A stretch of DNA of 64,000 nt from an uncultured Planctomycetota bacterium (lineage in GTDB: Bacteria > Planctomycetota > Planctomycetia > Isosphaerales > Isosphaeraceae): positions 1-64,000 of the forward strand of contig CAWJTV010000019.1 in assembly GCA_963845755.1 (NCBI GenBank). Direction: 5' to 3'. How positions within the stretch are numbered: the stretch's first letter is position 1; every line of letters starts with the position of its first letter. The translations under genes were made by a program, and so were the position numbers. Of this stretch, positions 1 through 64,000 are shown piece by piece. The notes beneath the pieces were generated by a model. It saw only the letters and a program-made list of their open reading frames with translations. It was not told the origin of the DNA and did not search any database.

Positions 1-103
1 TTAGCGACAATTAGAATTCCCGCCCAGCGACAATCAGAATTCCCGCCTCCTCTCGCTTGCCTGTTCACTACGTGGTTTCCTCCTAGGTCAGGAGGCAACC
101 GCC

Positions 104-1584
104 ATGACCAAGGACACCCAGGTTCTCAAGCTTCGCCAGCTTCTCGGCGAGGGAATCCGCTCTACCTTGCGGCTTGGAAGGTGGGTATGGACGCCAAGAC
201 CGCTCAAAAGTACCGAGACTCGGATCGCCTGCCCAGTGAATCGTGGACCCCAAGACCTGGCGGACCCGGGAGGATCCGTTCCAGGAAGTCTGGCCGGAAC
301 TCCACGATCGGCTGGTGCTCAACCCGGGGCTCAAGCCAAGACCCTGTTTGAGGATCTTCAGCATCGCTTCCCGGGCCGGTTCCCCGACGGCCAACTCCGG
401 ACCTTGCAACGGAAGATCAAAGCGTGGCGGGCCACCGAGGGTCCACCCAAGGAGGTTTTCTTCGATCAGATCCACACGCCCGGCGCGTTGGCGCCTCCGA
501 CTTCACTTCCCTGAACGATTTGCAGGTCACACTCGCTGGCCAATCGTTCGATCACCTGGTCTATCACTTCGTTCTGACCTACTCCAACTGGGAGACCGGC
601 ACCGTCTGTTTCTCCGAAAGTTTCGAGAGCCTCAGCCAGGGGCTCCAGAACGCCCTCTGGGAACTGGGAGGGGTTCCCCAGACTCATCGCACCGATCGGC
701 TCACGGCCGCGGTCAACAACCTCGGCGATCGGGACTTGTTCCAGCAACGATACCGCGCCTTGATGGCCCACTATGGCATGGCACCTCAAGCCATCCAGGC
801 CGGTAAGGCCAACCAGAACGGAGACGCCGAACAGAGTCATAACCGGTTCAAACAAGCGATGGATCAGGCCCTGATGTTGCGCAGCGGCCGCGATTTCGCC
901 GACCGAGCAGCCTACGAGCTGTTCCTTCGCCAGGTCTTCGCTCCAGCGCAACAGCGGACGGACCCGCGGTTCACCGAGGAACGACTGTTGCTGAAGGACC
1001 TCCCCTCGCGGCGGGTGGACGCCTGGCACCGGCGCCGGGTGCGGGTCACCCAGGGGAGTACGATCCGGGTTGGCTCCAACACCTACTCGGTGCCGAGCCG
1101 ACTCATCGGTGAACAGGTCGATGTCCATGTGATGGCGGAATGCCTGGAGGTGTGGCACGGCGCGGTGCTGATTGAAAGGGTCCCTCGGCAGCGCGGCCAC
1201 AACAAACACGTGATTAACTATCGGCACGTGATCGACTGGTTGGTGCGCAAGCCGGGGGCGTTCGCGGCCTATCGGCACCGGGACGCGATGTTCCCAACCG
1301 GCCGGTTTCGCCGAGCCTACGACGTCTTGCTGGCACAAAGCCCGGCCCGCGCCACCAAGGATTATCTCCGGGTCCTGGAGTTGGCGGCGAAGGAGTCGGA
1401 AGTCGGGGTCGACGCCGTCCTGGGCCGGCTCTTGGACGGGAACATGCCGATCACCCCGACCGTCGTCACGGAGCACCTGGGTCACGACCTGGGCCTGCCT
1501 CCGCGATGGAGGTGGTCGTCACGACGGTGGATTTGTCGATGTACGACCTGTTACTCGAGACCAGGGAGGATATTCCATCAGTAA
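104..1584 (+). CDS. istA: IS21 transposase IstA (frameshifted, possibly sequencing error)
   Basis: Pieces in several frames: WRTREDPFQEVWPE, SDFT...LTYSNWE, HRTDRLTAAV, NQNGDAEQSH, NTYSVPSRLIG. Confidence 0.85.
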
Positions 1585-1594
1585 GCCAATCGAT

Positions 1595-2370
1595 GTGCAT
1601 GAGTCTCTGACGGACTGCCTTCGCGAGCTCCACCTGCCGACGATCCGGCAGGCGTACGAATCGGCGGCGGCACGAGCCCGTCAGGAGTCGACCAGTTACG
1701 AACGTTACCTCCTGGATCTGGCGGAGCGCGAGTGCGAGTCGCGGCGTTCCCACCGGGTCGAGCGGTTGTTGCGAGAATCGAGGCTGTTCATGGAAAAGAA
1801 CCTGTCAAGCCTGGACCTGAAGCGACTGCCGTCCAAGGCGGCGCAGCAGGTCAGAACTCTGCTCGAAGGCGATTTTGTTGGACGAAATGACAATGTGCTC
1901 ATATTCGGGAATCCCGGCAGTGGCAAGAGCCACGTGGCGTGCGCGATCGGGCAGGAACTGATCCGCTCGGGGCGGAAGGTGATGTTCGCGACGTGCGCCT
2001 TGATGGTTCAAGATCTGTTGGCCGCGAAGTGCGACCTGAAGCTTCGCGGTTTTCTCAAGAAGATTTCCCGATATGAGGTGCTGATCCTTGACGATATTGG
2101 ATACGTACAATACAGCCGGGACGAGATGGAGGTGCTCTTCAACCTGCTGGCGGAACGGTACGACGCGGGAGCGTGATGCTGACGAGCAACCTGCCGTTTT
2201 CGGGATGGGAGGCGATCTTCAAGGATCCGATGACGACCGCCGCCGCCATCGACCGGCTGGTGCACCATAGCGTGATCGTGGAGTTGAACGTTCCGAGCTA
2301 CCGAGCCGAGCAGGCCAAGAAGTCGCGTCAAAAGCCGGTGGAACCGACAGACGCACGAGAGGAGGGATGA
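1595..2370 (+). CDS. istB: IS21 helper ATPase IstB (frameshift near 2165)
   Basis: Walker A GNPGSGKS, Walker B LILDDIG, and LTSNLPFSGW...AAIDRLVHH in the next frame. Confidence 0.9.
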
Positions 2371-2818
2371 ACGAGCGCAGGAATGGTTGATCCCAGAGGC
2401 GAGAGGGATGGTCAATTGGCCAGAATCCCAGGGGCTTGTACACTATGGCCGAGTAGGGAATTCTAATTGTCGTCAACAGGGAAATCTAATTGTCGCTAAT
2501 CAGATGTGCTGGTAAACGGCCCAGCTCTTTAGCCCGTGGAAGTGCTTGTCTCGCCTCTTGTACCGCTCGGGCAGAAACCCCTTCCGACAATCCTCGCACT
2601 GGTGGCGGAGAGCGGTGCAGCGGACGACCTGCCTGCGGATGCCACCCGGTGTAAACTTGAGGTCGTAGGCGAGCTTGACACTTTTCTTCTTGCCGACCCG
2701 GATGATCCGGTTCCCGTTGCAGAATGGGCACGAATCGCTCGTGATCTCGACTTCCCTATTCACGGGCAGATTCGACCGCTTCTTCTGCTTGCGTTGGCTC
2801 AGACAGGCCCGCCTGACC

Positions 2819-4105
2819 CAGGGCTAGCGCTAACTGTGGCTAGATTGGGCAACCTGGGTCATGTTTTCTTTTTGTGATCCTTTGTCTATCATTCTCGATG
2901 GCGCTCCCTTTGCGACTACCCACGGAGGATGGACCATGGCGGAAGTTCGGCGGATCGGTCTGGACGAGGTCGCACGGCACTTCGAGGAGTTGGAGGACCC
3001 GCGCTCCTCGGTCAATCGCAAGCATCCCCTGGTCAGCGTGGTCATCATCGCCGTGATGGCGGTCCTGGCCGGCGCCAACGGACCCACCGCGATCGCCAAA
3101 TGGGCCGCCCTCAAGGAGGAGTTCCTCGTGGCAAACCTGGACTTGCCCGATGGGGTCCCGCGCAAGGATGTCTTCCGTCGCGTTCTGATGGCCCTGCGGC
3201 CGGGGGCCTTCCAGGCCTGTTTTGTGAGCTGGCTGGAGTCGCTGCGCACCGAGGCGGCCGCGGCGACCGGCGTGGAGCAGCCCGTCCTCGCGGTCGACGG
3301 CAAGACGGCGCGGCGGAGCCACGATCGCCAGAACGGCCTGGGCGCGTTGCATTCGGTCAGCATCTGGGCCAGCGAGTTCGGCCTGACGCTGGGGCAGGTG
3401 GCCTGCGCCGAGAAGTCCCACGAGATCACGGCGATCCCCGAGGTCCTGCGGCTGGTGGACATCAGGGGGGCGATCATCACCATCGACGCGATCGGGGCCC
3501 AGAAGGCGATCGCGGCGGAGATCATCGACGGCGAGGGGGACTACGTCCTGGCGCTGAAAGGGAACCAGGAGACGCTCCATCAGGCGGTCATCGATCACAT
3601 CCACGAACAACTCGAGGGCGAGTTGGAGGGGGCCCAAGAGCAGGTAACGACCGAGAAGGGCCATGGGCGCCAGGAGACGCGTACGTATCTCCAGATCCCG
3701 GCCCCCGAGGGCCTGCCGGGGTTCGGGCTCTGGAAGGCGCTGAAGACGATCGCGGTGGTGACCTCGCTGTGCGTCCGCGACGGGAAACAGAGCGTCGAGG
3801 TCCGGTACTACATCAGCAGCCTGACCATGGACGTGAAGCGGCTGGCGAGGGCTGTCCGGGGCCACTGGGGTATCGAGAATAGCTGCCATTGGGTGCTCGA
3901 CGTGACCTATCGCGAGGACGAGTCGCGGATCCGCGAGGAGGCGCTGCGGGAGAACTTCGCCTGGCTCAACCGCTTCACGTTGTCGCTCTTGAAACAGCAT
4001 CCCGACCGCACCAGCCTCGCCATGAAACGTCGTAGTTGTGGCTGGAACGAAAACTACTTGCTGCAAGTCCTTACCGGATCTACATGTTAGTATGCGCTGG
4101 CCCTG
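2819..4105 (+). mobile_element. ISAs1-family insertion sequence
   Basis: IRs CAGGGCTAGCGC / GCGCTGGCCCTG; 10-bp TSD CCGCCTGACC at 2809-2818 and 4106-4115. Confidence 0.95.
2936..4090 (+). CDS. ISAs1 transposase
   Basis: GGAGG RBS; motifs LEDPR, AVDGKT, ITIDA, LALKGNQ, KGHGRQETR, HWGIENSCHWVLDV. Confidence 0.95.
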   Translation: MAEVRRIGLDEVARHFEELEDPRSSVNRKHPLVSVVIIAVMAVLAGANGPTAIAKWAALKEEFLVANLDLPDGVPRKDVFRRVLMALRPGAFQACFVSWLESLRTEAAAATGVEQPVLAVDGKTARRSHDRQNGLGALHSVSIWASEFGLTLGQVACAEKSHEITAIPEVLRLVDIRGAIITIDAIGAQKAIAAEIIDGEGDYVLALKGNQETLHQAVIDHIHEQLEGELEGAQEQVTTEKGHGRQETRTYLQIPAPEGLPGFGLWKALKTIAVVTSLCVRDGKQSVEVRYYISSLTMDVKRLARAVRGHWGIENSCHWVLDVTYREDESRIREEALRENFAWLNRFTLSLLKQHPDRTSLAMKRRSCGWNENYLLQVLTGSTC

Positions 4106-6124
4106 CCGCCTGACCGCCCTGCTGGTGCGGACGAAGACCTTGTCGCGTTGGTAGTCGAAGTAAGCACAGCGGTTGACGTGGTCGAAGTCCTGGAGTGCGA
4201 ACTTGGGACGGCACCACTGGTGGCAACGTGACGGGGCGACATCGTCCGCCCACACAACGGCCGGAGAAGACGAGGTAGATGTCGCCTCTGCACCCCGGAT
4301 TCGTCCGGCGTCGGCGAGAGCCTTGACGAACTCCGTCACCTGCTTCAGGGCGGTACAGTCCTCGGCGTTGTAGATATGGAGCTTCTCCTTCCAGACTGCT
4401 TTCCGACTTTCCTGCCAGCGCGCACCGCCACACCAGGCTCTGCAAGCCTGAGGCATCTTCGTCCGACCATGTGCAGCCCAGGTATCGGCCCACGTCCTTG
4501 AGTCCGTTGGAGAAGGCGGGAAAGTACACATTGGAGTGGATGGCGGACAGGACGTTCACGGCGTTGGCGAGCAGGCGGTCCACGAGCTTCGTCCGCTTCA
4601 CGACCTTCCTCATCCGTTGCAGCAATCTCCTCTCGTAGTTGCCGTAATGAAACAAGACAAAGTCCTCGCGGCCGTCCAGCAGGTCCAGGAAACCGTCGAA
4701 TACCTCCACCTCCTGGTCCGGGCCATCCGCCCAGAAGGAGTGCATCTTCTGGCCGGCGCCCTCGACCACGAGGACGCCCAACAAGTAGGCGAAACGACCA
4801 TCCTCGACGCCCTCGGCGTCGAAGAACACCTGCACCTGCTTGTATGGGATGTCGGGCGTGCCATAGACGTGGACCTTCTTCTCGCGGATGGCCAGTGCCT
4901 GCAAGGCAGCGTAGTGGGGATAGCTTGTTCGCTTGACTCGCTTGCCTCTTTTCCGGGGGCGGAAGGTGCAGGATAGCTGCATCAGGGTGAAGATCCCTTT
5001 GCGGTTGTACCTCTTCAACTCCTTCTCGCCCACGCCCGCGAGCAGGCTGATGTCGTCCGCCTTCTCCGCCTGCGTGCGGCATCGTTGCCGGAACTCGCAG
5101 AGGTGACAATGCTTGTTGAGCGTCAGTTTCGGTAGCTCGCCGCCTGCCCGGAGTTGCTTGACCTCGTCCAACACCTGCTCCGCCTGCCGGTAGAGCTTCG
5201 CGTCCAGGCAGACCTTGCCCAGGCGGCCATCGAGGCCACGGGTGACCAGCCCCACGACGGGCCGCACCCCCTGCACGCGGGCGAGGATCAGTCCAAGCAC
5301 GGCAAGCAGCAGTTTCCGGGGCTGGCCGATCTTGTCCCCATGGTTGTGCAGGACAGGCAGGTAGTGGTGTTCGCCTAGCTTCGAGATCCCGTCCGCCCGT
5401 TTGAGGGCGTCGAGGCGGATCGACATGCCGTCGTCCTCAAGTGTGGCGTCCGCCAGCACCGGTGCTCCCTGCTGCAACGTTGCGGCCGTGATGGCGTTCC
5501 CTCGGTAGGCGTTGCCCCGCCCAAAGCGGGTGACGAGCTGAGCGAGGGACACTTCCCGCGACGCTTGGCTGGCCGCCTCGGTCATTAGCTCGTAGTCCGA
5601 CCTGATGCCGGTCTCACCGACGAGCTTCAGGTGCCCCCTGGTCTTGCAGTTCACATACCCTTCCATGATCTCGTTGGTGATCTTCATGGCTGCGTCCCTC
5701 CACGGATGCTCCTCTCCGGCAGGGCGTGACGACGCCCGTCGCCTTCGATCGTGCTGGAGATTGCCTGTTGGCCTGAAAGATGGCAGCTTCCGGGTGCCGC
5801 TGTTTCGTCGGCCGGGCGAATGGATAGTCATTATAGGCCGAGCGCCACCCCCTGACGATGCGGTGGTTGGCGATGGGCGGACCATGGTTCGTGGCTGGCC
5901 AACGACGGAGTCGAGGGTCGGCCTTCCGCAGGATCGCCTCGGGTTATGTGGCGTTCGAGGTTGATGTTGCCCGTGTGAGAGGCGGGGGAGAGGTCGGGCG
6001 CAACATAATGAACTCCACAACATAATTGTAATAATATGGTCAGCCACATTACTACAAGGTCATGACGGGCTCGGATCGCATGCCGGTGCTGATCGATCAG
6101 CGGATTTGAGGCGACAGCCGCCGG

Positions 6125-6622
6125 TCAGCCTGCATCCGGGCCGACGTGCGTAATGAGGGGCGCGTCGAAGAGGGCCATCTCCTCGGGCGTCGGAGCCTGG
6201 AAGATGTCGGACCATCGGGACAGCGCATCGTCTTCGATCGGCGGATTCTCCATGCCCCGGCGTTGAATCCGGTCGAAGAGGAGGTCCAGGGGCGCGGAGA
6301 GATAATGCAACTCTACGGAGGCGCCGAGCGCCCGTGCCCCGAGTCGCAAGGCATCGCGCTCAGCCCTTCCCCATGTGCCCCATTCGATGATCACAGTGAG
6401 ACCGAGGGTAAGAAGCCGCTGGCCGAATCCCCATTGCAGCGCCTCGATCTTCGCGCGACGCTCTTCGTCATAGAGGTCGAGCGACAGCGCCTCCAACCAA
6501 TCGTCGGGGGAGAGCCGGACCGCGCGCAGGCTGCCTTCCAGCGCCTTCGCCAGCGTGGTCTTTCCCGAACCCGGCAAGCCGCAAACGATGATCAGTCTCG
6601 GCCCGGCGGCGTTACTTTCCAT
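6125..6622 (-). CDS. P-loop AAA_33/kinase-like protein
   Basis: IIVCGLPGSGKTT Walker A, followed by LSPDDW and VIIEWG. Confidence 0.8.
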   Translation of the reverse strand: MESNAAGPRLIIVCGLPGSGKTTLAKALEGSLRAVRLSPDDWLEALSLDLYDEERRAKIEALQWGFGQRLLTLGLTVIIEWGTWGRAERDALRLGARALGASVELHYLSAPLDLLFDRIQRRGMENPPIEDDALSRWSDIFQAPTPEEMALFDAPLITHVGPDAG

Positions 6623-6634
6623 GCGCGTGCGGCG

Positions 6635-6946
6635 TCAATTGCCCTCTGCCGCCTCCGCGAACTCGTCGTGCCGGCGGAACAGGAAGGCGACGCGTTCGCC
6701 GCGCCGTTCGAGCTCGTAGGGATAGAGCGTGTCGAACGGTCCGTCCTTATCGAGGCGGCCGCGCATGACGTGATTCCATTCGACGAGCGTGGGCATCATC
6801 GCGAAGAGCCGATCCTCCTCCTGTCCCGGCATCCGGACGAGGTGGCAGAACCGCTTGATCTCGTCGATCTTCAGCACCAGGCCGTCATGCGGACCGCGGT
6901 AGAATTCGGCGCGTGTGCCCGGCATGGGCATTCCTTTCGCATGCAA
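6635..6946 (-). CDS. hypothetical protein
   Basis: 103-aa ORF co-oriented 12 bp upstream of the ATPase, with protein-like composition. Confidence 0.55.
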   Translation of the reverse strand: MHAKGMPMPGTRAEFYRGPHDGLVLKIDEIKRFCHLVRMPGQEEDRLFAMMPTLVEWNHVMRGRLDKDGPFDTLYPYELERRGERVAFLFRRHDEFAEAAEGN

Positions 6947-7034
6947 GGATGGATCTGATCCGTAGCCTGGGTGCCTCCTATGCTATTTTACCATCCCGGC
7001 ACCATCTGGCCAGCCGAACAGATATGGGTTAAGA

Positions 7035-7667
7035 TTGCTGCATGCGTTGCTTCCTGGCCGTCTTCCTGGTCGCGCTCTCCATACCCGCCTTTGGGATGAC
7101 GCCGTGCGCGTCGTCGGCATCTCCGACGGCGACACGATCACGGTCCTCACCGCGGCGAAGAAGCAGGTCAAGGTCCGGCTCTGGGGGATCGACGCGCCGG
7201 AGACGGGGCAGGACTTCGGCAGCCGCGCCAAGCAGGGTGCCGCCAGCCTCGCGTTCGGCAAGCAGGTCACCATCCGCGTCCGCGATACCGACGGCTACGG
7301 TCGCACCGTGGCCGAGGTGATCCTGCCGGACGGCCGCTCGATGAACCGCGAGATGGTCGGGCAAGGGATGGCCTGCTGGTACAAGCAATACGCCCCGCGC
7401 GACGCCGATCTTGCCCGGCTCGAGGCCGAGGCGAAGGCAGCGAGGATCGGGCTATGGAGCCAGCCGAATCCCGTCCCGCCATGGTACTGGTGGCATGGCG
7501 AGGGCGTTCCTGAGACGGCGGACGTTAAGGGGAACCGACGAAGCCGTGTCTCTCACAAGCCGAGCTGCCGGGCCGCAGCGGTAAGGAGCGAGAAGAATAG
7601 GGTGACCTTCGCCAGCGAGGCGGACGCGGAGAAGGCCGGGTATCGGAAGGCAGGGGATTGTCGGTAG
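7035..7667 (+). CDS. Thermonuclease (SNase) family protein with C-terminal Ada-like metal-binding tail; N-terminal signal probably in a shifted frame
   Basis: VVGISDGDTI, VRLWGIDAPE, DGYGRT, ARIGLWS, and tail GNRRSRVSHKPSC...GYRKAGDC. The ORF at 7042 gives signal-like MRCFLAVFLVALSIPAFG. Confidence 0.85.
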   Translation: MLHALLPGRLPGRALHTRLWDDAVRVVGISDGDTITVLTAAKKQVKVRLWGIDAPETGQDFGSRAKQGAASLAFGKQVTIRVRDTDGYGRTVAEVILPDGRSMNREMVGQGMACWYKQYAPRDADLARLEAEAKAARIGLWSQPNPVPPWYWWHGEGVPETADVKGNRRSRVSHKPSCRAAAVRSEKNRVTFASEADAEKAGYRKAGDCR

Positions 7668-7691
7668 GACGCGCGATCCCTGAAATTGAAT

Positions 7692-7766
7692 TGGCGAGGG
7701 GATGGGATTCGAACCCATGTCTCCGGGGTTCTAGCCCGGTGAGTTGACCGCTACTCTACCCCTGCG
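7692..7766 (-). tRNA. tRNA-like sequence, anticodon AGA, imperfect acceptor stem (possible pseudo-tRNA)
   Basis: Minus strand reads GCAGGGG TA GAGT AGCGGTCA ACTC A CCGGG CTAGAAC CCCGG AGAC ATGGG TTCGAAT CCCAT CCCCTCG CCA. The D, anticodon and T arms pair perfectly. Confidence 0.65.
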
Positions 7767-7796
7767 CCACCATCGTACGGCAGTTACGAACAGCGG

Positions 7797-7904
7797 TCAC
7801 GGCTTCTTGGGCGAAGTGGCAGACTTCACCGGAACGGCCTTCGGAGCCGCAGCCTTCTTGGGCTTCTTCTTTTCCTTGGTCTGCGAATGGTTGCCTTTGC
7901 CCAT
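7797..7904 (-). CDS. 35-aa Lys/Ala/Pro-rich small protein
   Basis: MGKGNHSQTKEKKKPKKAAAPKAVPVKSATSPKKP*, translated by hand; below the ORF-track cutoff. Confidence 0.5.
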   Translation of the reverse strand: MGKGNHSQTKEKKKPKKAAAPKAVPVKSATSPKKP

Positions 7905-8038
7905 CGTCGTCGCCTTGATTTGGGGACTAGGTGGATATCACAAGAGTGTCCGTCCGGTGAAGTGCATCTACAAAGCGGCGTGACTCCCCGCGATGATAGT
8001 GCTGTCGGGGCCAGTGGTCCCGTCAGGGAGATCACGCC

Positions 8039-8404
8039 GTGTCTCGAAGCCGAACCATCGATCTACGATGGAATGCCCTCCTCAACGATTTCCGCAGGAG
8101 CGGTCTGACTCAAGCCGAGTTCTGCCGCCTTCGCCAAATCTCGCTTCACTCCTTCCGAAAGCATCTCTACCAGCCCGCCCCGGCCGATCGCACTCCCAGC
8201 GACGATCGTCCTTTCGCCAGTGCCGACCGCCATTTCCTCCCGGTCACTATCCTTCCCGATCCCATCCCGCCGAGCGCCGCCTCGGGACCCCACCTCGAAC
8301 TCATCCTCTCCAACGGACGTCGGATCGCCGTCGCCCCCGGATTCGACCCCCTGACCCTCCGCCATCTCATCGCGGTCGTGGAGGGACGCCCATGTTCGGA
8401 CTGA
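8039..8404 (+). CDS. tnpA: IS66 accessory protein TnpA
   Basis: SGLTQAEFCR HTH; FLPV...LELILSNGRRI; first ORF of the element. Confidence 0.85.
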   Translation: MSRSRTIDLRWNALLNDFRRSGLTQAEFCRLRQISLHSFRKHLYQPAPADRTPSDDRPFASADRHFLPVTILPDPIPPSAASGPHLELILSNGRRIAVAPGFDPLTLRHLIAVVEGRPCSD

Positions 8405-8726
8405 GCGCCGCGGTCCGCGTCTATCTCGCCAAACAGCCGGCCGACATGCGCAAGAGCTTTGACGGCCTGGCCGCCCTGGCATCAGGCAGCCTGGCGCTAG
8501 ATCCCCTCTCCGGTCATCTCTTCGTCTTCGTCAACAAGCGCCGCGACCGCATCAAGATCCTGTACTGGGATCGCGATGGCCTGGCCGTCTGGGCCAAGAA
8601 GTACGAGTAAGACTGCCCCCATCCTCTCGACTTTACAGGAATCGTCGGACACCCCCATAATCGCGCTGGCCGGCCTGATGCGGCTGGCGGAATGGATCGA
8701 AGCTCAACACCCCGTGATCCAAGGAG

Positions 8727-8924
8727 GTGCCCCATGTCGCGAGACGCCGGACTCGTTGCTCCCCCCCGCGCACGTCGGTCGTTCGGCCGTCGGTGCTGGA
8801 CCAACTCTGGAGCCGACTGACGGACGAGCAGCGTCAACGAACGCTGCTCACCCTCAGCGACATCGTGACTCGACAACTCGGCGCGCCTCGCACCGCTCAG
8901 GAGGTGCGCGATGAAATCTCGTGA
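8727..8924 (+). CDS. small protein overlapping the recombinase start (possible accessory or directionality factor; start uncertain because of a C-run)
   Basis: ...LDQLWSRLTDEQRQRTLLTLSDIVTRQL...EVRDEIS*; GGAGG before ATG 8734; conserved in copy 2. Confidence 0.5.
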   Translation: MPHVARRRTRCSPPRTSVVRPSVLDQLWSRLTDEQRQRTLLTLSDIVTRQLGAPRTAQEVRDEIS

Positions 8925-11093
8925 TGCACGGGCCGTCAATCGCACGGACAGATCAATCGACGAGACTCCATCGACCTCCACCTTCGGCCAGAGGTCGAGC
9001 TCGAAGATTGGCGATCGGCATCTCGATCGACTCGCGATCGTGTACGTGCGGCAGTCGACGCCGCAGCAAGTCCTCGAGAACCGCGAGTCTCGCGAACGGC
9101 AGTATGCTCTGGCGCAGTTCGCGCAACGGCTCGGTTGGCCCGCAGAGCGGGTGGTGATCATCGACGAGGATCAGGGCCACGGCGGCAAGTTGACCGACCA
9201 TCGCACGGGCTTCCAGCGGTTGATGACGGAAGTGAGCTTGAACCACGTGGGGATCGTGCTGGGGTTGGAGCTTAGCAGGGTGTCGCGGTCGAATACCGAA
9301 TGGCATCGTCTTATCGACGTCTGCGGCATCTTTCGCACCCTGCTATGCGATCAAGATGGCGTCTACGATGCCTTGGACAGTAACGATCGTCTCCTCCTTG
9401 GCATGAAAAGCGCAATGAGCGAATACGAATTGATTACTATGTACAATCGTTTGCTTCGAGGCAGTCGGAACAAAGCGGAGCGCGGCGAGCTGTTCCTGGC
9501 CGTTCCGCTGGGATACCTCAAGACGGCCACGGGCGAGATCATTCAAGAGCCTGACGAGCAGGCGCGTGGAATGATTCAGTTGGTGTTCGAGAAGTTCGAG
9601 GAACTCGGTTCCGCCTACGCGGTCTTCCGTTACCTGGTCGTGAACAACCTGCAACTGGGATTTCGCCGTCATCGCGGTGGGCGCATTGGGGAGCTGGAGT
9701 GGAAGCCAGCCTCTCCCAGTCGAGTCCTGTCGATCTTGCGACACCCCATCTATGCGGGGGCATACGCTTATGGCCTACATCGCGCGGGGACGAAGAATCC
9801 CACGACGGGTCGAGCCGAAGGCGGCAAGTGGTTCGTGCCGCCCGAGGAGTTGGCCGTGTTCCTGCCGGATCGGCTCCCAGCGTACATTAGCTGGGATCGC
9901 TATCTCGCGAATCAGGAACGCCTCAAACAGAATCGATCGCTCCACGACACGCGGGGCGTGCCCAAACGCGGCGAGGCCTTGCTGCCCGGCCTGGTCGTCT
10001 GTGGGAAATGCGGCCGCCACATGACGACGCGATACAAGGCCGACAAGAAGCCCGGCTATCACTGCGGCGAGTATTGGCGGCTGGCCCTGGACGAGCCGTG
10101 CGGGTGCATCTCGGCAAAGACGCTGGACGACCTGGTCGCGAAGGAAGTGCTCCGCGCGTTGGAGCCCGCTGCGCTGGACCTGAGCCTACGCGCGATCGAG
10201 AACGCCGAGCGAGAGGCGCAAGCGCCTCCACGACCATTGGCGTCAGACTCTGGAACTGCGCACGCCAGGAGGTCGAGAGGGCCGAGCGGCAGTATCAGGC
10301 CGTGGAGCCCGAGAACCGACTCGTGGCGCGGACACTCGAGGCGCGGTGGGAGGACGCGCTGAAGAAGCAGCGTCAAACGGAGGAGGATTACCATCGGTTC
10401 CTGACGAGACTGCCGGCGACGCTGAACGACGCCGATCGCCAACGGATTCGATCGCTCTCCGAGAGCGTCGCCGCGCTCTGGCACGCACCAGGCACGTCGG
10501 CGATGGATCGCAAGCAGATCGTGCGCTGCGCGGTGGAGCGGGTCATTGTCGTGGCCGACAAGGCGACTGAGCTCAACGAGGTAACGATCGTTTGGCTCGG
10601 CGGCATGACAACCCAACAGCAGGTCGCGAGGCCAGTCGGCAGGTATGAGCAATTGAAGGATTTTCGACGCCTCACGGAACGAATCAAGCAACTCCATCGA
10701 GAAGGACTTCACCTGTCGCAGATCGCCGCGCGGCTCAATGCCGAGGGCTTCGTCCCGCCGCGCCGTCGCGGCGTGTTCACGGCGGGAACGATCGGGGCGT
10801 TGGTCCGTGAACTTGGGCTGGTCGGAGAACTGTTCCGCGACGACCTCGTCGGCCAGGACGAGTGGTGGATCCCCGACTTGGCCGGGAAACTCGGCGTCAT
10901 CGCCCAGAAGGTCCATTATTGGATCAAGCAGGGTTGGGTCCATTCGCGGCGTACGCCTTCGGGAAAGCATCTGATCGTGTGGGCCGACAAGGACGAGGTT
11001 CGTCGCCTGCGACAACTGGCCAGACGAAAGAACTCCTGGATCGCCGCCCGGCACCCTGAGTTGGTCGTTCCCAAGGACCGTCCCGACCGGTAG
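8911..11093 (+). CDS. Large serine recombinase (resolvase + recombinase + Zn ribbon + coiled coil)
   Basis: YVRQST, IIDEDQG, ELSRVSRS, PLGY, CGKCG...YHC. Indels at 10210-10260 differ between the two copies and the consensus reads through to 726 aa. Confidence 0.9.
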
Positions 11094-11409
11094 CAAGAGA
11101 GGCCGCCGATTCGTGGCGGCAGTAGCCCAACGTCTCAGGATTTGTGTAACGCCACAAGAACGAGGGTCCTGTGATGCCAGCATCAAGAGGCTCGAACGCG
11201 GCACCTTCCGCATCCCGGACGCGGCGGCCGATCGCGTCGAGATGACCACCGCCGAACTCGCCGCCCTCCTGGCCGGCATCGATCTGGACAAGGCCCGACG
11301 GCGCGTCCGCTACTCGCGGCCCGCCACTCCCCTTCGAAATTCGGAGAATAATCTACCGACAGGAGCATAATGCGCCAACAATCGAGCACCCGTCAACGTA
11401 GTATAGGGT

Positions 11410-12985
11410 ATGATCACCCTCGCGGACCCACTCCCGGACGACCTGGAGGCGGCCCATCAGCTCATCCGTGAGCTGCTCAAGTCGCTCGCCCAGCAGGTCC
11501 ATCTCAACGAGAAGCTCCAGCACCAGCTCGAGCAGCTCCTCCGCCAGCGCTACGGTCCCAAAGGGGAGCGGATCGACCCGGCCCAGCTCTTGCTCTTCGC
11601 CCGGGAGATCCTGGAGCAGGCCGAGGCGGCGCCGACACCCGCCCCGACCCCGGAGCCGGCCCCGGCCCCGACGCCCGCTCCGAGTGCGGCCCAGAAGAAG
11701 GGCCACGGACGCAAGCCGTTGCCGGCGAGCCTGCCCCGAGTGCCGGTCTTGCACGACGTCCCGCCCGAACAACGCACTTGCCCCGACTGCGGCGCCGAGC
11801 GCACCTGCATCGGCCGGGAAGTCCGCGAGCAACTCGAATTCATCCCCGCCCGCCTGGTCATCCTCGAACCCATCCGCCCCAAGTACGCTTGCCAGGACTG
11901 CCAGGCCAACGTCGTGATCGCCGACGTGCTCCCCGAGCCGATCGACAAGGGCCTGCCAGGCCCGGGGCTGCTGGCTTACGTCGCCGTCAGCAAATATGCC
12001 GATCACTTGCCGCTCTATCGCCTCGAGGGAATCCTCGATCGCTCGGGCGTCGAGTTGTCGCGGTCAACGATGTGCGACTGGATGGCCACGATCGCCGATC
12101 TGCTCAAGCCGATCGTCGATCTGATGCTGAAGAAGATCCTCAGCTCCAGGGTCGTCCAGAACGACGACACGACGGTGCCGGTGCAGGACCACGACGGCAA
12201 GGGGATCAAGACCGGCCGGCTCTGGGTCTCCGTCGGCGACCGCGGCCATCCTTACGTGGTCTATCGCTACACGCCGGACCGCAGCGCCACCGGGCCCCGG
12301 GAGATCTTCAAGGACTTCCAGGGTTATCTCCAGGCCGACGCCTATTCGGCCTACGACGGCCTGTACAAGTCGGGCGAGATTATCGAGGTCGGCTGCATGA
12401 TGCACGCGCGACGGAAGTTCTACGAGGCGCGGACCGTCAACCCGCAACGGTCCCATCAGGCGCTGGCATGGATCAGCCTGCTCTACGACGTCGAACGCGA
12501 CGCCAAGAAGCGCGCAGACCGCGGACTACGAGGCCTTCGTCGCGTTCCGGCACGAACTGCGAAACGAGCGATCGCGTTCGATCTTCGACAAGTTTCACGC
12601 CTGGCTGGAAGCCGAGCAGCCCAAGGTTCTGCCCAAGAGTCCGATCGGCGAAGCGATCCAGTATGCCTTGAACCATTGGGAGGCCCTGAAGCGTCCGTTG
12701 GAGGCCGGGTTCCTCGAACTGGACAACGGTGCGTGCGCGGGCGCGTTCAAGCCCGTGGCGCTGGGACGGAAGAACTGGTTATTCGCGGGGAGCGACCAGG
12801 GAGGCCAGACGGCGGCCGTGTTGATGAGCTTGTGCACGACCTGCAAGAATCTGGGGATCGACCCCCAGGCTTACCTCCGCGATGGGCTCGATCGGATCAG
12901 CACGCACCCGGCGAAGCGGATCGACGAACTGCTGCCGGACCGCTGGCAGGAGTTGCACCAGGCCGGCGCCGACGGGACTGAGTGA
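11410..12985 (+). CDS. tnpC: IS66 transposase TnpC (frameshift near 12517)
   Basis: CPDCG, KYADHLPLYR, DDTTV, LQADAY, CMMHARRKF, LGRKNWLF, IDELLP. Confidence 0.92.
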
Positions 12986-13239
12986 CCGCACCCGAGCCCC
13001 GCGCTCCTCGTCACCCCGGACGAGCGCGGGGCGATTGCGCGCGCCCCTCAAGGTTTGTCCCGCCCCAAGTTCGTCTCGGCCCGGCGCGAGCGCGGGATGA
13101 TCGCGTGCGCCGAGCACAGTGAAAGAATCAAGACGGTGCCCCGAACATCATCTCACGCCCGTGAACCGCTTTGAAGATGTGGTTCACCGGACGCACTCCT
13201 CACAAGAAGCATATCCTATCGCATGGCGGAGACGTCGGG

Positions 13240-13617
13240 GAGAAGCACGACCGCGGCGGGAACGATCTCCAGGTTCGATGGTTCACCCGCAGGTCCAACC
13301 TGCATCGGGTCTGGGATTCTGGGATCATCGAACGGTGGAGTCAGGACGAGTCCCGATGGCTCGACGACTTGATCGCGATGGGCACGCCAGAGGCCCGCCA
13401 GAAGGCTAAGGGCGGCTCCGTCGAGGAGTGGGTGACCGCGAGCCTGCTGGCGGCCCGGGATGCCTACCAGGACCCGGCGACGGGGCAGAGGATGAAGTCG
13501 GGGGCCAAACTGGGGGATGCGTACTACGAGCGGAGCCTGCTCGTGGCGAAGCGGCGGCTTTTTGAGGCGGGGGTGAGGCTGGCGTGGGTGCTGAATGAGG
13601 TGTTTCCGGTGGAGTAA
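13240..13617 (+). pseudogene. S1/P1 nuclease C-terminal fragment
   Basis: HDRGGN, SNLHRVWDSGII, AGVRLAWVLN; no N-terminal half nearby. Confidence 0.75.
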
Positions 13618-13732
13618 GTTCCGAGACGGTCCGGATGAGTAGGCGGTCACCCCTTCCGGCACGCGGCCGGCCCCTCCCGGGTGACACGAGTGCGGCGCCG
13701 AGAATCGAAGGACTGAGAGTATCAAGGATGGG

Positions 13733-15103
13733 TCAGAGCATGGGCACGCCCGACCGATCGAACAAAGGCTCAATTCGGTCGTCTCGTCGTAGTCTCTGTT
13801 CTAGATCGGTTGAAGGAGTAAATGACCACGTCTTTCCAATCTTCCGCTTATGCATCAGCCCACGATCGACGAGTTCCATTATGTCGCTTCGTGCCGTCTC
13901 GTAAACGACGTTGTGGCTACTGCGATGAAACTCAATCGTGTAACTCTGGCCCGGATGTCGCAGCGCAAAGCTTATAAGGTCTCGTTGCCGATGGTTGAGA
14001 GTCGTGAACCCTCGAAGTTCCTTCTGGGCCGTTGCAAGTTGATTGGCGCGTCTCTGGATATATAAATGTAATTCATCGATAGCCCTGCGAATGACATCCG
14101 CATGATAGAGCAGAAAATAAGTCAGATCGTTTTCGTCTGTTTCACAGTGGAGAAAAGCTCGCCCGTACCTGACCGGAGCCTTCAAAATGATTCGCGATAT
14201 GGTTATGTATTCAAATAGCCAATAACCCTGCTTCAGCATCGACCAATAGAACAAAGCTCGCGCAGTCCTCCCGTTTCCGTCAACAAACGGATGGTCGTAT
14301 GCTAACCAGAAATGAAGGACAATCGATCGCAACATTGGGTGGATGAAACCATCAGGTATTTGGTTATTCGCGAATTTGCACATCTCGTCGAACCGTTGGT
14401 CTAGTTGCTCGGCTGGCGGAGGAACGTGGAACACGTTTCCCGTATCATCTCCGACGACGATGTTCTCGTCCGTGCGGCGGAAACGACCTGCACCCGATGC
14501 ATCGTTCAGAGTCCTATCTGTTATCATTCTGTGAACATCACAGATTAAATCGCGAGTAATATCCTTATTTTTGATTTCGAGAATGTATTGCATCGTTTGG
14601 TAGTTATTCAGGATCATCCTCTCGCTACGGTCCCGTGGCTTCCGACCCTCGCGTATCATTTTCTTGGCCACTTCCCTGGTCGTAGATGCACCTTCCAACT
14701 GGCTCGAGGTTATCGATTCCTCGATAAGCGAACGTACCAGATAGCTATCCCGCGTTTCTGGGTTCGTTATGGGCTCGGGCTGCTGGATAACCCCGCGAGC
14801 CAAGGAATCCACATGATGAAGACATTCCGGCAAAGGGTCTGGTAGGTTGAATACGAAAGGGACTCCGGCCTTGTCCACAAGCGGGATTTGTTTTGTCGGC
14901 GTTCGTCGGACCTTCAAGCCGAACCACCACGCTCTATGATCGAGCCCCGAGGGCGGGGTTAAATACCGCAGCTTATCCCAATGGACATACCTTCCCCCAA
15001 CGGTTCCTTCGTTGACTTTGCGTACAATGTCAAAGATCGATTCATTGGCCCCAAATTGTTGCCACAATTTAGCTTGTGGCGGCGGAGAGACGGGCATTCT
15101 CAC
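13733..15103 (-). CDS. Fic family protein
   Basis: Fic motif HPFVDGNGRTAR; SSQLEG inhibitory-type motif; C-terminal HTH; visibly AT-richer than its flanks. Confidence 0.92.
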   Translation of the reverse strand: MRMPVSPPPQAKLWQQFGANESIFDIVRKVNEGTVGGRYVHWDKLRYLTPPSGLDHRAWWFGLKVRRTPTKQIPLVDKAGVPFVFNLPDPLPECLHHVDSLARGVIQQPEPITNPETRDSYLVRSLIEESITSSQLEGASTTREVAKKMIREGRKPRDRSERMILNNYQTMQYILEIKNKDITRDLICDVHRMITDRTLNDASGAGRFRRTDENIVVGDDTGNVFHVPPPAEQLDQRFDEMCKFANNQIPDGFIHPMLRSIVLHFWLAYDHPFVDGNGRTARALFYWSMLKQGYWLFEYITISRIILKAPVRYGRAFLHCETDENDLTYFLLYHADVIRRAIDELHLYIQRRANQLATAQKELRGFTTLNHRQRDLISFALRHPGQSYTIEFHRSSHNVVYETARSDIMELVDRGLMHKRKIGKTWSFTPSTDLEQRLRRDDRIEPLFDRSGVPML

Positions 15104-15387
15104 GGCGCAAACCCCAGATTCAGGGAAATACTAATTTCATACTAACTGACACAGAATTAGTATATCGGACTCAGGTCGAAAGGCAATAGGGGTTTACGGC
15201 AAGAAGTGATTCGTACTGGCCGGATGCTCACTGCGGACGATCTTCCTAGCGTCCACGAGGCCATCAGAGTCGTCGATGCCCTCGCCCTTGTGGCTGACCC
15301 GGAACATGATGGCCCTGCCGGATGAATAGGGCCGAGGCCGGCCACCTTAACAACATGGCCGCCTCGACAGACGGAGTTCAATGGCGT

Positions 15388-15648
15388 TCAGGCGATCCAC
15401 TGCTCGTCGTCGCAGCTACACAAGAATTCGTATCGACCGAACTCGCTCGGAACCTGCTCTTCGCGTACAGCCAGTTCGCATGTGATATAGGTGATGGCTC
15501 GCTCCTCGCGCTCACTTCCGATGGTGCGGAGGTTCAACGGCCCGCCACAATCGAACCCGATGATAGCGAAGATCGTGTAGACGTCGATTGGGCCAATCTG
15601 GGATTCGAGTGGCGCGAATAGTTGTCGGTAGAATTGCTTGTAGTCCAT
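15388..15648 (-). CDS. Suppressor-of-fused (SUFU)-like immunity protein, probably truncated
   Basis: GFDCGGP...TYITCEL...GRYEF pattern resembles the bacterial SUFU-domain N-terminus; begins right after an attC-like site. Confidence 0.45.
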   Translation of the reverse strand: MDYKQFYRQLFAPLESQIGPIDVYTIFAIIGFDCGGPLNLRTIGSEREERAITYITCELAVREEQVPSEFGRYEFLCSCDDEQWIA

Positions 15649-15661
15649 GTTGTTCTACGCC

Positions 15662-15758
15662 GCCGAAAGTTGAAGCTCACCTGCCCGGCGGGTGCGGGGA
15701 GCTATGAACCCCAGAAAGTCTACATGCCCGCCGGGTCAGGTGCAGCTCTTGGTTCGGC
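15662..15758 (-). repeat. attC-like recombination hairpin
   Basis: Minus strand GCCGAAC-caaga-GCTGCAC-CTGACCCGGCGGG...CCCGCCGGGCAG-GTGAGC...TTTCGGC; the R' box is degenerate. Confidence 0.7.
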
Positions 15759-16039
15759 CTCGGGTTGCGACTCGTGCAGCGAAACCAGGAATGCCGTGAA
15801 ACTCTCTGCCACGGGAAAGAGGTTGCAGCCGTCCTCACGTACCCAAAAACCCACGCGGTCCCAGAAGAAAACCTTCCCAGCCTCTTTGCCAATCGTGGCC
15901 AAGAGGAGCCGGTTACCGCCAGGGTCTTCACCGATAGGGATGAACCCCGGCAGCAGCGGGTTCCACTGCGTCGCCTCCTCGTACTCGTACTCCAAGTCGA
16001 GCGATACACGCTTGGTGCCGACGCCATAGAGGACACTTA

Positions 16040-17389
16040 GGGAACGGCAGAAATTAATTTACCTGCAAGACAGGCGTTTTCGGCTTGATCGTGATGTCAT
16101 ACTTCGGTAACGCCGCCAAACGCTCCAGGCGGCTTCGTACTCCTTCATCTCCTTGGCCGGGACTCGTACGCCATCGGGATACTCGCCATGGAGCCGCTTC
16201 ACCGTCGGGTGCCGACCCTTCCAGACCATCCGGAGGGCGCATTGCAGCACGACCTTCAGACAGGTCAATAAGACGCCGTTCCATTTCTTCTCCAACGCCG
16301 ACCAGCAGCGTTCGATCGGATTGTATTTGCTGTGATAAGGGGGATAGTACACCAAGCGAATCTCCAACCCCGACCCGTCGGCGAATTCCACCATCCGTTT
16401 CAAGAACTGGGTCCGCCGGCCTGAGTTCTTCGGGCCGTTGTCAACGTAGATCACCAAGCGTTTGATATGTCCCAAACCCGACCGGACCTCCAGCCACCAC
16501 ATCCTCAAGGCATCGACCCAGGCATCGCTGGTCTCGCGCTCGCCAAACAGAAGCATCAACGCGCCCGTTGCCATCATCAGGACGCCGAAGGGGACCAGTT
16601 TCTCCTTGGCGGGCGGATCATGGTCCCATCCCTTGGTCACTTCACCGTCGGCGTCAGTCCGGGTTTTTTCCCCCCCGAGCGTAATCGCCCAATCCCACCT
16701 TGGCTTTGGTATCCATGGAGATCTCCAGAGTTTCCGGATCGGCCCGCGCCTGTTCCCGTACGGTCTTGATGTTGGCGAAGATCGCGTCGGTCTCTTTGGT
16801 CTTCTTCAGCGGTTTGCCCTTCTGAATCCGCTTGAGCCGATAGTTCATCCGATTGAGGATGTCCCGCATCGTGTGCTCGCTGGGCAACTCCTCGAGGGCA
16901 TAGCCCTTGGCGATCAGGGCGTCGCGCACCTCAGCCGCCGACAAGTTGGTGTACCGCCGCGGCGACTTGAGTTCCGGATCGGCGTGCGAATGGGGTCCCA
17001 CGATGCGCGCGGATATCGGTCGCCAATTGGGGATCCTTGTCTTCGCCTGCGCAGGCCGGCCCCGTGCGGCAAATCCTCCAGACACCGGAGGCCTTGCCGG
17101 GCCTCATGGAGTCCTTTCTCGACCGTCTCGCGCCCCCAGCCGAAACGGCGTTCGGCTTTGCGAGCGCTGCCGTTGCATAATTCGGTAGCGACCTCGGCGA
17201 GGAACAAGCGGCGCTGGTATCCGGTCAGGCGCTTGGCGCCGGAACGAAGCAAGTCATCAACGCAGGCGGCGGACGTGTCCATGAGCGTGACCCCCCTCCT
17301 GAGACAAGACAATCCTCAAGGAACAGTCTCGCATCCCGCGGGATGGCCGGAAACCTCAGTTCTTGGGTAGGATTCCACCCACCGATCGC
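16040..17389 (-). mobile_element. ISAzo13-family insertion sequence
   Basis: TTA TSD at 16037-16039 and 17390-17392; imperfect IRs GGGAACGGCAG / GCGATCGGTGG. Confidence 0.8.
16054..17282 (-). CDS. ISAzo13 transposase (multiple frameshifts, one at a G-run/A6 slippery tract near 16670)
   Basis: Motifs ISMDTKAKV, DHD, YVDNGPKN, YYPPYHSKYNPIERCW. Confidence 0.85.
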
Positions 17390-17583
17390 TTAACATCACA
17401 AGGTCGTGTCCCGGGACCATGAACACGTGCAGGTCGGGGCGGCCGCCGTTTACCGTGCGGAAGGAAACGTTTGTAGTCGCCAGGCAACTTGACACCAAGG
17501 CGCTGCTCGGCAGCATCGACAGTCGCGGCAGTAGCTGGGCCGAAGCTTTGGCTAAACGCCACCATCCGCTACCCCCTTTTATG

Positions 17584-17684
17584 GTCGAACGCAACTGCGT
17601 TCAGCGGCCGGGCGGGCACCGACCAGCTTTGCGAATCACAGGGATCGCGACGCCCGCCCGGTCCGCTGCAGCGTTGGGTTATGC
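17584..17684 (-). repeat. attC-like recombination hairpin
   Basis: Minus strand GCATAAC-ccaac-GCTGCAG-CGGACCGGGCGGGC...CCCGCCCGGCCG-CTGAAC...GTTCGAC. Confidence 0.75.
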
Positions 17685-17711
17685 ACACGGCCGCGGCCGC
17701 GGGCATCAGCA

Positions 17712-18179
17712 TCACGGTACGATGAGCAAACGGAAACGCTGTGCGCACGACGCGGCCTCGTTCAGTATCGCTTCCGTTTGACTGAGTTCATCCAGCAACT
17801 GCTTTGGCCAATGCGCGGTGGATCGATCCGGCTTGAAGCCCAAGTCATCGAACCGCTCTGTTAGCCGCTGGCGGAGTTTGCGAACGGAATCGAGTCCCAC
17901 CGCCGAGTCGAACCACTCGCCTTTCGCTTGGCGCTCCTCCAGCGTCGGCTCTGGTGCAGACTCTTCCTCGCCGCCGTCCTCGGTGTCTTCGCCCTCGTCA
18001 CTGAGATCACCGTAGGCTTCTTCGAGTTCGCTGTAATCGTAGAAGTCGCTCAGCTTTCGAACGTCGAGTTTGCCCGCGAGGACGTCCAGATTGTCCATCA
18101 AGCGGTGCATCGTGGAACTGTCGTCCGCGGTCTCTTTGAGCGGCCGTCCATGTACCTCTACCCAGATCGTGTGTCCCAT
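17712..18179 (-). CDS. acidic hypothetical protein, cassette-borne
   Basis: 155-aa ORF with a GGAGAG RBS-like sequence, bounded by attC-like sites and inverted TTATGCACACGG ends. Confidence 0.75.
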   Translation of the reverse strand: MGHTIWVEVHGRPLKETADDSSTMHRLMDNLDVLAGKLDVRKLSDFYDYSELEEAYGDLSDEGEDTEDGGEEESAPEPTLEERQAKGEWFDSAVGLDSVRKLRQRLTERFDDLGFKPDRSTAHWPKQLLDELSQTEAILNEAASCAQRFRLLIVP

Positions 18180-18197
18180 GTCAGCGGCTCTCCGTGT

Positions 18198-18286
18198 GCA
18201 TAATAAGGTGCTAAGTGGATCGCCATATGAGCCATCGCGACACCCTTCGCCCAGCGGCGATCCATTTCAACACCGACAGGTTAGGC
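18198..18286 (-). repeat. degenerate attC-like hairpin
   Basis: GCATAAT...TGGATCGCC...GGCGATCCA...GTTAGGC on the + strand; a further GCCTAAC half-site lies at 18444-18450. Confidence 0.55.
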
Positions 18287-18941
18287 CGACCGTCCCCGGT
18301 CGGTCTAGCCGGCCGTCAGGCCGACGCGGACCGACGACTCAGCGGGAGCCGCCATCGGTAACGCTCGGCCGCCGCCGAACAAGCTCGTCGCCTGCCGAGC
18401 GTTACCGTGGCGTCAAGCGCACGCAACGACCCGGACGCGGCCGGCCTAACGCGGTTTTAGACAGAATCCCGTGTATCCTACCATGGTATCACGCCTGACT
18501 CGCTCGTCATAGTGAACGGATCTCACGACCCCGGTTGGCCAGAGTCGCGTAATACCATGGGGGACTGGAACGGGGACGGAGTTTGCGGAGCGGAGCACTG
18601 CGCGCATCGGTCCGACGACACCAAAGCGCCTTCAGGGTTGTCTCGGGTCCGGTCGTGATCAGGTCGGCTTTCATGCTCCAAGACTTGTTCGTATCTAAAC
18701 GGCCGTCACCCTCGGCACTTGAACGCCTACAGCCCAACCTCCACAACTCCGAGCCGTCCGCGTTGTGCCAATTGCGGCGGATGAGCACGACGGCCGTTTC
18801 CAGCGTAATCCTCGGGACTCGCTTCCCGATCGGCTCGAAGGCTCTCATGGCTCCCTTGGTGACTCATGGTGATGAGACGATGAAACAGAGAGACCCCGCG
18901 GCGAACGACGCCAGCGGGGCCAATAGGCGGTCTGGCGGAGC

Positions 18942-19622
18942 TCAGACGCCCCAGAGCAACCAGCGGATATTATGAAGCGCTTCGGGGCTGTGCCGATCGC
19001 GGACCGGGAATCGAGACCCGGGCAGCGCGGCGGGGAAATCGTCGTCAGCCTCGTCGAAGTGCCGGCGGTTTTCAGCCCGGTTCCCTCGGGCGGGCTCGTC
19101 GGGCTGATCAAGCGATGCACTGGAGATGGCGGGCAACGGCGTAATACCGTCGGCGCCGAAGGCTTCCCAGTAACCCGGCCGGGTCATGACGTGAGCGTCG
19201 GGAGCGTCGTCGTGGACTTCGGCCCGTTCGTCGTCGGTCAAGGGTGGCGGGACTTCGGGCTCAGCCTGGTCGAAGTCGTCATCCTCGAACTCGATCGGGC
19301 CGGACGTGCGAATGGTGTCGTTGGGCGTCCACACGTCATCGGCGGGATCGTGGCGGCTTTCCTGTCCTTCGGGCGATCCCCAGGACCGATCGGACTGGTC
19401 AACCGGCTCGAAGCCGGCAACGTAAACAGCGGTTAAGGCGTCGTTGTCTTCGGGATAGATGAATGGGGCGTCGTCGATGGTTCCGTGTTCGACGACGTGG
19501 GCGACGATCGCCACGATGGCGTTGAGCGAATAGGTGCCCTCTTCCACCAGGAACCGACGAAGGGCGTCAAGGGCAAGCCGTGTTGAGGGATCGATCGAGG
19601 CTGTGATTGTGGTAGACTGCAT
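18942..19622 (-). CDS. acidic hypothetical protein
   Basis: 226-aa ORF with AAGGAG RBS, downstream of the DUF932 gene. Confidence 0.6.
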   Translation of the reverse strand: MQSTTITASIDPSTRLALDALRRFLVEEGTYSLNAIVAIVAHVVEHGTIDDAPFIYPEDNDALTAVYVAGFEPVDQSDRSWGSPEGQESRHDPADDVWTPNDTIRTSGPIEFEDDDFDQAEPEVPPPLTDDERAEVHDDAPDAHVMTRPGYWEAFGADGITPLPAISSASLDQPDEPARGNRAENRRHFDEADDDFPAALPGSRFPVRDRHSPEALHNIRWLLWGV

Positions 19623-19715
19623 TTCGGTCTGACTCCTTGGGATCAGTTAACAGGGAAAAGGACCAACAGGGCCGGGGGAGATAGCCGTCTCCACCCGGCC
19701 CACTTCATTGCGGAT

Positions 19716-20493
19716 TCATTGCTCGATCACGACATCGGCGCTCGGCATCGGACGCGCGTACAGCGTCCGGGCGAAGAAACGGCCGATCCGAAGTTGGCCG
19801 TTGGCCTGTGGGGTCGGCTTGAGGATCTTGACCGACTCCGTGAAGGCGTTGTTGAGCCCCCAGAGCGTCCGGTCCGGGAACTTCGCCCGTTGCTCCTCAT
19901 CGTCGAAGTAGAGCCCCGAGACGATCGGGAAGAGCCGTCGGGAAAGGATGGGATTGCGGGCGAAGGCGTCGAAGATCAGTTCTTTCGCCCGCCCATCGGT
20001 CAACCCCACGTTCTTCATCCGTTCGATGTCGAGCTTGAAGAGACCGGCCTTCTCCAGATACGCATCAATGGCTGGGGGGACGACTCGGGAGAGGTCGAGG
20101 CGACTGGTGTGCTTCTTACGCAGGACCACGGTCCCGCCGTCGCCGGAGAACGCCAGGTTGTCGCAGACGAACACCCGCGCCGGCAACCGCCTGGATCGCC
20201 AGCGACTTGTCGTTGCTCCCGCGGAGCCCGAGCGACATCCCGTAGTCGGGCTCGGCCGTACCGGGGATGAGCAGGTCGAGGACGCCGAATAGCCTGGCGT
20301 CCCGATGACTGGTCGCGTACTCCTCGCTGGCGATCGTGATGCCTTGATGGCCCAGCCCATCGATCAGCGAGGCCACGAGTTCGTGGTGCGGGACCGGTCG
20401 CCACGTGTCGGTCGCCAGCGGCGTGGCCAGCCCGATCAATTCTTCGCGGGTCCGTCGGATTCCGCCCGCATGAACCATCAGTCCGTTTCCCAT
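19716..20493 (-). CDS. DUF932-like phage/plasmid protein (frameshift near 20185)
   Basis: TWRPVPH, LGLRGSNDKS, RVFVCDNL, HT, TLWGLNNAFTE. Confidence 0.75.
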
Positions 20494-20571
20494 GATGCAT
20501 CTCCTGAACAGGGGGTCAAATCGGAAGGTGGGAGATGGGCGTCCATGCCCACAGTGGCGATCCCTCTGGGC

Positions 20572-20874
20572 TCAGGCCATCAACCCGACGGCGGCCAGCG
20601 CCTTGACGTGCTTGCAGCCGCCCGGGTCGATGCCGTCGCGGTGGAACGTGAAGTCGGGGCAGTCGCAGACCGGCCCGTGCTCGGTCGCGGCGACGTTGTA
20701 CGTCGTGCCCTCGGGCTTGCGGAGCCGCCAGGCCCGAAGCGCGGCCGACGGATCGCAGGGGATGCGACGCAGCGTGTAGGACGTGCCGTTGATCACGAGC
20801 GTCAGGCGGCATGAGCCGTGGGCAGGCTCGAGGGGTTTGCGGGTTCGTGGCTTGTTCATCGTCGTGGTCTGCAT
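20572..20874 (-). CDS. SWIM zinc-finger protein
   Basis: YNV...CDCPDF...CKHVKAL. Confidence 0.8.
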   Translation of the reverse strand: MQTTTMNKPRTRKPLEPAHGSCRLTLVINGTSYTLRRIPCDPSAALRAWRLRKPEGTTYNVAATEHGPVCDCPDFTFHRDGIDPGGCKHVKALAAVGLMA

Positions 20875-21207
20875 GGTCAGGTGCCTCGTCGCGGGTCCTG
20901 GGTGGAGGTGATGGGCGTCCGTGCCCGATGGTCCATCAGAAGCACAGCTTCATCTCGAGGCGGCTGGTCGCCATCGCTTCGCCCGCCATCGCGTCCAGCC
21001 GGCGGCCCTCGGCGGTCGAGGGGTTCTGGGCGAGCCAGTCGAGGTCGGCCGCGGTGTAGGGCATGCGGCCGACGCTCGGGGTGTAGCGGAGGATGCCTTT
21101 CCCGAAGCGGCTCGAGGGCGCGGGATCTTGCGGGTGGGCTTGATTTTCGGCGTTGCGGTGCAGATGATTCGGGACATCGCGAGTTCTCCTTATCAGGCTT
21201 GCGAGTC

Positions 21208-21249
21208 GGCCGGTTGGGAGTGACAGCTCTCAGCCGGCCTTTCTTTTTG
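21208..21249 (+). terminator. intrinsic terminator-like hairpin
   Basis: GGCCGGTTGGGAG-tgacag-CTCTCAGCCGGCC followed by TTTCTTTTT. Confidence 0.5.
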
Positions 21250-21445
21250 GGGTCGAGAACGTCTCGACTCGACATCCTCATGATACGCGACTGTCTACCA
21301 ATTGTAAACAGAATTTACGTGAAACATCCGCGATTAGACATAATTGGTTGACCAAGAGACTCCGCTGGTATACGATGTGGGTAAGGATGGGCGGCTTGTG
21401 GTATACTGGGCAGTCTTTATGCAACCACACGCTGGAGCCCGTCCT

Positions 21446-21655
21446 ATGGCCAAGAAATCATCAGGAGAGAAGAAGGTGCAAGCGACAGCAACGCCAGGGA
21501 GACGGCTGGGTAAGGCTGTTCGGCTCGATCTCTCCGAGAAAGACCACGAGCGGTTAGACCGCGTCGCCAGGGCGAAGGGGCTGAACATGGCGGCTTATTC
21601 GAGGATGGCGATTTTGGAGCGGCTCCGTAAGGATGAGGAGGAGCTGGACGGATGA
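21446..21655 (+). CDS. ribbon-helix-helix-like small regulator
   Basis: AVRLDLSEKDHERLDRVARAKGLNMAAYSRMAILERL; GGAG RBS; divergent from the SWIM/DUF932 operon. Confidence 0.65.
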   Translation: MAKKSSGEKKVQATATPGRRLGKAVRLDLSEKDHERLDRVARAKGLNMAAYSRMAILERLRKDEEELDG

Positions 21656-22323
21656 GAGGTTTTGGTGAAACTCCAGGCGTTCTGAGCAAGCCCCGATCCA
21701 GGCAAGAACCTTCCCGTCTCAAGTGACTGGAGAGGGTTGTCTACCATGAGGCCGGGCAATTGGTCTCTCGTTTCTCGGCCGGGTTCAAAATCGGATATGT
21801 CGCGATAGAGCCTGATACCAATAGCGCCGGGCACGTGGCGCTCAGGCGCAAACCAAAGGGTGGGGGTATACCCTGGGAACATTGTGGCGAGAAGGAGCGC
21901 GGGCAACTGCTCCGTGACGTGGAATGGCTTTTCGCGGGCACCGCTGCTGAGGCGATCCACCAGCCCGGGCGATTTGGCGACGGCTTCATTTCAACGGAGA
22001 CTTCGGTATTGATAGAAGTGATGTCAAGACGCCTTCGAGCTTATGGAGAACGTCGGGCTAGACGCGGCCGCTATGACCGATTGTCTGTGTCAGGCATACT
22101 CGCAAGTGAAGACAAGACTTGAGCGACCCGGAATCTGGTGACAGGTTCAGGCGCTGGCCGAATACCTGATGGAATTCCGATTTCTGTCGGGTGACAGAGC
22201 GAAGCAGATTTGCTACCAAGCGAAGCGGGAATTCATCGAGCGGCAGAAGCCGGCCTAGCCCGGCTCGACGCCGAAGCGAAAGGCTGGTGGGAAGTGAGCA
22301 ACGCATCTGTCCGCGTAAAGGGC

Positions 22324-22650
22324 GTGAAGATCAACACGCTGATACCTCCGGCATCGTTGGTGGGATTGGTCCCGCCCGAGCCGAAACCGGCCGGCAACCC
22401 GGTGATCGACATCGAGATCGAGGGATCCGCGATCCTCTTCCAGGCGACGTTGAACGGCAAGTCGGTCCGCCGGGCGTGCAAGGTGATCGCTGAGCATGGA
22501 CCGGACGGTGTCAACGCGGTACTCCAGGGCAACCTGAAGCCGCCGGCCGCGCCGGGCGGCCCGTTTGTGCTGGATGCGGCCGGACTGGCGGTCACGCCCA
22601 AGCCGCCAAAGTCGGATACCCAACCCCGGGCCGACGGAGCGACGCCATGA
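22324..22650 (+). CDS. hypothetical protein
   Basis: GTG start; the stop overlaps the next ATG (ATGA coupling). Confidence 0.55.
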   Translation: MKINTLIPPASLVGLVPPEPKPAGNPVIDIEIEGSAILFQATLNGKSVRRACKVIAEHGPDGVNAVLQGNLKPPAAPGGPFVLDAAGLAVTPKPPKSDTQPRADGATP

Positions 22651-22763
22651 CCGAAACTCAAGCCGAGAAGATCCTGAAGGAACTCCGGGGCATCAAGGTG
22701 TGCGTCATCATCCTGACCGTCATCATCGCCTTCGCGTCCGCAAAGGCGACGTTCAACCTCTGA
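22647..22763 (+). CDS. 38-aa single-TM microprotein, copy 1
   Basis: MTETQAEKILKELRGIKVCVIILTVIIAFASAKATFNL*; a second copy lies at 26284. Confidence 0.7.
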   Translation: MTETQAEKILKELRGIKVCVIILTVIIAFASAKATFNL

Positions 22764-22776
22764 CCGGACCCGCACC

Positions 22777-23103
22777 ATGCGACTCCCTCGGATGACGACG
22801 CGACGGTGGATGGTCGCGGTGGCGGTTGTGGCGCTTCTGTGCCTGCTGGAACATCGACGCCGATCATTCGAGTCGCTTGCGGCCTATCACCAATCTAAGT
22901 TGGACCGCTTTCTCATTTGGCGATCGCTCGACGACCTCACGGTAATGCGTCTGTATCATCGAGACCTAAAACCCCTGACTACGGATGAGACGAAGGTCGC
23001 TACCTGGCACGCGGCGATGGCCCGGAAGTACGAGCGTGCCGCCTGTTATCCCTGGCTCCCCGTCGAGCCCGACCCGCAGGGGGGCGGAATGAAGAGGCGC
23101 TGA
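22777..23103 (+). CDS. MRLPRMTTRRW / ARKY-YPWLP family small protein, copy 1
   Basis: Both constant motifs present; 39 aa between the conserved His residues. Confidence 0.85.
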   Translation: MRLPRMTTRRWMVAVAVVALLCLLEHRRRSFESLAAYHQSKLDRFLIWRSLDDLTVMRLYHRDLKPLTTDETKVATWHAAMARKYERAACYPWLPVEPDPQGGGMKRR

Positions 23104-23122
23104 ACTCGAACGTGGGCCGACT

Positions 23123-23484
23123 ATGCGACTACCCCGAATGACAACCCGGCGGTGGATGGCCATGGTGGCGGTCGTGGCCGTTACGCTCGCCTCCTCCGTC
23201 CTTTTCCGGCGCCATCTGGGGCTCGCGAGCGGGGCGATTATCACGAGGGGATGGAGGAGATCCAGGCGGATCGGGCGCGGGGCCTCGAGGAGCGAGCCCT
23301 CACCGTTGCCGCTACGAACCCCGTGTTGGCCGCTCGCGTGCGGGTTCACGCGGGTCTTGCGGCCGAGATCCGCGACCAGCACGCACGCCTCAAGGAGAAA
23401 TACCGCAACGCCGCTAGGTACCCCTGGCTCCCCATCGCGCCCGACGAGTCGGATCTGGGATCGGCGACAGGGGGTTTGCGATAA
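23123..23484 (+). CDS. MRLPRMTTRRW family, copy 2 (frameshifted)
   Basis: N motif in ORF 23123; HARLKEKYRNAARYPWLPIAPD in ORF 23152. Confidence 0.75.
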
Positions 23485-23506
23485 TCCTCATGCCCGGAGG
23501 CTGGCC

Positions 23507-23787
23507 ATGCGAGGGACTCTCCCAAGGATGACGACCAGGCAGTGGATGAGAGTGGTCCTGTTGGTCGCGCTCTCGCGCTCAGTTGGTATCAGATTAGGCA
23601 GCGAGTTCGGTACCGCCAAGAGCGTGCTCAACACCACCAATTCCTGGCCGCCGTCTGCGCAGCGTCGGCGCGCTTCGATCCCGACCCCAGCCTCCCCAGA
23701 TGGGTCCAATACCACACGGAGATGGCCCGCAAGTACCGAGATGTCACCCACTTTTTCTGGCTCCCCGTCGAGGAGGAGCTGAAGTGA
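23507..23787 (+). CDS. MRLPRMTTRRW family, copy 3 (frameshifted, divergent)
   Basis: MRGTLPRMTTRQWM...; YHTEMARKYRDVTHFFWLPVE; GGAGG RBS. Confidence 0.75.
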
Positions 23788-23842
23788 GGCGGAGGCTCGA
23801 GGATCGTAACGCCGAATGCGTTACACACCACGGAGACCACAC

Positions 23843-23947
23843 ATGCGACTTGTCCCTCGGATGACGACGCGGCGGTGGATGGTTGTGGTTGCGGCGGTCG
23901 CATTCTGGCTCGCGGCGCAGATGATGGTATATCGGGCTGGCCAGTAG
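23843..23947 (+). CDS. MRLPRMTTRRW family, copy 4 (N-terminal module only)
   Basis: MRLVPRMTTRRWMVVVAAVAFWLAAQMMVYRAGQ*. Confidence 0.6.
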   Translation: MRLVPRMTTRRWMVVVAAVAFWLAAQMMVYRAGQ

Positions 23948-24309
23948 GTCGGAGGGTGGGGATCGAAGGAGTTCAACGCGATGGTCGCCGAAGTCAAGGC
24001 ATTGCTGACGGCGGAGCCTGAGCAGGGCAACACAGCCTGAACCGGGACGTTTGACTTACAACCCGGTCAACGTCTAGAGTCCGAACCATGCCTGAGGATA
24101 CCATCGAGCCTGACGACGGCGCGACTGTTGTGGCGTGGATTGGCGGACATCCTCGCGATCATCTGCGGCGAACACTTGGAACCTGCCTCATGAGGCAGGA
24201 GGCATCCAACGTCGGCCAAGCGAAAGGCGGATGTGGCATGAGCATTGCGGCTGTCGCGCAGCGGCTTGTCGAGGAGTATCTGAAGCGAAAGAGAGGCAGG
24301 ATGTAACCC

Positions 24310-24621
24310 ATGGCCAATGGCAAGAATGATTACATTGCCGGGATCGTTAATCATCCCGAAGTAAGTGACGCCGTGGCGATCGTGATTGAAAGGCGTGGGG
24401 AGAAGTATTGCGTGGGTGCCGACCAGGCGCGGAACCTGGCGGACCAATGGGAGGCTAATGGAGATGATCCCCCGGGTTTCATCCGCGACATTCGCTCAAG
24501 CGCGGACTGGTTGTCCGATTTCGTGAAAACCGTAAAAGAGGGGATACCGGGGACCTGCCGCGAGTTCAAAGCCGGCGAGCCGTGGGAAAGAGATGAAGGC
24601 CCCAAGGGACCGACAGCGTAG
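24310..24621 (+). CDS. hypothetical protein
   Basis: 103-aa ORF co-oriented in the array, with protein-like composition. Confidence 0.55.
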   Translation: MANGKNDYIAGIVNHPEVSDAVAIVIERRGEKYCVGADQARNLADQWEANGDDPPGFIRDIRSSADWLSDFVKTVKEGIPGTCREFKAGEPWERDEGPKGPTA

Positions 24622-24628
24622 GTGGAGC

Positions 24629-24868
24629 ATGATCCTCGACCTGGAGATCGGCGGCGGCCGGGATGACCTCCTGGCGTTGTTCGACGGGAGGCCAGGACTG
24701 ATGAAGGTCGTGGAGATCACGTTCGGCGATGACAGCAACTCCCGGATGCTGACGTTCGAGGGGGGCGACGCGTCGTGTCTTCAAATTCGCAAGAACGGCA
24801 AGTGGAAGTGCATCGTGCTTGTGGGGAACTTCCCGGATTCATTGGGAGAGATGGTGGGCTCGAGGTGA
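24629..24868 (+). CDS. 79-aa MILDLEIG protein, copy 1
   Basis: Paralog of 29218-29457; shares LLALFDG, MKVV, LTFEGGDA, GKWKCI, GNFP. Confidence 0.8.
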   Translation: MILDLEIGGGRDDLLALFDGRPGLMKVVEITFGDDSNSRMLTFEGGDASCLQIRKNGKWKCIVLVGNFPDSLGEMVGSR

Positions 24869-25341
24869 CCCGTCACCGGTTTTGAAGACCGGGCCATGTA
24901 CCAGGCGGACATCCCGCAGAAAGGTAGGCGGCACGTGACCGACCCAGCCATCGACGACCCACCCGACGGCCTACCGGAGGGGGCTACTCGATCCCGACTT
25001 GCAGGCCCTCCTGGACGCCGCACGGGACATCAAGAGGCTGGCAGAAGTGCTCGCCAGGACTCCCGGCGGTCTGACGCCGGAGTCTTGTCGCAGGATCCTG
25101 TCGGCCGTGGACACACTCGCGATGGAGATCGACAAGGTAGAGGGCGGTGAAGGATGAGACCGAATGGTTTGCTCGCGGGCCGTGTCGGGAGGGTGGCGGC
25201 CGGGGCGCGGATACAGGAAGTTTTTGACCCTATGCAGTAACGAGGGTCAATAGTGCCGGGAGGGTGGGATCAGTTCACGATTTGAGGGATATTCCAGGTG
25301 CCTGAGCAGCACCAATCAGGCACGCCGCCGAGGAGAAAGTC

Positions 25342-25848
25342 ATGTCGATTGCGATCTACGGACTGGCCGTCCAAACGATCGGCATCGGGATCGCGTTCCT
25401 CATCGGGGCCGTCGTTTGCCAGGAGTTGGGGCGCATCCTCCGGCGTCGTCCGATCCCCCAGAACTACTCCGCACTCTCGGGGTTGCTCTTCGTGACGGCC
25501 ATATGCGGAGCCGAAATCGGCGTAGTGTTTGTCATCTCTGCGATTGCCGCGCGTCAACTGGCACACGTTTGCAGCGGGCGCAAGCTTTCGCCCGAGGCTA
25601 CCCTTCTCGGCGGGCTGATTGGGCTGCTCCTGATCGGCTCTCTTGCCCTGTTCGTCTTCCCGTCCCATTCGCCTCTCACGGGTCCCCAGCTCGGTCAATG
25701 GAGGCGCTGGGATCGGGCTCGGCGTTCAGCCGGCCGAATCCGTAGATACGTTGTGCAAAGCCAGGTGATCCTGCAAATGGTCGGGCGGCCCGATGTGACA
25801 CGGCGAAAGAGTGTGTATGGGATACCCACCTCCGATGGCTGTGGGTGA
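25342..25848 (+). CDS. hypothetical membrane protein
   Basis: GAGGAG RBS; about three hydrophobic segments. Confidence 0.6.
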   Translation: MSIAIYGLAVQTIGIGIAFLIGAVVCQELGRILRRRPIPQNYSALSGLLFVTAICGAEIGVVFVISAIAARQLAHVCSGRKLSPEATLLGGLIGLLLIGSLALFVFPSHSPLTGPQLGQWRRWDRARRSAGRIRRYVVQSQVILQMVGRPDVTRRKSVYGIPTSDGCG

Positions 25849-25885
25849 CCCGAGGCCCCACCAACGAGACGACGGAGAGGGAGCC

Positions 25886-26203
25886 ATGCGATTGATTCCC
25901 CGGATGACGACGCGGCGCTGGATGGTCGCCGTGGCGATTGCGGGGCTGCTCTGCCTCCTGGAGTATCGGCGCCGGGAGTTCGCGGCGCTCGCGACCTATC
26001 ACGGGGCCAAGGCGACGGCCGGTGCGATCATCCGCCGGGGCAGCATGGGCATGAAGGTGACTTACGTCGATCCCGACGGGAACGTCATCACGATGGACGA
26101 CCTGGGTGTGGCTCGCTGGCACGAGACACTCGCCGCGAAGTATCGCCGTGCCGCTCGCTACCCGTGGTTGCCGGTTGACCCGGATCCACCGGGGCCGGAG
26201 TGA
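25886..26203 (+). CDS. MRLPRMTTRRW family, copy 5
   Basis: MRLIPRMTTRRWM...WHETLAAKYRRAARYPWLPVDPDPPGPE*. Confidence 0.85.
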   Translation: MRLIPRMTTRRWMVAVAIAGLLCLLEYRRREFAALATYHGAKATAGAIIRRGSMGMKVTYVDPDGNVITMDDLGVARWHETLAAKYRRAARYPWLPVDPDPPGPE

Positions 26204-26283
26204 ATCGGCGCGTGGACCAGGGCCATGGGGTGCGAGGATCTCAAGGACATCCTGCGACAATCGCGGAGGCAAGGACAAGATCC

Positions 26284-26400
26284 ATGACCGAAACCCAAGC
26301 CGAGAAGATCCTGAAGGAACTTCGGGGCATCAAGGTGTGCGTCATCATCCTGACCTTCATCATCGCCTTCGCGTCCGCCAAGGCGACGTTCAACCTCTGA
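26284..26400 (+). CDS. 38-aa single-TM microprotein, copy 2
   Basis: MTETQAEKILKELRGIKVCVIILTFIIAFASAKATFNL*; one residue differs from copy 1. Confidence 0.7.
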   Translation: MTETQAEKILKELRGIKVCVIILTFIIAFASAKATFNL

Positions 26401-26413
26401 TGGGACCCACGCC

Positions 26414-26914
26414 ATGCCGTTACCCCTGATGACGACGCGGCGGTGGATGGTCGTGATGGCGATCGCAGCTTTAGGGGCATGGAGGGTCGATCATGAGAGA
26501 TTCGCTGCGCTGTTCTGGGGGGCTCCATTGCTGGGGTCATTTCTCGGGATCGTGATAGCCGACGGAAGGCGGCGCAGGTTACTCGGCAGCGCCCTAGGTG
26601 CTGCGATCACAAGTGCGTGCGTGTTCTTCACCAACCTCTTCGTCTATCAAAAATATACCTTTGTGACGATGGTTCAAGCGCCGAAGGAGCCGTTCACTGA
26701 GGCGATGGCGGGGGCGGTCCTTGGCTCGTTCGTGGGCATCGCCGCCTTGCTAGACTATCGGCGATCGTTGTCCTGGCTGTGGGGGGCGCCGGCCCTGATC
26801 CGGACCGAGTTGTTCAAGAAGCGGCACGGGACGGGGAAGAATCTCGGATCGAACACGCCGCCCGCGATCCCTGGCTTCTCGTCGAGCCCGACCCGCCGGA
26901 GCTATAGTGAATAA
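26414..26914 (+). CDS. MRLPRMTTRRW family N-module fused to an unrelated multi-TM body (copy 6)
   Basis: MPLPLMTTRRWMVVMAIAAL, then several TM segments; no ARKY/PWLP tail. Confidence 0.7.
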   Translation: MPLPLMTTRRWMVVMAIAALGAWRVDHERFAALFWGAPLLGSFLGIVIADGRRRRLLGSALGAAITSACVFFTNLFVYQKYTFVTMVQAPKEPFTEAMAGAVLGSFVGIAALLDYRRSLSWLWGAPALIRTELFKKRHGTGKNLGSNTPPAIPGFSSSPTRRSYSE

Positions 26915-26954
26915 AAGTCCAGGACCATGAATAAAAATTCAGGGGCCAATAATA

Positions 26955-27200
26955 GTGCAAAGCCATGTGAGCACGATTCGGGTCTGGGTGAACTCAGGTC
27001 GATTCCCCGAACCTCATTCGATCATCGGGTGCACGTGGTTCTACGATGCTGCCGTCATCGAGCATTACTTCAAGGCGGGTCGCTGGCCGGCTGTCGCTCA
27101 CTTCCGCACTCTGCCACCGAGGCCGGATCAAGTCCGATCGGCGGACGATGAACCCCTCGCGGCAGCGAACCCGACCTGTTGTGAGAGTCGAAAGAAGTAA
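26955..27200 (+). CDS. AlpA/excisionase-like HTH protein (start uncertain)
   Basis: HVSTIRVWVNSGRFPEPHSIIGCTWFY resembles the AlpA-type winged HTH signature. Confidence 0.45.
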   Translation: MQSHVSTIRVWVNSGRFPEPHSIIGCTWFYDAAVIEHYFKAGRWPAVAHFRTLPPRPDQVRSADDEPLAAANPTCCESRKK

Positions 27201-27496
27201 CCCATCGTTGACGCGGACAGGCGCGCGGGACGATGCCGGGGACGTGTGGCGGATGATCCAGGTGGCGGCCGCCGCGCTCCTTCTCACGTCACAACTGAAG
27301 TGGCGGTGGTGGCTGCTCGCCAAGGCGCCCGATTAGAACAGGTCACCTCTTCCCGGGCGACCCGGCGGGCGGCCAGCATGATGGCCACCGCGGCCAAGCT
27401 GTCGGTCGCAGAGACGGCGCTGGCTGCTGTTTGATGCTGATCGCCGCGCGTCGGTCGTTGCCGCGAGCAGCGGCTCCAACACAGGAGGCTCCCTGG

Positions 27497-28096
27497 ATGA
27501 AGTGGCTTCGTCTTTCCATCGCGAGCCTGATGGCGTTCGTCGTCTACGCGGCCATCGGGTTCGCCGCCTTCAGCAAGGTTAACGACCGGTATTACGGCAG
27601 GTTGTTGGACGACACCTATTACATGGTCACGGTCTTTCTCCTGGGCATCGCCACCATCATGGCGATCCTGAGTCCGGATCGCAGCCGGGCGCGGTGGCTG
27701 GGATTCGCCGTGTTCGGCTGGGTGCATCTGCTGTTCGGCTGGCCCGATTCGGGGGGCTCGCCGCAGGCCACCGGCACCTATCGGCCGAGGTTTCCCCACA
27801 CCACGTACATCAACTGGGTGCTCTTCTCGTATAATGCGCCGGAGTCGTCGCATCTCCACGAGGCCATCGGGGATTTCCTCCGGTCCCTGCTGTCGCCCCC
27901 GACGAATCCGCAGTGGGAGACTAACGTCTGGCATAACTTCCAAACGACCATGACGATGGCGACGGCACTCCTCGGGGCGGCCATCGGCAACCTCCTGGCC
28001 ATCTGGGTCGAACGCAACGCGTCAGCCGCCCGTGATTCGGGCGAGGCGAGTCGCCCGAGCCCGACGCACGGGACCGGTCGATCCGGACGGGACTGA
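27497..28096 (+). CDS. hypothetical membrane protein with RLSIASLM N-terminal motif
   Basis: AGGAGG RBS; MKWLRLSIASLMAFVV..., RARWLGFAVFGW; about four TM segments. Confidence 0.75.
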   Translation: MKWLRLSIASLMAFVVYAAIGFAAFSKVNDRYYGRLLDDTYYMVTVFLLGIATIMAILSPDRSRARWLGFAVFGWVHLLFGWPDSGGSPQATGTYRPRFPHTTYINWVLFSYNAPESSHLHEAIGDFLRSLLSPPTNPQWETNVWHNFQTTMTMATALLGAAIGNLLAIWVERNASAARDSGEASRPSPTHGTGRSGRD

Positions 28097-28125
28097 TTTT
28101 CTCGCACGGCGGACTGGCGGCGACC

Positions 28126-28540
28126 ATGCGACTACCCCGGATGTCAACGCGGCGGTGGATGGTCGTGGTCGCGATCACCGGAATCGTCTTGGGCGTGGCC
28201 GTCGGTGGCATCCGACTCAAACGACGGCGAGGCGAGTTCCTGGCACGCGCCCAGTTTCACGCCAAGATCGGGGCTCTGTACAGGCTGAAGGAGGCCAACG
28301 CCAGAGCTTTCTTCGAGGAACAAACCGTACTCATCGGCGAGTTGGAGAAGGAGCCACACGGTGGCCGGTTTGGCCAATCGCTCCTTAAGAGGGCAAGGAC
28401 GCGGCGAGGATCAGATGCGAAAAAGCACAGCGAACCTACCTCGCAAGATCGGATACCACGCGGCGATGGCCCGGAAGTACGAGCATGCCGCCGGCTATCC
28501 CTGGCTCCCGGTCGAGCCGGATCCGCCAGAGCCGGAGTGA
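28126..28540 (+). CDS. MRLPRMTTRRW family, copy 7 (frameshifted)
   Basis: MRLPRMSTRRWM...; YHAAMARKYEHAAGYPWLPVEPDPPEPE* in a shifted frame. Confidence 0.8.
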
Positions 28541-28570
28541 AGAGGCGCTGAACTCGAACGTGGGCCGACT

Positions 28571-28846
28571 ATGCGATTTCCCCGAATGACAACCCGGCGG
28601 TGGATGGCCATGGTGGCGGTCGTGGGCATCTTGCTCGGAGTCACGATTGAGCGGCGGAACCGCTTCAGGAAGATCGCGGACTATCATCAGGCCGAGTTAA
28701 TGAAGCTTGCCCGCCGGATGAAGCCGTTTGCAGACGATCGCTCCTGGCGTCCTCTTGAATGGCACGAATCGATGGCCCGCAAGTACGAGCGTGCCGCCCG
28801 TTTCCCATGGCTCCCCGCGGAGCCCGACCCACTCGAGCCGGAGTGA
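28571..28846 (+). CDS. MRLPRMTTRRW family, copy 8
   Basis: MRFPRMTTRRWM...WHESMARKYERAARFPWLPAEPDPLEPE*. Confidence 0.85.
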   Translation: MRFPRMTTRRWMAMVAVVGILLGVTIERRNRFRKIADYHQAELMKLARRMKPFADDRSWRPLEWHESMARKYERAARFPWLPAEPDPLEPE

Positions 28847-28872
28847 TCGCGACGAACCGACGGAGGATAGTC

Positions 28873-29148
28873 ATGCGACTGATTCCCCGGATGACGACCA
28901 GGCGCTGGATGATCGTGATTCTGACCGTATCCCTGCTGCTCGGGGCAATCGTGATGTGGCGGCGGGCGGCCTATTTCATGAGGCTGGCCGCCCTCCACGA
29001 GATGTTGGCCAATGACCTGCGTATCAAGGCAGACCCCATGGGGGACGTGAGGGCCGCGGAGCACAACGAAAGACTCGCGCGAATGTACCAACGGGCGGCG
29101 GTCCGGCCGTGGTTGAGCGTCGAGCCGGACGAGTCGGAGCCGGAATGA
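28873..29148 (+). CDS. MRLPRMTTRRW family, copy 9
   Basis: GGAGG RBS; MRLIPRMTTRRWM...HNERLARMYQRAAVRPWLSVEPDESEPE*. Confidence 0.85.
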   Translation: MRLIPRMTTRRWMIVILTVSLLLGAIVMWRRAAYFMRLAALHEMLANDLRIKADPMGDVRAAEHNERLARMYQRAAVRPWLSVEPDESEPE

Positions 29149-29217
29149 ATGATCGGGGCACCGTGACCCGCGTGGCATCGAGGGCGATCAAAGGACAACC
29201 GAAAGCGAGAGGTCGAC

Positions 29218-29457
29218 ATGATCCTGGACTTGGAGATCGGCAACGGCCGGGACGAACTCCTCGCCCTGTTCGACGGAATGCCCCGCTTCATGAAGGTCGT
29301 GGACATCAACTTTGCAGAGGACAGCGAGGGACGGACCCTGACCTTCGAGGGCGGCGACGCAGCGTGTCTTCAGGTTCGGGAGGGCGGCAAGTGGAAGTGC
29401 ATCGCGCTGGCGGGGAACTTCCCGAACTCTCTGGTGGAGATGGCGGGCTCGAAGTGA
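29218..29457 (+). CDS. 79-aa MILDLEIG protein, copy 2
   Basis: Paralog of 24629-24868, same length. Confidence 0.8.
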   Translation: MILDLEIGNGRDELLALFDGMPRFMKVVDINFAEDSEGRTLTFEGGDAACLQVREGGKWKCIALAGNFPNSLVEMAGSK

Positions 29458-29504
29458 CCAGGCCGGCGGCGCGCGAGGGATCCGTAGGTCGGGGGACGTC
29501 GGCC

Positions 29505-29883
29505 ATGCGACTACCTCGGATGACGACGCGGCGGTGGATGGTCGCAGTAGCGGTCGTCGGGCTGGCGATGAGTGGCATTATGGGTGGCGTCCGGCTTAAG
29601 CGACGACGTGACTCCTTCTTGGGTCGCCTCCGGTATCACGCCTTGATAGAGCGCATGTGCGTAGAAGAGAAAGACCACGTCGCGCCAAACTCTCGAGCTG
29701 ATGGAGAAAGTGTTGGATCCGAGCAACGTGCACGAGCGGACAATAATCGAAAAAGAGCGACGATGGGCGGCGCTGGCTACTCGTCGAATGGCGTACCACA
29801 CCGCGATGGTCCGCAAGTACCAGCGTGCCGCTCGTTACCCCTGGCTCCCGGTCGAGCCGGATCCGGCGGAGCCGGATTGGTGA
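29505..29883 (+). CDS. MRLPRMTTRRW family, copy 10 (frameshifted)
   Basis: MRLPRMTTRRWMVAVAVVGL...; YHTAMVRKYQRAARYPWLPVEPDPAEPDW*. Confidence 0.8.
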
Positions 29884-30284
29884 GGTGGTGGCAGAACAGG
29901 GCAGGGGAGGACTCATTCAGGCCCGTGGATGGGTATAAGCAGTGCGAAGCAGGGCAAGGGACTATCCGTCAGACGGAGTCGATATTGCGATGAGTCGACC
30001 GGTTTCCTATCACTATGGCAAGTTCCCTCCGCAAAATCTCGACTGGTCCAAGTTGATCCCGCTGCTCGGCCCAGCGAGTGCCGCCCTCGCTCGCTACGAC
30101 GGATTGTTGACTGCGATCCCGAATGCTGCAGTCTTGCTCTCTCCGCTGACCACCCAGGAAGCCGTCCTTTCCTCTCGGATTGAGGGAACCCACGCGACGA
30201 TGGGAGAGGTGCTGGAATATGAAGCTGCGGGGGCAGGAGGCTCGCTCGACCCGCAAAAGGAGGCCGACATCATGGAGGTGCTTA

Positions 30285-31222
30285 GAGACCCTAAAAAAAC
30301 CCAGTAATCGGCCCGTCAACTGCTCTCAATCTTGAGAGGAGTCCACTACCCCTTTGGCCTGTCGGAAAGGGTCTCATCATGGCCAAGCCTTTGCTCCCGG
30401 ACAAACTCTGGGACTTGATCCAACCCCTGATCCCGCCTCATCCCCCTGGGCCCAAAGGCGGACGTCCCCCGCTGGACGATCGCAAAGTCCTCACCGGGAT
30501 CATCTTCATCCTCAAGACCGGCCTGCCTTGGGAGGACTTGCCCCAGGAGATGGGCTGTGGCTGCGGCATGACCGGTTGGAATCGCTTGCGCGACTGGCAG
30601 GCCGCCGGCATCTGGGACCAGATCCACCCGATCTTGTTGGCCCACCTCCGTCAGGCCGACGGGATCGACTTCGAGCGGTTCATCGTGGACACGGGTCACG
30701 TCCGCGCCGTGGGTGGGGGTGAAGAAACCGGCCCCAGCCCCGTCGATCGCTCGAAATTGGGGAGCAAACACGCCATCGTCACCGACGGCCAAGGCGTGCC
30801 CTTGGTCACCGATACGATCCCGGCGAACACGCCGGATGCCAACTTGACCGTGCCGTTGGTGGATGCCGTTCCCCCCATCGCCGGCCAGCCGGGCCACCCC
30901 CGCCAACGACCGGACCATGCGATGGGCGACCGGGGTTTTGACGACGAAGAGCAACGGCAGGAGTTGCGCGACCGGGGGATCGACCCGGAGTTGGCCAAGC
31001 GGCGGACGCCCCACGGGAGTGGCCTGGGTGTGTATCGCTGGGTGGTTGAGCGAACCCTCAGTTGGTTTCACCAGTTTCGCCGCCTGCGTGTGCGTTATGA
31101 TCGTCGCGGTGACATCCACCAAGGGCTCAGCAATCTGGCCCAGATCCTCATCACGTTCCGGTTCCTTGAGCGGTACGGGGTAACTTAGAGTACACCGATT
31201 GGCTGGGTTCATTTAGGCGCTC
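30285..31222 (+). mobile_element. IS5-family insertion sequence
   Basis: IRs GAGACCCTAAAAAAACCCAG / CTGGGTTCATTTAGGCGCTC; TTA TSD at 30282-30284 and 31223-31225. Confidence 0.92.
30379..31188 (+). CDS. IS5 transposase
   Basis: GGRPPLDDRKVL, TGLPWEDLP, VDTG, GDRGFD, RWVVERT. Confidence 0.92.
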   Translation: MAKPLLPDKLWDLIQPLIPPHPPGPKGGRPPLDDRKVLTGIIFILKTGLPWEDLPQEMGCGCGMTGWNRLRDWQAAGIWDQIHPILLAHLRQADGIDFERFIVDTGHVRAVGGGEETGPSPVDRSKLGSKHAIVTDGQGVPLVTDTIPANTPDANLTVPLVDAVPPIAGQPGHPRQRPDHAMGDRGFDDEEQRQELRDRGIDPELAKRRTPHGSGLGVYRWVVERTLSWFHQFRRLRVRYDRRGDIHQGLSNLAQILITFRFLERYGVT

Positions 31223-31435
31223 TTAACTACAGACGGGCTATGTGGCAAGCCAGAGAAATGCTCGAAGAATTGCCCCTGTGCAATCGCCTGATCAGGAACC
31301 TCCATGAAACCTTGCTCGCCGGAGTTCGTGGCCATGATAAGGCGCGTGGTAAATTTCGGAAGATCCAGAATTACATCGGCGCCTATGGTGTCTCCATTGA
31401 TAAGGCTCGATTCATCCCCGTTGTCCCCGAACAAG

Positions 31436-31688
31436 GAGTGCGTCCGGTGAACCACATCTTCAAAGCGGTTCACGGGCGTGAGATGATGTTCGGGGCACCG
31501 TCTTGATTCTTTCACTGTGCTCGGCGCACGCGATCATCCCGCTCGCGCCGGGCCGAGACGAACTTGGGGCGGGACAAACCTTGAGGGCGCGCGCAATCGC
31601 CCCGCGCTCGTCCGGGGTGACGAGGAGCGCGGGGCTCGGGTGCGGTCACTCAGTCCCGTCGGCGCCGGCCTGGTGCAACTCCTGCCAG
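31436..31688. repeat. tandem duplication of the IS66 right terminus (~253 bp)
   Basis: GAGTGCGTCCGGTGAACCACATC... starts at both 31436 and 31689. Confidence 0.85.
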
Positions 31689-31900
31689 GAGTGCGTCCGG
31701 TGAACCACATCTTCAAAGCGGTTCACGGGCGTGAGATGATGTTCGGGGCACCGTCTTGATTCTTTCACTGTGCTCGGCGCACGCGATCATCCCGCGCTCG
31801 CGCCGGGCCGAGACGAACTTGGGGCGGGACAAACCTTGAGGGGCGGGCGCAATCGCCCCCGCTCGTCCGGGGTGACGAGGAGCGCGGGGCTCGGGTGCGG

Positions 31901-33474
31901 TCACTCAGTCCCGTCGGCGCCGGCCTGGTGCAACTCCTGCCAGCGGTCCGGCAGCAGTTCGTCGATCCGCTTCGCCGGGTGCGTGCTGATCCGATCGAGC
32001 CCATCGCGGAGGTAAGCCTGGGGGTCGATCCCCAGATTCTTGCAGGTCGTGCACAAGCTCATCAACACGGCCGCCGTCTGGCCTCCCTGGTCGCTCCCCG
32101 CGAATAACCAGTTCTTCCGTCCCAGCGCCACGGGCTTGAACGCGCGCGCGCACGCACCGTTGTCCAGTTCGAGGAACCCGGCCTCCAACGGACGCTTCAG
32201 GGCCTCCCAATGGTTCAAGGCATACTGGATCGCTTCGCCGATCGGACTCTTGGGCAGAACCTTGGGCTGCTCGGCTTCCAGCCAGGCGTGAAACTTGTCG
32301 AAGATCGAACGCGATCGCTCGTTTCGCAGTTCGTGCCGGAACGCGACGAAGGCCTCGTAGTCCGCGGTCTCGCGCTTCTTGGCGTCGCGTTCGACGTCGT
32401 AGAGCAGGCTGATCCATGCCAGCGCCGATGGGACCGTTGCGGGTTGACGGTCCGCGCCTCGTAGAACTTCCGTCGCGCGTGCATCATGCAGCCGACCTCG
32501 ATAATCTCGCCCGACTTGTACAGGCCGTCGTAGGCCGAATAGGCGTCGGCCTGGAGATAACCCTGGAAGTCCTTGAAGATCTCCCGGGGCCCGGTGGCGC
32601 TGCGGTCCGGCGTGTAGCGATAGACCACGTAAGGATGGCCGCGGTCGCCGACGGAGACCCAGAGCCGGCCGGTCTTGATCCCCTTGCCGTCGTGGTCCTG
32701 CACCGGCACCGTCGTGTCGTCGTTCTGGACGACCCTGGAGCTGAGGATCTTCTTCAGCATCAGATCGACGATCGGCTTGAGCAGATCGGCGATCGTGGCC
32801 ATCCAGTCGCACATCGTTGACCGCGACAACTCGACGCCCGAGCGATCGAGGATTCCCTCGAGGCGATAGAGCGGCAAGTGATCGGCATATTTGCTGACGG
32901 CGACGTAAGCCAGCAGCCCCGGGCCTGGCAGGCCCTTGTCGATCGGCTCGGGGAGCACGTCGGCGATCACGACGTTGGCCTGGCAGTCCTGGCAAGCGTA
33001 CTTGGGGCGGATGGGTTCGAGGATGACCAGGCGGGCGGGGATGAATTCGAGTTGCTCGCGGACTTCCCGGCCGATGCAGGTGCGCTCGGCGCCGCAGTCG
33101 GGGCAAGTGCGTTGTTCGGGCGGGACGTCGTGCAAGACCGGCACTCGGGGCAGGCTCGCCGGCAACGGCTTGCGTCCGTGGCCCTTCTTCTGGGCCGCAC
33201 TCGGAGCGGGCGTCGGGGCCGGGGCCGGCTCCGGGGTCGGGGCGGGTGTCGGCGCCGCCTCGGCCTGCTCCAGGATCTCCCGGGCGAAGAGCAAGAGCTG
33301 GGCCGGGTCGATCCGCTCCCCTTTGGGACCGTAGCGCTGGCGGAGGAGCTGCTCGAGCTGGTGCTGGAGCTTCTCGTTGAGATGGACCTGCTGGGCGAGC
33401 GACTTGAGCAGCTCACGGATGAGCTGATGGGCCGCCTCCAGGTCGTCCGGGAGTGGGTCCGCGAGGGTGATCAT
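31901..33474 (-). CDS. tnpC: IS66 transposase TnpC, copy 2 (frameshift near 32425)
   Basis: Near-identical to 11410-12985. Confidence 0.92.
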
Positions 33475-33513
33475 ACCCTATACTACGTTGACGGGTGCTC
33501 GATTGTTGGCGCA

Positions 33514-36488
33514 TTATGCTCCTGTCGGTAGATTATTCTCCGAATTTCGAAGGGGAGTGGCGGGCCGCGAGTAGCGGACGCGCCGTCGGGCCTTGTCCAG
33601 ATCGATGCCGGCCAGGAGGGCGGCGAGTTCGGCGGTGGTCATCTCGACGCGATCGGCCGCCGCGTCCGGGATGCGGAAGGTGCCGCGTTCGAGCCTCTTG
33701 ATGCTGGCATCACAGGACCCTCGTTCTTGTGGCGTTACACAAATCCTGAGACGTTGGGCTACTGCCGCCACAAATCGGCGGCCTCTCTTGCTACCGGTCG
33801 GGACGGTCCTTGGGAACGACCAACTCAGGGTGCCGGGCGGCGATCCAGGAGTTCTTTCGTCTGGCCAGTTGTCGCAGGCGACGAACCTCGTCCTTGTCGG
33901 CCCACACGATCAGATGCTTTCCCGAAGGCGTACGCCGCGAATGGACCCAACCCTGCTTGATCCAATAATGGACCTTCTGGGCGATGACGCCGAGTTTCCC
34001 GGCCAAGTCGGGGATCCACCACTCGTCCTGGCCGACGAGGTCGTCGCGGAACAGTTCTCCGACCAGCCCAAGTTCACGGACCAACGCCCCGATCGTTCCC
34101 GCCGTGAACACGCCGCGACGGCGCGGCGGGACGAAGCCCTCGGCATTGAGCCGCGCGGCGATCTGCGACAGGTGAAGTCCTTCTCGATGGAGTTGCTTGA
34201 TTCGTTCCGTGAGGCGTCGAAAATCCTTCAATTGCTCATACCTGCCGACTGGCCTCGCGACCTGCTGTTGGGTTGTCATGCCGCCGAGCCAAACGATCGT
34301 TACCTCGTTGAGCTCAGTCGCCTTGTCGGCCACGACAATGACCCGCTCCACCGCGCAGCGCACGATCTGCTTGCGATCCATCGCCGACGTGCCTGGTGCG
34401 TGCCAGAGCGCGGCGACGCTCTCGGAGAGCGATCGAATCCGTTGGCGATCGGCGTCGTTCAGCGTCGCCGGCAGTCTCGTCAGGAACCGATGGTAATCCT
34501 CCTCCGTTTGACGCTGCTTCTTCAGCGCGTCCTCCCACCGCGCCTCGAGTGTCCGCGCCACGAGTCGGTTCTCGGGCTCCACGGCCTGATACTGCCGCTC
34601 GGCCCTCTCGACCTCCTGGCGTGCGCGTTCCAGAGTCTGACGCCAATGGTCGTGGAGCGCTTGCGCTCTCGCTCGGCGTTCTCGATCGCGCGTAGGCTCA
34701 GGTCCAGCGCAGCGGGCTCCAACGCGCGGAGCACTTCCTTCGCGACCAGGTCGTCCAGCGTCTTTGCCGAGATGCACCCGCACGGCTCGTCCAGGGCCAG
34801 CCGCCAATACTCGCCGCAGTGATAGCCGGGCTTCTTGTCGGCCTTGTATCGCGTCGTCATGTGGCGGCCGCATTTCCCACAGACGACCAGGCCGGGCAGC
34901 AAGGCCTCGCCGCGTTTGGGCACGCCCCGCGTGTCGTGGAGCGATCGATTCTGTTTGAGGCGTTCCTGATTCGCGAGATAGCGATCCCAGCTAATGTACG
35001 CTGGGAGCCGATCCGGCAGGAACACGGCCAACTCCTCGGGCGGCACGAACCACTTGCCGCCTTCGGCTCGACCCGTCGTGGGATTCTTCGTCCCCGCGCG
35101 ATGTAGGCCATAAGCGTATGCCCCCGCATAGATGGGGTGTCGCAAGATCGACAGGACTCGACTGGGAGAGGCTGGCTTCCACTCCAGCTCCCCAATGCGC
35201 CCACCGCGATGACGGCGAAATCCCAGTTGCAGGTTGTTCACGACCAGGTAACGGAAGACCGCGTAGGCGGAACCGAGTTCCTCGAACTTCTCGAACACCA
35301 ACTGAATCATTCCACGCGCCTGCTCGTCAGGCTCTTGAATGATCTCGCCCGTGGCCGTCTTGAGGTATCCCAGCGGAACGGCCAGGAACAGCTCGCCGCG
35401 CTCCGCTTTGTTCCGACTGCCTCGAAGCAAACGATTGTACATAGTAATCAATTCGTATTCGCTCATTGCGCTTTTCATGCCAAGGAGGAGACGATCGTTA
35501 CTGTCCAAGGCATCGTAGACGCCATCTTGATCGCATAGCAGGGTGCGAAAGATGCCGCAGACGTCGATAAGACGATGCCATTCGGTATTCGACCGCGACA
35601 CCCTGCTAAGCTCCAACCCCAGCACGATCCCCACGTGGTTCAAGCTCACTTCCGTCATCAACCGCTGGAAGCCCGTGCGATGGTCGGTCAACTTGCCGCC
35701 GTGGCCCTGATCCTCGTCGATGATCACCACCCGCTCTGCGGGCCAACCGAGCCGTTGCGCGAACTGCGCCAGAGCATACTGCCGTTCGCGAGACTCGCGG
35801 TTCTCGAGGACTTGCTGCGGCGTTGACTGCCGCACGTACACGATCGCGAGTCGATCGAGATGCCGATCGCCAATCTTCGAGCTCGACCTCTGGCCGAAGG
35901 TGGAGGTCGATGGAGTCTCGTCGATTGATCTGTCCGTGCGATTGACGGCCCGTGCATCACGAGATTTCATCGCGCACCTCCTGAGCGGTGCGAGGCGCGC
36001 CGAGTTGTCGAGTCACGATGTCGCTGAGGGTGAGCAGCGTTCGTTGACGCTGCTCGTCCGTCAGTCGGCTCCAGAGTTGGTCCAGCACCGACGGCCGAAC
36101 GACCGACGTGCGCGGGGGGAGCAACGAGTCCGGCGTCTCGCGACATGGGGCACCTCCTTGGATCACGGGGTGTTGAGCTTCGATCCATTCCGCCAGCCGC
36201 ATCAGGCCGGCCAGCGCGATTATGGGGGTGTCCGACGATTCCTGTAAAGTCGAGAGGATGGGGGCAGTCTTACTCGTACTTCTTGGCCCAGACGGCCAGG
36301 CCATCGCGATCCCAGTACAGGATCTTGATGCGGTCGCGGCGCTTGTTGACGAAGACGAAGAGATGACCGGAGAGGGGATCTAGCGCCAGGCTGCCTGATG
36401 CCAGGGCGGCCAGGCCGTCAAAGCTCTTGCGCATGTCGGCCGGCTGTTTGGCGAGATAGACGCGGACCGCGGCGCTCAGTCCGAACAT
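33514..36488 (-). pseudogene. tnpB: IS66 TnpB copy 2, split by the recombinase element
   Basis: Same junctions as copy 1 (TCTTG at 33696-33700 and 36281-36285). Confidence 0.9.
33791..35970 (-). CDS. Large serine recombinase, copy 2
   Basis: Near-identical to 8911-11093; 1-bp indel near 34660. Confidence 0.9.
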
Positions 36489-36841
36489 GGGCGTCCCTCC
36501 ACGACCGCGATGAGATGGCGGAGGGTCAGGGGGTCGAATCCGGGGGCGACGGCGATCCGACGTCCGTTGGAGAGGATGAGTTCGAGGTGGGGTCCCGAGG
36601 CGGCGCTCGGCGGGATGGGATCGGGAAGGATAGTGACCGGGAGGAAATGGCGGTCGGCACTGGCGAAAGGACGATCGTCGCTGGGAGTGCGATCGGCCGG
36701 GGCGGGCTGGTAGAGATGCTTTCGGAAGGAGTGAAGCGAGATTTGGCGAAGGCGGCAGAACTCGGCTTGAGTCAGACCGCTCCTGCGGAAATCGTTGAGG
36801 AGGGCATTCCATCGTAGATCGATGGTTCGGCTTCGAGACAC
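36476..36841 (-). CDS. tnpA: IS66 TnpA, copy 2
   Basis: Same translation as 8039-8404. Confidence 0.85.
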   Translation of the reverse strand: MSRSRTIDLRWNALLNDFRRSGLTQAEFCRLRQISLHSFRKHLYQPAPADRTPSDDRPFASADRHFLPVTILPDPIPPSAASGPHLELILSNGRRIAVAPGFDPLTLRHLIAVVEGRPCSD

Positions 36842-37752
36842 GGCGTGATCTCCCTGACGGGACCACTGGCCCCGACAGCACTATCATCGCGGGGAGTCAC
36901 GCCGCTTTGTAGATGCACTTCACCGGACGGACACCGAACAAGTTGAGGACGGGATGAGTCATTGGGAGAAGTTTCTTCATGCCCCCATGCCAGATGTGCT
37001 CGTTCAACTCGCCATCGTCCATGCAGAGTTCGAATCACTTCACCCATTCTTGGATGGAAATGGTCGCATTGGCAGAATCGTCATTCCTTTGTTTCTATAT
37101 GCAAGAAACCAATTGCATGCGCCTATGTTTTACCCGAGCGAGCACCTAGAAGCCAATCGACAGGAATATTGCGACCGCTTGCTAGCCGTGTCACGGGACG
37201 ACGATTGGACTGGCTGGTGCTGTTTCTTCCTCGACGCCCTGATCCAACAAGCACGCCAAAACGCAAACAAGACCCGCAAGATCTTGGACCTCTATGAGTC
37301 GCGAAAAGACCAGATTCCCTCCGTCACGCGCTCACCCCATGCCATCAAGGCTCTGGATTTTATCTTTAAGACTCCGGTCTTCAACGCGAAGACATTTGTC
37401 AATGAGTCGCGTATACCGGCTCCCACGGCTCGCCGAATTCTCAACGTGTTGGCCGATAGAAAGTTGCTAAGAACGATCCGCCAGGCTAGCGGCGCCGTCC
37501 CGCAATCTACGCGTTCTCTGAACTGCTGAATATTACCGAGGGGAGGACGATCATTTGATGCTCGATTTTGGGAGGCCAAAACGCTTTGACGCTCATAAAG
37601 TCCCAAAAGTGAGCGTCAATAAAACTTGCCGCGCATGACTGAGCGTCAACAGAGACCAGCAGGGTGCTACATCAGCGCACTAGGCTTGCCGGGTTCCCTT
37701 GTTTTTATCCATCCTGCGTTCTTTGACATCCCGCACGCATCGCACGGGCGGT

Positions 37753-39146
37753 CAGGGCTTACGCACCAGCCTGGGATATCTGAGTGTTCTGGGAAAGAGC
37801 ATCTCGCCTCGATCCTACAGTCCGGCTGGTCGGGAAACGGACGTCTTTTGTACCATCGATCGCCAGGATAACTCGATCTTTTCAGGGACGTCCACACCAT
37901 GACCGTCAGCTCGGATTCGGCCTCCGCTACTCCCGCCCAAGACCCGATCTCACTCCTCGATCATTTCGCCGACTTGCCCGATCCCCGCCGCGAACAGGGG
38001 CGAATCCACCGACTCGATGAGATCATTTTCATCGCCACCTGCGCCGTGTTCTGCGGCGCCGACAACTGGGTGCAGATCGCCGATTATGCCCACTCCAAGA
38101 GCGACTGGCTCGAGACCTTCCTCGAATTGCCCGGCGGCATCCCCTCGCACGACACCTTTCGACGGGTCTTCTGCCTGCTCGACCCGCTGGCCTTTCAGAA
38201 GGGCTTCTCCTCCTGGATGACGGCGCTGATGGAGCGAACGGGATTGACCCCCGTCGCCACCGATTCGCCCGAGCTGACGCCGATCGCCATCGACGGTAAG
38301 GCCCAACGCGGCGCGGCGCGGCGCACCGTCGGCCGCTCGGCCCTGCATGTCGTCAGCGCCTGGGCGGTCGTGAACCATTTGACCTTGGGGCAAGTGGCCA
38401 CCGACGCCAAATCCAACGAAATTACGGCCATTCCCGACTTGCTCGCGATGCTGGACCTCAACGGGGCCGTGGTGACCATCGACGCCATGGGTTGTCAGAA
38501 AGACATCGCCGCCAAGATCATCGACGGGGGTGGCCATTACGAGCTCGCGGTCAAGGAGAACCAGCCGCACCTCTACGAGGACATCGCGCGGGCGTTCGAC
38601 GAGGCATTGGATCAGGGCGAGCCCGGGGTGGACTTCACTGAATGTCAGACGGAAGAGATCCGCAGCGGTCGCCAGGAGACCCGGAGTTGCTGTGTGATCA
38701 CCGAGCCGAAGGGGATCCGCAACCTGGGCCTTTGGGCCGGGCTGACGGCGATCGTGATGGTGATCAGCCATCGGGTGATCCATGGTGAGGCCAGCAGTGA
38801 GACCCGCTACTTCATCAGCAGCGCGTCCCAGCCGGCGACAGAGCACCTGCGTTGGGTGCGGGGTCATTGGGGGATCGAGAACTCGCTGCACTGGGTTCTG
38901 GACGTCTGTTTCTCTGAGGATGATCAACGGCACTGGGCCGGGAACAGCGCGGAGAACTTGGGATGGCTCCGCAAGATGGCTTTGTGCTTGCTCAAGGCGG
39001 AGAAGAACAGCAAGGGCAAGAGTATCGCGACGCGCCGCCTGGTTGCGGGCTGGAAGAATGACTATCTCTTGGATGTACTGGCCCAAATCCCCGAGAAATC
39101 AACTGTACTGGCCGAAAACCCCGAGAAATCTGGTGCGTAAGCCCTG
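37753..39146 (+). mobile_element. ISAs1-family insertion sequence (distinct from the first)
   Basis: Perfect 16-bp IR CAGGGCTTACGCACCA; 10-bp TSD CACGGGCGGT at 37743-37752 and 39147-39156. Confidence 0.95.
37899..39140 (+). CDS. ISAs1 transposase
   Basis: LPDPR, PSHDTF, AIDGK, KSNEITAIP, VTIDAMGCQ, HWGIENSLHWVLDV. Confidence 0.95.
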   Translation: MTVSSDSASATPAQDPISLLDHFADLPDPRREQGRIHRLDEIIFIATCAVFCGADNWVQIADYAHSKSDWLETFLELPGGIPSHDTFRRVFCLLDPLAFQKGFSSWMTALMERTGLTPVATDSPELTPIAIDGKAQRGAARRTVGRSALHVVSAWAVVNHLTLGQVATDAKSNEITAIPDLLAMLDLNGAVVTIDAMGCQKDIAAKIIDGGGHYELAVKENQPHLYEDIARAFDEALDQGEPGVDFTECQTEEIRSGRQETRSCCVITEPKGIRNLGLWAGLTAIVMVISHRVIHGEASSETRYFISSASQPATEHLRWVRGHWGIENSLHWVLDVCFSEDDQRHWAGNSAENLGWLRKMALCLLKAEKNSKGKSIATRRLVAGWKNDYLLDVLAQIPEKSTVLAENPEKSGA

Positions 39147-39352
39147 CACGGGCGGTATCCCCGGGATCGGTGATATAAACTGGTCTCGGGGATATTAGCC
39201 ATTGACGGGAACCGGTTGACTCGGTATCCCTATTATTCTCCCGGGAAGGGCGAAAACTCCCGTGATTCTTGCGGGAATTCGTGAGATTTGCAGGGGGAGG
39301 CGATTGCCCTAACTCGGTGCTGGTCCAAGGATTGGGACGAACGGAACGGCGT

Positions 39353-39427
39353 GGGCCGGAGTGCTCAGGTGGCTAGAGCGCACCCCTGATAAGGGTGAGG
39401 TCCGAGGTTCGAATCCTCGTGCGCCCA
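39353..39427 (+). tRNA. tRNA-Ile(GAT)-like sequence with a defective 5' acceptor strand
   Basis: GCTCAGGTGGCTAGAGC-G-CACCC CTGATAA GGGTG-AGGTC-CGAGG TTCGAAT CCTCG-TGCGCCC A. The 5' GGGCCGG pairs only partly with TGCGCCC. Confidence 0.75.
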
Positions 39428-39999
39428 TTGGACGCAAGTCCTTAGCCGAACACAACTTGAGTGTACTTGCCGGCGGTTGGTACTGCGGCCTGTAAGTTCG
39501 ATGGCGGTCGTACCGGTACTACCAAGTTCCTTCGAAAATCCTCTTCCGACGTACCGCCAATAGTAGCCCAGGAATCTCGCCATCGTTCGCATCGACGACC
39601 GCGACCATGACCTGGGGACGTTTAACTGTCCCGAGTCTCTTGCGATTGCGGGGCTGGTTCGTCGTTGCGGTCTTCATCGTCTTGGGCGCGGGCGCGTCGC
39701 GGGGCGCGGTCCCTTGCGAGTGAGCTTGAATCTCGGCGTCGTGGTGCACAGGATTCGGGACATCGCGGGCTCTCCAGAAGCTTGCGACCTGGCCGGTTGG
39801 GTGCTTACGGCGCCCGACCGGCCTTTCTTCTTGGGTCGAACGTCTCGGTAAAATAGAGATATTTTAATAAAACTGATTACCAATTTCACTTGGGAACTTA
39901 ACGAGAAGAACGTGTTGGTTACCATTGTCTGTCGGAACGTGATCCATTGGCGAACCGATCCCTTTGCGGCTACCCTGATAGGGTGGAGATCAAAGTCTT

Positions 40000-40233
40000 A
40001 TGGTTACCGACCTTCTGGACCCGCCAATGGCGACAGAGATGCCCAAGACGATGCCAGTCAAACTTTATTCGGACGTCGTCAACTCGTCGCGGCTTGTTTC
40101 GGCGATCCGCATCGAGCCGATCTCGGATATGATCCGCGACATATTGCGGCCGATCCTGGCGAAGATGGGGCAAGCGGAAATGGGCCGGCAAATGGGGACC
40201 GCGGCGCCGCAGCGAAAGGCGGGCGATAAGTGA
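40000..40233 (+). CDS. small hypothetical protein, possibly RHH-like
   Basis: PVKLYSDVV...ISDMIRDILRPIL; follows an AT-rich divergent intergenic region. Confidence 0.5.
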   Translation: MVTDLLDPPMATEMPKTMPVKLYSDVVNSSRLVSAIRIEPISDMIRDILRPILAKMGQAEMGRQMGTAAPQRKAGDK

Positions 40234-40634
40234 TCGACCGTGACCGAATCCGCGAGTTGGCCGAGAAGTTAACGTCCATGGGTTGTGCGCCGCCGCTCCA
40301 GGCGCCGACCGCACGAGAGGGTTTGCTCGAGTACCTGGAGCAGGTCGAGCCAGACGTCAATCTGATCGAGCAGATTGAAGCCAAGGTCATCGAGACGGCC
40401 GGTCGCTCGGGGCGGCTCGCGACGGCCGACAGGATCGGCAGGTATCGAGGGCTGCAAAAGCTCGCTGGAGAGCACCGTGCGCGACAAGACCGCGCCATCG
40501 GGGCTCTTGAGCAGGCCCGGATTCACGACCAGAGCGAACGGGCGCGGCGGCGGATCCGCGGGCGAAGAGCCGCCCGGGGCTGGCCAGCGAGGAACAGCGG
40601 GAGCTGTCCGATCGCCTGGCTCGGGTGCTGGTGA
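40230..40634 (+). CDS. hypothetical helical protein
   Basis: Adjacent to and co-oriented with the previous ORF. Confidence 0.45.
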   Translation: MIDRDRIRELAEKLTSMGCAPPLQAPTAREGLLEYLEQVEPDVNLIEQIEAKVIETAGRSGRLATADRIGRYRGLQKLAGEHRARQDRAIGALEQARIHDQSERARRRIRGRRAARGWPARNSGSCPIAWLGCW

Positions 40635-40918
40635 CGCTGGAGAGGTTCGTCTCAGGTTTCGCGAGGATTGGTAAACTCGAGCCTTGAATGTGGCGGAATG
40701 CACTGATGGCGCAGCGATGGCATCGTCTTAACGACATCGTAATAATGATGCACATGGCGCTATCATTTCGAGCCCGACCCGCCGGAGCGGGAATGATTTC
40801 TCGGCCGACCGCCTCGATGGCCGCGCGAGCAGGAATCGGCGGGCAGCAGGACGGACAACCGACTACGCGAGACCGGTAATCCCCATGCGTCCAGACAAGG
40901 AAAGGGGACCTTTACACC

Positions 40919-42026
40919 ATGACCGTTTCCAGGCTGAAGATCCCGGGCGCGGCTGCATTGGCCTGCGTTCTTGTGTTGGGCGGCATGCAGCCCTTCGGAG
41001 GCTCCGGCGCCGCCCGAGGAAGCCGGGAGCCGGCGCGGGGCGTACGGGATACCGCCGGTAGTCAGGCCACGCCGATCAACCCGATGGTCGAGCCCGCCCA
41101 GGCCGCTCGCAAACTCGCCGAGGCCATTCATGCGCCAACCCCCAGCTCGGCGCATCCCGAAGAAGGGTGAATCGGCTCAGCTCTACATGATGGACCTGGT
41201 CCAAGGAGGGACGACATTGGTTGCCGACGAGCCCGATCCGGGTCTCGATTTCTGCACGGCGTCGGGATGGTCGCATGACGGTACGCGGATCGTCTTTATC
41301 GCCAGGCCGTGGACTCGTCCTCAAGCATCGCAAATCAAGATGATCGAGGTTCGCGAAGGGCACCTGACGATCGCGGATCTTGGGGCGGGTACCTGCCCCA
41401 CCTTCTCCCCGGACGACAAGCGCATCGCGTTCTGGCTCGATCACGAAGCCGAGCCGGGGGCCGAGGTCGGTGTGTGGGTCATGCAGTCCGATGGGTCGGA
41501 ACGACGCCTGGTGGGGCAGGGCGGGGCTCCCTTGTGGTCTCCGGATGGGCGAGAATTCCTGTTGAACCAGGACTCCAAGCCTACCGTGTCCCTCGTGCTC
41601 AACCTCGAGAGCAAAGAGGACGGCCTGCTTGAACTCCCCGGACATCGGATCTTCTCGTGGCCGAGTTGGGCCGGCCCCGGGACGCTCGTATCGTCCATCG
41701 GCGCCCACGAAGAGGGCGACTCCGTCGTCCTCATCGACGTGAGCAAGCCGGCCAAGGCGAAGATCATTGCGGCCCTCTGGAGGAGGGATGAAGCCCTCGA
41801 CGCGGAGCCGCTCTGGCCCGTCTACTCGCCGGTCACCCGCCGTTGCATCTTCGTCGCGGCAGAGCCCAAGAAACGAACGCTCTATTCGGTCCGACGTGGC
41901 GAATCCCTGCGAGCGACACGACAGGAGCCCGAGGGATTCGATGACAGGCTCTCGGGTCTGTCGTTCTCGCCGGACGGTCGGTATCTCCTCTTCTGCGCCA
42001 ACCGGCCCGATCGGCGACTGAAATGA
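40919..42026 (+). CDS. secreted TolB/PD40 beta-propeller protein (frameshift in the N-terminal part)
   Basis: Signal-like start at 40919; repeats WSHDG, PTFSPDD, PLWSPDG, LSFSPDG. Confidence 0.8.
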
Positions 42027-42256
42027 ATCGTCCGAGCCCGTGGTACCAGGCCCGCGGGCCGCGAAGGGGCCGCGACCATCTTGCCGAGAGGTCGCCATGA
42101 TGAAAGACGATCGAGCCTCGCGGTTCCGCTTCCGGCTCCGGCTCAGGATGATCTTGCTCGTCGTCGCCTTCCTGGATTCGCTTGACATCAAACCACTTGC
42201 AACGCGCTGGCCCGAGTTTGGCGCCGGTCGCAAGGCGGGAGCGCGGATGGCGGCTT

Positions 42257-42617
42257 TTACCTGTCAGGAAGATAACCTAGCTCCAGGGGGATCGCCTCCA
42301 TGTCGGCCGGGAGCGCGATGATGGCTTCGTGGAGCCGTTTGGGCTCCGAGGCGAGCAGCCCGCGCCGCGAGGCACAGGCCAGGCAGAGCCTCTCGTCATC
42401 GCGCGTGGAGGAAGACCTCGCTGTCCAGGAGGCGGTGATAGAAGTCCTGGCCGGGCGCCTTCATGTAGCAGAATTCGCGCACGCTGCCGCTCTTCACGCC
42501 GATCCGCCAGCCGGGTTCGGTCAGGTACATCCGGAACGGTGGTACGGTCTGTCGGTCTTCCGTGCTTTCTGGTGGCGACGGCTCGGAAGCGGGGGACGAG
42601 CTCGAAGGGTATTTCAT
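42257..42617 (-). CDS. hypothetical protein (frameshifted) at the end of the HTTM operon
   Basis: The start overlaps the upstream stop; continues ERLCLACASRRGLL in a shifted frame. Confidence 0.5.
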
Positions 42618-44098
42618 GAGCGTGGCACCTCCTGAGTGTCTGCCGGCGTCGGAACCGCGTTGTGCGGGTTTTGGGCGTGGCCTCGGAGTCGAGCCACGTT
42701 CCGCGGTGTCCCGGAATGGATTCCGCAGATCTCATCCGTGCAGGGGACGTCGCGCGGCCGAGTGGCCGCAAGGTCATTGTATACCCTTCTTCCCCATATT
42801 GCGACCCCCGGTAGGTGCGCGACCGCGGCAATCGGCCAGAATAGAGGGAGACCGGCCCAGATCGATCGCACGGCATCGAACCCGGACTGGACGCGCCCCG
42901 TGGCCGAGACCACGTGCATCGACCGCAGGCAACCCTCGAGGGTCAAGTCCGGATGGATCGCACGGACATCCACCGCGGTCAGGTCAATCGGCTCGATGAC
43001 CCGGCCCGGGTCCGCCGCCGTGACCAACGCCATCGATCCCCGGCACCGCGGACACGCCCCGTCGAAGAGCACGCGCAGCGCCGGGCGGTCGCCGCCGGTC
43101 GCCAGTCCGCGCAGCCAGGGTCCGGAGATGAACGCCAGGTTCGCCGCCAGCATCACCAGGCTGAATTCCGCCAAACCCGGGTTGATGACGGCGATCCCCA
43201 GATGCATCGCCAGGGCACCGGCCAGGATCAAGGGACGCGCGATCCGGACCCAGATCAGGATCGGATACAACAGTTCCAGGGCCAGACTGAAGTGCGTCAG
43301 GAAGTTCAACACCAGGGGCCACTCCGCCATTGCCGTGAAGTTGCCCACCGCGAACTCGCCGGCGGTCATCGTCCGCCAGATCGCCATCCCGGTCCACCAC
43401 GAGGGACCTTGCAGCTTGCCCAGGCCGGCCATGGCGTAGATCACGACGAGGTGGAGCTGGATCAGCCGGAGGGACAGGTTCGCGGAGATCGTCGGGACCG
43501 GGATGCCCGGCTCCTCGGGCTCGACGCGACGGGCCATGCTCGCGCCGCCGGCCCGCGCCGGGGCGGGCGCGGCGGATGCCGATCTCGCCTGCCGCCATCG
43601 CCGCAAGAATCGGTCCAGCGATACGGCCTGGCCGCTAGCCCCCGTCACCGCCAGATACAGGGCCATCGGCGAGAGCACCTGGTCGAAACCGAACAACGCA
43701 ATCGGTAGCCGGCGCACGGTGGAGACCACGATCAACCACGCCATCACGGCAGTCCATCGGCTGAACAACCCCACGCTGTACGTCGCCAGCACCACCAGGC
43801 ATCCGATCCACGCGGGCCGGAGGGCTGCGTCGGGCACCAGGAACCAGAACGACCAGGCCGGCGCACGCTGGGCCATCCGGATCGCCGACGGCTCCGCCCA
43901 GCCATCGGCGCCGAAGTAGTCTTGCAGGTCCAGGCCGAAGACCAGCAGACTCCAGAGCGCCAGCAGGCCGACGGCCACGCGCAACAGGCCCAGCGCCGTG
44001 GGATCGGCCGGGGTGAAGAAGAAGGTGTTCCATCCGCTACGGACGGCTTGTACCAGCTCGGCCAGGTAGCGCTCGATCTCGTTCAGAAGGCGTCGCAC
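42614..44098 (-). CDS. HTTM-domain membrane protein fused to a DCC1/DUF393 thiol-disulfide domain
   Basis: WNTFFFTPADP, LIQLHLVVIYAMAGLGKLQGPSWWTG, LAMHLGI; C-terminal VLFDGACPRC, SMHVV, GFDA. Confidence 0.85.
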   Translation of the reverse strand: MRRLLNEIERYLAELVQAVRSGWNTFFFTPADPTALGLLRVAVGLLALWSLLVFGLDLQDYFGADGWAEPSAIRMAQRAPAWSFWFLVPDAALRPAWIGCLVVLATYSVGLFSRWTAVMAWLIVVSTVRRLPIALFGFDQVLSPMALYLAVTGASGQAVSLDRFLRRWRQARSASAAPAPARAGGASMARRVEPEEPGIPVPTISANLSLRLIQLHLVVIYAMAGLGKLQGPSWWTGMAIWRTMTAGEFAVGNFTAMAEWPLVLNFLTHFSLALELLYPILIWVRIARPLILAGALAMHLGIAVINPGLAEFSLVMLAANLAFISGPWLRGLATGGDRPALRVLFDGACPRCRGSMALVTAADPGRVIEPIDLTAVDVRAIHPDLTLEGCLRSMHVVSATGRVQSGFDAVRSIWAGLPLFWPIAAVAHLPGVAIWGRRVYNDLAATRPRDVPCTDEICGIHSGTPRNVARLRGHAQNPHNAVPTPADTQEVPRS

Positions 44099-44802
44099 GG
44101 ATAGTCTCCGATCCATTCGGGTGTCGTGAACATCCGCTCGGCGAAGAGGTCGAACCGGGCGCCACCGGGCTCGGAGATCGTTTCCCGCACCCGCTGGGGA
44201 TCGGGGATCAGATGTTGCTGGACGCGGAGAGTCACCATCCGGCACCCGGGCCGCGACCGGCACAGGTGGCGTGCGTAGGCGCGGGCCAACCGGCTCTGAC
44301 TGGCGTCCCGCGTCCGCAATTTGGCCTCCTGGACGTCGGTGTAGAGCGAGTTGGCCAGGGCCAACTGCCGCTGGTGCCGCATCCGCGGTCCGGCCAGGTC
44401 CCGGGCCGGCAACCGCACGGTCTCCTCGGGCCGCCCGTTATCATACTGGAGCGTGGCCGTGACCACCGGCGTCGGCGGCGGTTCCGCATAGTATCGGTAC
44501 GAGTATCCCATGTCCATCAAGTCGAAGTACGGCGTGAACCAGTCTGCAATTCCCTGTTCCAGCTCGGACGAGGGCGGTACGCCCACCGCGCCGGCCAGGA
44601 CGGCGGCCATGTGATACAACAGCACCAGGCTGACGGATACCCGCGCCCAGGCCGGCCACGCTCCCCGACCCGGCGCCTCCGAGTCTGCCCCGGATCCCGC
44701 CTTCGCATCCAACCGATCCTCGATCGGTTCCCCCCTCCCTCGCAGCTCGTGACGCGTCGGGGTCCGACCTTCGGACCGGCCTCGTGACTTACTCCCCATC
44801 AT
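44083..44802 (-). CDS. single-TM partner protein of the HTTM gene
   Basis: TM segment followed by YSYRYYAEPP and LARAYARHLC; overlaps the HTTM start. Confidence 0.7.
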   Translation of the reverse strand: MMGSKSRGRSEGRTPTRHELRGRGEPIEDRLDAKAGSGADSEAPGRGAWPAWARVSVSLVLLYHMAAVLAGAVGVPPSSELEQGIADWFTPYFDLMDMGYSYRYYAEPPPTPVVTATLQYDNGRPEETVRLPARDLAGPRMRHQRQLALANSLYTDVQEAKLRTRDASQSRLARAYARHLCRSRPGCRMVTLRVQQHLIPDPQRVRETISEPGGARFDLFAERMFTTPEWIGDYPCDAF

Positions 44803-45408
44803 GGATCTCCAAACCTGTAACTCGACGACCGGTTCAGGACCGGGCTCGGGCCGGCTCACGGACCGGCCGGAGTCGGGAATCACGAAGCTCGCGCCAGGCG
44901 AAGGACGACGGTAGGTCCCACGATCCCCACTTCAGGACGAACGATTCATCACCGACCACCAGGTAACCATACCCGCCGGATCCCTCCTCGGCCAGCGGCT
45001 CGCCGAGTCCCGGCCCTTCGTGGTCCGGCTCCTGATCGAACCTCGCGTGTCCCATCAATCGGAGCTGGATGCGTTGGAGCGTCAGCTCGCGGTGGGAAGA
45101 AACCGCCCATGGCGCGGGCTCGCCCTCTCGATTCTTCGGCGAGCCGTCATTTGTTATCCAGTCAACTTTTTTTCGCCATTTTCACTTCTGAGCTTGAAGA
45201 TGGAGTATGATGGCTACTAGAATCTGGGTTGTCTGAGCAGAGATTACGACTTCGGGCGACTTGATGGGAAAGAGCGGGTGCATGGTCGAGCAGGCCGATG
45301 CACCCGTCTCGGGAGGCCCAGCCGTCGTTGAGGGTTGCACCAGGGTCAAGGTCGGTGCCGGTCGCGGGTTGATCGATTGTCCTCGATTTCGCAACGGGGA
45401 GAGTAGTA

Positions 45409-46116
45409 ATGCAGGGAACATTGGTAATGCTGGTGGCGCTCAGTGGACTGGGTTGCCATAACAAGGGCTGTGACGTTGCTTATGTCTCGCCGACCTACAC
45501 GAGTTGTTTCTCGGGCGGGTGCTATTCGAACTGGTATCCCGGTCCCGTGATGCCGTCGTGCTACTCCGGCTGTTACGGGGGCTGCTACGGTGGCGGCTGT
45601 TACGGTGGGTGGGGCGGGAGCGGCTTCGGCTCATGGGGCGGTGGCAGCTTCGCGTCGTGCTATGGCGGAGGTTGCTATACCGGTTTCCATCGGCGTTACG
45701 GCTGTGGACATCGTCACGGCGGGTTGTTTAGCTGCTTCCGCAAGAGGTCGGTTTGCTCGGCCTGCTGCGATTCCGGTTACGCCTATGCGGGTGTGGGATG
45801 CTACGGGGGAAGTTACGCACCCGCGGTCTTCGGCTCAGCCTTGGGGATAAGCTACGCCCCGCTCTACCCGGATTCGACGGTCCCGCAGGCCGGGACATCC
45901 GGCACGATGGCCCCGGAGCCCACCACGGCCACTCCCTCTGAGGTGACCAACCCGGTCCAGCCGTCCCAGGTCCCCTCGACGACCACGACTCCTCCGACGG
46001 AGATCGCGCCGCCTCGTCCGTCGCCATCGACGACCATTCCTCCGACGGAGATCGCGCCGGCTCGTCCGACGCCGATTACCCCCTCCGCTCCCCCACCCAA
46101 TCCTCCGAAGACCTGA
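45409..46116 (+). CDS. exported Gly/Cys/Tyr-rich protein with a Pro/Thr-rich tail
   Basis: GGAGAG RBS; LVALSGLGC; CYGG repeats; duplicated PPTEIAP.RP. Confidence 0.75.
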   Translation: MQGTLVMLVALSGLGCHNKGCDVAYVSPTYTSCFSGGCYSNWYPGPVMPSCYSGCYGGCYGGGCYGGWGGSGFGSWGGGSFASCYGGGCYTGFHRRYGCGHRHGGLFSCFRKRSVCSACCDSGYAYAGVGCYGGSYAPAVFGSALGISYAPLYPDSTVPQAGTSGTMAPEPTTATPSEVTNPVQPSQVPSTTTTPPTEIAPPRPSPSTTIPPTEIAPARPTPITPSAPPPNPPKT

Positions 46117-46444
46117 TTGGCGTGCCCCGGGATGGCCGGCTCGCGGGTTTGTCCCGGCCGAGCCATCGCGTGACCGCTTTCGACGGGCTGCTCCTCATCG
46201 GGGCAGCCCGTTGTCATTCCCAAAAGACTCGCGGCGCCGTAGAGTGCAGGTGGCAGGATTCCTCCAGCCGCCTCGAGGATGACGCCGCCTCGTGTTCGGG
46301 CGATCCGGCTTCCCTCGGGTCCGCTGGTCGCTTATCCTTAACCCAGACGCGCTTTGCCGATCCCTGCCGGCCGCGCAGTCACTTGCGCCGTCGAGACACC
46401 CGGATGACCGTGAGGACCGGCCGTAATCCCGAGGATTTTGCGCG

Positions 46445-47344
46445 ATGGACGTCAGTTCGCTTTCCCACGAATCGCAGTCCGCCGGGACCGATGGGGTTTC
46501 GGCTCGGAGTCCCGATCCTTCGACCCTGATGTTCGCTGACGACGATCAGCGCAGAAACTGGCTCATCAACACCATGGGTGAGCAATTCTGCCGTAAGCTG
46601 GGGATCTACCGAATGCCCGGCGACCTGACCCTCTCGGTCGTCATTCCCGCCTACAACGAAAAGAAAACCATCCGGGAGATCCTTCGGCGGGTGAAGGCCG
46701 TGCCGATCCGCAAGGAGATCATCGTCGTCAACGACTGCTCGACCGATGGCACGCGCGAGATCCTCCGGGAGTTGAAGGAGAACGACGGCGAACTGAAGCT
46801 CATCTTCCACGAATTCAACCAGGGGAAAGGTGCCGCCCTGCGCACGGGGTTTCGCGAGGCGACCGGGCAGATCGTCATCGTCCAGGACGCCGACCTCGAG
46901 TACGACCCGGAGCAGTATTCCCAGCTCATCCAGCCGATCATCGAGGACCAGGCCGACGTGGTCTTCGGCTCCCGCTTCATCGGCGAGACGCACCGGGTTC
47001 TCTACTACTGGCACTCCCTGGCGAACAAGGGTCTCACCTTGCTCTCGAACATGTTCACGAACCTGAACCTGACCGACATGGAGGTCTGCTACAAGGTCTT
47101 CCGCCGCGAGGTGATCCAGGGGATCACGCTCAGGAGCGACCGGTTCGGGTTCGAGCCCGAGGTGACGGCCAAGGTGGCGCGGTTCACCTTCCCGGCCCGG
47201 GACGACCAGCCCCAGCGCCTCTGCCGGATCTACGAGATTCCCGTGTCCTACCACGGGCGAACCTATCGCGAAGGGAAGAAGATCGGCTTGAAGGACGGAT
47301 TCCAGGCGCTCTATTGCATCGTTCGATATGCGTTCGCCGACTGA
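46445..47344 (+). CDS. glycosyltransferase family 2 (DPM synthase-like)
   Basis: [39 protein letters not shown]. Confidence 0.92.
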
Positions 47345-47358
47345 GGCCGGGAGCACCC

Positions 47359-48286
47359 ATGATCGGGATCAGCCGAAGACCCAGAGCCATCCTGGCGGCG
47401 CTATTGGCGGCCGCGTCGCTGGCGACCATCCCCTTCCCGACAGCGGCCCAATCCCCGGCGCCCTCGGAGAAAGACGGGGGTTCCGGGTCGGGAGACCGCC
47501 GCCAGTCCGACCCGCCCGAGGCTTCATCCGCGTCGAAAGCCAAGACCAAGGCGAAGTCGGCCCGTGCCAAGGGCCGGGCCCGGCAGGATCCGCCCGGATT
47601 CTACATGGGCCGGCCGATCGCCGACGTCATGACGTGGCAGGCCGCGGACTGGCTCTTTCGAGAGACGCGGATCGAGGAAGAGCAGCCCGAGGCCATGCTC
47701 GACGCCCTGAAGATCCCGCGCGGGGCGACCGTGGCCGACGTCGGGGCGGGGGCCGGCTACCACAGCATCCGCCTGGCCCGCCGCGTCGGGCCCAAGGGGA
47801 TCGTCTACGCCACCGACCTTCAGGTCGAGATGCTCCGCATGCTCCGGACCAACGCCCGCGAGGCGGGCGTTACCAATATTAAGCCGGTCCGCTGCACCCA
47901 GCAGAACCCCGGTCTCCCCAAGGAGGCCATCGACCTGATCATGATGGTCAACGTCTACCACGAGTGCTCCGACCCCGAGACGACCTTGCAGGGCCTCCGG
48001 GCCGCGCTCAAGCCCAAGGGCCGCTTGGTCCTCGTCGAGTTCCGCGGCGAGGACCCCGAGGTCCCCATCAAGCCCGAGCACAAGATGACCGTCGCCCAGG
48101 TGCCGCCGCGAGGTCGAGCCCCAGGGGTTCACGTTCAAGGAGTCGCTCGAATTCCTCCCGTGGCAGCACGTCATCATCTTCGAGAAGCCGGCCGACCCGA
48201 AGAAGGGCGAGAAGTCGGGAGGCGACCAACCGAAAACCAAAGCGGCTCATGTGGGGAAAATGGTGGTGGTGGACCTCCTTTCCTGA
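47359..48286 (+). CDS. class I SAM-dependent methyltransferase with signal peptide (frameshift near 48105)
   Basis: YMGRPIA, VADVGAGAGY, VYHE, LVEFRGED, PEHKM; LPWQHVIIF in a shifted frame. Confidence 0.88.
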
Positions 48287-48505
48287 GATGGAGTTCGTCA
48301 GGATCGGGAGCAGCCAACGTGTTCCCGCCAACACCGGCCACGGTCGCGAATCCAGACCTCGACCGGCCATCCGCTCGAAGGACTCCCACCCATTCCTCAC
48401 AGCCGCTATCTTCGGTATTCCCTGGCACAATTGACCCGACGTCCCGAACCGGATCATTCGGCACGACGCGTACAAGCCATGCCATCGCTACGACGCCGAG
48501 AGCCG

Positions 48506-48714
48506 TGGCTTCGATCTGCGGCTTTCAGGGGCCGAGACCGCTCGCTGGCTTCGATTTGAGAATTCCCGGGCTCGGACCGGCCGACTTGGCTTCGTTTCGC
48601 GTGGCAATCGGTGGTCGCGCCGCCGAAGCCACTGCCAAATCGGCAGCGGTGGCTTCGTTTCGCCCATCGCGCCGACGCGCCCGCCTGCCATTCCGGCAGA
48701 TGGCTTTGTTTCAT
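48506..48714 (+). repeat. five short TGGCTT(C/T)G(T/A)T(T/C) direct repeats with unique spacers
   Basis: Copies start at 48506, 48546, 48587, 48650 and 48701. Confidence 0.6.
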
Positions 48715-49648
48715 CGCGTTCGCCGCGCCGGTTCCACTCCTTGCCGAGCGACCGGGCGGGGACGGCACGTGCAACCATCCGTGGCGGCTTGATGGTCGGG
48801 CGAGATCCCGGTGCTGTCAACCCTACTGGATGGTAGACCGTCCCGCGCCCGATCGCTCGGCCCAGGCGAATCCATCGACCGTATTGTCAAAGAGTTCGCT
48901 GGCCACAATCAACCGTCATGAAATATTACACACGATTGGGCAAACGCAAATGAGACGGAACCGTTTTTCGGGTGATCCGGTGAGACGGGGGGAAGGGATC
49001 CAATGATGGCGGGAATTCTGGTCGTATGCGACGTCGCTGTTATGAGGAATCAGGTGCCGGCGGCGATGGGGGGCGGGTCTCCGCTCCGGAGACTTACACC
49101 CTGGGACTGACCACGACGGGCCAAAGACTGACCCCGGGAAGCGGTGCCCGGAAACACGAGAATCTATCGAGGCTTCGCCTCAGCCCGACGAGACTTGTTA
49201 TCATGGATTAACGACCATAGCGCGTGACCGGCTCACGAAGACGGCATCCCGTTAAGGGTGACGGCACCATCTTCCGCGCATAACGCGATCCGTGCTCCCG
49301 GCTTTCGGGACACCGCTTTCATCAAGGCCACCGCCGTTATATGCAGTCCTCATGATCCGAGTCGTCTCGCGTTCCGCCCGCCCGGAATGCCTTCGCTTCC
49401 CTGGGGAGGGGGGGCTTGTGCGGACTATCGGACCAAGCGCCCAAACTTGACTCAAGCGGTATGAGTTTTGAAATTCAAGTGACCGAGTGTTGACCGCGAC
49501 GGGCCGACGGCTGACCGCGACGGGCCGGTTCGTCTCGGAGGGGAAACTGGGACGCGGCCAGGACGAATCAAGAACTTGCTGCGTCCCCGCTCGTTTCCAC
49601 GTCCCGGTTCGTTTCCATCTTCATCCCCGGTTCCCCGTCGTTGTATCT

Positions 49649-51151
49649 TCATCCTGTTCGGATTACGAGCGTTGAGGCGATGAAATCGTGGAGCGCCTGC
49701 TTTCTTGGCGTGAAGCCCGCCATCACGAAGCCGAACCCGAAGGTGATCCATGAGAAGGTCTTGGCGAGAAACCGGCCGAGGGCGTGACCGAACGAGATGC
49801 GACGGCCTTGGAGGTCGGTCACTTGGAGTCCCAGGGCCCTCTTGCCCAGGGTGGCCTGAGTCTTCGAGCTTTCCATCAACGTATAGTAAGCCAGAGGGCC
49901 GAACAGCATCATCACCCAGCCCAGGATCAATATGACGGGCTCGAAGGTCTGTGCCACTTCCTTAAGGCTCTTCGAAGCCTCGAGGATGCCAACGACGATC
50001 GCTGATTCTCCGAACCACAGGAGCGTCAAGACGAAGGTGTCGATGACCTTGGCCACGGCTCGCGACCAGAAACCTGCATAGCAGATCGTTCGGGCGCGGG
50101 TTTCGAACGGCTCGCCGCCGATCTTGGTCGTAGGTGCGACGTCGGGGTGTGGGCTTCCGTGAGTCTGCTGCGGTTCGTGACCAAGAGAAGGCGCGCCTTG
50201 GGTTTCGCGCGTCGAGGCGGTGGCACCATTCCCCGACGGTCCGTGGAAATTGACGTGAGCAAGCCTGATCCCAAAGCGCTCGCCCACGAGATCAGATTGC
50301 ACGAGTGGAGAAGGGTCGTGGTCGTGCACAATCAGAATCGGTACTCGATTGATCTGGCTGATCCGGATCACCTGCGACCAGCGGACGAAGCGGTGAATGT
50401 CGGCGGCTTTCCACTCACCGGTGTGGCTGAAGATCAGGATTGCCTCGTCGCCTCGCTTCGCCACGCAGGGGATGGAGAAGTAACCCAAGGGCCCATCGCC
50501 GATGGATTGAAACTCGACAGGTTCCCACCCCTCCGACTTGAGCTGTCGAACGGCATGCATCAGGTAGACGGCTTGCATCCCTTCCGGCCCGCCGCCGCCG
50601 AGAACCTGGATCAATGGTGGCACCTTCCCATCGGGTGTGGGATTGGTTGGCCAGTTGAGCCCAACAGCCCTCCCCGCGGATTCCTGGGAGGAGTCTTCGG
50701 TCTTGGGGGGTGAGGAGGGCACGGGCTTGAGTCCCATCTCGGGAATGTGTTGCTCTCGGACTCGCTTGAGCGACGTGAAAAAAGAGACAAGGCTATCCTC
50801 TTCGCCGTTGTCGATTCGCTTGGCCACCTTGCCGAGCGGGTTGCAGACGACATCGTCGGAGAGCTTGACGAGGACCGGCATGCTGGTTGCAACGCCATCG
50901 CCGGCTTGCCAGCTTCCGCCAAGATGGCGGATGATCACCTCGCCGAGATAGCAGCCGAATGTGGCGACGAGCCCCGGCATATCGTGGCTCTTTTTCTTCT
51001 CGTCATGGAACCGCTGAAGCAGCGGATCGATGGTGAGGAGACTCTGCGGAGAATAATCGAGGTCGAAGTGAAAGACTCTTGGTGCCTCGTCGACCGCGTG
51101 CGCAGCGGCCTCGGGGGCGGTTTCGGGGGTGAGCTGTTTAGTCTCGACCAC
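49649..51151 (-). CDS. RDD-family membrane protein with a large N-terminal extension
   Basis: C-terminal YAGFWSRAVAKVID, QATLGKRALGLQV, KQALHDFIAST. N-terminal LDYSPQSL...GCYLGEV...NPLGKVAK. AGGAG lies before GTG 51151. Confidence 0.8.
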   Translation of the reverse strand: MVETKQLTPETAPEAAAHAVDEAPRVFHFDLDYSPQSLLTIDPLLQRFHDEKKKSHDMPGLVATFGCYLGEVIIRHLGGSWQAGDGVATSMPVLVKLSDDVVCNPLGKVAKRIDNGEEDSLVSFFTSLKRVREQHIPEMGLKPVPSSPPKTEDSSQESAGRAVGLNWPTNPTPDGKVPPLIQVLGGGGPEGMQAVYLMHAVRQLKSEGWEPVEFQSIGDGPLGYFSIPCVAKRGDEAILIFSHTGEWKAADIHRFVRWSQVIRISQINRVPILIVHDHDPSPLVQSDLVGERFGIRLAHVNFHGPSGNGATASTRETQGAPSLGHEPQQTHGSPHPDVAPTTKIGGEPFETRARTICYAGFWSRAVAKVIDTFVLTLLWFGESAIVVGILEASKSLKEVAQTFEPVILILGWVMMLFGPLAYYTLMESSKTQATLGKRALGLQVTDLQGRRISFGHALGRFLAKTFSWITFGFGFVMAGFTPRKQALHDFIASTLVIRTG

Positions 51152-51368
51152 GGTGGTACTCCTGCCCGGAGGGCATCCGGGGCTTGACCAGGTTTGCCGT
51201 TTTCTCTCTCGCGAAGGCAACCGGCGTAGGCAGGCGTGGTAAGACCCGGGTTCCGGCTTTTGACTCTCGCGCCGTCTCGGAGAATCATCCGGAACGCTGG
51301 TCTGACCCACGTGCTGGCGACGCCCCCAGGGCCAGATCCCGATGTTCCCTTGGGCTCCGGCCGTAGCA

Positions 51369-51577
51369 TCAGCGGAAGAGGCCGAGGTTCGGGAACACCT
51401 TCTTGAGCACTGCGACACCGGCGTCGGTGACGCTCGTGCGCGACACGAACAAGCCGCGAGGGTCCTTGAGAACCTTCAGGGAACAAGTGGTGTTGGGAAC
51501 TAGTGGTGTCAGGTCGGTTTCCTGGAGAACAGGTAGTGTCAGTTCGATCTCCCGAGAGTGGGAAAGACGAACTGACA
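51369..51577 (-). pseudogene. C-terminal fragment of a leucine-rich-repeat protein
   Basis: LFVSRTSVTDAGVAVLKKVFPNL resembles an LRR C-terminal cap; it abuts the intron 5' end. Confidence 0.45.
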
Positions 51578-52223
51578 TTGCGCCAAGGAGCTCGGAAAAG
51601 GAGGATCGCCACAAACGTGAAACCTTTTGCAGGAACCCTGCGGGTCACCAATCCTGTCCGGTAGAGCTGGGCCAGCAGCCGGGAGCGAGTCTTGCGTGGT
51701 GGCGGGTGACCTCCACTGCGAAGTGTAGACCGCCAGGTCAAACGCTGTGTGATTGAGCCCCGAAATCATTCCTCGTGGGGAGTCCTCGTTGTTGTCAGAA
51801 GCGGGGACCGCGCCAGGCAACTTACCCATGGCCCACTCAGTGGAGCACCGGCTTACCAGCTCCGGGTTGATCCACAGCCAAGTCCTGGGCGGTTGGGGAC
51901 GAATCAGGCATACCACGATGGTATCGCCAAACGAAGGTAACGAAGTGCGGCGAGACGGACGTCGGGGAGTCGCAGTGCCCCAGAGTCGTGTGGAAGCAGG
52001 GGAACGGACCCTCCCGGACCCCGCGGAGCGAAGGGGCACCGCGTTGTGGGACCGGAGGCCGGAACCACGCGGAGGGCATCGAACCTCCGAGCGAGCCACC
52101 GCAGGGCCGATGGATCTTGCGAGGGACAGCGAATCCGCAACGTGACGAGCCGGATGCGCCTTCGACTGCGCACGTCCGGATCTGTGTGAGCCCTGGGGGA
52201 GCAATCCCCCAGGGCGACCCGGC
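51578..52223 (+). ncRNA. ORF-less group II intron
   Basis: 5' TTGCGCC; domain V GAGCCGGATGCG...CGCACGTCCGGATCT; domain VI CCCTGGGGGAGCAATCCCCCAGGGCGACCCGGC; no RT ORF within ~650 nt. Confidence 0.8.
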
Positions 52224-52290
52224 CGAATGGCACGTTAGAAAAATATGTGTGCGATTCAGGTCTGACCCCGACGTTCCGCGACGTTCTGGT

Positions 52291-52999
52291 CTACGCAGCC
52301 CAATTTCTCACACAATTCTTCCTTCGCTGTTGTCGATAAATGACGATCCCGAGGCTGGCCAACGCCACCGATAAGAGGGTGATCGACGATGGTTCCGGTA
52401 CCATCACGGTCGACACGAAACCCATGACTCCATCACTACCGGGGATGGGGTTTCCCGAGTTGTCGAGTGGGATACTGAGAATCATCGGCTCGAACCCTTG
52501 CAGCGTAAAGGGGAGGCGCGAAGTTGTTGTCCGCGTCGCTTGATGTGCCGATTACGGTCAGGTTCGCCTCGATCAGCGATTGCGATAGGTCGTTCACGTT
52601 CAAGGTCGGAGGTGTAAGTAACGCTTCATATTCAACTGATGAGACCGCGAAAGGCGGACTCGTCAGTGCTCCGGTCGCGGGATCGGCGAAGAAGTAATTG
52701 AGCGTCAGAGTTGTACCCAGTTGTTCTGGTGAATACTGCAAGACCGGGTAAGTTGCCGCAAGCGAGCCTTGACCCACAGCCGGAAGGTTCGCCTGCGCGC
52801 TCGTCAAGTAGTATTTGTCCCAGTTTGCCCTGATCATTGCCACTTCCTGCCTAGCCGTCAAGTTCTTGAGCGCCGTGTCAATGACAACAGCCGCATTATC
52901 GACGACTGTGTCCCAGTAACCCGCTGCCATGGCGCCCGTCGGAGCCGAGGCAATTGCCATCGAGACCACCGCCATCAAACCGAGTTGGCGCACGTTCAT
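52291..52999 (-). CDS. PEP-CTERM sorting domain protein (frameshift near 52515)
   Basis: AGGAGA RBS and signal peptide; VPEPSSITLLSVALASLGIVIYRQQRRK. Confidence 0.85.
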
Positions 53000-53424
53000 G
53001 GATATTTCTCCTGAAAGAACAGAATTCTCAAAATCGTGGGGACGTCGGGGTCAGACCAGGTTTCGGGGGGCGCCGGAGGTCAGACCTGGTTTCCAGTTTT
53101 TTCACGTGAAAACACGTGAACCATTCGGCGTTCCCGTTGCTACTCCAGCCGAGGTCGGAAACGCCGGTTGATTGACATGGGCCACCGACGTCACGGTGGC
53201 GGAGAACCCAGTCGAACCGGCAAGAGAACGGTTCGGTCGGTCGAAGCTCTGCGTTGTCGCGGTCGCCGTCGGATCTTGAGGCCGTCGTCGATTCGGTCGG
53301 TCAAATCGAAACGCCTGCTGGAATCCGGACCGCGAAGCGGACGGGTGTCGGGAGATGCTGCCGAACGGCTCGCATGCCCTTTCCACTGTAGTAAATAATG
53401 CAGCGAGGCGATCGATTCATGACT

Positions 53425-53937
53425 TCAATCTTTCCCGAATTCGATCTTTTCTTGTTCCAACCCCTCCATCCAGCGGCGGAGTTGGTCGAGTACACGCCGC
53501 TTGCGCCGGCTAATCCCCGACTGGGTGAGGCCGAGCATATCGGCGAGTTGGACTTCCGTCGTCTCGTCCCAGTAGAGGCTCTCGATGAGTTTCCTTTGAG
53601 GTTCAGCCAGCCGTTGAAGCCAGTTCTGCAAAGACTCGGAGAGCTCGATCGACGTAGTCGCGGACGCGGTTCCATCGTGGCAGTCGCCACACTCCAGGTG
53701 AATTCCCGATCGCCGGGCATAGGTCCATTCCCGCCGATAGCGTCTCAGGGCGTGAGTGACGACCCGTTGATGAACAAAGGCCTCCAAGGGGACGCCGCGC
53801 GTCGGGTCGAATTCGAGCTCAGCCTGCCAGGCTGCGGCGATGGCCTCCGCTTCCAATTCCTCGCGCCAGTCCCGCGGCGCCCAGTTCGGCGGCACCCGCC
53901 ATGTGTAGATCCTTCTCAAGTATGTGGGAGTCATCAT
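53425..53937 (-). CDS. sigma-70/ECF-like factor, copy A
   Basis: EFDPTRGVPLEAFV region-2-like; LIESLYW...LADMLGLTQSGISRRK region-4 HTH. Confidence 0.75.
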   Translation of the reverse strand: MMTPTYLRRIYTWRVPPNWAPRDWREELEAEAIAAAWQAELEFDPTRGVPLEAFVHQRVVTHALRRYRREWTYARRSGIHLECGDCHDGTASATTSIELSESLQNWLQRLAEPQRKLIESLYWDETTEVQLADMLGLTQSGISRRKRRVLDQLRRWMEGLEQEKIEFGKD

Positions 53938-54083
53938 GGTTTCCGGACTTTCGCTCGGAAGTTATTACCGCCAGGCCGTGGAAAACCAACGGCGCACGGC
54001 GCCGGTCTGAGGCGTTTCACGCTTGGGTTGCGCGGGGGACAATCAAGACAGGTACTCAGAGATGTCACGGGAGGGAGCCGATT

Positions 54084-54195
54084 AGCTGTTCCGGGAGACG
54101 CGGATCGCAGAAGGGCAGCCCGAGGCCATGTTCGACGCGCTGAAGATCCCGCGCGGGGGCGATGGTGGCCGACGTCGGCGCTGGGTCGGGCTACC
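54084..54195 (+). pseudogene. degenerate internal fragment of the methyltransferase gene
   Basis: Aligns by eye to about 47651-47761 (GAGACGCGGATCG...CAGCCCGAGGCCATG...CTGAAGATCCCGCGCGGGG...GGCCGACGTCGG). Confidence 0.7.
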
Positions 54196-54201
54196 CAGGC
54201 C

Positions 54202-55182
54202 TCAAGACGGACGCGAAGGTCCTGCATACTTCCCGTTCACTCGCATCCGGTTCCGAAGGGCATAGCCCAGCCCGATTAAACCCGAGCCCAACAGCAGGAC
54301 AGAGGTCGGCTCCGGAACCGAGGCCAGCGATCCAATGACGCCGGGGCTGGTGGACGTCGTGCCGAAATCCACGCCTGCACCACTCTGAATCAGTGCCGGA
54401 TCGAATGTTGCACTGAGAATATCACCGTTGATGGCCAGGTCTACTCCATAGGAGCTGGCCATCGGCTGCATCAATTCGAACATCGTATCCGCAATCGTAG
54501 TGCCCGACGTATCCGGCAAGGACTGGGAGCTGAATGAAAACTGAAGTTCTCCCACATCGGTGGAAAAGCCCGCCGTAAATACGGCGAAATCCCCTCGAGA
54601 ATCCAGGGGATCGAAATTCCCGTTGTTGAACTGGACGGAGGCCTGGAGGACGGCTGCACCCGTAATGCGGATGCTGTCTTTCCGCTCCCCCGTTGTTCCC
54701 ACATCGAACGACACATCACTCACGGCAGGCATGTTCGTCAGTTTAACAGTCGATGAACCCGACTTGTAATCAACTGTGAAGGGACCCGAGGGAGTGCCAA
54801 GCACGCTCGCGATCGCGTTCGCCTTATCCGCCGCCTTCATATCCGGGTTCACATGGACCGTGTAAGGCGTCCCTTTCTCTCCGTCGGGGCCGATGGTGAT
54901 CGTGATGTCTCCCGCCTTCTTGATTTGCGGAGCCGACACGTCGAATGAAACCGAACTGCCGGCATTCGCGATTCCCATCGTTGCGAGAGTCAGGGCGCCG
55001 AAACCCAGAATGGCAGCAAGGTGACGCGCCCCACTTCTCCGTGGAGCGAAACGAATCGTTTTGGTATCGCAGAAGTCGGAGGTTTGTCCCAGTTCCGGCT
55101 TCCGCCGTGCTCCGATCCGTCGAGTGCTCTGAGGCCCGCCAAGAATCATGAAGTCCGAGCAAACTAACAACGGACTTGTCAT
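54202..55182 (-). CDS. PEP-CTERM sorting domain protein
   Basis: Signal-like LAAILGFGALTLATMGIANA; VPEPTSVLLLGSGLIGLGYALRNR. Confidence 0.85.
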   Translation of the reverse strand: MTSPLLVCSDFMILGGPQSTRRIGARRKPELGQTSDFCDTKTIRFAPRRSGARHLAAILGFGALTLATMGIANAGSSVSFDVSAPQIKKAGDITITIGPDGEKGTPYTVHVNPDMKAADKANAIASVLGTPSGPFTVDYKSGSSTVKLTNMPAVSDVSFDVGTTGERKDSIRITGAAVLQASVQFNNGNFDPLDSRGDFAVFTAGFSTDVGELQFSFSSQSLPDTSGTTIADTMFELMQPMASSYGVDLAINGDILSATFDPALIQSGAGVDFGTTSTSPGVIGSLASVPEPTSVLLLGSGLIGLGYALRNRMRVNGKYAGPSRPS

Positions 55183-55377
55183 CTGAGGATCTCCTTGGTC
55201 TTGAGGTTGATCGGAATCGACAGTGAAAAATAGGCGAATTGGCGTCACATCCCCTGGAAGCGGAGACTGGTAAGCTCATAACACGGAGTGTTATGGACCG
55301 GAGGCTCGGCCTCAATGATCCAGAACACAAGGCCAAGAATCCGTCGGTCCCGCGAACCCTTCCTCACTTCTCTTCCA

Positions 55378-55922
55378 CTACTGATGAGAATGCGGCGACC
55401 GAGCTGCCCTACCAGTTGATTCTGTCAAGGCATTTCTTTTTTCGGAGAGGCGAATACTACGGCGGAGGTGCTCGATGATTTGACGCTTGCGCAGGCTGAC
55501 GGATTGCTGACTGAGGAAAAGCCGCCGGGCGACGTCAACCTCCGTCATCCCCTCCCAGTACAGGCGTTCGATGAGCCAGCGTTGGGATTTCGGCAGCCGG
55601 TCGAGGAAACACCGCACGGACTCGGAGACCTCGAAGGACGTAAAGCCGTTGGAGGTCATGTCGATGCCGTCGCAGTCCACCGATCGAGGTTTGCAGCGTC
55701 ATGCGTATGCCCATTCGCGACGATAGCGACTCAGGGCGTGGGCCAGGACCCGCTGGTGAATGAACGCCGGCAAGGGGACGCCGCGCTCGGATCGAACTCA
55801 AGCTCGGCCTCCCACGCGGCAGCAACCGCCTCCGCTTCCATTTCCTCTCGCCAGTCCCTCGGCGACCAGTTCGGCGGCACGCGCCATCGGTAGATCTGTC
55901 TCAAAGACCGGTCAGTCATCAC
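55378..55922 (-). CDS. sigma-70/ECF-like factor, copy B (frameshifted)
   Basis: WRVPPNWSPRDWREE shared with copy A; LIERLYWEGMTEVDVARRLFLSQQSVS. Confidence 0.72.
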
Positions 55923-56850
55923 TCTCTCCTGGGTCTCTCTTACCCTCCAAGCAGGCGCAATCGGATGCAGGGCTTCGGCGCTGCCCCTCGGCTGCGCTCG
56001 CCGGGTTGCGTGCAGCTCACTGACTCGACTGGTCAGATCCAGCCTGAATCGGGTCGAAGCGTCTCCTCCAATTGGCCGGATACTGGTCGAACACCAACTC
56101 GAGAGCGCCTATCGATTGGGTTGCGCCCATGTCCGGCAGCGTTGTCGGCTAGACCAGCCCGACGCGCGAGCGAGGCGATTGGCCTGGAGACCCTCGCTCG
56201 CGCGTCGGGCTGGTGTGGCACGTGCGCAACCCAATCGATAGGAGCTCTACCGGTCCCGCAGCCAGGAATCCCGAAGGAGCGACAGTGGAAGAATTGTTGG
56301 GATCTTTCACGATCTGGAAGGTGGGCGACCGGCGTGAGGATTTGATCGGCCTATCAGGCCGGCCGGAGAGGCGGGGTGGCAGGAAGACGTTACCATCGGG
56401 CCGACGTGGCACCCTCTGATTCAACCCGAGGCACGGAGTCGAAGAGCTACTCTCTTGCATTCCGATGGCGATACCTGTTAAAAGACATGTGTTTGTTCGG
56501 CCTAACCGATGTCTTTCGGGTTAGGCTTGATTCGTCATGGCCCCTCTGTTTAGGGCGTTCGCGGGTCAGAACGGTCTTTGAACCTCGACCGACTTAACCA
56601 CGTGCGGCTATTTCACTCGATGCGGCCCGGAAGAACCGCACCGAGGAACGCGACGTGCTCTCTCTCGGATCGGCGGACTGGGCCTGGTGTATCTGTCGGC
56701 GTCCGAGACAAGATCACTGGCGAGCAGGACTTGATCCCCAAGGTGCAATGCGCCACTGGGTTGGCTACGCGACATCCGATCAGCCCTGATGGCCCTCAAC
56801 GCGAATGCCCGGCGTTCTGTACCTCTTCACCATCTTCTCGGAGCCACGTC

Positions 56851-57659
56851 ATGAGGAACCTCATCGCGCGCGCCGTCGTCGTATGCATGTTCGTTCTGGT
56901 TGCGCCAGGTATGACCCCTGTGGTCCGCGCCGGTCTCTTGAATCCTTTTGAAGCATCTCTGGTCGTCCAATCGACGGCGACGGATACAGATGCGATGCTT
57001 CTCTCCTTATTCTCTGGCTTTAAACCCGGGCAAACGCTCAACTACAACGCGAGCTTGACCACGACCTCGTGGTCGGGCACGCTCATGGGCACTTACCTTG
57101 GGACGGGACTGAGCTTGACCTACTTGGGTGACCTCTCGAATTACCCATCAGGTCCGGTGAACTGGACGAGCTCGGGCTCTTATGGAAACCAAAGCTGGAA
57201 CGGCAGCGGCAGCGCTACGATTGCGGATACCTCCTCCACGACATTCCAGGTCGGCTTCAGTTATTCCATGACGGTTGGCAGCAACTCGGCTTCAATTGAT
57301 TACGTGATCCCCGGCACGGTCGGCTCGAATGGGGCGATCATGTATGGCGCTCCCGGCGATGGAGAGGTCGGGAATGGAACGGTCACACTGAATGGTGTAA
57401 AAGAAGACAATATATTTAAATTTTCTTTATGGATGTTACACCAGAATTGCACATAACTTCCGATATTGGGATACCGGGCCTTTTGATGAATGGGGTAACG
57501 ACTTTGATGTCCGGTCTGATTCTCGGGCCAATCATCGGATCGATTGGCAGTAGTCCCCGAGCCCTCCTCCTTAGTTTTGATGGGCCTGCGGGCTCCTCGG
57601 CTTGGTGGGGATCCCTCGCTCGGCGGAGCGTGGGGCGATACCGGAACGGCCGGCGATAG
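56851..57659 (+). CDS. PEP-CTERM sorting domain protein (frameshifted 3' end)
   Basis: Signal MRNLIARAVVVCMFVLVAPG; Ser/Thr/Gly-rich body; VVPEPSSLVLMGL in a shifted frame near 57550. Confidence 0.7.
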
Positions 57660-57894
57660 TTGCTCGTCCGGGAACTGACGATCCGACACCAAGTCTTCCT
57701 CATCTGGTTGCTCACGCACCGGCCCCGTGGAATCGATGTGCTCCGCCCTATGAGCAAGCCCCGTGTTCGGGACCAACCCGCCGCTGGCCGTAGCAGCCTT
57801 CGGGTGAACGCGTGCTCGCACTCTATTGATCGACGTGTCCGTGCGAATTAAGTATGTGGGTTCGTGCGATCATGCGCTGCATGCGAAGGCCGCA

Positions 57895-60800
57895 CTAACT
57901 AGGGTCTCCGATCAGGATGAACGCCGCCCAATAGAAGGGGTGTTCATAGGGGCGGCCGGGCTTGGCTGCGGAGCGCGATGGGCCGCGCTTCTTGTCACTC
58001 CGCTCAACCGCCGGCAGGCTGGCTCGGAGTCGATCCGCGTCGGCTGCTGTCAGCGATCGGAGCCATTGTTTCGCCTCGGCCAGGGCCTCGGCCTTGGGCA
58101 GGGGATGGTCCAGGTCAGGCCGTCGGCCGAGTAGGTTCTGATAGAAGCGTCTCATGAACAGCGCCGTCGTCGCGTCGTCCACGTTCCAGAGGCTCAGGAC
58201 GATGCTCTTCGCGCCTGCCAGGAAGAGGGCCTGGGAGAAGCCCAGATAGCCCTCGCCGCCGCTCTGGCGACCCAATCCGCTCTGGCAGGCGCTCGAACGT
58301 CACCAGCTCGGCGTTCAGTTTCCACGTACTCATGACTTCGCTGGCGGAGAGGGTCCCGTCGAAAATCGGCCCTTCGCTCGGCGAGTTCGACTACTGGGCG
58401 GCGCATGCCGTCCTGCGAGAGGATCAGCCGGGAATTCATCGGGCACAGGTCATCCATCTCGCCGTGGGTCGCCAGATGGATGAAGGCGAACGTCCCCAGT
58501 TCGCCTCGGGCACGCAGCGCCTCGAGCCGCGCTTCGCTGGCGTCGGAGCCGAGAAGGACCGTTTTCTGGTCGAAGAGTCGGGCCACGTCTTGCACTTCAT
58601 GACGGGAGCCGGGCAAGGGGATGAAAGCCCCTGCGCGAGAACTGCGGATCACGGAGTCGGTGTCATGCCGGGCGAGAATCGCCTTGGCGGGCGACTGGGT
58701 GCTGAGAGTGACTCCCAACGGACCCGGGCGGACGGTCCTGTCGAGGATCTCGCCGTCCCGCCAGACCGAGACGGCGACTCTCCCGGCGTTGGAATCGACG
58801 GCCTGGATCTTCTTGTCGAGGTCGCCGCGGGTCGCCACTTCGACTCCGGAGTAGTGGAGCAGGACATCACCCCGCTGGATGCCAGCCTGCTCGGCAATCG
58901 AGCCCGCCTCGACGCGCTGGACGAGCACGCCGTTGTCGGGAGGTTTGGGATTCGGCGCGGCGGGCTGAGGTACCGGATCGCCGAGGGCCAGGAGGCGGGG
59001 TGGCGACGGCCGACCTTGCTGATCGAGGTCGTGTTCCTCGAGCCAGGCAAAGAGCGTGCCCGACGGCACGTAGCTAACGATGTAGGCCGGTGCGCCGGGG
59101 GGGCGGCCCAGCAGAAGGGTCTCGACGGGGATCCCGGCCATCGCGGGCGAGGGCAGAACGATCAGGTACCGGACTGCCGGCAGGCCGTTGCCAGCCCCAA
59201 GCGCGGTCTCCACTGGGGCCAGCCGCTGATTCGCCAGTTCCGCCAGGCGCTTCTGCCAGGCACTCCCGTTTTCGGCGAGGAGCTGGCGGACCGCGCCAGG
59301 GCGATGGTCGTCAGCCTGGGTCCACGTCTCGCCTGGGCCCGTGCCATGGATCCGAATCCACCGCGGCGCGCCGCGATGCCGGACGACGCAGGCCCAGTGA
59401 TCCCCGTGTGGGTCCTTGGCATTAGGCATGGTCCTGAGATCCAGCCAACCAACGAGTGCCGCGTCAGCCGGAAGCCGAGTCTGGATCTTCTCGAGGGAAT
59501 AGACCGTACCGGCGGCCGCCTGGTATTTCCGCACGAGGTCCGATTCGAAGCGGGTCAGTAGGCGTTGCAGCTCCAATCGCTCGATCTGGAGCTTATCGAG
59601 CACCCGCCTCTGGTTGACGGCGAGGGCCTTGACGCTGGCGAGCGTGCTAATCTGGTTGTCAAGCCGATCGAGCTTCTCGCCCAATTCGTCCTGCCGGCGC
59701 CGCTCCTCGGTTGTGAGAGGGCGGCCGCGGCGGGCCGCCAGGTCATCGAACAGACCGCGCGCCAGTCCCGATTCCCAGTATTGCCATGCGTCCTGATCAG
59801 ATCCTCGCCGGGCCAGGAGGGAGGCGACGAGCGGCGAAGGCGAACGCTTCGCGGCAAACTCGGCCCGATCGAGTCCTGTGAAGCTGACTCGAGATCTCGC
59901 GACCTCGTATCTTTGGGCTGCTGCGAGCGCCATGGTTTCGGCCTGTGCTGATTCCCCGAGGGCGTGCAGGTTGGCTGCCAGGTTGTTGTACGTGAAGGCC
60001 GTTTCGGGGTTGTCCTCGCCCAGGTTACGGCGGTAGATCCCCAGCGCGTATTCGATAGAGCGGCTCAGCCTCGGCATGCTTTCCTTGGGCGTCCAGGTTG
60101 ACCGCCAGGTTGCTGTAACCCGCGGCCGTGTCGGGGTGGTTTTCGCCCGGAGTGCGACGCCAGATCGACAGAGCTTTCTGAAAGTACGTCTCGGCATCGG
60201 TGAATTTCCCCTGAGCGTAGAGGTCGTGGGCCAGGTTGGCATACATAAAAGCCGTATCTGCGTCGGCCTCACCCGGTTTCTCCTGAATGGCCAGCGCCTT
60301 CTCGAAGTACCGCTGAGCCTCGGCATGTTTCCCTTGCTCGGTTAGATTGCAGGCTATGTTGTGATAACTCTGGGCCGTGACCGCGTTGTGCTCGCCCAGT
60401 AACCGACGGCGAATCTCCAGCGCCTTCTGGAACAGGGGCTCGGCCGCCGCGGTCTTCCCCTGGGCCCAGAGGTTGCTGGCAAGGTCGTTGTAGACATCAG
60501 CCGTGAGGAGATGCCCCTCACCCAAAGTGCCCAATCGGATTGCCAGCGCATTGTGATAGTAGAGCTCGGCCTCGTCGTACTTTCCCAGAAAGTAGAGGGT
60601 ATTGGCCAACTCGTAATAGCCCGATGCGATTCCGGCGTCATCTGGATTCAGCAGTTTCAGCCGGATTGCCAATGCCTTGCGCCGGAGCGGTTCTGATTCC
60701 GCGAGACGACCGAGCTCCTCCAGTATCCGGATCCACTCGTCATAACTGCTTGCGGTATCGAGATGGTCCTCCCCCAGGACTTTGAGGCGGATCTCCAGCA

Positions 60801-61926
60801 ACTTTCGATACAACGGCTCGACCTCATCGCGCCGGCCCAGCGCGGCGAGGGTCGAGGCCAGGCCGCTGTAGCTGAGGGCGGTCTCGGGGTGGTCCTCGGT
60901 CAAGACTTTGATCCGAATCGCCAACGCTTTCCGATGCAACTCCTCGGACTCGGGCAACTTGCGGCGGCGGACAAACAGATTGTAGCCCAGGTTGAAATAG
61001 ACACAGGCCGTCTGGGCGTTGTCCTCGCCCAGAACGCGCCGATCGATCTCGAGCGCCTTGCGGAACAGCGGCTCGGCCTCGTCATGTTTGCCCAGTTCCT
61101 TGAGATGGTTTGCCAGGCCGTCGTAGCCGGTGGCCGTCTCGGCATGATCCTCGCCGCGAGTCCTCTTCCAGATCTGAGATGCCTGTTCGAAGAGGCGACC
61201 GGCCTCGTCGAACTTCTTGAGGGCATCGAGGCAATAACCCATTTCATGAGAGATCCGGGCTATATCAGGGTGTTGCTCGCCGAGGACTCGCAGCAGGTTC
61301 GTCCGGGCCTTGCGGAATAGCGGCTCGGCCTCGCTCGACCGGCCGAGTCGATACAAGATGTAGGCCAGCTTCTCCTCGCTCCGCGCGGTCCATTCATGGT
61401 TCTCGCCGAGCATTCGTCGGAAGAGATCCGTGGCCTCCTGGCGGAGCGGTCGGGCTTTGAGATGCTCACCGCGCTCGAAGAGGGCGTCGCCCTCGGCGGC
61501 AAGGCGTTCCGCCGTCACGAGCGTGGCTCGCGCCTCGGGCGGCATGGCTGCGATTGTCCTGAGAACCTCGAACCGGCGCAGGGAGTCGGCCGTCTCCCAG
61601 TGATCGTTGCCCTGGGCGCGTGCCCGGATCGCCAGGATTCCTCGAACCTTGGTGGCTGCGTCGGCGAATTGGCCCTTCGACTCGAGCTCGACAGCGGTCT
61701 TTTGCAGCGCCTCGACTCGCTTTGAATCGTCACCGCGGAGGATTCTCGACGTCGCGTTCGAGTTGGGAGCGGAACTCTCCGACTGGGATTGTGCGAGCGC
61801 CGCGCCGGCTCCTGCTAGCCAGATGAGACCGGCCTGTACCAGAGCACGTGCGATCGAGCTGGCCTGGGATTCACGCCGTCCGGGGCTCTCTGGGGATGAT
61901 CCGTCTGAGATATGCAGAGCAGCCAT
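57895..61926 (-). CDS. TPR-repeat + CHAT caspase-like protease with inserted PDZ domain (frameshifts near 60055 and 58295)
   Basis: Many GEDHPETA-type TPRs; [14 protein letters not shown] in a shifted frame; [38 protein letters not shown]. Confidence 0.88.
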
Positions 61927-61950
61927 CGGTCTCCTCTTTCGGATTCCGAT

Positions 61951-64000
61951 TCAGGGATTCTTCGGCGCCGAATTGACCGGGAAGGCGACGATGCGGACTG
62001 CCGCAATCCCGGGTTGAGATGAGAGAGATATGCCGAGCTCGGTCAATAACCTGAGCCCGTGCGAGACTTTTCCAGGGGACCCCTCGCGATGAGTCACCAG
62101 GGGCTCGCACCGTTCTCCATCGTACAACCAGGGGACGCGGGTCTTGATCTGACTCCATCCCTTCTCGTCAACGCGCCCTATCTTCAGGACTTCGGCCGAA
62201 GCGAGAGGCTGGTACGATCCCAGCACGACCACGCCCAGGAGCCCTTCCTTCGGCACAGGGAGGTAATCGTCGCCGGTGGGGTACTGGAAGTGACTCCGTG
62301 ACGAGGCGTTCGAGTCCTTCTCGGGGTACTGTAGCTCGCGGGTCCCATCCGGGTTAACGAGGATCAGATACGGGAAAAGCGGCGCTCCGAAGATCGCTTC
62401 GACGACGAAGTGGAGGCTGTCGTCGGCCGCCGCCTGGGGCCCGTCCTGCGGGTCGCCAATGCGGCCGAGATCCGTCAGATCATCGGGTGTTTTCCCGAAG
62501 CGGTAGAGATGGACGGTCAGCGTCGTGTGGACCGGGTCACCGTTGCGCACGATCGATGTGTGTGGGGCCGTCGGGGACTCGTTCGCTTCACGTTCGGCCG
62601 AGATCGACTTCGGCTCTTGGCCCTGCCAACGGCCCAGGATCGGGTATGACAGAAGCGGCAAAGCCACGCACGCGACGACGACGGCGACGTGCTTCGAGAA
62701 CCCGGGACGGCGCGACCGATCCCATCGCGGCCTCCACCACCTCGGCTCGGAGCCGGTCATCCCGACTCCTACGTCCCCGGCCGGGTCGACGGGGACGGGC
62801 CCGGGGGTCAACGTGAGCGTCGCGACGGAGAGGTCCGGTGGCAGGAGCGCCCGCAGGTCATGCCCCGCCGTGAAAGGGATCAGGGCACGGCCGATGTCGG
62901 CCGGCGTCGCATAGCGCTCGGTGGGGCGTTTGGCGAGCATGCGATCGAGGACCGCGGACAGACCTTCGGGCACATCGGGCCTCTGTTCGCGGATCGGAGG
63001 CGGTGGGACCAGCCCATGGGCCATCATCTTCTCTTCGCGGGTCGCCCACCGCTCCCCGGAAAACGGGGCGCGACCGGCGAGAAACTCGTAAAGCGTGCAT
63101 CCCATCCCGTAGACATCCGCTCGGATATCGGCCCCGCGGCCGGTGAGCCATTGCTCGGGCGCCATGTAGTCGATCGTACCCAGACGCTCATCCGCGTCGG
63201 TCAGGGCGGCGCGCGCACGACCGGGAGATTCGGGATCGATCGGGGCGAGGCGCGCGATTCCCAGGTCGAGCACCCTGACAGAGCCGGCGGGCGTGATCAT
63301 GAGGTTCGCCGGCTTGATGTCGCGGTGGATCAGGCCGAGCGTGCGGTACGCATGTTCCAAACCGATTGCAGCCTGTCGGACCACCTCGCAGGCATCAGCG
63401 ATCGGAAGCGGCCCATTCCGCTCCAGCAGCCGCGCCAGGTCGAGCCCTTCGAGGTATTCCATCACCAGGAAGGCGATTCCTTCCTCCTCGCGCGCATCGA
63501 GCGCGCGAACCAGGTTAGGGTGATCCAGGCCGCCGAGGTTGCTCATCTCCCGCTGAAAACGCGCGATGGCACGGTGATCGCTCGCCCGCTCGGGGCGAAG
63601 CACCTTGAGAGCCACGACCCGGTCCAGCCGCGTGTGGTGCGCCCGATAGACGGTGCCCATTCCGCCGCGGCCGAGCGGCTCCATGAGCCGGTAATCACCC
63701 AGCCGCTCCGGCATCCGACCATCGCCCGATCTCCCGGACTTCGGGTCGCTCGACCTCCCGAACGGCCCACCCTGGTTGCCGAATCGCTCGGCCCAGGTCC
63801 GATCTTCGTGGACATCGTCGTCGCTCTCCGGCGCGACCGGACCGCGCAGGTCCGCAATCAAGGGGTCGGACGCGTCGTTGATGGACTGGAGCACCGCCAG
63901 GCAAGAGTCGCAGCCTTCGATATGGTGCTCGACCGCGTCTCGGACCGTCCCGCACAATCGGCCGACCGCGATCGCGGACAGGAGCTCGCGGCTCGGGCAG
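61951..64000 (-). CDS. Ser/Thr protein kinase with N-terminal HxxxCxxC zinc finger, TM segment and C-terminal extracellular domain (start outside the window)
   Basis: HIEGCDSC; LGRGGMGTV, VALK, HRDIKPANL, DLGIA, GTIDYMAPE. Confidence 0.92.
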   Translation of the reverse strand, partial: CPSRELLSAIAVGRLCGTVRDAVEHHIEGCDSCLAVLQSINDASDPLIADLRGPVAPESDDDVHEDRTWAERFGNQGGPFGRSSDPKSGRSGDGRMPERLGDYRLMEPLGRGGMGTVYRAHHTRLDRVVALKVLRPERASDHRAIARFQREMSNLGGLDHPNLVRALDAREEEGIAFLVMEYLEGLDLARLLERNGPLPIADACEVVRQAAIGLEHAYRTLGLIHRDIKPANLMITPAGSVRVLDLGIARLAPIDPESPGRARAALTDADERLGTIDYMAPEQWLTGRGADIRADVYGMGCTLYEFLAGRAPFSGERWATREEKMMAHGLVPPPPIREQRPDVPEGLSAVLDRMLAKRPTERYATPADIGRALIPFTAGHDLRALLPPDLSVATLTLTPGPVPVDPAGDVGVGMTGSEPRWWRPRWDRSRRPGFSKHVAVVVACVALPLLSYPILGRWQGQEPKSISAEREANESPTAPHTSIVRNGDPVHTTLTVHLYRFGKTPDDLTDLGRIGDPQDGPQAAADDSLHFVVEAIFGAPLFPYLILVNPDGTRELQYPEKDSNASSRSHFQYPTGDDYLPVPKEGLLGVVVLGSYQPLASAEVLKIGRVDEKGWSQIKTRVPWLYDGERCEPLVTHREGSPGKVSHGLRLLTELGISLSSQPGIAAVRIVAFPVNSAPKNP

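Follow-up and report, generated by a model that had tools for sequence, protein, structure and literature searches.

A compact large serine recombinase element in the tnpB gene of IS66 insertion sequences

The window (the whole stretch of DNA analysed, 64,000 nt of GCA_963845755.1, contig CAWJTV010000019.1, from an assembly that is 87.9% complete and carries indel noise) contains an IS66 insertion sequence whose tnpB gene is split by a second, smaller mini-element (Table 1). A sequence-only reading of the window had described a ~2.6-kb unit, consisting of a small ORF and a large serine recombinase (LSR), that interrupts tnpB between CAAGA repeats and whose exact removal would yield a TnpB of 129 aa. 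Both repeats were located (8595–8599 and 11184–11188), and the split falls between positions 62 and 63 of the Pfam profile PF05717. The two tnpB pieces are contiguous on that profile (2–62 and 63–100), so no residue is lost or gained (69 + 60 = 129 aa), and they match positions 1–60 and 61–90 of the NCBIfam model IS66_TnpB. This observation is confirmed; both genes are present in the unit, but the recombinase gene is broken in the window copy. The same junction occurs in 8 copies in the genome and at 14 loci in 12 other assemblies, which excludes chance. Within the mini-element, ORF and Pfam searches revealed no cargo genes and no phage or conjugation genes.

The host belongs to the IS66 family, as seen from the gene order tnpA-tnpB-tnpC, the imperfect terminal inverted repeats (the left starting GTGTCCGTCCGGTGAA and the right, in reverse complement, GTGCGTCCGGTGAA) and the 8-bp target duplication. 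The IS66 contributes ~2.66 kb of its own DNA to the composite, which in the window is flanked by the 8-bp repeat TCACAAGA, the right one offset by one extra C. The duplication of the copy on contig C22 is GCTCACGC, and two inverted copies on C20 have duplications GGCGGCTC and GACCAGTT exchanged between them. The tnpC gene is intact (524 aa) in the C21 and C22 copies, and the indel of the window copy is missing from the contigs. The right end of the second composite in the window adjoins another IS66 right-end fragment (31434–31688).

Table 1. Features of the split IS66 and of the inserted element, in window coordinates.
Feature	Position	Strand	Details
Composite (IS66 + LSR insert)	7946..13198	+	boundaries by alignment of 8 genome copies
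IS66 tnpA	8039..8404	+	121 aa; NCBIfam IS66_ISAeme5_TnpA, E 5.4e-12
tnpB 5' piece	8392..8598	+	69 codons, end ...GLAVWAK; Pfam PF05717 2–62 of 101, E 2.7e-24
Inferred crossover dinucleotide AA, attL	8596..8597	+	Lys codon, bases 1 and 2
LSR mini-element	8598..11186	+	2,589 bp; limits ambiguous inside CAAGA
Promoter-like site TTTACA-18-CATAAT	8632..8661	+	left end of element, directed into operon; 10/12 consensus positions
Conserved Shine-Dalgarno AAGGAGGTG and ATG (8734)	8721..8736	+	ATG frame is the frame of the LSR ATG
Small ORF	8727..8924	+	65 aa as listed; core ..LDQLW..LT..QRQ.TL.TLS.IV.RQL..
Conserved C7 run	8761..8767	+	between ATG and small-protein frame (-1 frame); may be a site of recoding or phase variation
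LSR gene	8911..11093	+	726 aa if intact; 1-nt insertions at 10215 and 10257 in window copy
attP right-end (P) arm	11146..11184	+	distal TGTAA, then TGTGATGCCA-N4-TC beside core; consensus of 12 right junctions
Inferred crossover dinucleotide AA, attR	11185..11186	+	same comparison as attL
tnpB 3' piece	11188..11370	+	60 codons, begins RLERGTF; Pfam PF05717 63–100 of 101
IS66 tnpC (transposase)	11410..12985	+	LZ_Tnp_IS66, zf-IS66, DDE_Tnp_IS66; private 1-nt insertion near 12515
Second composite in window	31687..36934	-	LSR insert 33701–36280

The order of catalytic (Resolvase PF00239, residues 42–193, E 5.5e-16), Recombinase (PF07508, 221–341) and zinc-ribbon (Zn_ribbon_recom PF13408, 357–413) domains identifies the enzyme as a large serine recombinase, with a putative coiled coil. 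The catalytic motif VYVRQS(49)TPQQ includes R47, Q48 and S49, invariant among 8 aligned homologues. The best NCBIfam match was XisF (72 bits, with a cut-off of 375), the sole phmmer match among solved structures was a resolvase catalytic domain (3guv, E 2.7e-5), and DUF4368 had no Pfam match at E up to 0.01. At its C-terminus, the protein bears a helix-turn-helix extension, and it has ~170 C-terminal residues more than phage serine integrases. Membership of the IS607 family, whose serine recombinase is small and has a MerR-like DNA-binding domain at the N-terminus, was rejected for this 726-aa enzyme with LSR domain order. The two insertions in the window copy are private to it: neither the 7 other genome copies nor the short-read contigs from three runs contain them; the ORF is intact in the genome copy at C20:716045-718225 (726 aa) and in 9 loci. 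Frameshifts affect 7/8 LSR genes of the assembly; as they vary from one copy to another, and as short-read contigs lack those of the window copy, they resemble errors of the assembly.

The small ORF overlaps the start of the LSR gene by 14 nt at its 3' end. Both promoter hexamers are conserved among 11 family-A loci, which align over 140 nt without a gap. The element probably has a two-gene operon and, at its left end, a promoter of its own. The small protein has a mean column identity of 64% (13-row alignment), a codon-position variability of 0.19/0.225/0.341 and no match in Pfam or NCBIfam. An alternative upstream frame (8576–8911) likewise had no Pfam match, and an upstream ‘conserved peptide’ (PIISLAGL..) was rejected as a coding frame for DNA-level conservation, as it spans the promoter hexamers and the Shine-Dalgarno. 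In 15/15 loci, the conserved peptide lies in another frame than the small-ORF ATG. Ten of the 15, short-read assemblies among these (L024, L035, L037), have an offset of 2 from ATG to peptide, and the run length (C6 or C7) varies between near-identical copies. Synthesis of the small protein apparently depends on a -1 shift within the C7 run. Structure models of the small protein with the LSR scored 0.65/0.65/0.64 (best control, 0.00; partner pLDDT, 57–59), and the runs share at least 70% of contacts, a mark attained by 116/157 solved complexes and 2/215 mismatched pairs. The modelled interface joins small-ORF residues 23–52 to LSR residues 412–435, 499–540 and 561–567, which would seat the small protein against the coiled-coil base, as expected of a directionality factor.

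Although CAAGA is present on both sides as reported, the obligatory shared core is only AA, the sole letters common to attL and attR in three off-target copies (L027, L028 and L029) and in L036. Crossover probably takes place within the AA of the tnpB Lys codon. The palindrome noted at the right junction (TGATGC-CA-GCATCA) is present, within the right-end arm of attP. Relatives conserve just the first half, TGATGCCA; a functional hairpin was rejected because the second half is variable. In the junction consensus, TGTAA dyad motifs of attP stand 36–40 bp from the core, and dyad symmetry was sought for attB and none was found. Empty and occupied copies differ by the element alone, with no target duplication, a comparison that shows integration to be, to judge by the sequences, conservative.

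In the source genome, the insert is present in 8 full copies (99.6–100% identity) and one at 97%. The 8 composite copies have an identical IS66 context and junction, there were no empty copies, and all PF05717 matches in the genome (18/18) are tnpB associated with an LSR. As the 8 composites carry IS66-type 8-bp duplications, the insert hitch-hikes on IS66 transposition. Separate integrations into empty IS66 are an alternative for the 8 composites that the data do not strictly separate from composite transposition. TnpB is reportedly required for IS66 transposition; if so, the spread of a tnpB-split composite with no intact tnpB in the genome (assembly 87.9% complete) is unexplained.

A search for excised and empty forms, as the sequence-only reading had proposed, was made in the source assembly and in Logan contigs of runs X1, X3, X5 and X6, where rare forms are not visible. 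The source assembly held 0 attP-like and 0 attB-like junctions, compared to 8 attL controls. The circle junction (attP) was absent from the contigs of all four runs, in which rare forms would not show, but one empty junction was found in X6. This contig, which joins 8594 to 11184 in agreement with the predicted attB, skips 2589 nt (5 letters fit either side; the shorter side has 53 letters; depth, 5). Because the insert is almost absent from the X6 sample, the contig represents an unoccupied relative and not excision.

Using 19 related loci from 12 other assemblies (LSR identity 56–83%; many are metagenome bins, with some contigs of 2–3 kb), of which 17 were assessable and 2 could not be judged, it was possible to explore where such inserts reside. 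Of the 19, 14 (14/17 assessable) interrupt tnpB at the identical point between the Lys and Arg codons, in very different IS66 and always in the orientation of tnpB. Homologues at unrelated sites, which the sequence-only reading had counted as evidence against itself, form a minority of 3/17 assessable copies (L027, L028 and L029), all in unrelated non-IS pseudo-sites. Compared to the window, the LSR is 67–83% identical whereas the host TnpC is only 35–60% identical. Within single genomes, inserts of 99.3% (L020/L021) and 99.7% identity (L019/L022) are found in hosts of 81% and ~64%, and of 75% and 81%, respectively. Empty tnpB genes outnumber occupied ones in G002 (11/2) and G005 (7/2), and an occupied copy (L021) differs from an empty one of the same genome (L057; arms 94.7/95.9% identical) by exactly one 2587-bp insertion. 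In G002, 8 identical, recently multiplied IS66 are empty and the lone occupied copy of that type is ~5% diverged. This 2.59-kb unit was recovered, with identical ends, from at least 13 independent assemblies and, across three studies, from the contigs of four runs; family A was not found in the 400 other Planctomycetota genomes searched, of which 17 held only relatives of 33–45% identity. Near-identical inserts in diverged IS66 hosts, together with the coexistence of filled and unfilled copies of a single IS66 type within a genome, support the interpretation as an IS-parasitising element.

Further relatives were found by protein search on 461 plasmid records, chiefly from rhizobia and annotated just as ‘recombinase family protein’. 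All of the plasmid loci examined (11/11) adjoin or split a mobile-element gene, and sister LSR lineages split DDE transposase, IS21 istA/istB, IS66 tnpC and group II intron RT genes. One sister lineage, with the gene order DUF5372-HTH-hyp-LSR, splits IS21 istA in Sinorhizobium (S. meliloti) and Caballeronia plasmids; it differs from the mini-element in having four genes, another target and an LSR only ~36% identical. Scanning the flanks of 9 distant Planctomycetota LSR loci (L060–L068) revealed no gene that is cleanly split. In four of these (L064, L065, L066 and L068), a DUF5372 + HTH module precedes the LSR, and genes of the rve, IS91 or AAA_22 type are found in the vicinity. Around the C48 (L014) homologue, a mobile-element gene was not recognised by eye among the listed ORFs. 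In Durrant et al. (2022), transposase activity is given for 6/1069 LSR target genes and 2/908 random genes. A literature search found no description of this IS66-tnpB LSR element.

It is highly probable that the unit is an autonomous, cargo-free LSR element of ~2.59 kb that targets IS66 tnpB, is carried by IS66 and is one lineage of a mobile-element-targeting clade, a clade pattern taken from a quick tree. The comparison shows that the element integrates at the Trp-x-Lys|Arg-Leu-Glu codons of tnpB, a motif common to all IS66 TnpB that offers a landing site in many different IS66, and in the source genome the inserted element travels along as IS66 transposes. The small protein may be a recombination directionality factor that, acting on the coiled-coil base, leads to excision of a circle and precise restoration of tnpB, with the -1 shift at the C7 run possibly setting the factor-to-integrase ratio. 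In the broad LSR clade, the target of each subclade would be a conserved motif of a gene that belongs to a different mobile element. Such elements would constitute an additional layer of bacterial mobile DNA, site-specific ‘parasites of parasites’ for which conserved codons are the landing pads. As compact serine integrases, they would offer a natural attB that is short, conserved and present in many copies, along with a putative directionality factor and possible recoding control.

A more elaborate, and rather doubtful, possibility is a two-tier system, in which the split tnpB silences IS66, a slip at C7 yields the factor, excision rebuilds tnpB and permits an IS66 jump, and the circle re-enters every new tnpB. 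The whole LSR clade, in several bacterial phyla, would then reside solely within conserved motifs of genes of other mobile elements (IS66 tnpB and tnpC, DDE transposases, IS21 istA and istB, group II intron RT) and gate their activity. If true, it would account for tnpB being occupied throughout despite multiplication of the composite. An LSR insert that may silence or gate insertion sequences would bear on the control of IS load. Somewhat less probable still is a domesticated excision switch, with a split tnpB that silences IS66, excision that activates it and re-integration of the circle that re-silences new copies. The exact rebuilding of the 129-aa TnpB, the RDF-like partner modelled on the LSR and the multiplication of the composite in a source genome with every tnpB occupied all fit such a switch, and the multiplied empty copies of G002 beside a single occupied one fit an insertion that blocks IS66. 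Against it, the excised form is absent from the assembly and from contigs (where rare forms are invisible), and the use of non-IS pseudo-sites (L027–L029), movement between unrelated IS66 hosts and sister lineages that strike many unrelated mobile-element genes point to a selfish element and not to a dedicated regulator.

That the LSR cassette is an immobile passenger, fixed in one IS66 lineage and copied by IS66 transposition, is very improbable. While the identical IS66 context of 8/8 source-genome copies and the frameshifted LSR genes of the assembly are in keeping with it, the frameshifts are copy-specific and those of the window missing from short-read contigs, and for the family it is contradicted by the near-identical inserts elsewhere in diverged hosts beside empty sites. 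An assembly artefact, or a remnant of a prophage or integrative-island integrase, for which the incompleteness and indel noise of the assembly might speak, has next to no likelihood, as it is contradicted by the same unit with the same ends across assemblies and runs and by a content without phage or conjugation genes.

The autonomous element most readily compares to Tn4451/Tn4453 (TnpX) and Tn5397 (TndX), transposons of clostridia that likewise rely on a large serine recombinase for movement but carry resistance cargo and use many insertion sites with a short core. Durrant et al. (2022) name a TndX-like subfamily and report DUF4368 as common (63%) in the multi-targeting clade. Like these transposons, the mini-element has the LSR as sole mobility enzyme, apparently conservative insertion at a 2-bp core without target duplication, an expected circular intermediate and some relaxed multi-site use (3/17 off-target). 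It differs in its size (2.6 kb, without cargo), in that DUF4368 was not found, in its small partner protein and C-terminal helix-turn-helix extension, and in targeting a coding motif of another mobile element, with one site in 14/17 assessable copies. LSR elements that restore a gene on excision include skin (SpoIVCA) and SPbeta (SprA/SprB) of B. subtilis and the fdxN element (XisF) of Anabaena, developmental elements that each interrupt one host gene, in one copy, and whose excision restores a gene needed in a terminal cell. As in these, the element lies within an ORF that exact excision would rebuild, and the small partner may set directionality. In contrast, tnpB is part of a multicopy transposon and not of a host developmental programme, and the mini-element is tiny, multicopy, moves between unrelated hosts and shows no sign of programmed excision.

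Phage serine integrases act with directionality factors, as in phiC31 (Int/gp3) and Bxb1 (Int/gp47). Catalytic, recombinase and zinc-ribbon domains, a putative coiled coil and an attP longer than attB are shared with these integrases, and a putative factor is modelled at the coiled-coil base. The differences are that there is no phage, that the LSR has the ~170 additional C-terminal residues, and that the TGTAA dyads of attP stand farther from the core than the usual half-sites. Homing elements at conserved coding motifs (inteins, homing-endonuclease introns, and group II introns in mobile-element genes) provide an analogy, in that they too enter a widespread gene where its codons are most conserved, which makes the site available in many hosts. 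Unlike these, the mini-element is without RNA or protein splicing and leaves tnpB broken unless the DNA excises.

The LSR insert in the window interrupts tnpB of an IS66-family element, and its in silico removal (2,589 bp) results in a 129-aa TnpB. For the insert coordinates, flanking repeat, right-junction palindrome, and predicted attB, the sequence-only reading was correct against the window sequence; it overlooked two 1-nt insertions (10215 and 10257) that break the LSR gene of this copy. The window tnpC is disrupted by a 1-nt insertion near 12515. All three insertions are private to the window copy among eight genome copies and are absent from short-read contigs (sequencing runs X1, X3, and X5), and on these grounds the frameshifts in the LSR gene and tnpC are read as probable assembly noise. 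An intact 726-aa LSR ORF is present in the copy at C20:716045-718225. IS66 transposition reportedly requires all three ORFs. Close to the IS66 element, ARAGORN called a tRNA-Ser (anticodon AGA; 7693-7766, minus strand) 180 bp to the left of the element; at 74 nt it is short for a serine tRNA. Inspection by eye identified a Fic motif (HPFVDGNGRTAR) in a 456-aa ORF (13733-15103, minus strand) and a staphylococcal-nuclease-like GIDAPE motif in a 210-aa ORF (7035-7667, plus strand).

Features of the window copy, loci of related element families, and targets of plasmid-borne LSRs
Feature	Position, locus, or target	Remark
IS66-family element	7946-13198	tnpA, split tnpB, and tnpC
tnpA	8039-8404	
tnpB left piece	ends 8598, ...GLAVWAK	Pfam TnpB_IS66 positions 2-62
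Promoter-like site TTTACA-18-CATAAT	8632-8661	10/12 consensus matches
Strong Shine-Dalgarno and ATG	8721-8736	
C7 run	8761-8767	
Small conserved ORF	ends 8924	last 14 nt overlap LSR gene
LSR gene	8911-11093	own Shine-Dalgarno sequence
tnpB right piece	starts 11188, RLERGTF	Pfam TnpB_IS66 positions 63-100
tnpC	11410-12985	
Family B loci	L039-L042	element e.g. L040:3579-6207
Family C copies	C11:965045-967508 (L015:4045-6508), C26 (L016), C6 (L017)	
Streptomyces plasmid LSR	IS701 DDE_5	
Bradyrhizobium plasmid LSR	IS21 istB, ~206 of 238	both halves found
Microvirga plasmid LSR	IS21 istB, ~206 of 238	
Leptolyngbya plasmid LSR	IS5 DDE_Tnp_1, position 164	
R. phaseoli plasmid LSR	IS66 tnpC, ~268 of 284	
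Novosphingobium plasmid LSR	IS66 tnpC, ~268 of 284	C-terminal piece only
S. meliloti and Caballeronia plasmid LSRs	IS21 istA	between rve and Mu-C domains
B. barranii plasmid LSR	IS66 tnpB, position 92 of 101	
Cupriavidus plasmid LSR	group II intron RT	RT piece begins at RVT_1 position 13
Nostoc plasmid LSR	group II intron RT	RT piece begins at RVT_1 position 35

In a search set with one genome for each species, 24 loci were recovered, and 19 of these carried the same kind of element with the same ends (LSR 56–83% identical). Consistent with the site-specific insertion proposed from the window, there was one preferred target, with 14 of the 19 elements (from 12 assemblies) at the Trp-x-Lys^Arg-Leu-Glu junction of tnpB (^, junction) and the LSR always co-directional with tnpB; three complete elements occurred at unrelated sites (L027, L028, and L029) and for two (L026 and L033) the target site was not judgeable. 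Hosts and inserts were unmatched in divergence, as LSRs 67–83% identical to that of the window occurred where the host TnpC was only 35–60% identical, and pairs within single genomes had inserts 99.3% (L020/L021) and 99.7% (L019/L022) identical in IS66 with arms of 81% and ~64%, and 75% and 81% identity, respectively. The empty tnpB forms predicted by the earlier reading exist. Uninterrupted and occupied tnpB co-occurred in carrier genomes G002 (11, 8 with identical score, and 2 occupied), G005 (7 and 2), and G003 (3, 2 of them frameshifted, and 1), and an alignment of occupied L021 with empty L057 differed by one 2587-bp insertion between arms of 94.7% and 95.9% identity. Further, a contig from a run of another study (X6) linked 8594 directly to 11184, with deep coverage of the IS66 parts (19–265) and nearly none of the insert. 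The view that this is an autonomous LSR mini-element that homes to a conserved tnpB motif and hitch-hikes on IS66 is well supported by comparison. Among the empty sites, one tnpB (L055; G001:C19:2972121-2972624) has seven additional bases, AAGCAAA, between the Lys and Arg codons at the insertion site that frameshift an otherwise uninterrupted gene and, through their likeness to the first five and last two bases of the element, may be the scar of an imprecise loss. Three others (L048, L054, and L056) have YYRRLE or WYRQLE in place of W.KRLE and may escape the element.

Within its own genome, the 2.58-kb unit occurred in eight copies at 99.6–100% identity, all at the identical position of an identical IS66, and in a ninth (97%) that was left-truncated through rearrangement; the right end of this ninth copy falls at the same site in the tnpB of a 95.5% identical IS66. 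The assembly (14.27 Mb in 49 contigs, 87.9% complete; window from contig C19) held no insert-free IS66 of the window kind. LSR-associated genes accounted for all 18 Pfam TnpB_IS66 matches: both pieces of each of the eight split genes, the C half from the diverged copy, and a tnpB on contig C9. The C9 gene starts no earlier than profile position 15 (..SFDGL), lies between a tnpA-like sequence and tnpC, and has a different, 35% identical LSR directly upstream (L013, C9:4527-6894, minus strand, with an internal stop), an arrangement that may represent a second insertion site within tnpB.

The composites (IS66 plus LSR insert) occupied differing loci with IS66-type 8-bp duplications, including GCTCACGC on C22, TCACAAGA with one additional C in the window, and, for two inverted composites on C20, GGCGGCTC and GACCAGTT exchanged between them, indicating an inversion between the two. 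From the differing loci and the duplications, the insert appears to have multiplied as part of IS66, though a separate, later insertion into each of eight empty IS66 copies is also possible. At C13:343105-351972, the tnpC of a composite is truncated at the counterpart of window position 12270 and runs on from position 37 of a further LSR insert (97% identical) that lies in a 95.5% identical IS66, making this locus a rearranged tandem. Outside the IS, the left flank of the window copy (7900-8599) is identical to that of the C40 copy (C40:79921-80620), and the right flanks of the two copies differ, which points to recombination between copies, duplication, or an assembly join.

In most copies, attL read host-NAAG^AAGY and attR ...ATCAAG^(C/A)G-host. 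The CAAGA of the earlier reading stands at both window junctions, but the shared core narrows to AA, the sole sequence common to the left and right junctions of the off-target copies and L036; the base following AA is element-derived in attL and host-derived in attR. The window repeat is thus parsed as C-AA-GA, where the C and GA would reflect chance or partial likeness of attP and attB. Similarly, the palindrome is present at the right window junction, but its far half lacks conservation in relatives. In the reconstructed attP arms, conserved TGTGATGCCA-N4-TC precedes the core and GAAGYNCGAG...ACTGCCCCCAT...CTTTACA follows it, and a TGTAA dyad lies 36–40 bp from the core on both sides. No dyad symmetry was found in attB, where conservation is inseparable from coding constraint.

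The insert held no cargo gene. Its promoter-like site was kept across 11 related loci in a gap-free alignment. The LSR has Resolvase, Recombinase, and Zn_ribbon_recom domains and ~170 additional C-terminal residues with a weak winged-helix match, and is distant by sequence from solved structures (sole match 3guv, E 2.7e-5). The 65-aa small protein had a mean column identity of 64% (13 rows), and its C-terminal 41 codons were gap-free in 11 loci, with third positions varying most (0.19/0.225/0.341). Modelled in complex with the full LSR, this ORF gave scores of 0.65, 0.65, and 0.64 (best of three controls, 0.00), with at least 70% contact agreement among runs and a partner pLDDT of 57–59; 116 of 157 solved complexes attain this mark, as do 2 of 215 mismatched pairs, both counts being approximate because our own alignments were used. 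The modelled interface (LSR 412–435, 499–540, and 561–567) lies directly past the zinc ribbon, the region at which phage directionality factors act, and the model supports binding of the small protein to the LSR.

None of 15 loci had the ATG of the strong Shine-Dalgarno site in the conserved reading frame of the small protein; the ATG frame is that of the LSR. Ten loci, the short-read assemblies L024, L035, and L037 among them, had an offset of 2 (-1 frame), and five had an offset of 1, their assemblies having the run or its surroundings one base shorter. In three more loci GTG replaces ATG with unchanged geometry. The conserved C7 run separates this start codon from the conserved frame (window 8734-8767; same place in L019-L037), and its length is C6 or C7 among near-identical copies. 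The C7 tract is a candidate for -1 ribosomal frameshifting, transcriptional slippage, or phase variation that would meter the small protein.

Two sister families target other mobile-element genes. Family B is a 2.63-kb element of which one Gemmataceae assembly has four copies (95–99.6% identical), each interrupting another transposase gene of the DDE_Tnp_1 type. The two left pieces with a match to the Pfam profile end at position 163, and one right piece starts at 167. The junction is ..RW.(I/V)^E in all four copies, with a core GA in a Glu codon taken to be that of the catalytic Glu. Family C, a 2.46-kb element antisense to its target, has three copies in the window's own genome, two of which split a group II intron RT at RVT_1 ~78 (D(I/L)xxxF^D, core TT).

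In PLSDB, 461 plasmid records had homologues (33–45% identical), including Rhizobium (124), Sinorhizobium (99), and Bradyrhizobium (76), and a mobile-element gene was adjoined or split in all 11 plasmid loci examined. In a quick tree (SH-aLRT supports, no bootstrap), LSRs clustered by target, with SH-aLRT of 100 for family A (the window element) and for the istB, istA, and tnpC pairs. Full-text literature searches returned no description of a tnpB-splitting LSR mini-element, and the available passages and supplements of Durrant et al. (2022) hold no mention of IS66, PF05717, DDE_Tnp_1, or RVT_1 as LSR targets; the supplement lists the term “transposase activity” for 6 of 1069 LSR target genes compared to 2 of 908 random genes. 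The istA-targeting element is a DUF5372-HTH-hyp-LSR module, and DUF5372 had no mention in the literature searched. In a sister clade (L064-L068, L083, L085, L086, and L089), a DUF5372 gene precedes the LSR, usually with a helix-turn-helix gene too.

Follow-up and report, generated by a model that had tools for sequence, protein, structure and literature searches.

An array of ten co-oriented planctomycete genes from a large, as yet unnamed, family of small membrane-anchored helical hairpins

The ten co-oriented genes located between positions 22777 and 29883 of the 64-kb window (the whole stretch of DNA that was analysed) belong to an unnamed protein family of very large size, whose members are small, membrane-anchored helical hairpins; the family appears to be confined to Isosphaeraceae among the genomes searched. 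The array is probably best explained as a set of old paralogues of this family, lying in an IS-bounded island, with hairpins possibly held by Tat-type anchors and tips that are specific to each subfamily.

A sequence-only reading of this DNA had described ten units with a constant N-terminal module, a variable middle and a constant C-terminal module, and we recovered co-oriented N-modules at all ten of the starts that it named. Across the 64-kb window, a degenerate nucleotide pattern that encodes M-(T/S)-T-R-x-W-M matches at exactly 10 sites, each of them on the plus strand, against a mean of 0.00 over 100 shuffles, and a repeat search returned the same ten N-modules as one 59-nt repeat family. 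The C-module had been assigned to eight units; the P-W-L-x-x-x-P-D pattern does have 8 matches in the window (0.13 expected), and the count becomes nine of the ten units once the degenerate C-module of copy 3 is added. As had been read earlier, copies 1, 5, 8 and 9 are the only units with a single open frame in the present assembly, whereas the frames of the N- and C-modules differ in copies 2, 3, 6, 7 and 10. The features of the array and its surroundings are as follows.

7946..13207, no strand: left inverted-repeat arm, 5.26 kb, with an IS66-family transposase and a large serine recombinase
15720-15995: SUKH-1 (SMI1/KNR4) fragment, in the same IS-rich island as the array
19716-20360: DUF932 (E 6e-5)
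21344-21655: weak ribbon-helix-helix ORF
22647..22763, + strand: small hydrophobic ORF of 38 aa, read from the sequence, immediately 5′ of copy 1
22777..23103, + strand: copy 1, intact, 108 aa, 'LLCLLEHRRRSF' subfamily, with an atypical tail end (..PDPQGGGMKRR)
23123..23484, + strand: copy 2, N- and C-modules out of frame, shift zone about 23190-23240
23507..23787, + strand: copy 3, N- and C-modules out of frame, shift about 23560-23585, degenerate tail FFWLPVEEELK
23843..23947, + strand: copy 4, N-module only, in-frame TAG at 23945-23947 after 34 aa
25886..26203, + strand: copy 5, intact, 105 aa, 'LLCLLEHRRRSF' subfamily as copy 1, middle predicted to form a beta-hairpin
26284..26400, + strand: second copy of the 38-aa small ORF, at the end of ORF 26200-26400 and 5′ of copy 6
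26414..26907, + strand: copy 6, three extra hydrophobic segments between the modules, frame shift at the G6 run 26781-26786
26955-27200: weak excisionase-like ORF (phrog_66, E 0.0046)
28126..28540, + strand: copy 7, frameshifted in the window, intact at 137 aa without base 28403
28571..28846, + strand: copy 8, intact, 91 aa
28873..29148, + strand: copy 9, intact, 91 aa, with a diverged C-module (..RPWLSVEPDESEPE)
29505..29883, + strand: copy 10, N- and C-modules out of frame, shift about 29665-29700
31680..36934, no strand: right inverted-repeat arm; 7 single-base indels and 6 substitution sites distinguish it from the left arm

No family match was found for the 38-aa small ORF. The 180-nt tract that holds this ORF and the start of copy 1 (22645-22824) is 91% identical to the tract at 26282-26461, and an 87%-identical counterpart is present in a sister genome (G020:C2). 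Copy 4 retains a weak tail-like remnant 3′ of its stop codon in the same frame. With module boundaries set by us, the middles are 38 aa long in copies 1 and 5, 24 aa in copy 8 and 21 aa in copy 9; the middle of copy 7 is 64 aa when base 28403 is omitted, and that of copy 6 is about 100 aa and includes its three additional hydrophobic segments. Since the middles of the array members do not align with one another, the constant-variable-constant description is correct.

The family could not be assigned a name from the databases, as the sequence-only reading had anticipated. Searches with the four intact copies and copy 6 gave a best Pfam E-value of 0.17, with all values far short of the cut-off, and no match in NCBIfam, PADLOC or PHROGs; 90 of 91 aligned members had no Pfam match at E<=0.01, the one isolated match being Tim54. 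The best E-value in a PDB sequence search was 0.079, and a Foldseek structure search returned 0 matches at E<=1e-3. A search for members of the family found 2,375 matches at E<=1e-3 among 3,968 candidates, and the names among the matches listed are all 'hypothetical protein' save for two MAG-derived labels. Among representatives of 50%-identity clusters 3,921 match, 840 of them at E<=1e-10. Judged by their record titles, 77 matching loci belong to Isosphaeraceae, Isosphaerales, Planctomycetaceae, Planctomycetales or Planctomycetota MAGs, Singulisphaera and Tundrisphaera. A search of related genomes matched the family in 53 of 60 others that belong, by record titles, to Isosphaeraceae (54 of 61 when the source genome is included), whereas none of 150 further Planctomycetota genomes matched, the single phylum-wide match among 151 being the source genome, G000, itself. 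The 61 Isosphaeraceae genomes have 0 to 48 matches each, and this number follows genome size (Spearman rho 0.81, n=61, the genomes being kin and not independent). Nor is the array peculiar to its island: the source genome has about 24 family loci, and thousands of members occur elsewhere. In 101 genomic contexts, analysed with naive ORFs and BLAST clustering, the three commonest neighbour clusters, present in 13, 9 and 8 contexts, resemble the N-terminal region of a kinase, an ECF sigma factor and a membrane protein with LRRs. Other parts of the source genome contain family fragments, among them C-module-only pieces on C20 and C11 and a C-module that stands behind an inserted gene on C40, and a paralogue of copy 8 with 85% nucleotide identity lies on C48.

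AlphaFold2 confidently predicts an N-terminal hydrophobic helix that runs into a two-helix hairpin and is followed by a proline-rich acidic tail, in support of the membrane-anchored helical hairpin proposed earlier. The model of copy 8 has a pLDDT of 93.1 with helices at residues 8-49 and 56-77, and that of copy 5 a pLDDT of 89.7 with helices at 9-42 and 70-91 and strands at 46-52 and 55-61. Family members are about 90-140 aa long and are built from six consecutive elements: a near-invariant Arg-rich N-terminus, MRLPRMTTRRWM; a short hydrophobic helix rich in V, A, L and G; a basic juxtamembrane stretch, RRxxFxxLAxYH, predicted to extend into helix 1 of the antiparallel hairpin; a tip that differs by subfamily, being a short loop, a beta-hairpin or a longer coiled coil, and in one subfamily carrying three more predicted transmembrane segments; helix 2, YHxxLAxKYxxAA; and a conserved proline-rich acidic tail, PWLPVxPDPPxP.

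The membrane anchor has Tat-like properties. Across 192 members, the uncharged segment has a median length of 16 aa, a mean Kyte-Doolittle hydrophobicity of 2.47 and a composition of 24% V, 18% A, 16% L and 11% G, and it has basic residues on both flanks (net charge +3.8 on the N-side and +2.2 in the 15 aa after the segment). The h-region of these members is Tat-like, with moderate hydrophobicity followed by basic residues, and a Tat-like n-region motif was found in 163 of the 192 using a relaxed (S/T/V)RRx-hydrophobic pattern of our own. The source genome encodes TatC (G000:C5:552744-553628, 194 bits), as do 57 of the 61 Isosphaeraceae genomes; because TatC is near-universal in this group, including in genomes without a family match, its presence does not discriminate. 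In the copy-6 subfamily, which has four hydrophobic segments, the positive-inside rule puts the C-module on the side of the N-terminus, the reverse of what a simple N-in/C-out topology would imply for members with one segment.

For each intact copy, separate orthologues were found in other genomes, with middles that can be aligned and keep their length. Copy 1 has eight full-length orthologues with 74-97% identity and the orthologues of copy 8 are 63-79% identical; in both cases the middles are gap-free, with identities of 55-97% and 50-92%, respectively. For the N-module, middle and C-module, the pooled dN is 0.131, 0.145 and 0.104 and the pooled dN/dS 0.27, 0.39 and 0.39, values that come from three short, close, gap-free pairs only. 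The pair of copy 1 and L001 has a dN/dS of 0.58 in the middle versus 0.04 in the N-module. At deeper divergence, identity in the middle falls to 29-52% for copy 9 versus about 70% in the ends, and to 14-25% for copy 7 versus 51-86%; here the middles evolve faster than the ends, and the tip is thus clearly less constrained. A middle motif of the Y-x-D-x-x-G-x-x-M-T type is common to 16 of 243 sampled members. The array members derive from at least five old subfamilies. Since each subfamily has its own orthologues elsewhere and the middles are under purifying selection, the variability represents an inherited repertoire and not on-the-spot diversification.

The way in which the paralogues came together is suggested by their 5′ ends. 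Copies 2 and 8 are identical at 17-20 of 20 nucleotides from -40 to +60 nt of the start, with identity at the random level thereafter, and the tract shared by copies 1 and 6 reaches the same 17-20 of 20; both tracts break off sharply 40-60 nt after the gene start. The similarity matrices of the two modules disagree, with copy 1 being nearest to copy 5 in the N-module (82%) and nearest to copy 7 in the C-module (87%). The array may thus have been built by duplication and recombination with breakpoints inside the conserved N-module. It lies within an IS-bounded island, and the mobile-element setting that had been proposed is supported by the finding that the array is in an 18.5-kb segment flanked by two 5.26-kb inverted repeats, which carry the IS66-type transposase and the large serine recombinase. 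DUF932, the weak excisionase-like ORF and an IS-disrupted Fic gene in the vicinity support the same setting.

The sequence-only reading had gone further and seen a candidate diversification system with a hypervariable tip or, as another option, a family of leader-core-follower precursors. An active system that makes hypervariable tips on a constant scaffold would account for the constant-variable-constant layout, the sharp breakpoints within the N-module and the incongruent N and C similarities, but we consider it highly improbable, and the outcome that the sequence-only reading had itself named as a refutation has essentially been obtained: every intact copy has orthologues elsewhere with conserved middles of the same length, dN/dS in the middles is 0.39, the middle dN of close pairs is essentially the same as that of the ends, and the middles vary in length and fold class, which is not a product of templated mutagenesis. 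Moreover, no reverse transcriptase (RVT_1) is encoded in the 64-kb window, the nearest on the contig of the 42 RVT_1 matches in the genome being at 266089-266673, and a search for a template/variable repeat pair found repeats in the conserved end-modules only, the middles ranging from 21 to about 100 aa and being unalignable. Tandem genes whose products have conserved ends around a variable centre would also fit precursor peptides of the RiPP type. However, a recurrent modifying enzyme, protease or transporter was absent from the 101 contexts, none was found among the 38 window ORFs scanned, and the whole chain, supposed core included, is predicted with confidence to be one fold with a hydrophobic anchor, making this origin extremely improbable. 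An immunity or protective repertoire, in which membrane-tethered immunity or decoy proteins act against envelope-acting toxins or phages as in poly-immunity-type arrays on mobile islands, is rather unlikely. The tandem arrays with dispersed orphan copies, the less constrained tip, and the presence in the IS-rich island of the SUKH-1 fragment and an IS-disrupted Fic gene near the array are consistent with it, but Pfam immunity families and PADLOC models remain unmatched, no recurrent toxin-like neighbour was seen among the neighbour clusters of the 101 contexts (neighbours being only partly profile-scanned), and the middles of close pairs are under purifying selection.

With 6 of the 10 units not intact in the window, and with the family fragments on C20, C11 and C40, the array could also be viewed as a decaying one, in which most units are pseudogenes without a present function, left over from duplications within IS-littered DNA. 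Several frameshifts argue against this. One short-read contig, at a depth of 2, lacks base 28403 and leaves copy 7 intact, although it could be a strain variant, and an intact paralogue of copy 7 (G000:C40:41185-41595), 78% identical in nucleotides, aligns across the repaired site. The frame shift of copy 6 falls in a G6 run, and its orthologues P0291 and P0292 are intact at 167 aa. Of the five copies with frameshifts, copies 6 and 7 at least thus look like assembly indel errors. The 7 one-base indels in 5.26 kb of otherwise near-identical repeat-arm sequence indicate that the frameshifts of the window may be assembly noise, and several of those in the array probably are assembly indels. Since the intact copies and their orthologues also show dN/dS values of 0.27-0.39, a decaying array is very unlikely. 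Only slightly more credit is due to the array being cargo of an ICE or prophage, for example anchored proteins for entry or superinfection exclusion or for lysis, and hence a property of the island. DUF932, the weak excisionase-like and ribbon-helix-helix ORFs and the flanking IS66 and serine-recombinase repeats would fit this quite unlikely reading, but PHROGs gives no match for any member, about 23 further loci lie in varied contexts in the same genome, 54 of 61 related genomes have 1-48 matches, and no 10-gene array exists in the sister genome, where only a small related array occurs. Unlikely, too, is a scheme in which the conserved modules serve as recombination handles that shuffle tips between genes and create strain-specific binding sets within an Isosphaeraceae-specific inherited repertoire. 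In that case, homopolymer tracts such as the G-run of copy 6 might switch single members on and off, the binding sets would serve self/non-self recognition, phage-receptor decoys or immunity, and the MRLPRMTTRRWM leader and PWLPVxPDPPxP tail would be signals for a dedicated insertion or docking machinery.

Under the reading that we prefer, of old paralogues with subfamily-specific tips, a mechanism can be proposed more tentatively. The conserved base and tail would form a common docking surface for the membrane or a shared partner, and the tip would set the partner specificity of each subfamily. The N-module could act as an uncleaved Tat-type signal-anchor that fixes the hairpin at the cytoplasmic membrane. 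The members may thus be membrane-tethered adaptors, possibly Tat-inserted, with a subfamily-specific tip. We can only infer this adaptor or docking role, since neither a conserved neighbour nor a domain fusion, structural relative or the literature supplies a function. The distinct members of the family number in the thousands, with up to about 48 matches in a single genome, yet it has no name or Pfam model; its two terminal motifs are unusually invariant, and its host planctomycete family has very large genomes. It merits definition and a DUF-type entry, and offers a tractable handle on the targeting and organisation of small envelope proteins in Isosphaeraceae and on what expands with genome growth in this group. 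The array also teaches caution, in that a constant-variable-constant array can be merely a set of old paralogues and that frameshifts in long-read metagenomes are not to be taken as pseudogenes.

Collectively, the array family shares single traits with several known systems. The targets of diversity-generating retroelements also combine a constant scaffold with a variable segment; here no reverse transcriptase or template repeat is nearby, and the variable parts, unequal in length and fold, are conserved among orthologues. Poly-immunity loci and PE/PPE-type helical-hairpin families are multigene arrays with conserved ends and variable centres, and are similar in their tandem and dispersed paralogues, in conserved terminal modules at which recombination would take place and in centres under weaker constraint. 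Unlike these, the array family has no sequence or profile match to them and no recurrent toxin-like neighbour in the 101 contexts, and VIA-align comparison with PE/PPE and ESCRT-III hairpins gave a Z of about 6-7 only, the level of a generic helical hairpin. Phage i-spanins of the Rz type have an N-terminal membrane anchor and a two-helix periplasmic domain, and resemble the array family as small bitopic proteins with two long linker-joined helices and proline-rich parts. However, the array family has no PHROGs match and no holin, endolysin or o-spanin context (no lysis genes were found among the 38 window ORFs scanned), and its genes are chromosomal, present in many copies and confined to Isosphaeraceae among the genomes searched. 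Bacterial Rieske iron-sulfur subunits have at their N-terminus an uncleaved twin-arginine (Tat) signal-anchor, with which the array family shares the (S/T)-R-R-x-hydrophobic motif, the moderately hydrophobic, A/V/G-rich segment of ~16 aa and the basic residues behind it. Unlike Rieske subunits, the array family has no cofactor domain, its passenger being a helical hairpin of 60-110 aa only, its Tat export is putative, and it has dozens of paralogues per genome. It is also set apart from ordinary signal peptides, in which the residues before RR are far less conserved than in the array family.

Searched with a degenerate DNA pattern that covers the N-terminal motif's core, the 64-kb window gave exactly ten matches, always on the + strand, against a mean expectation of 0.00 from 100 shuffled sequences; this bears out the ten co-oriented genes that the sequence-only reading had placed there (copies 1-10, 22777..29883). 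The same ten sites of the N-module, the Arg-rich start and its hydrophobic helix, were clustered by a repeat search of the window as one 59-nt repeat family. For the C-module (the second helix and the PWLPV-type tail), a pattern search with the core P-W-L...P-D returned 8 matches versus 0.13 expected; since copy 3 has a degenerate version of this module as well, both modules are present in nine of the ten units. Copies 2, 3, 6, 7 and 10 have their N- and C-modules out of frame with each other, copy 4 carries an in-frame TAG after 34 residues, and four copies are intact:

22777-23103, + strand, copy 1, intact
25886-26203, + strand, copy 5, intact
28571-28846, + strand, copy 8, intact
28873-29148, + strand, copy 9, intact

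The architecture of the family was read from an alignment of 91 sequences. Members start with a near-invariant M-R-L-P-R-M-T-T-R-R-W-M, followed by the hydrophobic stretch, by R-R-x-x-F-x-x-L-A-x-Y-H and then by the variable part, here called the middle; the very C-terminal end reads (W/Y)-H-x-x-L-A-x-K-Y-x-x-A-A-x-x-P-W-L-P-V-x-P-D-P-P-x-P, with W invariant. An AlphaFold2 model of copy 8 built with this alignment (mean pLDDT 93.1) predicts two helices (8-49 and 56-77) joined by a turn, and a tail that is ordered but not helical. For copy 5, modelled with its own subfamily (pLDDT 89.7), a beta-hairpin (46-52, 55-61) is predicted in the middle, between both helices. Homodimer prediction for copy 8 gave a score of 0.16 (mark 0.42), which speaks neither for nor against binding. 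Structure searches were not informative: Foldseek against the PDB gave 0 matches at E<=1e-3, and the best Z in a wide VIA-align search was 7.1, all matches being generic helical hairpins (ESCRT-III, PE/PPE, BAR, coiled coils).

The array genes match no model in Pfam, NCBIfam, PADLOC or PHROGs, 90 of the 91 aligned members are without a Pfam match at E<=0.01, and no sequence-related solved structure was found. The ESM Atlas returned only unnamed Planctomycetota clusters, and a full-text literature search, at the level of abstracts, brought up no mention of this family or of its motifs. In a 90%-clustered collection, 2,375 of 3,968 candidates matched at E<=1e-3, and among the names listed nearly all read 'hypothetical protein'; representatives of 50%-identity clusters numbered 3,921, of which 840 were at E<=1e-10. 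With a 4-sequence alignment as query we fetched related loci from species-representative genomes, and all 77 are titled as Isosphaeraceae, Isosphaerales, Planctomycetaceae, Planctomycetales or Planctomycetota MAGs, or as Singulisphaera or Tundrisphaera strains. Profile searches found these proteins in 54 of 61 genomes from the taxonomic family to which the window belongs, its own genome counted (high-quality genomes, 22/26), and in 0 of 150 genomes drawn from 78 other families in the phylum. Matches per genome, which are not copy numbers, range from 0 to 48, with the highest count in this genome, and follow genome size (Spearman rho 0.81, n=61, the genomes being kin). The family loci of this genome number about 24, on 19 contigs, and the array is the largest of them. 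Taken together, these are undescribed, lineage-restricted and strongly expanded small anchored hairpin proteins, a family worth its own definition.

The sequence-only reading had proposed a diversification system displaying a hypervariable tip. It had found the middles largely unalignable, and between array members they indeed do not align. For each intact member, however, there are separate orthologues in other genomes or metagenomes, whose middles are equal in length and align gap-free.

Identity of orthologues to the window copy, per region
Copy 1: 8 orthologues; middle 55-97%, N-module 64-96%, C-module 56-100%
Copy 8: 8 orthologues; middle 50-92%, N-module 67-85%, C-module 68-82%
Copy 5: 3 orthologues; middle 34-79%, N-module 72-81%, C-module 75-93%
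Copy 9: 7 orthologues; middle 29-52%, N-module about 70%, C-module about 70%
Copy 7: 3 orthologues; middle 14-25%, N-module 51-64%, C-module 68-86%

In the more distant comparisons, those of copies 9 and 7, identity is well below that of the ends in the middle, indicating that it is less constrained, but inherited. A middle sub-motif of the type Y-x-D-x-x-G-x-x-M-T was found in 16 of 243 sampled members with a looser pattern; a stricter first pattern had matched 1 sequence. We also estimated dN/dS (Nei-Gojobori) from a small sample of three gap-free close pairs, namely copy 8 with its paralogue on contig C48, copy 7 with its paralogue on contig C40 and copy 1 with the related locus L001. The pair of copy 9 and its counterpart on contig C12 was left out of the pool because of a one-codon offset misalignment; the C12 copy is frameshifted too.

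Pooled substitution rates in the three pairs
N-module: dN 0.131, dN/dS 0.27
Middle: dN 0.145, dN/dS 0.39
C-module: dN 0.104, dN/dS 0.39

Within the copy 1 pair the dN/dS of the middle (0.58) is clearly looser than that of the N-module (0.04). The pooled dN of the middle is close to that of both ends. Middles that align and evolve at the rate of the ends, the outcome that would refute the sequence-only reading by its own account, are essentially what was found. No reverse transcriptase was found in the window, and apart from the end modules the only repeats in the array region are two further small ORFs that are duplicated. On the strength of the inherited, length-conserved middles, the pooled dN/dS and these two results, both an active diversification system and a diversity-generating retroelement (DGR) were rejected; the array does not represent a novel type of diversification machinery.

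The near-identical tracts shared by copies 2 and 8 and by copies 1 and 6 begin upstream of the gene and end abruptly 40-60 nt into the N-module, and the tract of copies 1 and 6 takes in a 38-aa upstream ORF. The similarity matrices of the two modules conflict, copy 1 being nearest to copy 5 in its N-module (82%) and to copy 7 in its C-module (87%). Dispersed paralogues of individual members lie elsewhere in the genome at 78-85% nucleotide identity, and the sister genome (G020) has only a small array, composed differently. This pattern fits an array that would have arisen by duplication and recombination at the conserved modules over evolutionary time.

The 38-aa ORF, amphipathic at its start and hydrophobic at its end, occurs twice (22647-22763 and 26284-26400), directly upstream of copies 1 and 6. 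The two occurrences are 91% alike over 180 nt, the start of the following gene included; the ORF has no family match, and a related tract occurs in the sister genome (G020:C2). Two further paralogous small ORFs lie within the array, at 24593-24868 (91 aa) and 29218-29457 (79 aa), with 79% nucleotide identity over 243 nt; neither matches anything in Pfam, NCBIfam, PADLOC or PHROGs, and the other 100 family contexts contain no relatives of them. On contig C40 of the window's genome (G000:C40:123845-125257) an orphan family C-module ends an open frame whose front part resembles a nuclease-type gene, and the family gene there seems to have been disrupted by an insertion.

Probably not every frameshift in the array is real. 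A search of sequencing runs for the stretch listed four DNA runs of a single soil study, which contain parts of it, and no RNA run. Short-read contigs from a soil metagenome cover 40% of the sampled words of the stretch (a share of 0.40 at best), and one of them, at depth 2, lacks base 28403. Without this base copy 7 becomes an intact 137-aa member that aligns end to end, repair site included, with the intact paralogue on contig C40. In copy 6 the frame shifts at a G6 run (26781-26786), where a single additional G would bring the frames together. The frame is unbroken in two orthologues found in other assemblies, P0291 and P0292 (167 aa), and a third orthologue, P0294, has the same shifted reading. 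The two arms of an inverted repeat provide a natural control for the window:

7946-13207, left inverted-repeat arm (5.26 kb), with a 121-aa ORF, a large serine recombinase and an IS66-family transposase
31680-36934, right inverted-repeat arm (5.26 kb), with a 121-aa ORF, a large serine recombinase and an IS66-family transposase

The arms are 7 single-base indels and 6 substitution sites apart. Taken as a gauge of the assembly's indel noise, this amounts to about one indel in every kb, a rate that suffices to explain five shifts in the array. After window position 24163, in overlapping ORFs without known function, a short-read contig has two bases (CT) more than the window, likely another assembly indel.

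The array lies inside the 18.5-kb segment between both arms (13208-31679), a structure that could be a composite or an invertible element. The earlier placing of the array in a mobile island is reasonable, but the family as such is not a feature of the island. Direct repeats about 253-255 nt long, 96-100% identical, stand in tandem at the inner edge of the right arm (31434-31950). A DUF932-type gene (19716-20493, - strand) is split into two overlapping ORFs in the assembly, possibly by another indel of this kind, and its neighbour is a 100-aa ORF (20572-20874) whose Cys/His pattern may resemble a SWIM zinc finger. A weak ribbon-helix-helix ORF is found near the array and a weak excisionase-like ORF inside it. 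Just downstream, a Fic-family gene (Fic_N, E 4e-20; 29942-30307, 30379-31188, 31240-31506) appears to be broken by an IS4/IS5-type transposase gene (DUF4096 + DDE_Tnp_1), with a Fic-like continuation beyond. The GC content dips to 0.53, versus about 0.62, at 14001-17085, a tract that contains a SUKH-1 (SMI1/KNR4) fragment (15720-15995) and the two ORFs of a split ISAZ013-type transposase (16059-17085). The genome as a whole has 42 RVT_1 matches over many contigs (window, 0), several in identical copies, which suggests a group II intron or retroelement expansion.

Neighbourhood clustering of 101 contexts revealed no conserved neighbour, the best clusters occurring in 13, 9 and 8 contexts, and a phmmer search of the interspersed array genes against the same 101 contexts gave no conserved partner; for the 221-aa membrane protein encoded upstream of copy 7, no more than 4 other contexts yielded relatives, all of them weak. 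The 38 matches to longer forms are mostly tandem read-throughs or upstream ORFs joined by gene callers and include one TPR fusion cluster (P0278/P0280) and no informative fusions. An apparent sigma-70 region-4 fusion, P0287, was set aside as probably a read-through, because its tail resembles a frameshifted C-module.

Across 192 members the median length of the uncharged segment is 16 residues, with V, A, L and G abundant in it; the net charge is +3.8 on its N-side and +2.2 in the next 15 residues, and an (S/T/V)-R-R-x-hydrophobic motif is present in 163 of them. We envisage a membrane-tethered hairpin in which the conserved base and tail may form a common docking surface and the tip would differ from subfamily to subfamily. 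The copy-6 subfamily counts against one simple topology for the whole family: its first segment has only 13 residues and is joined by three more hydrophobic segments, and its loop charges obey the positive-inside rule only with both ends cytoplasmic, which would place its C-module across the membrane from that of an N-in one-segment member. TatC is encoded in this genome and found in 57 of 61 related genomes, some of them without the family, so its presence does not discriminate. A V/A/L/G-rich segment, basic flanks and an RR motif typically mark twin-arginine signals, as well as Tat signal-anchors that stay uncleaved.
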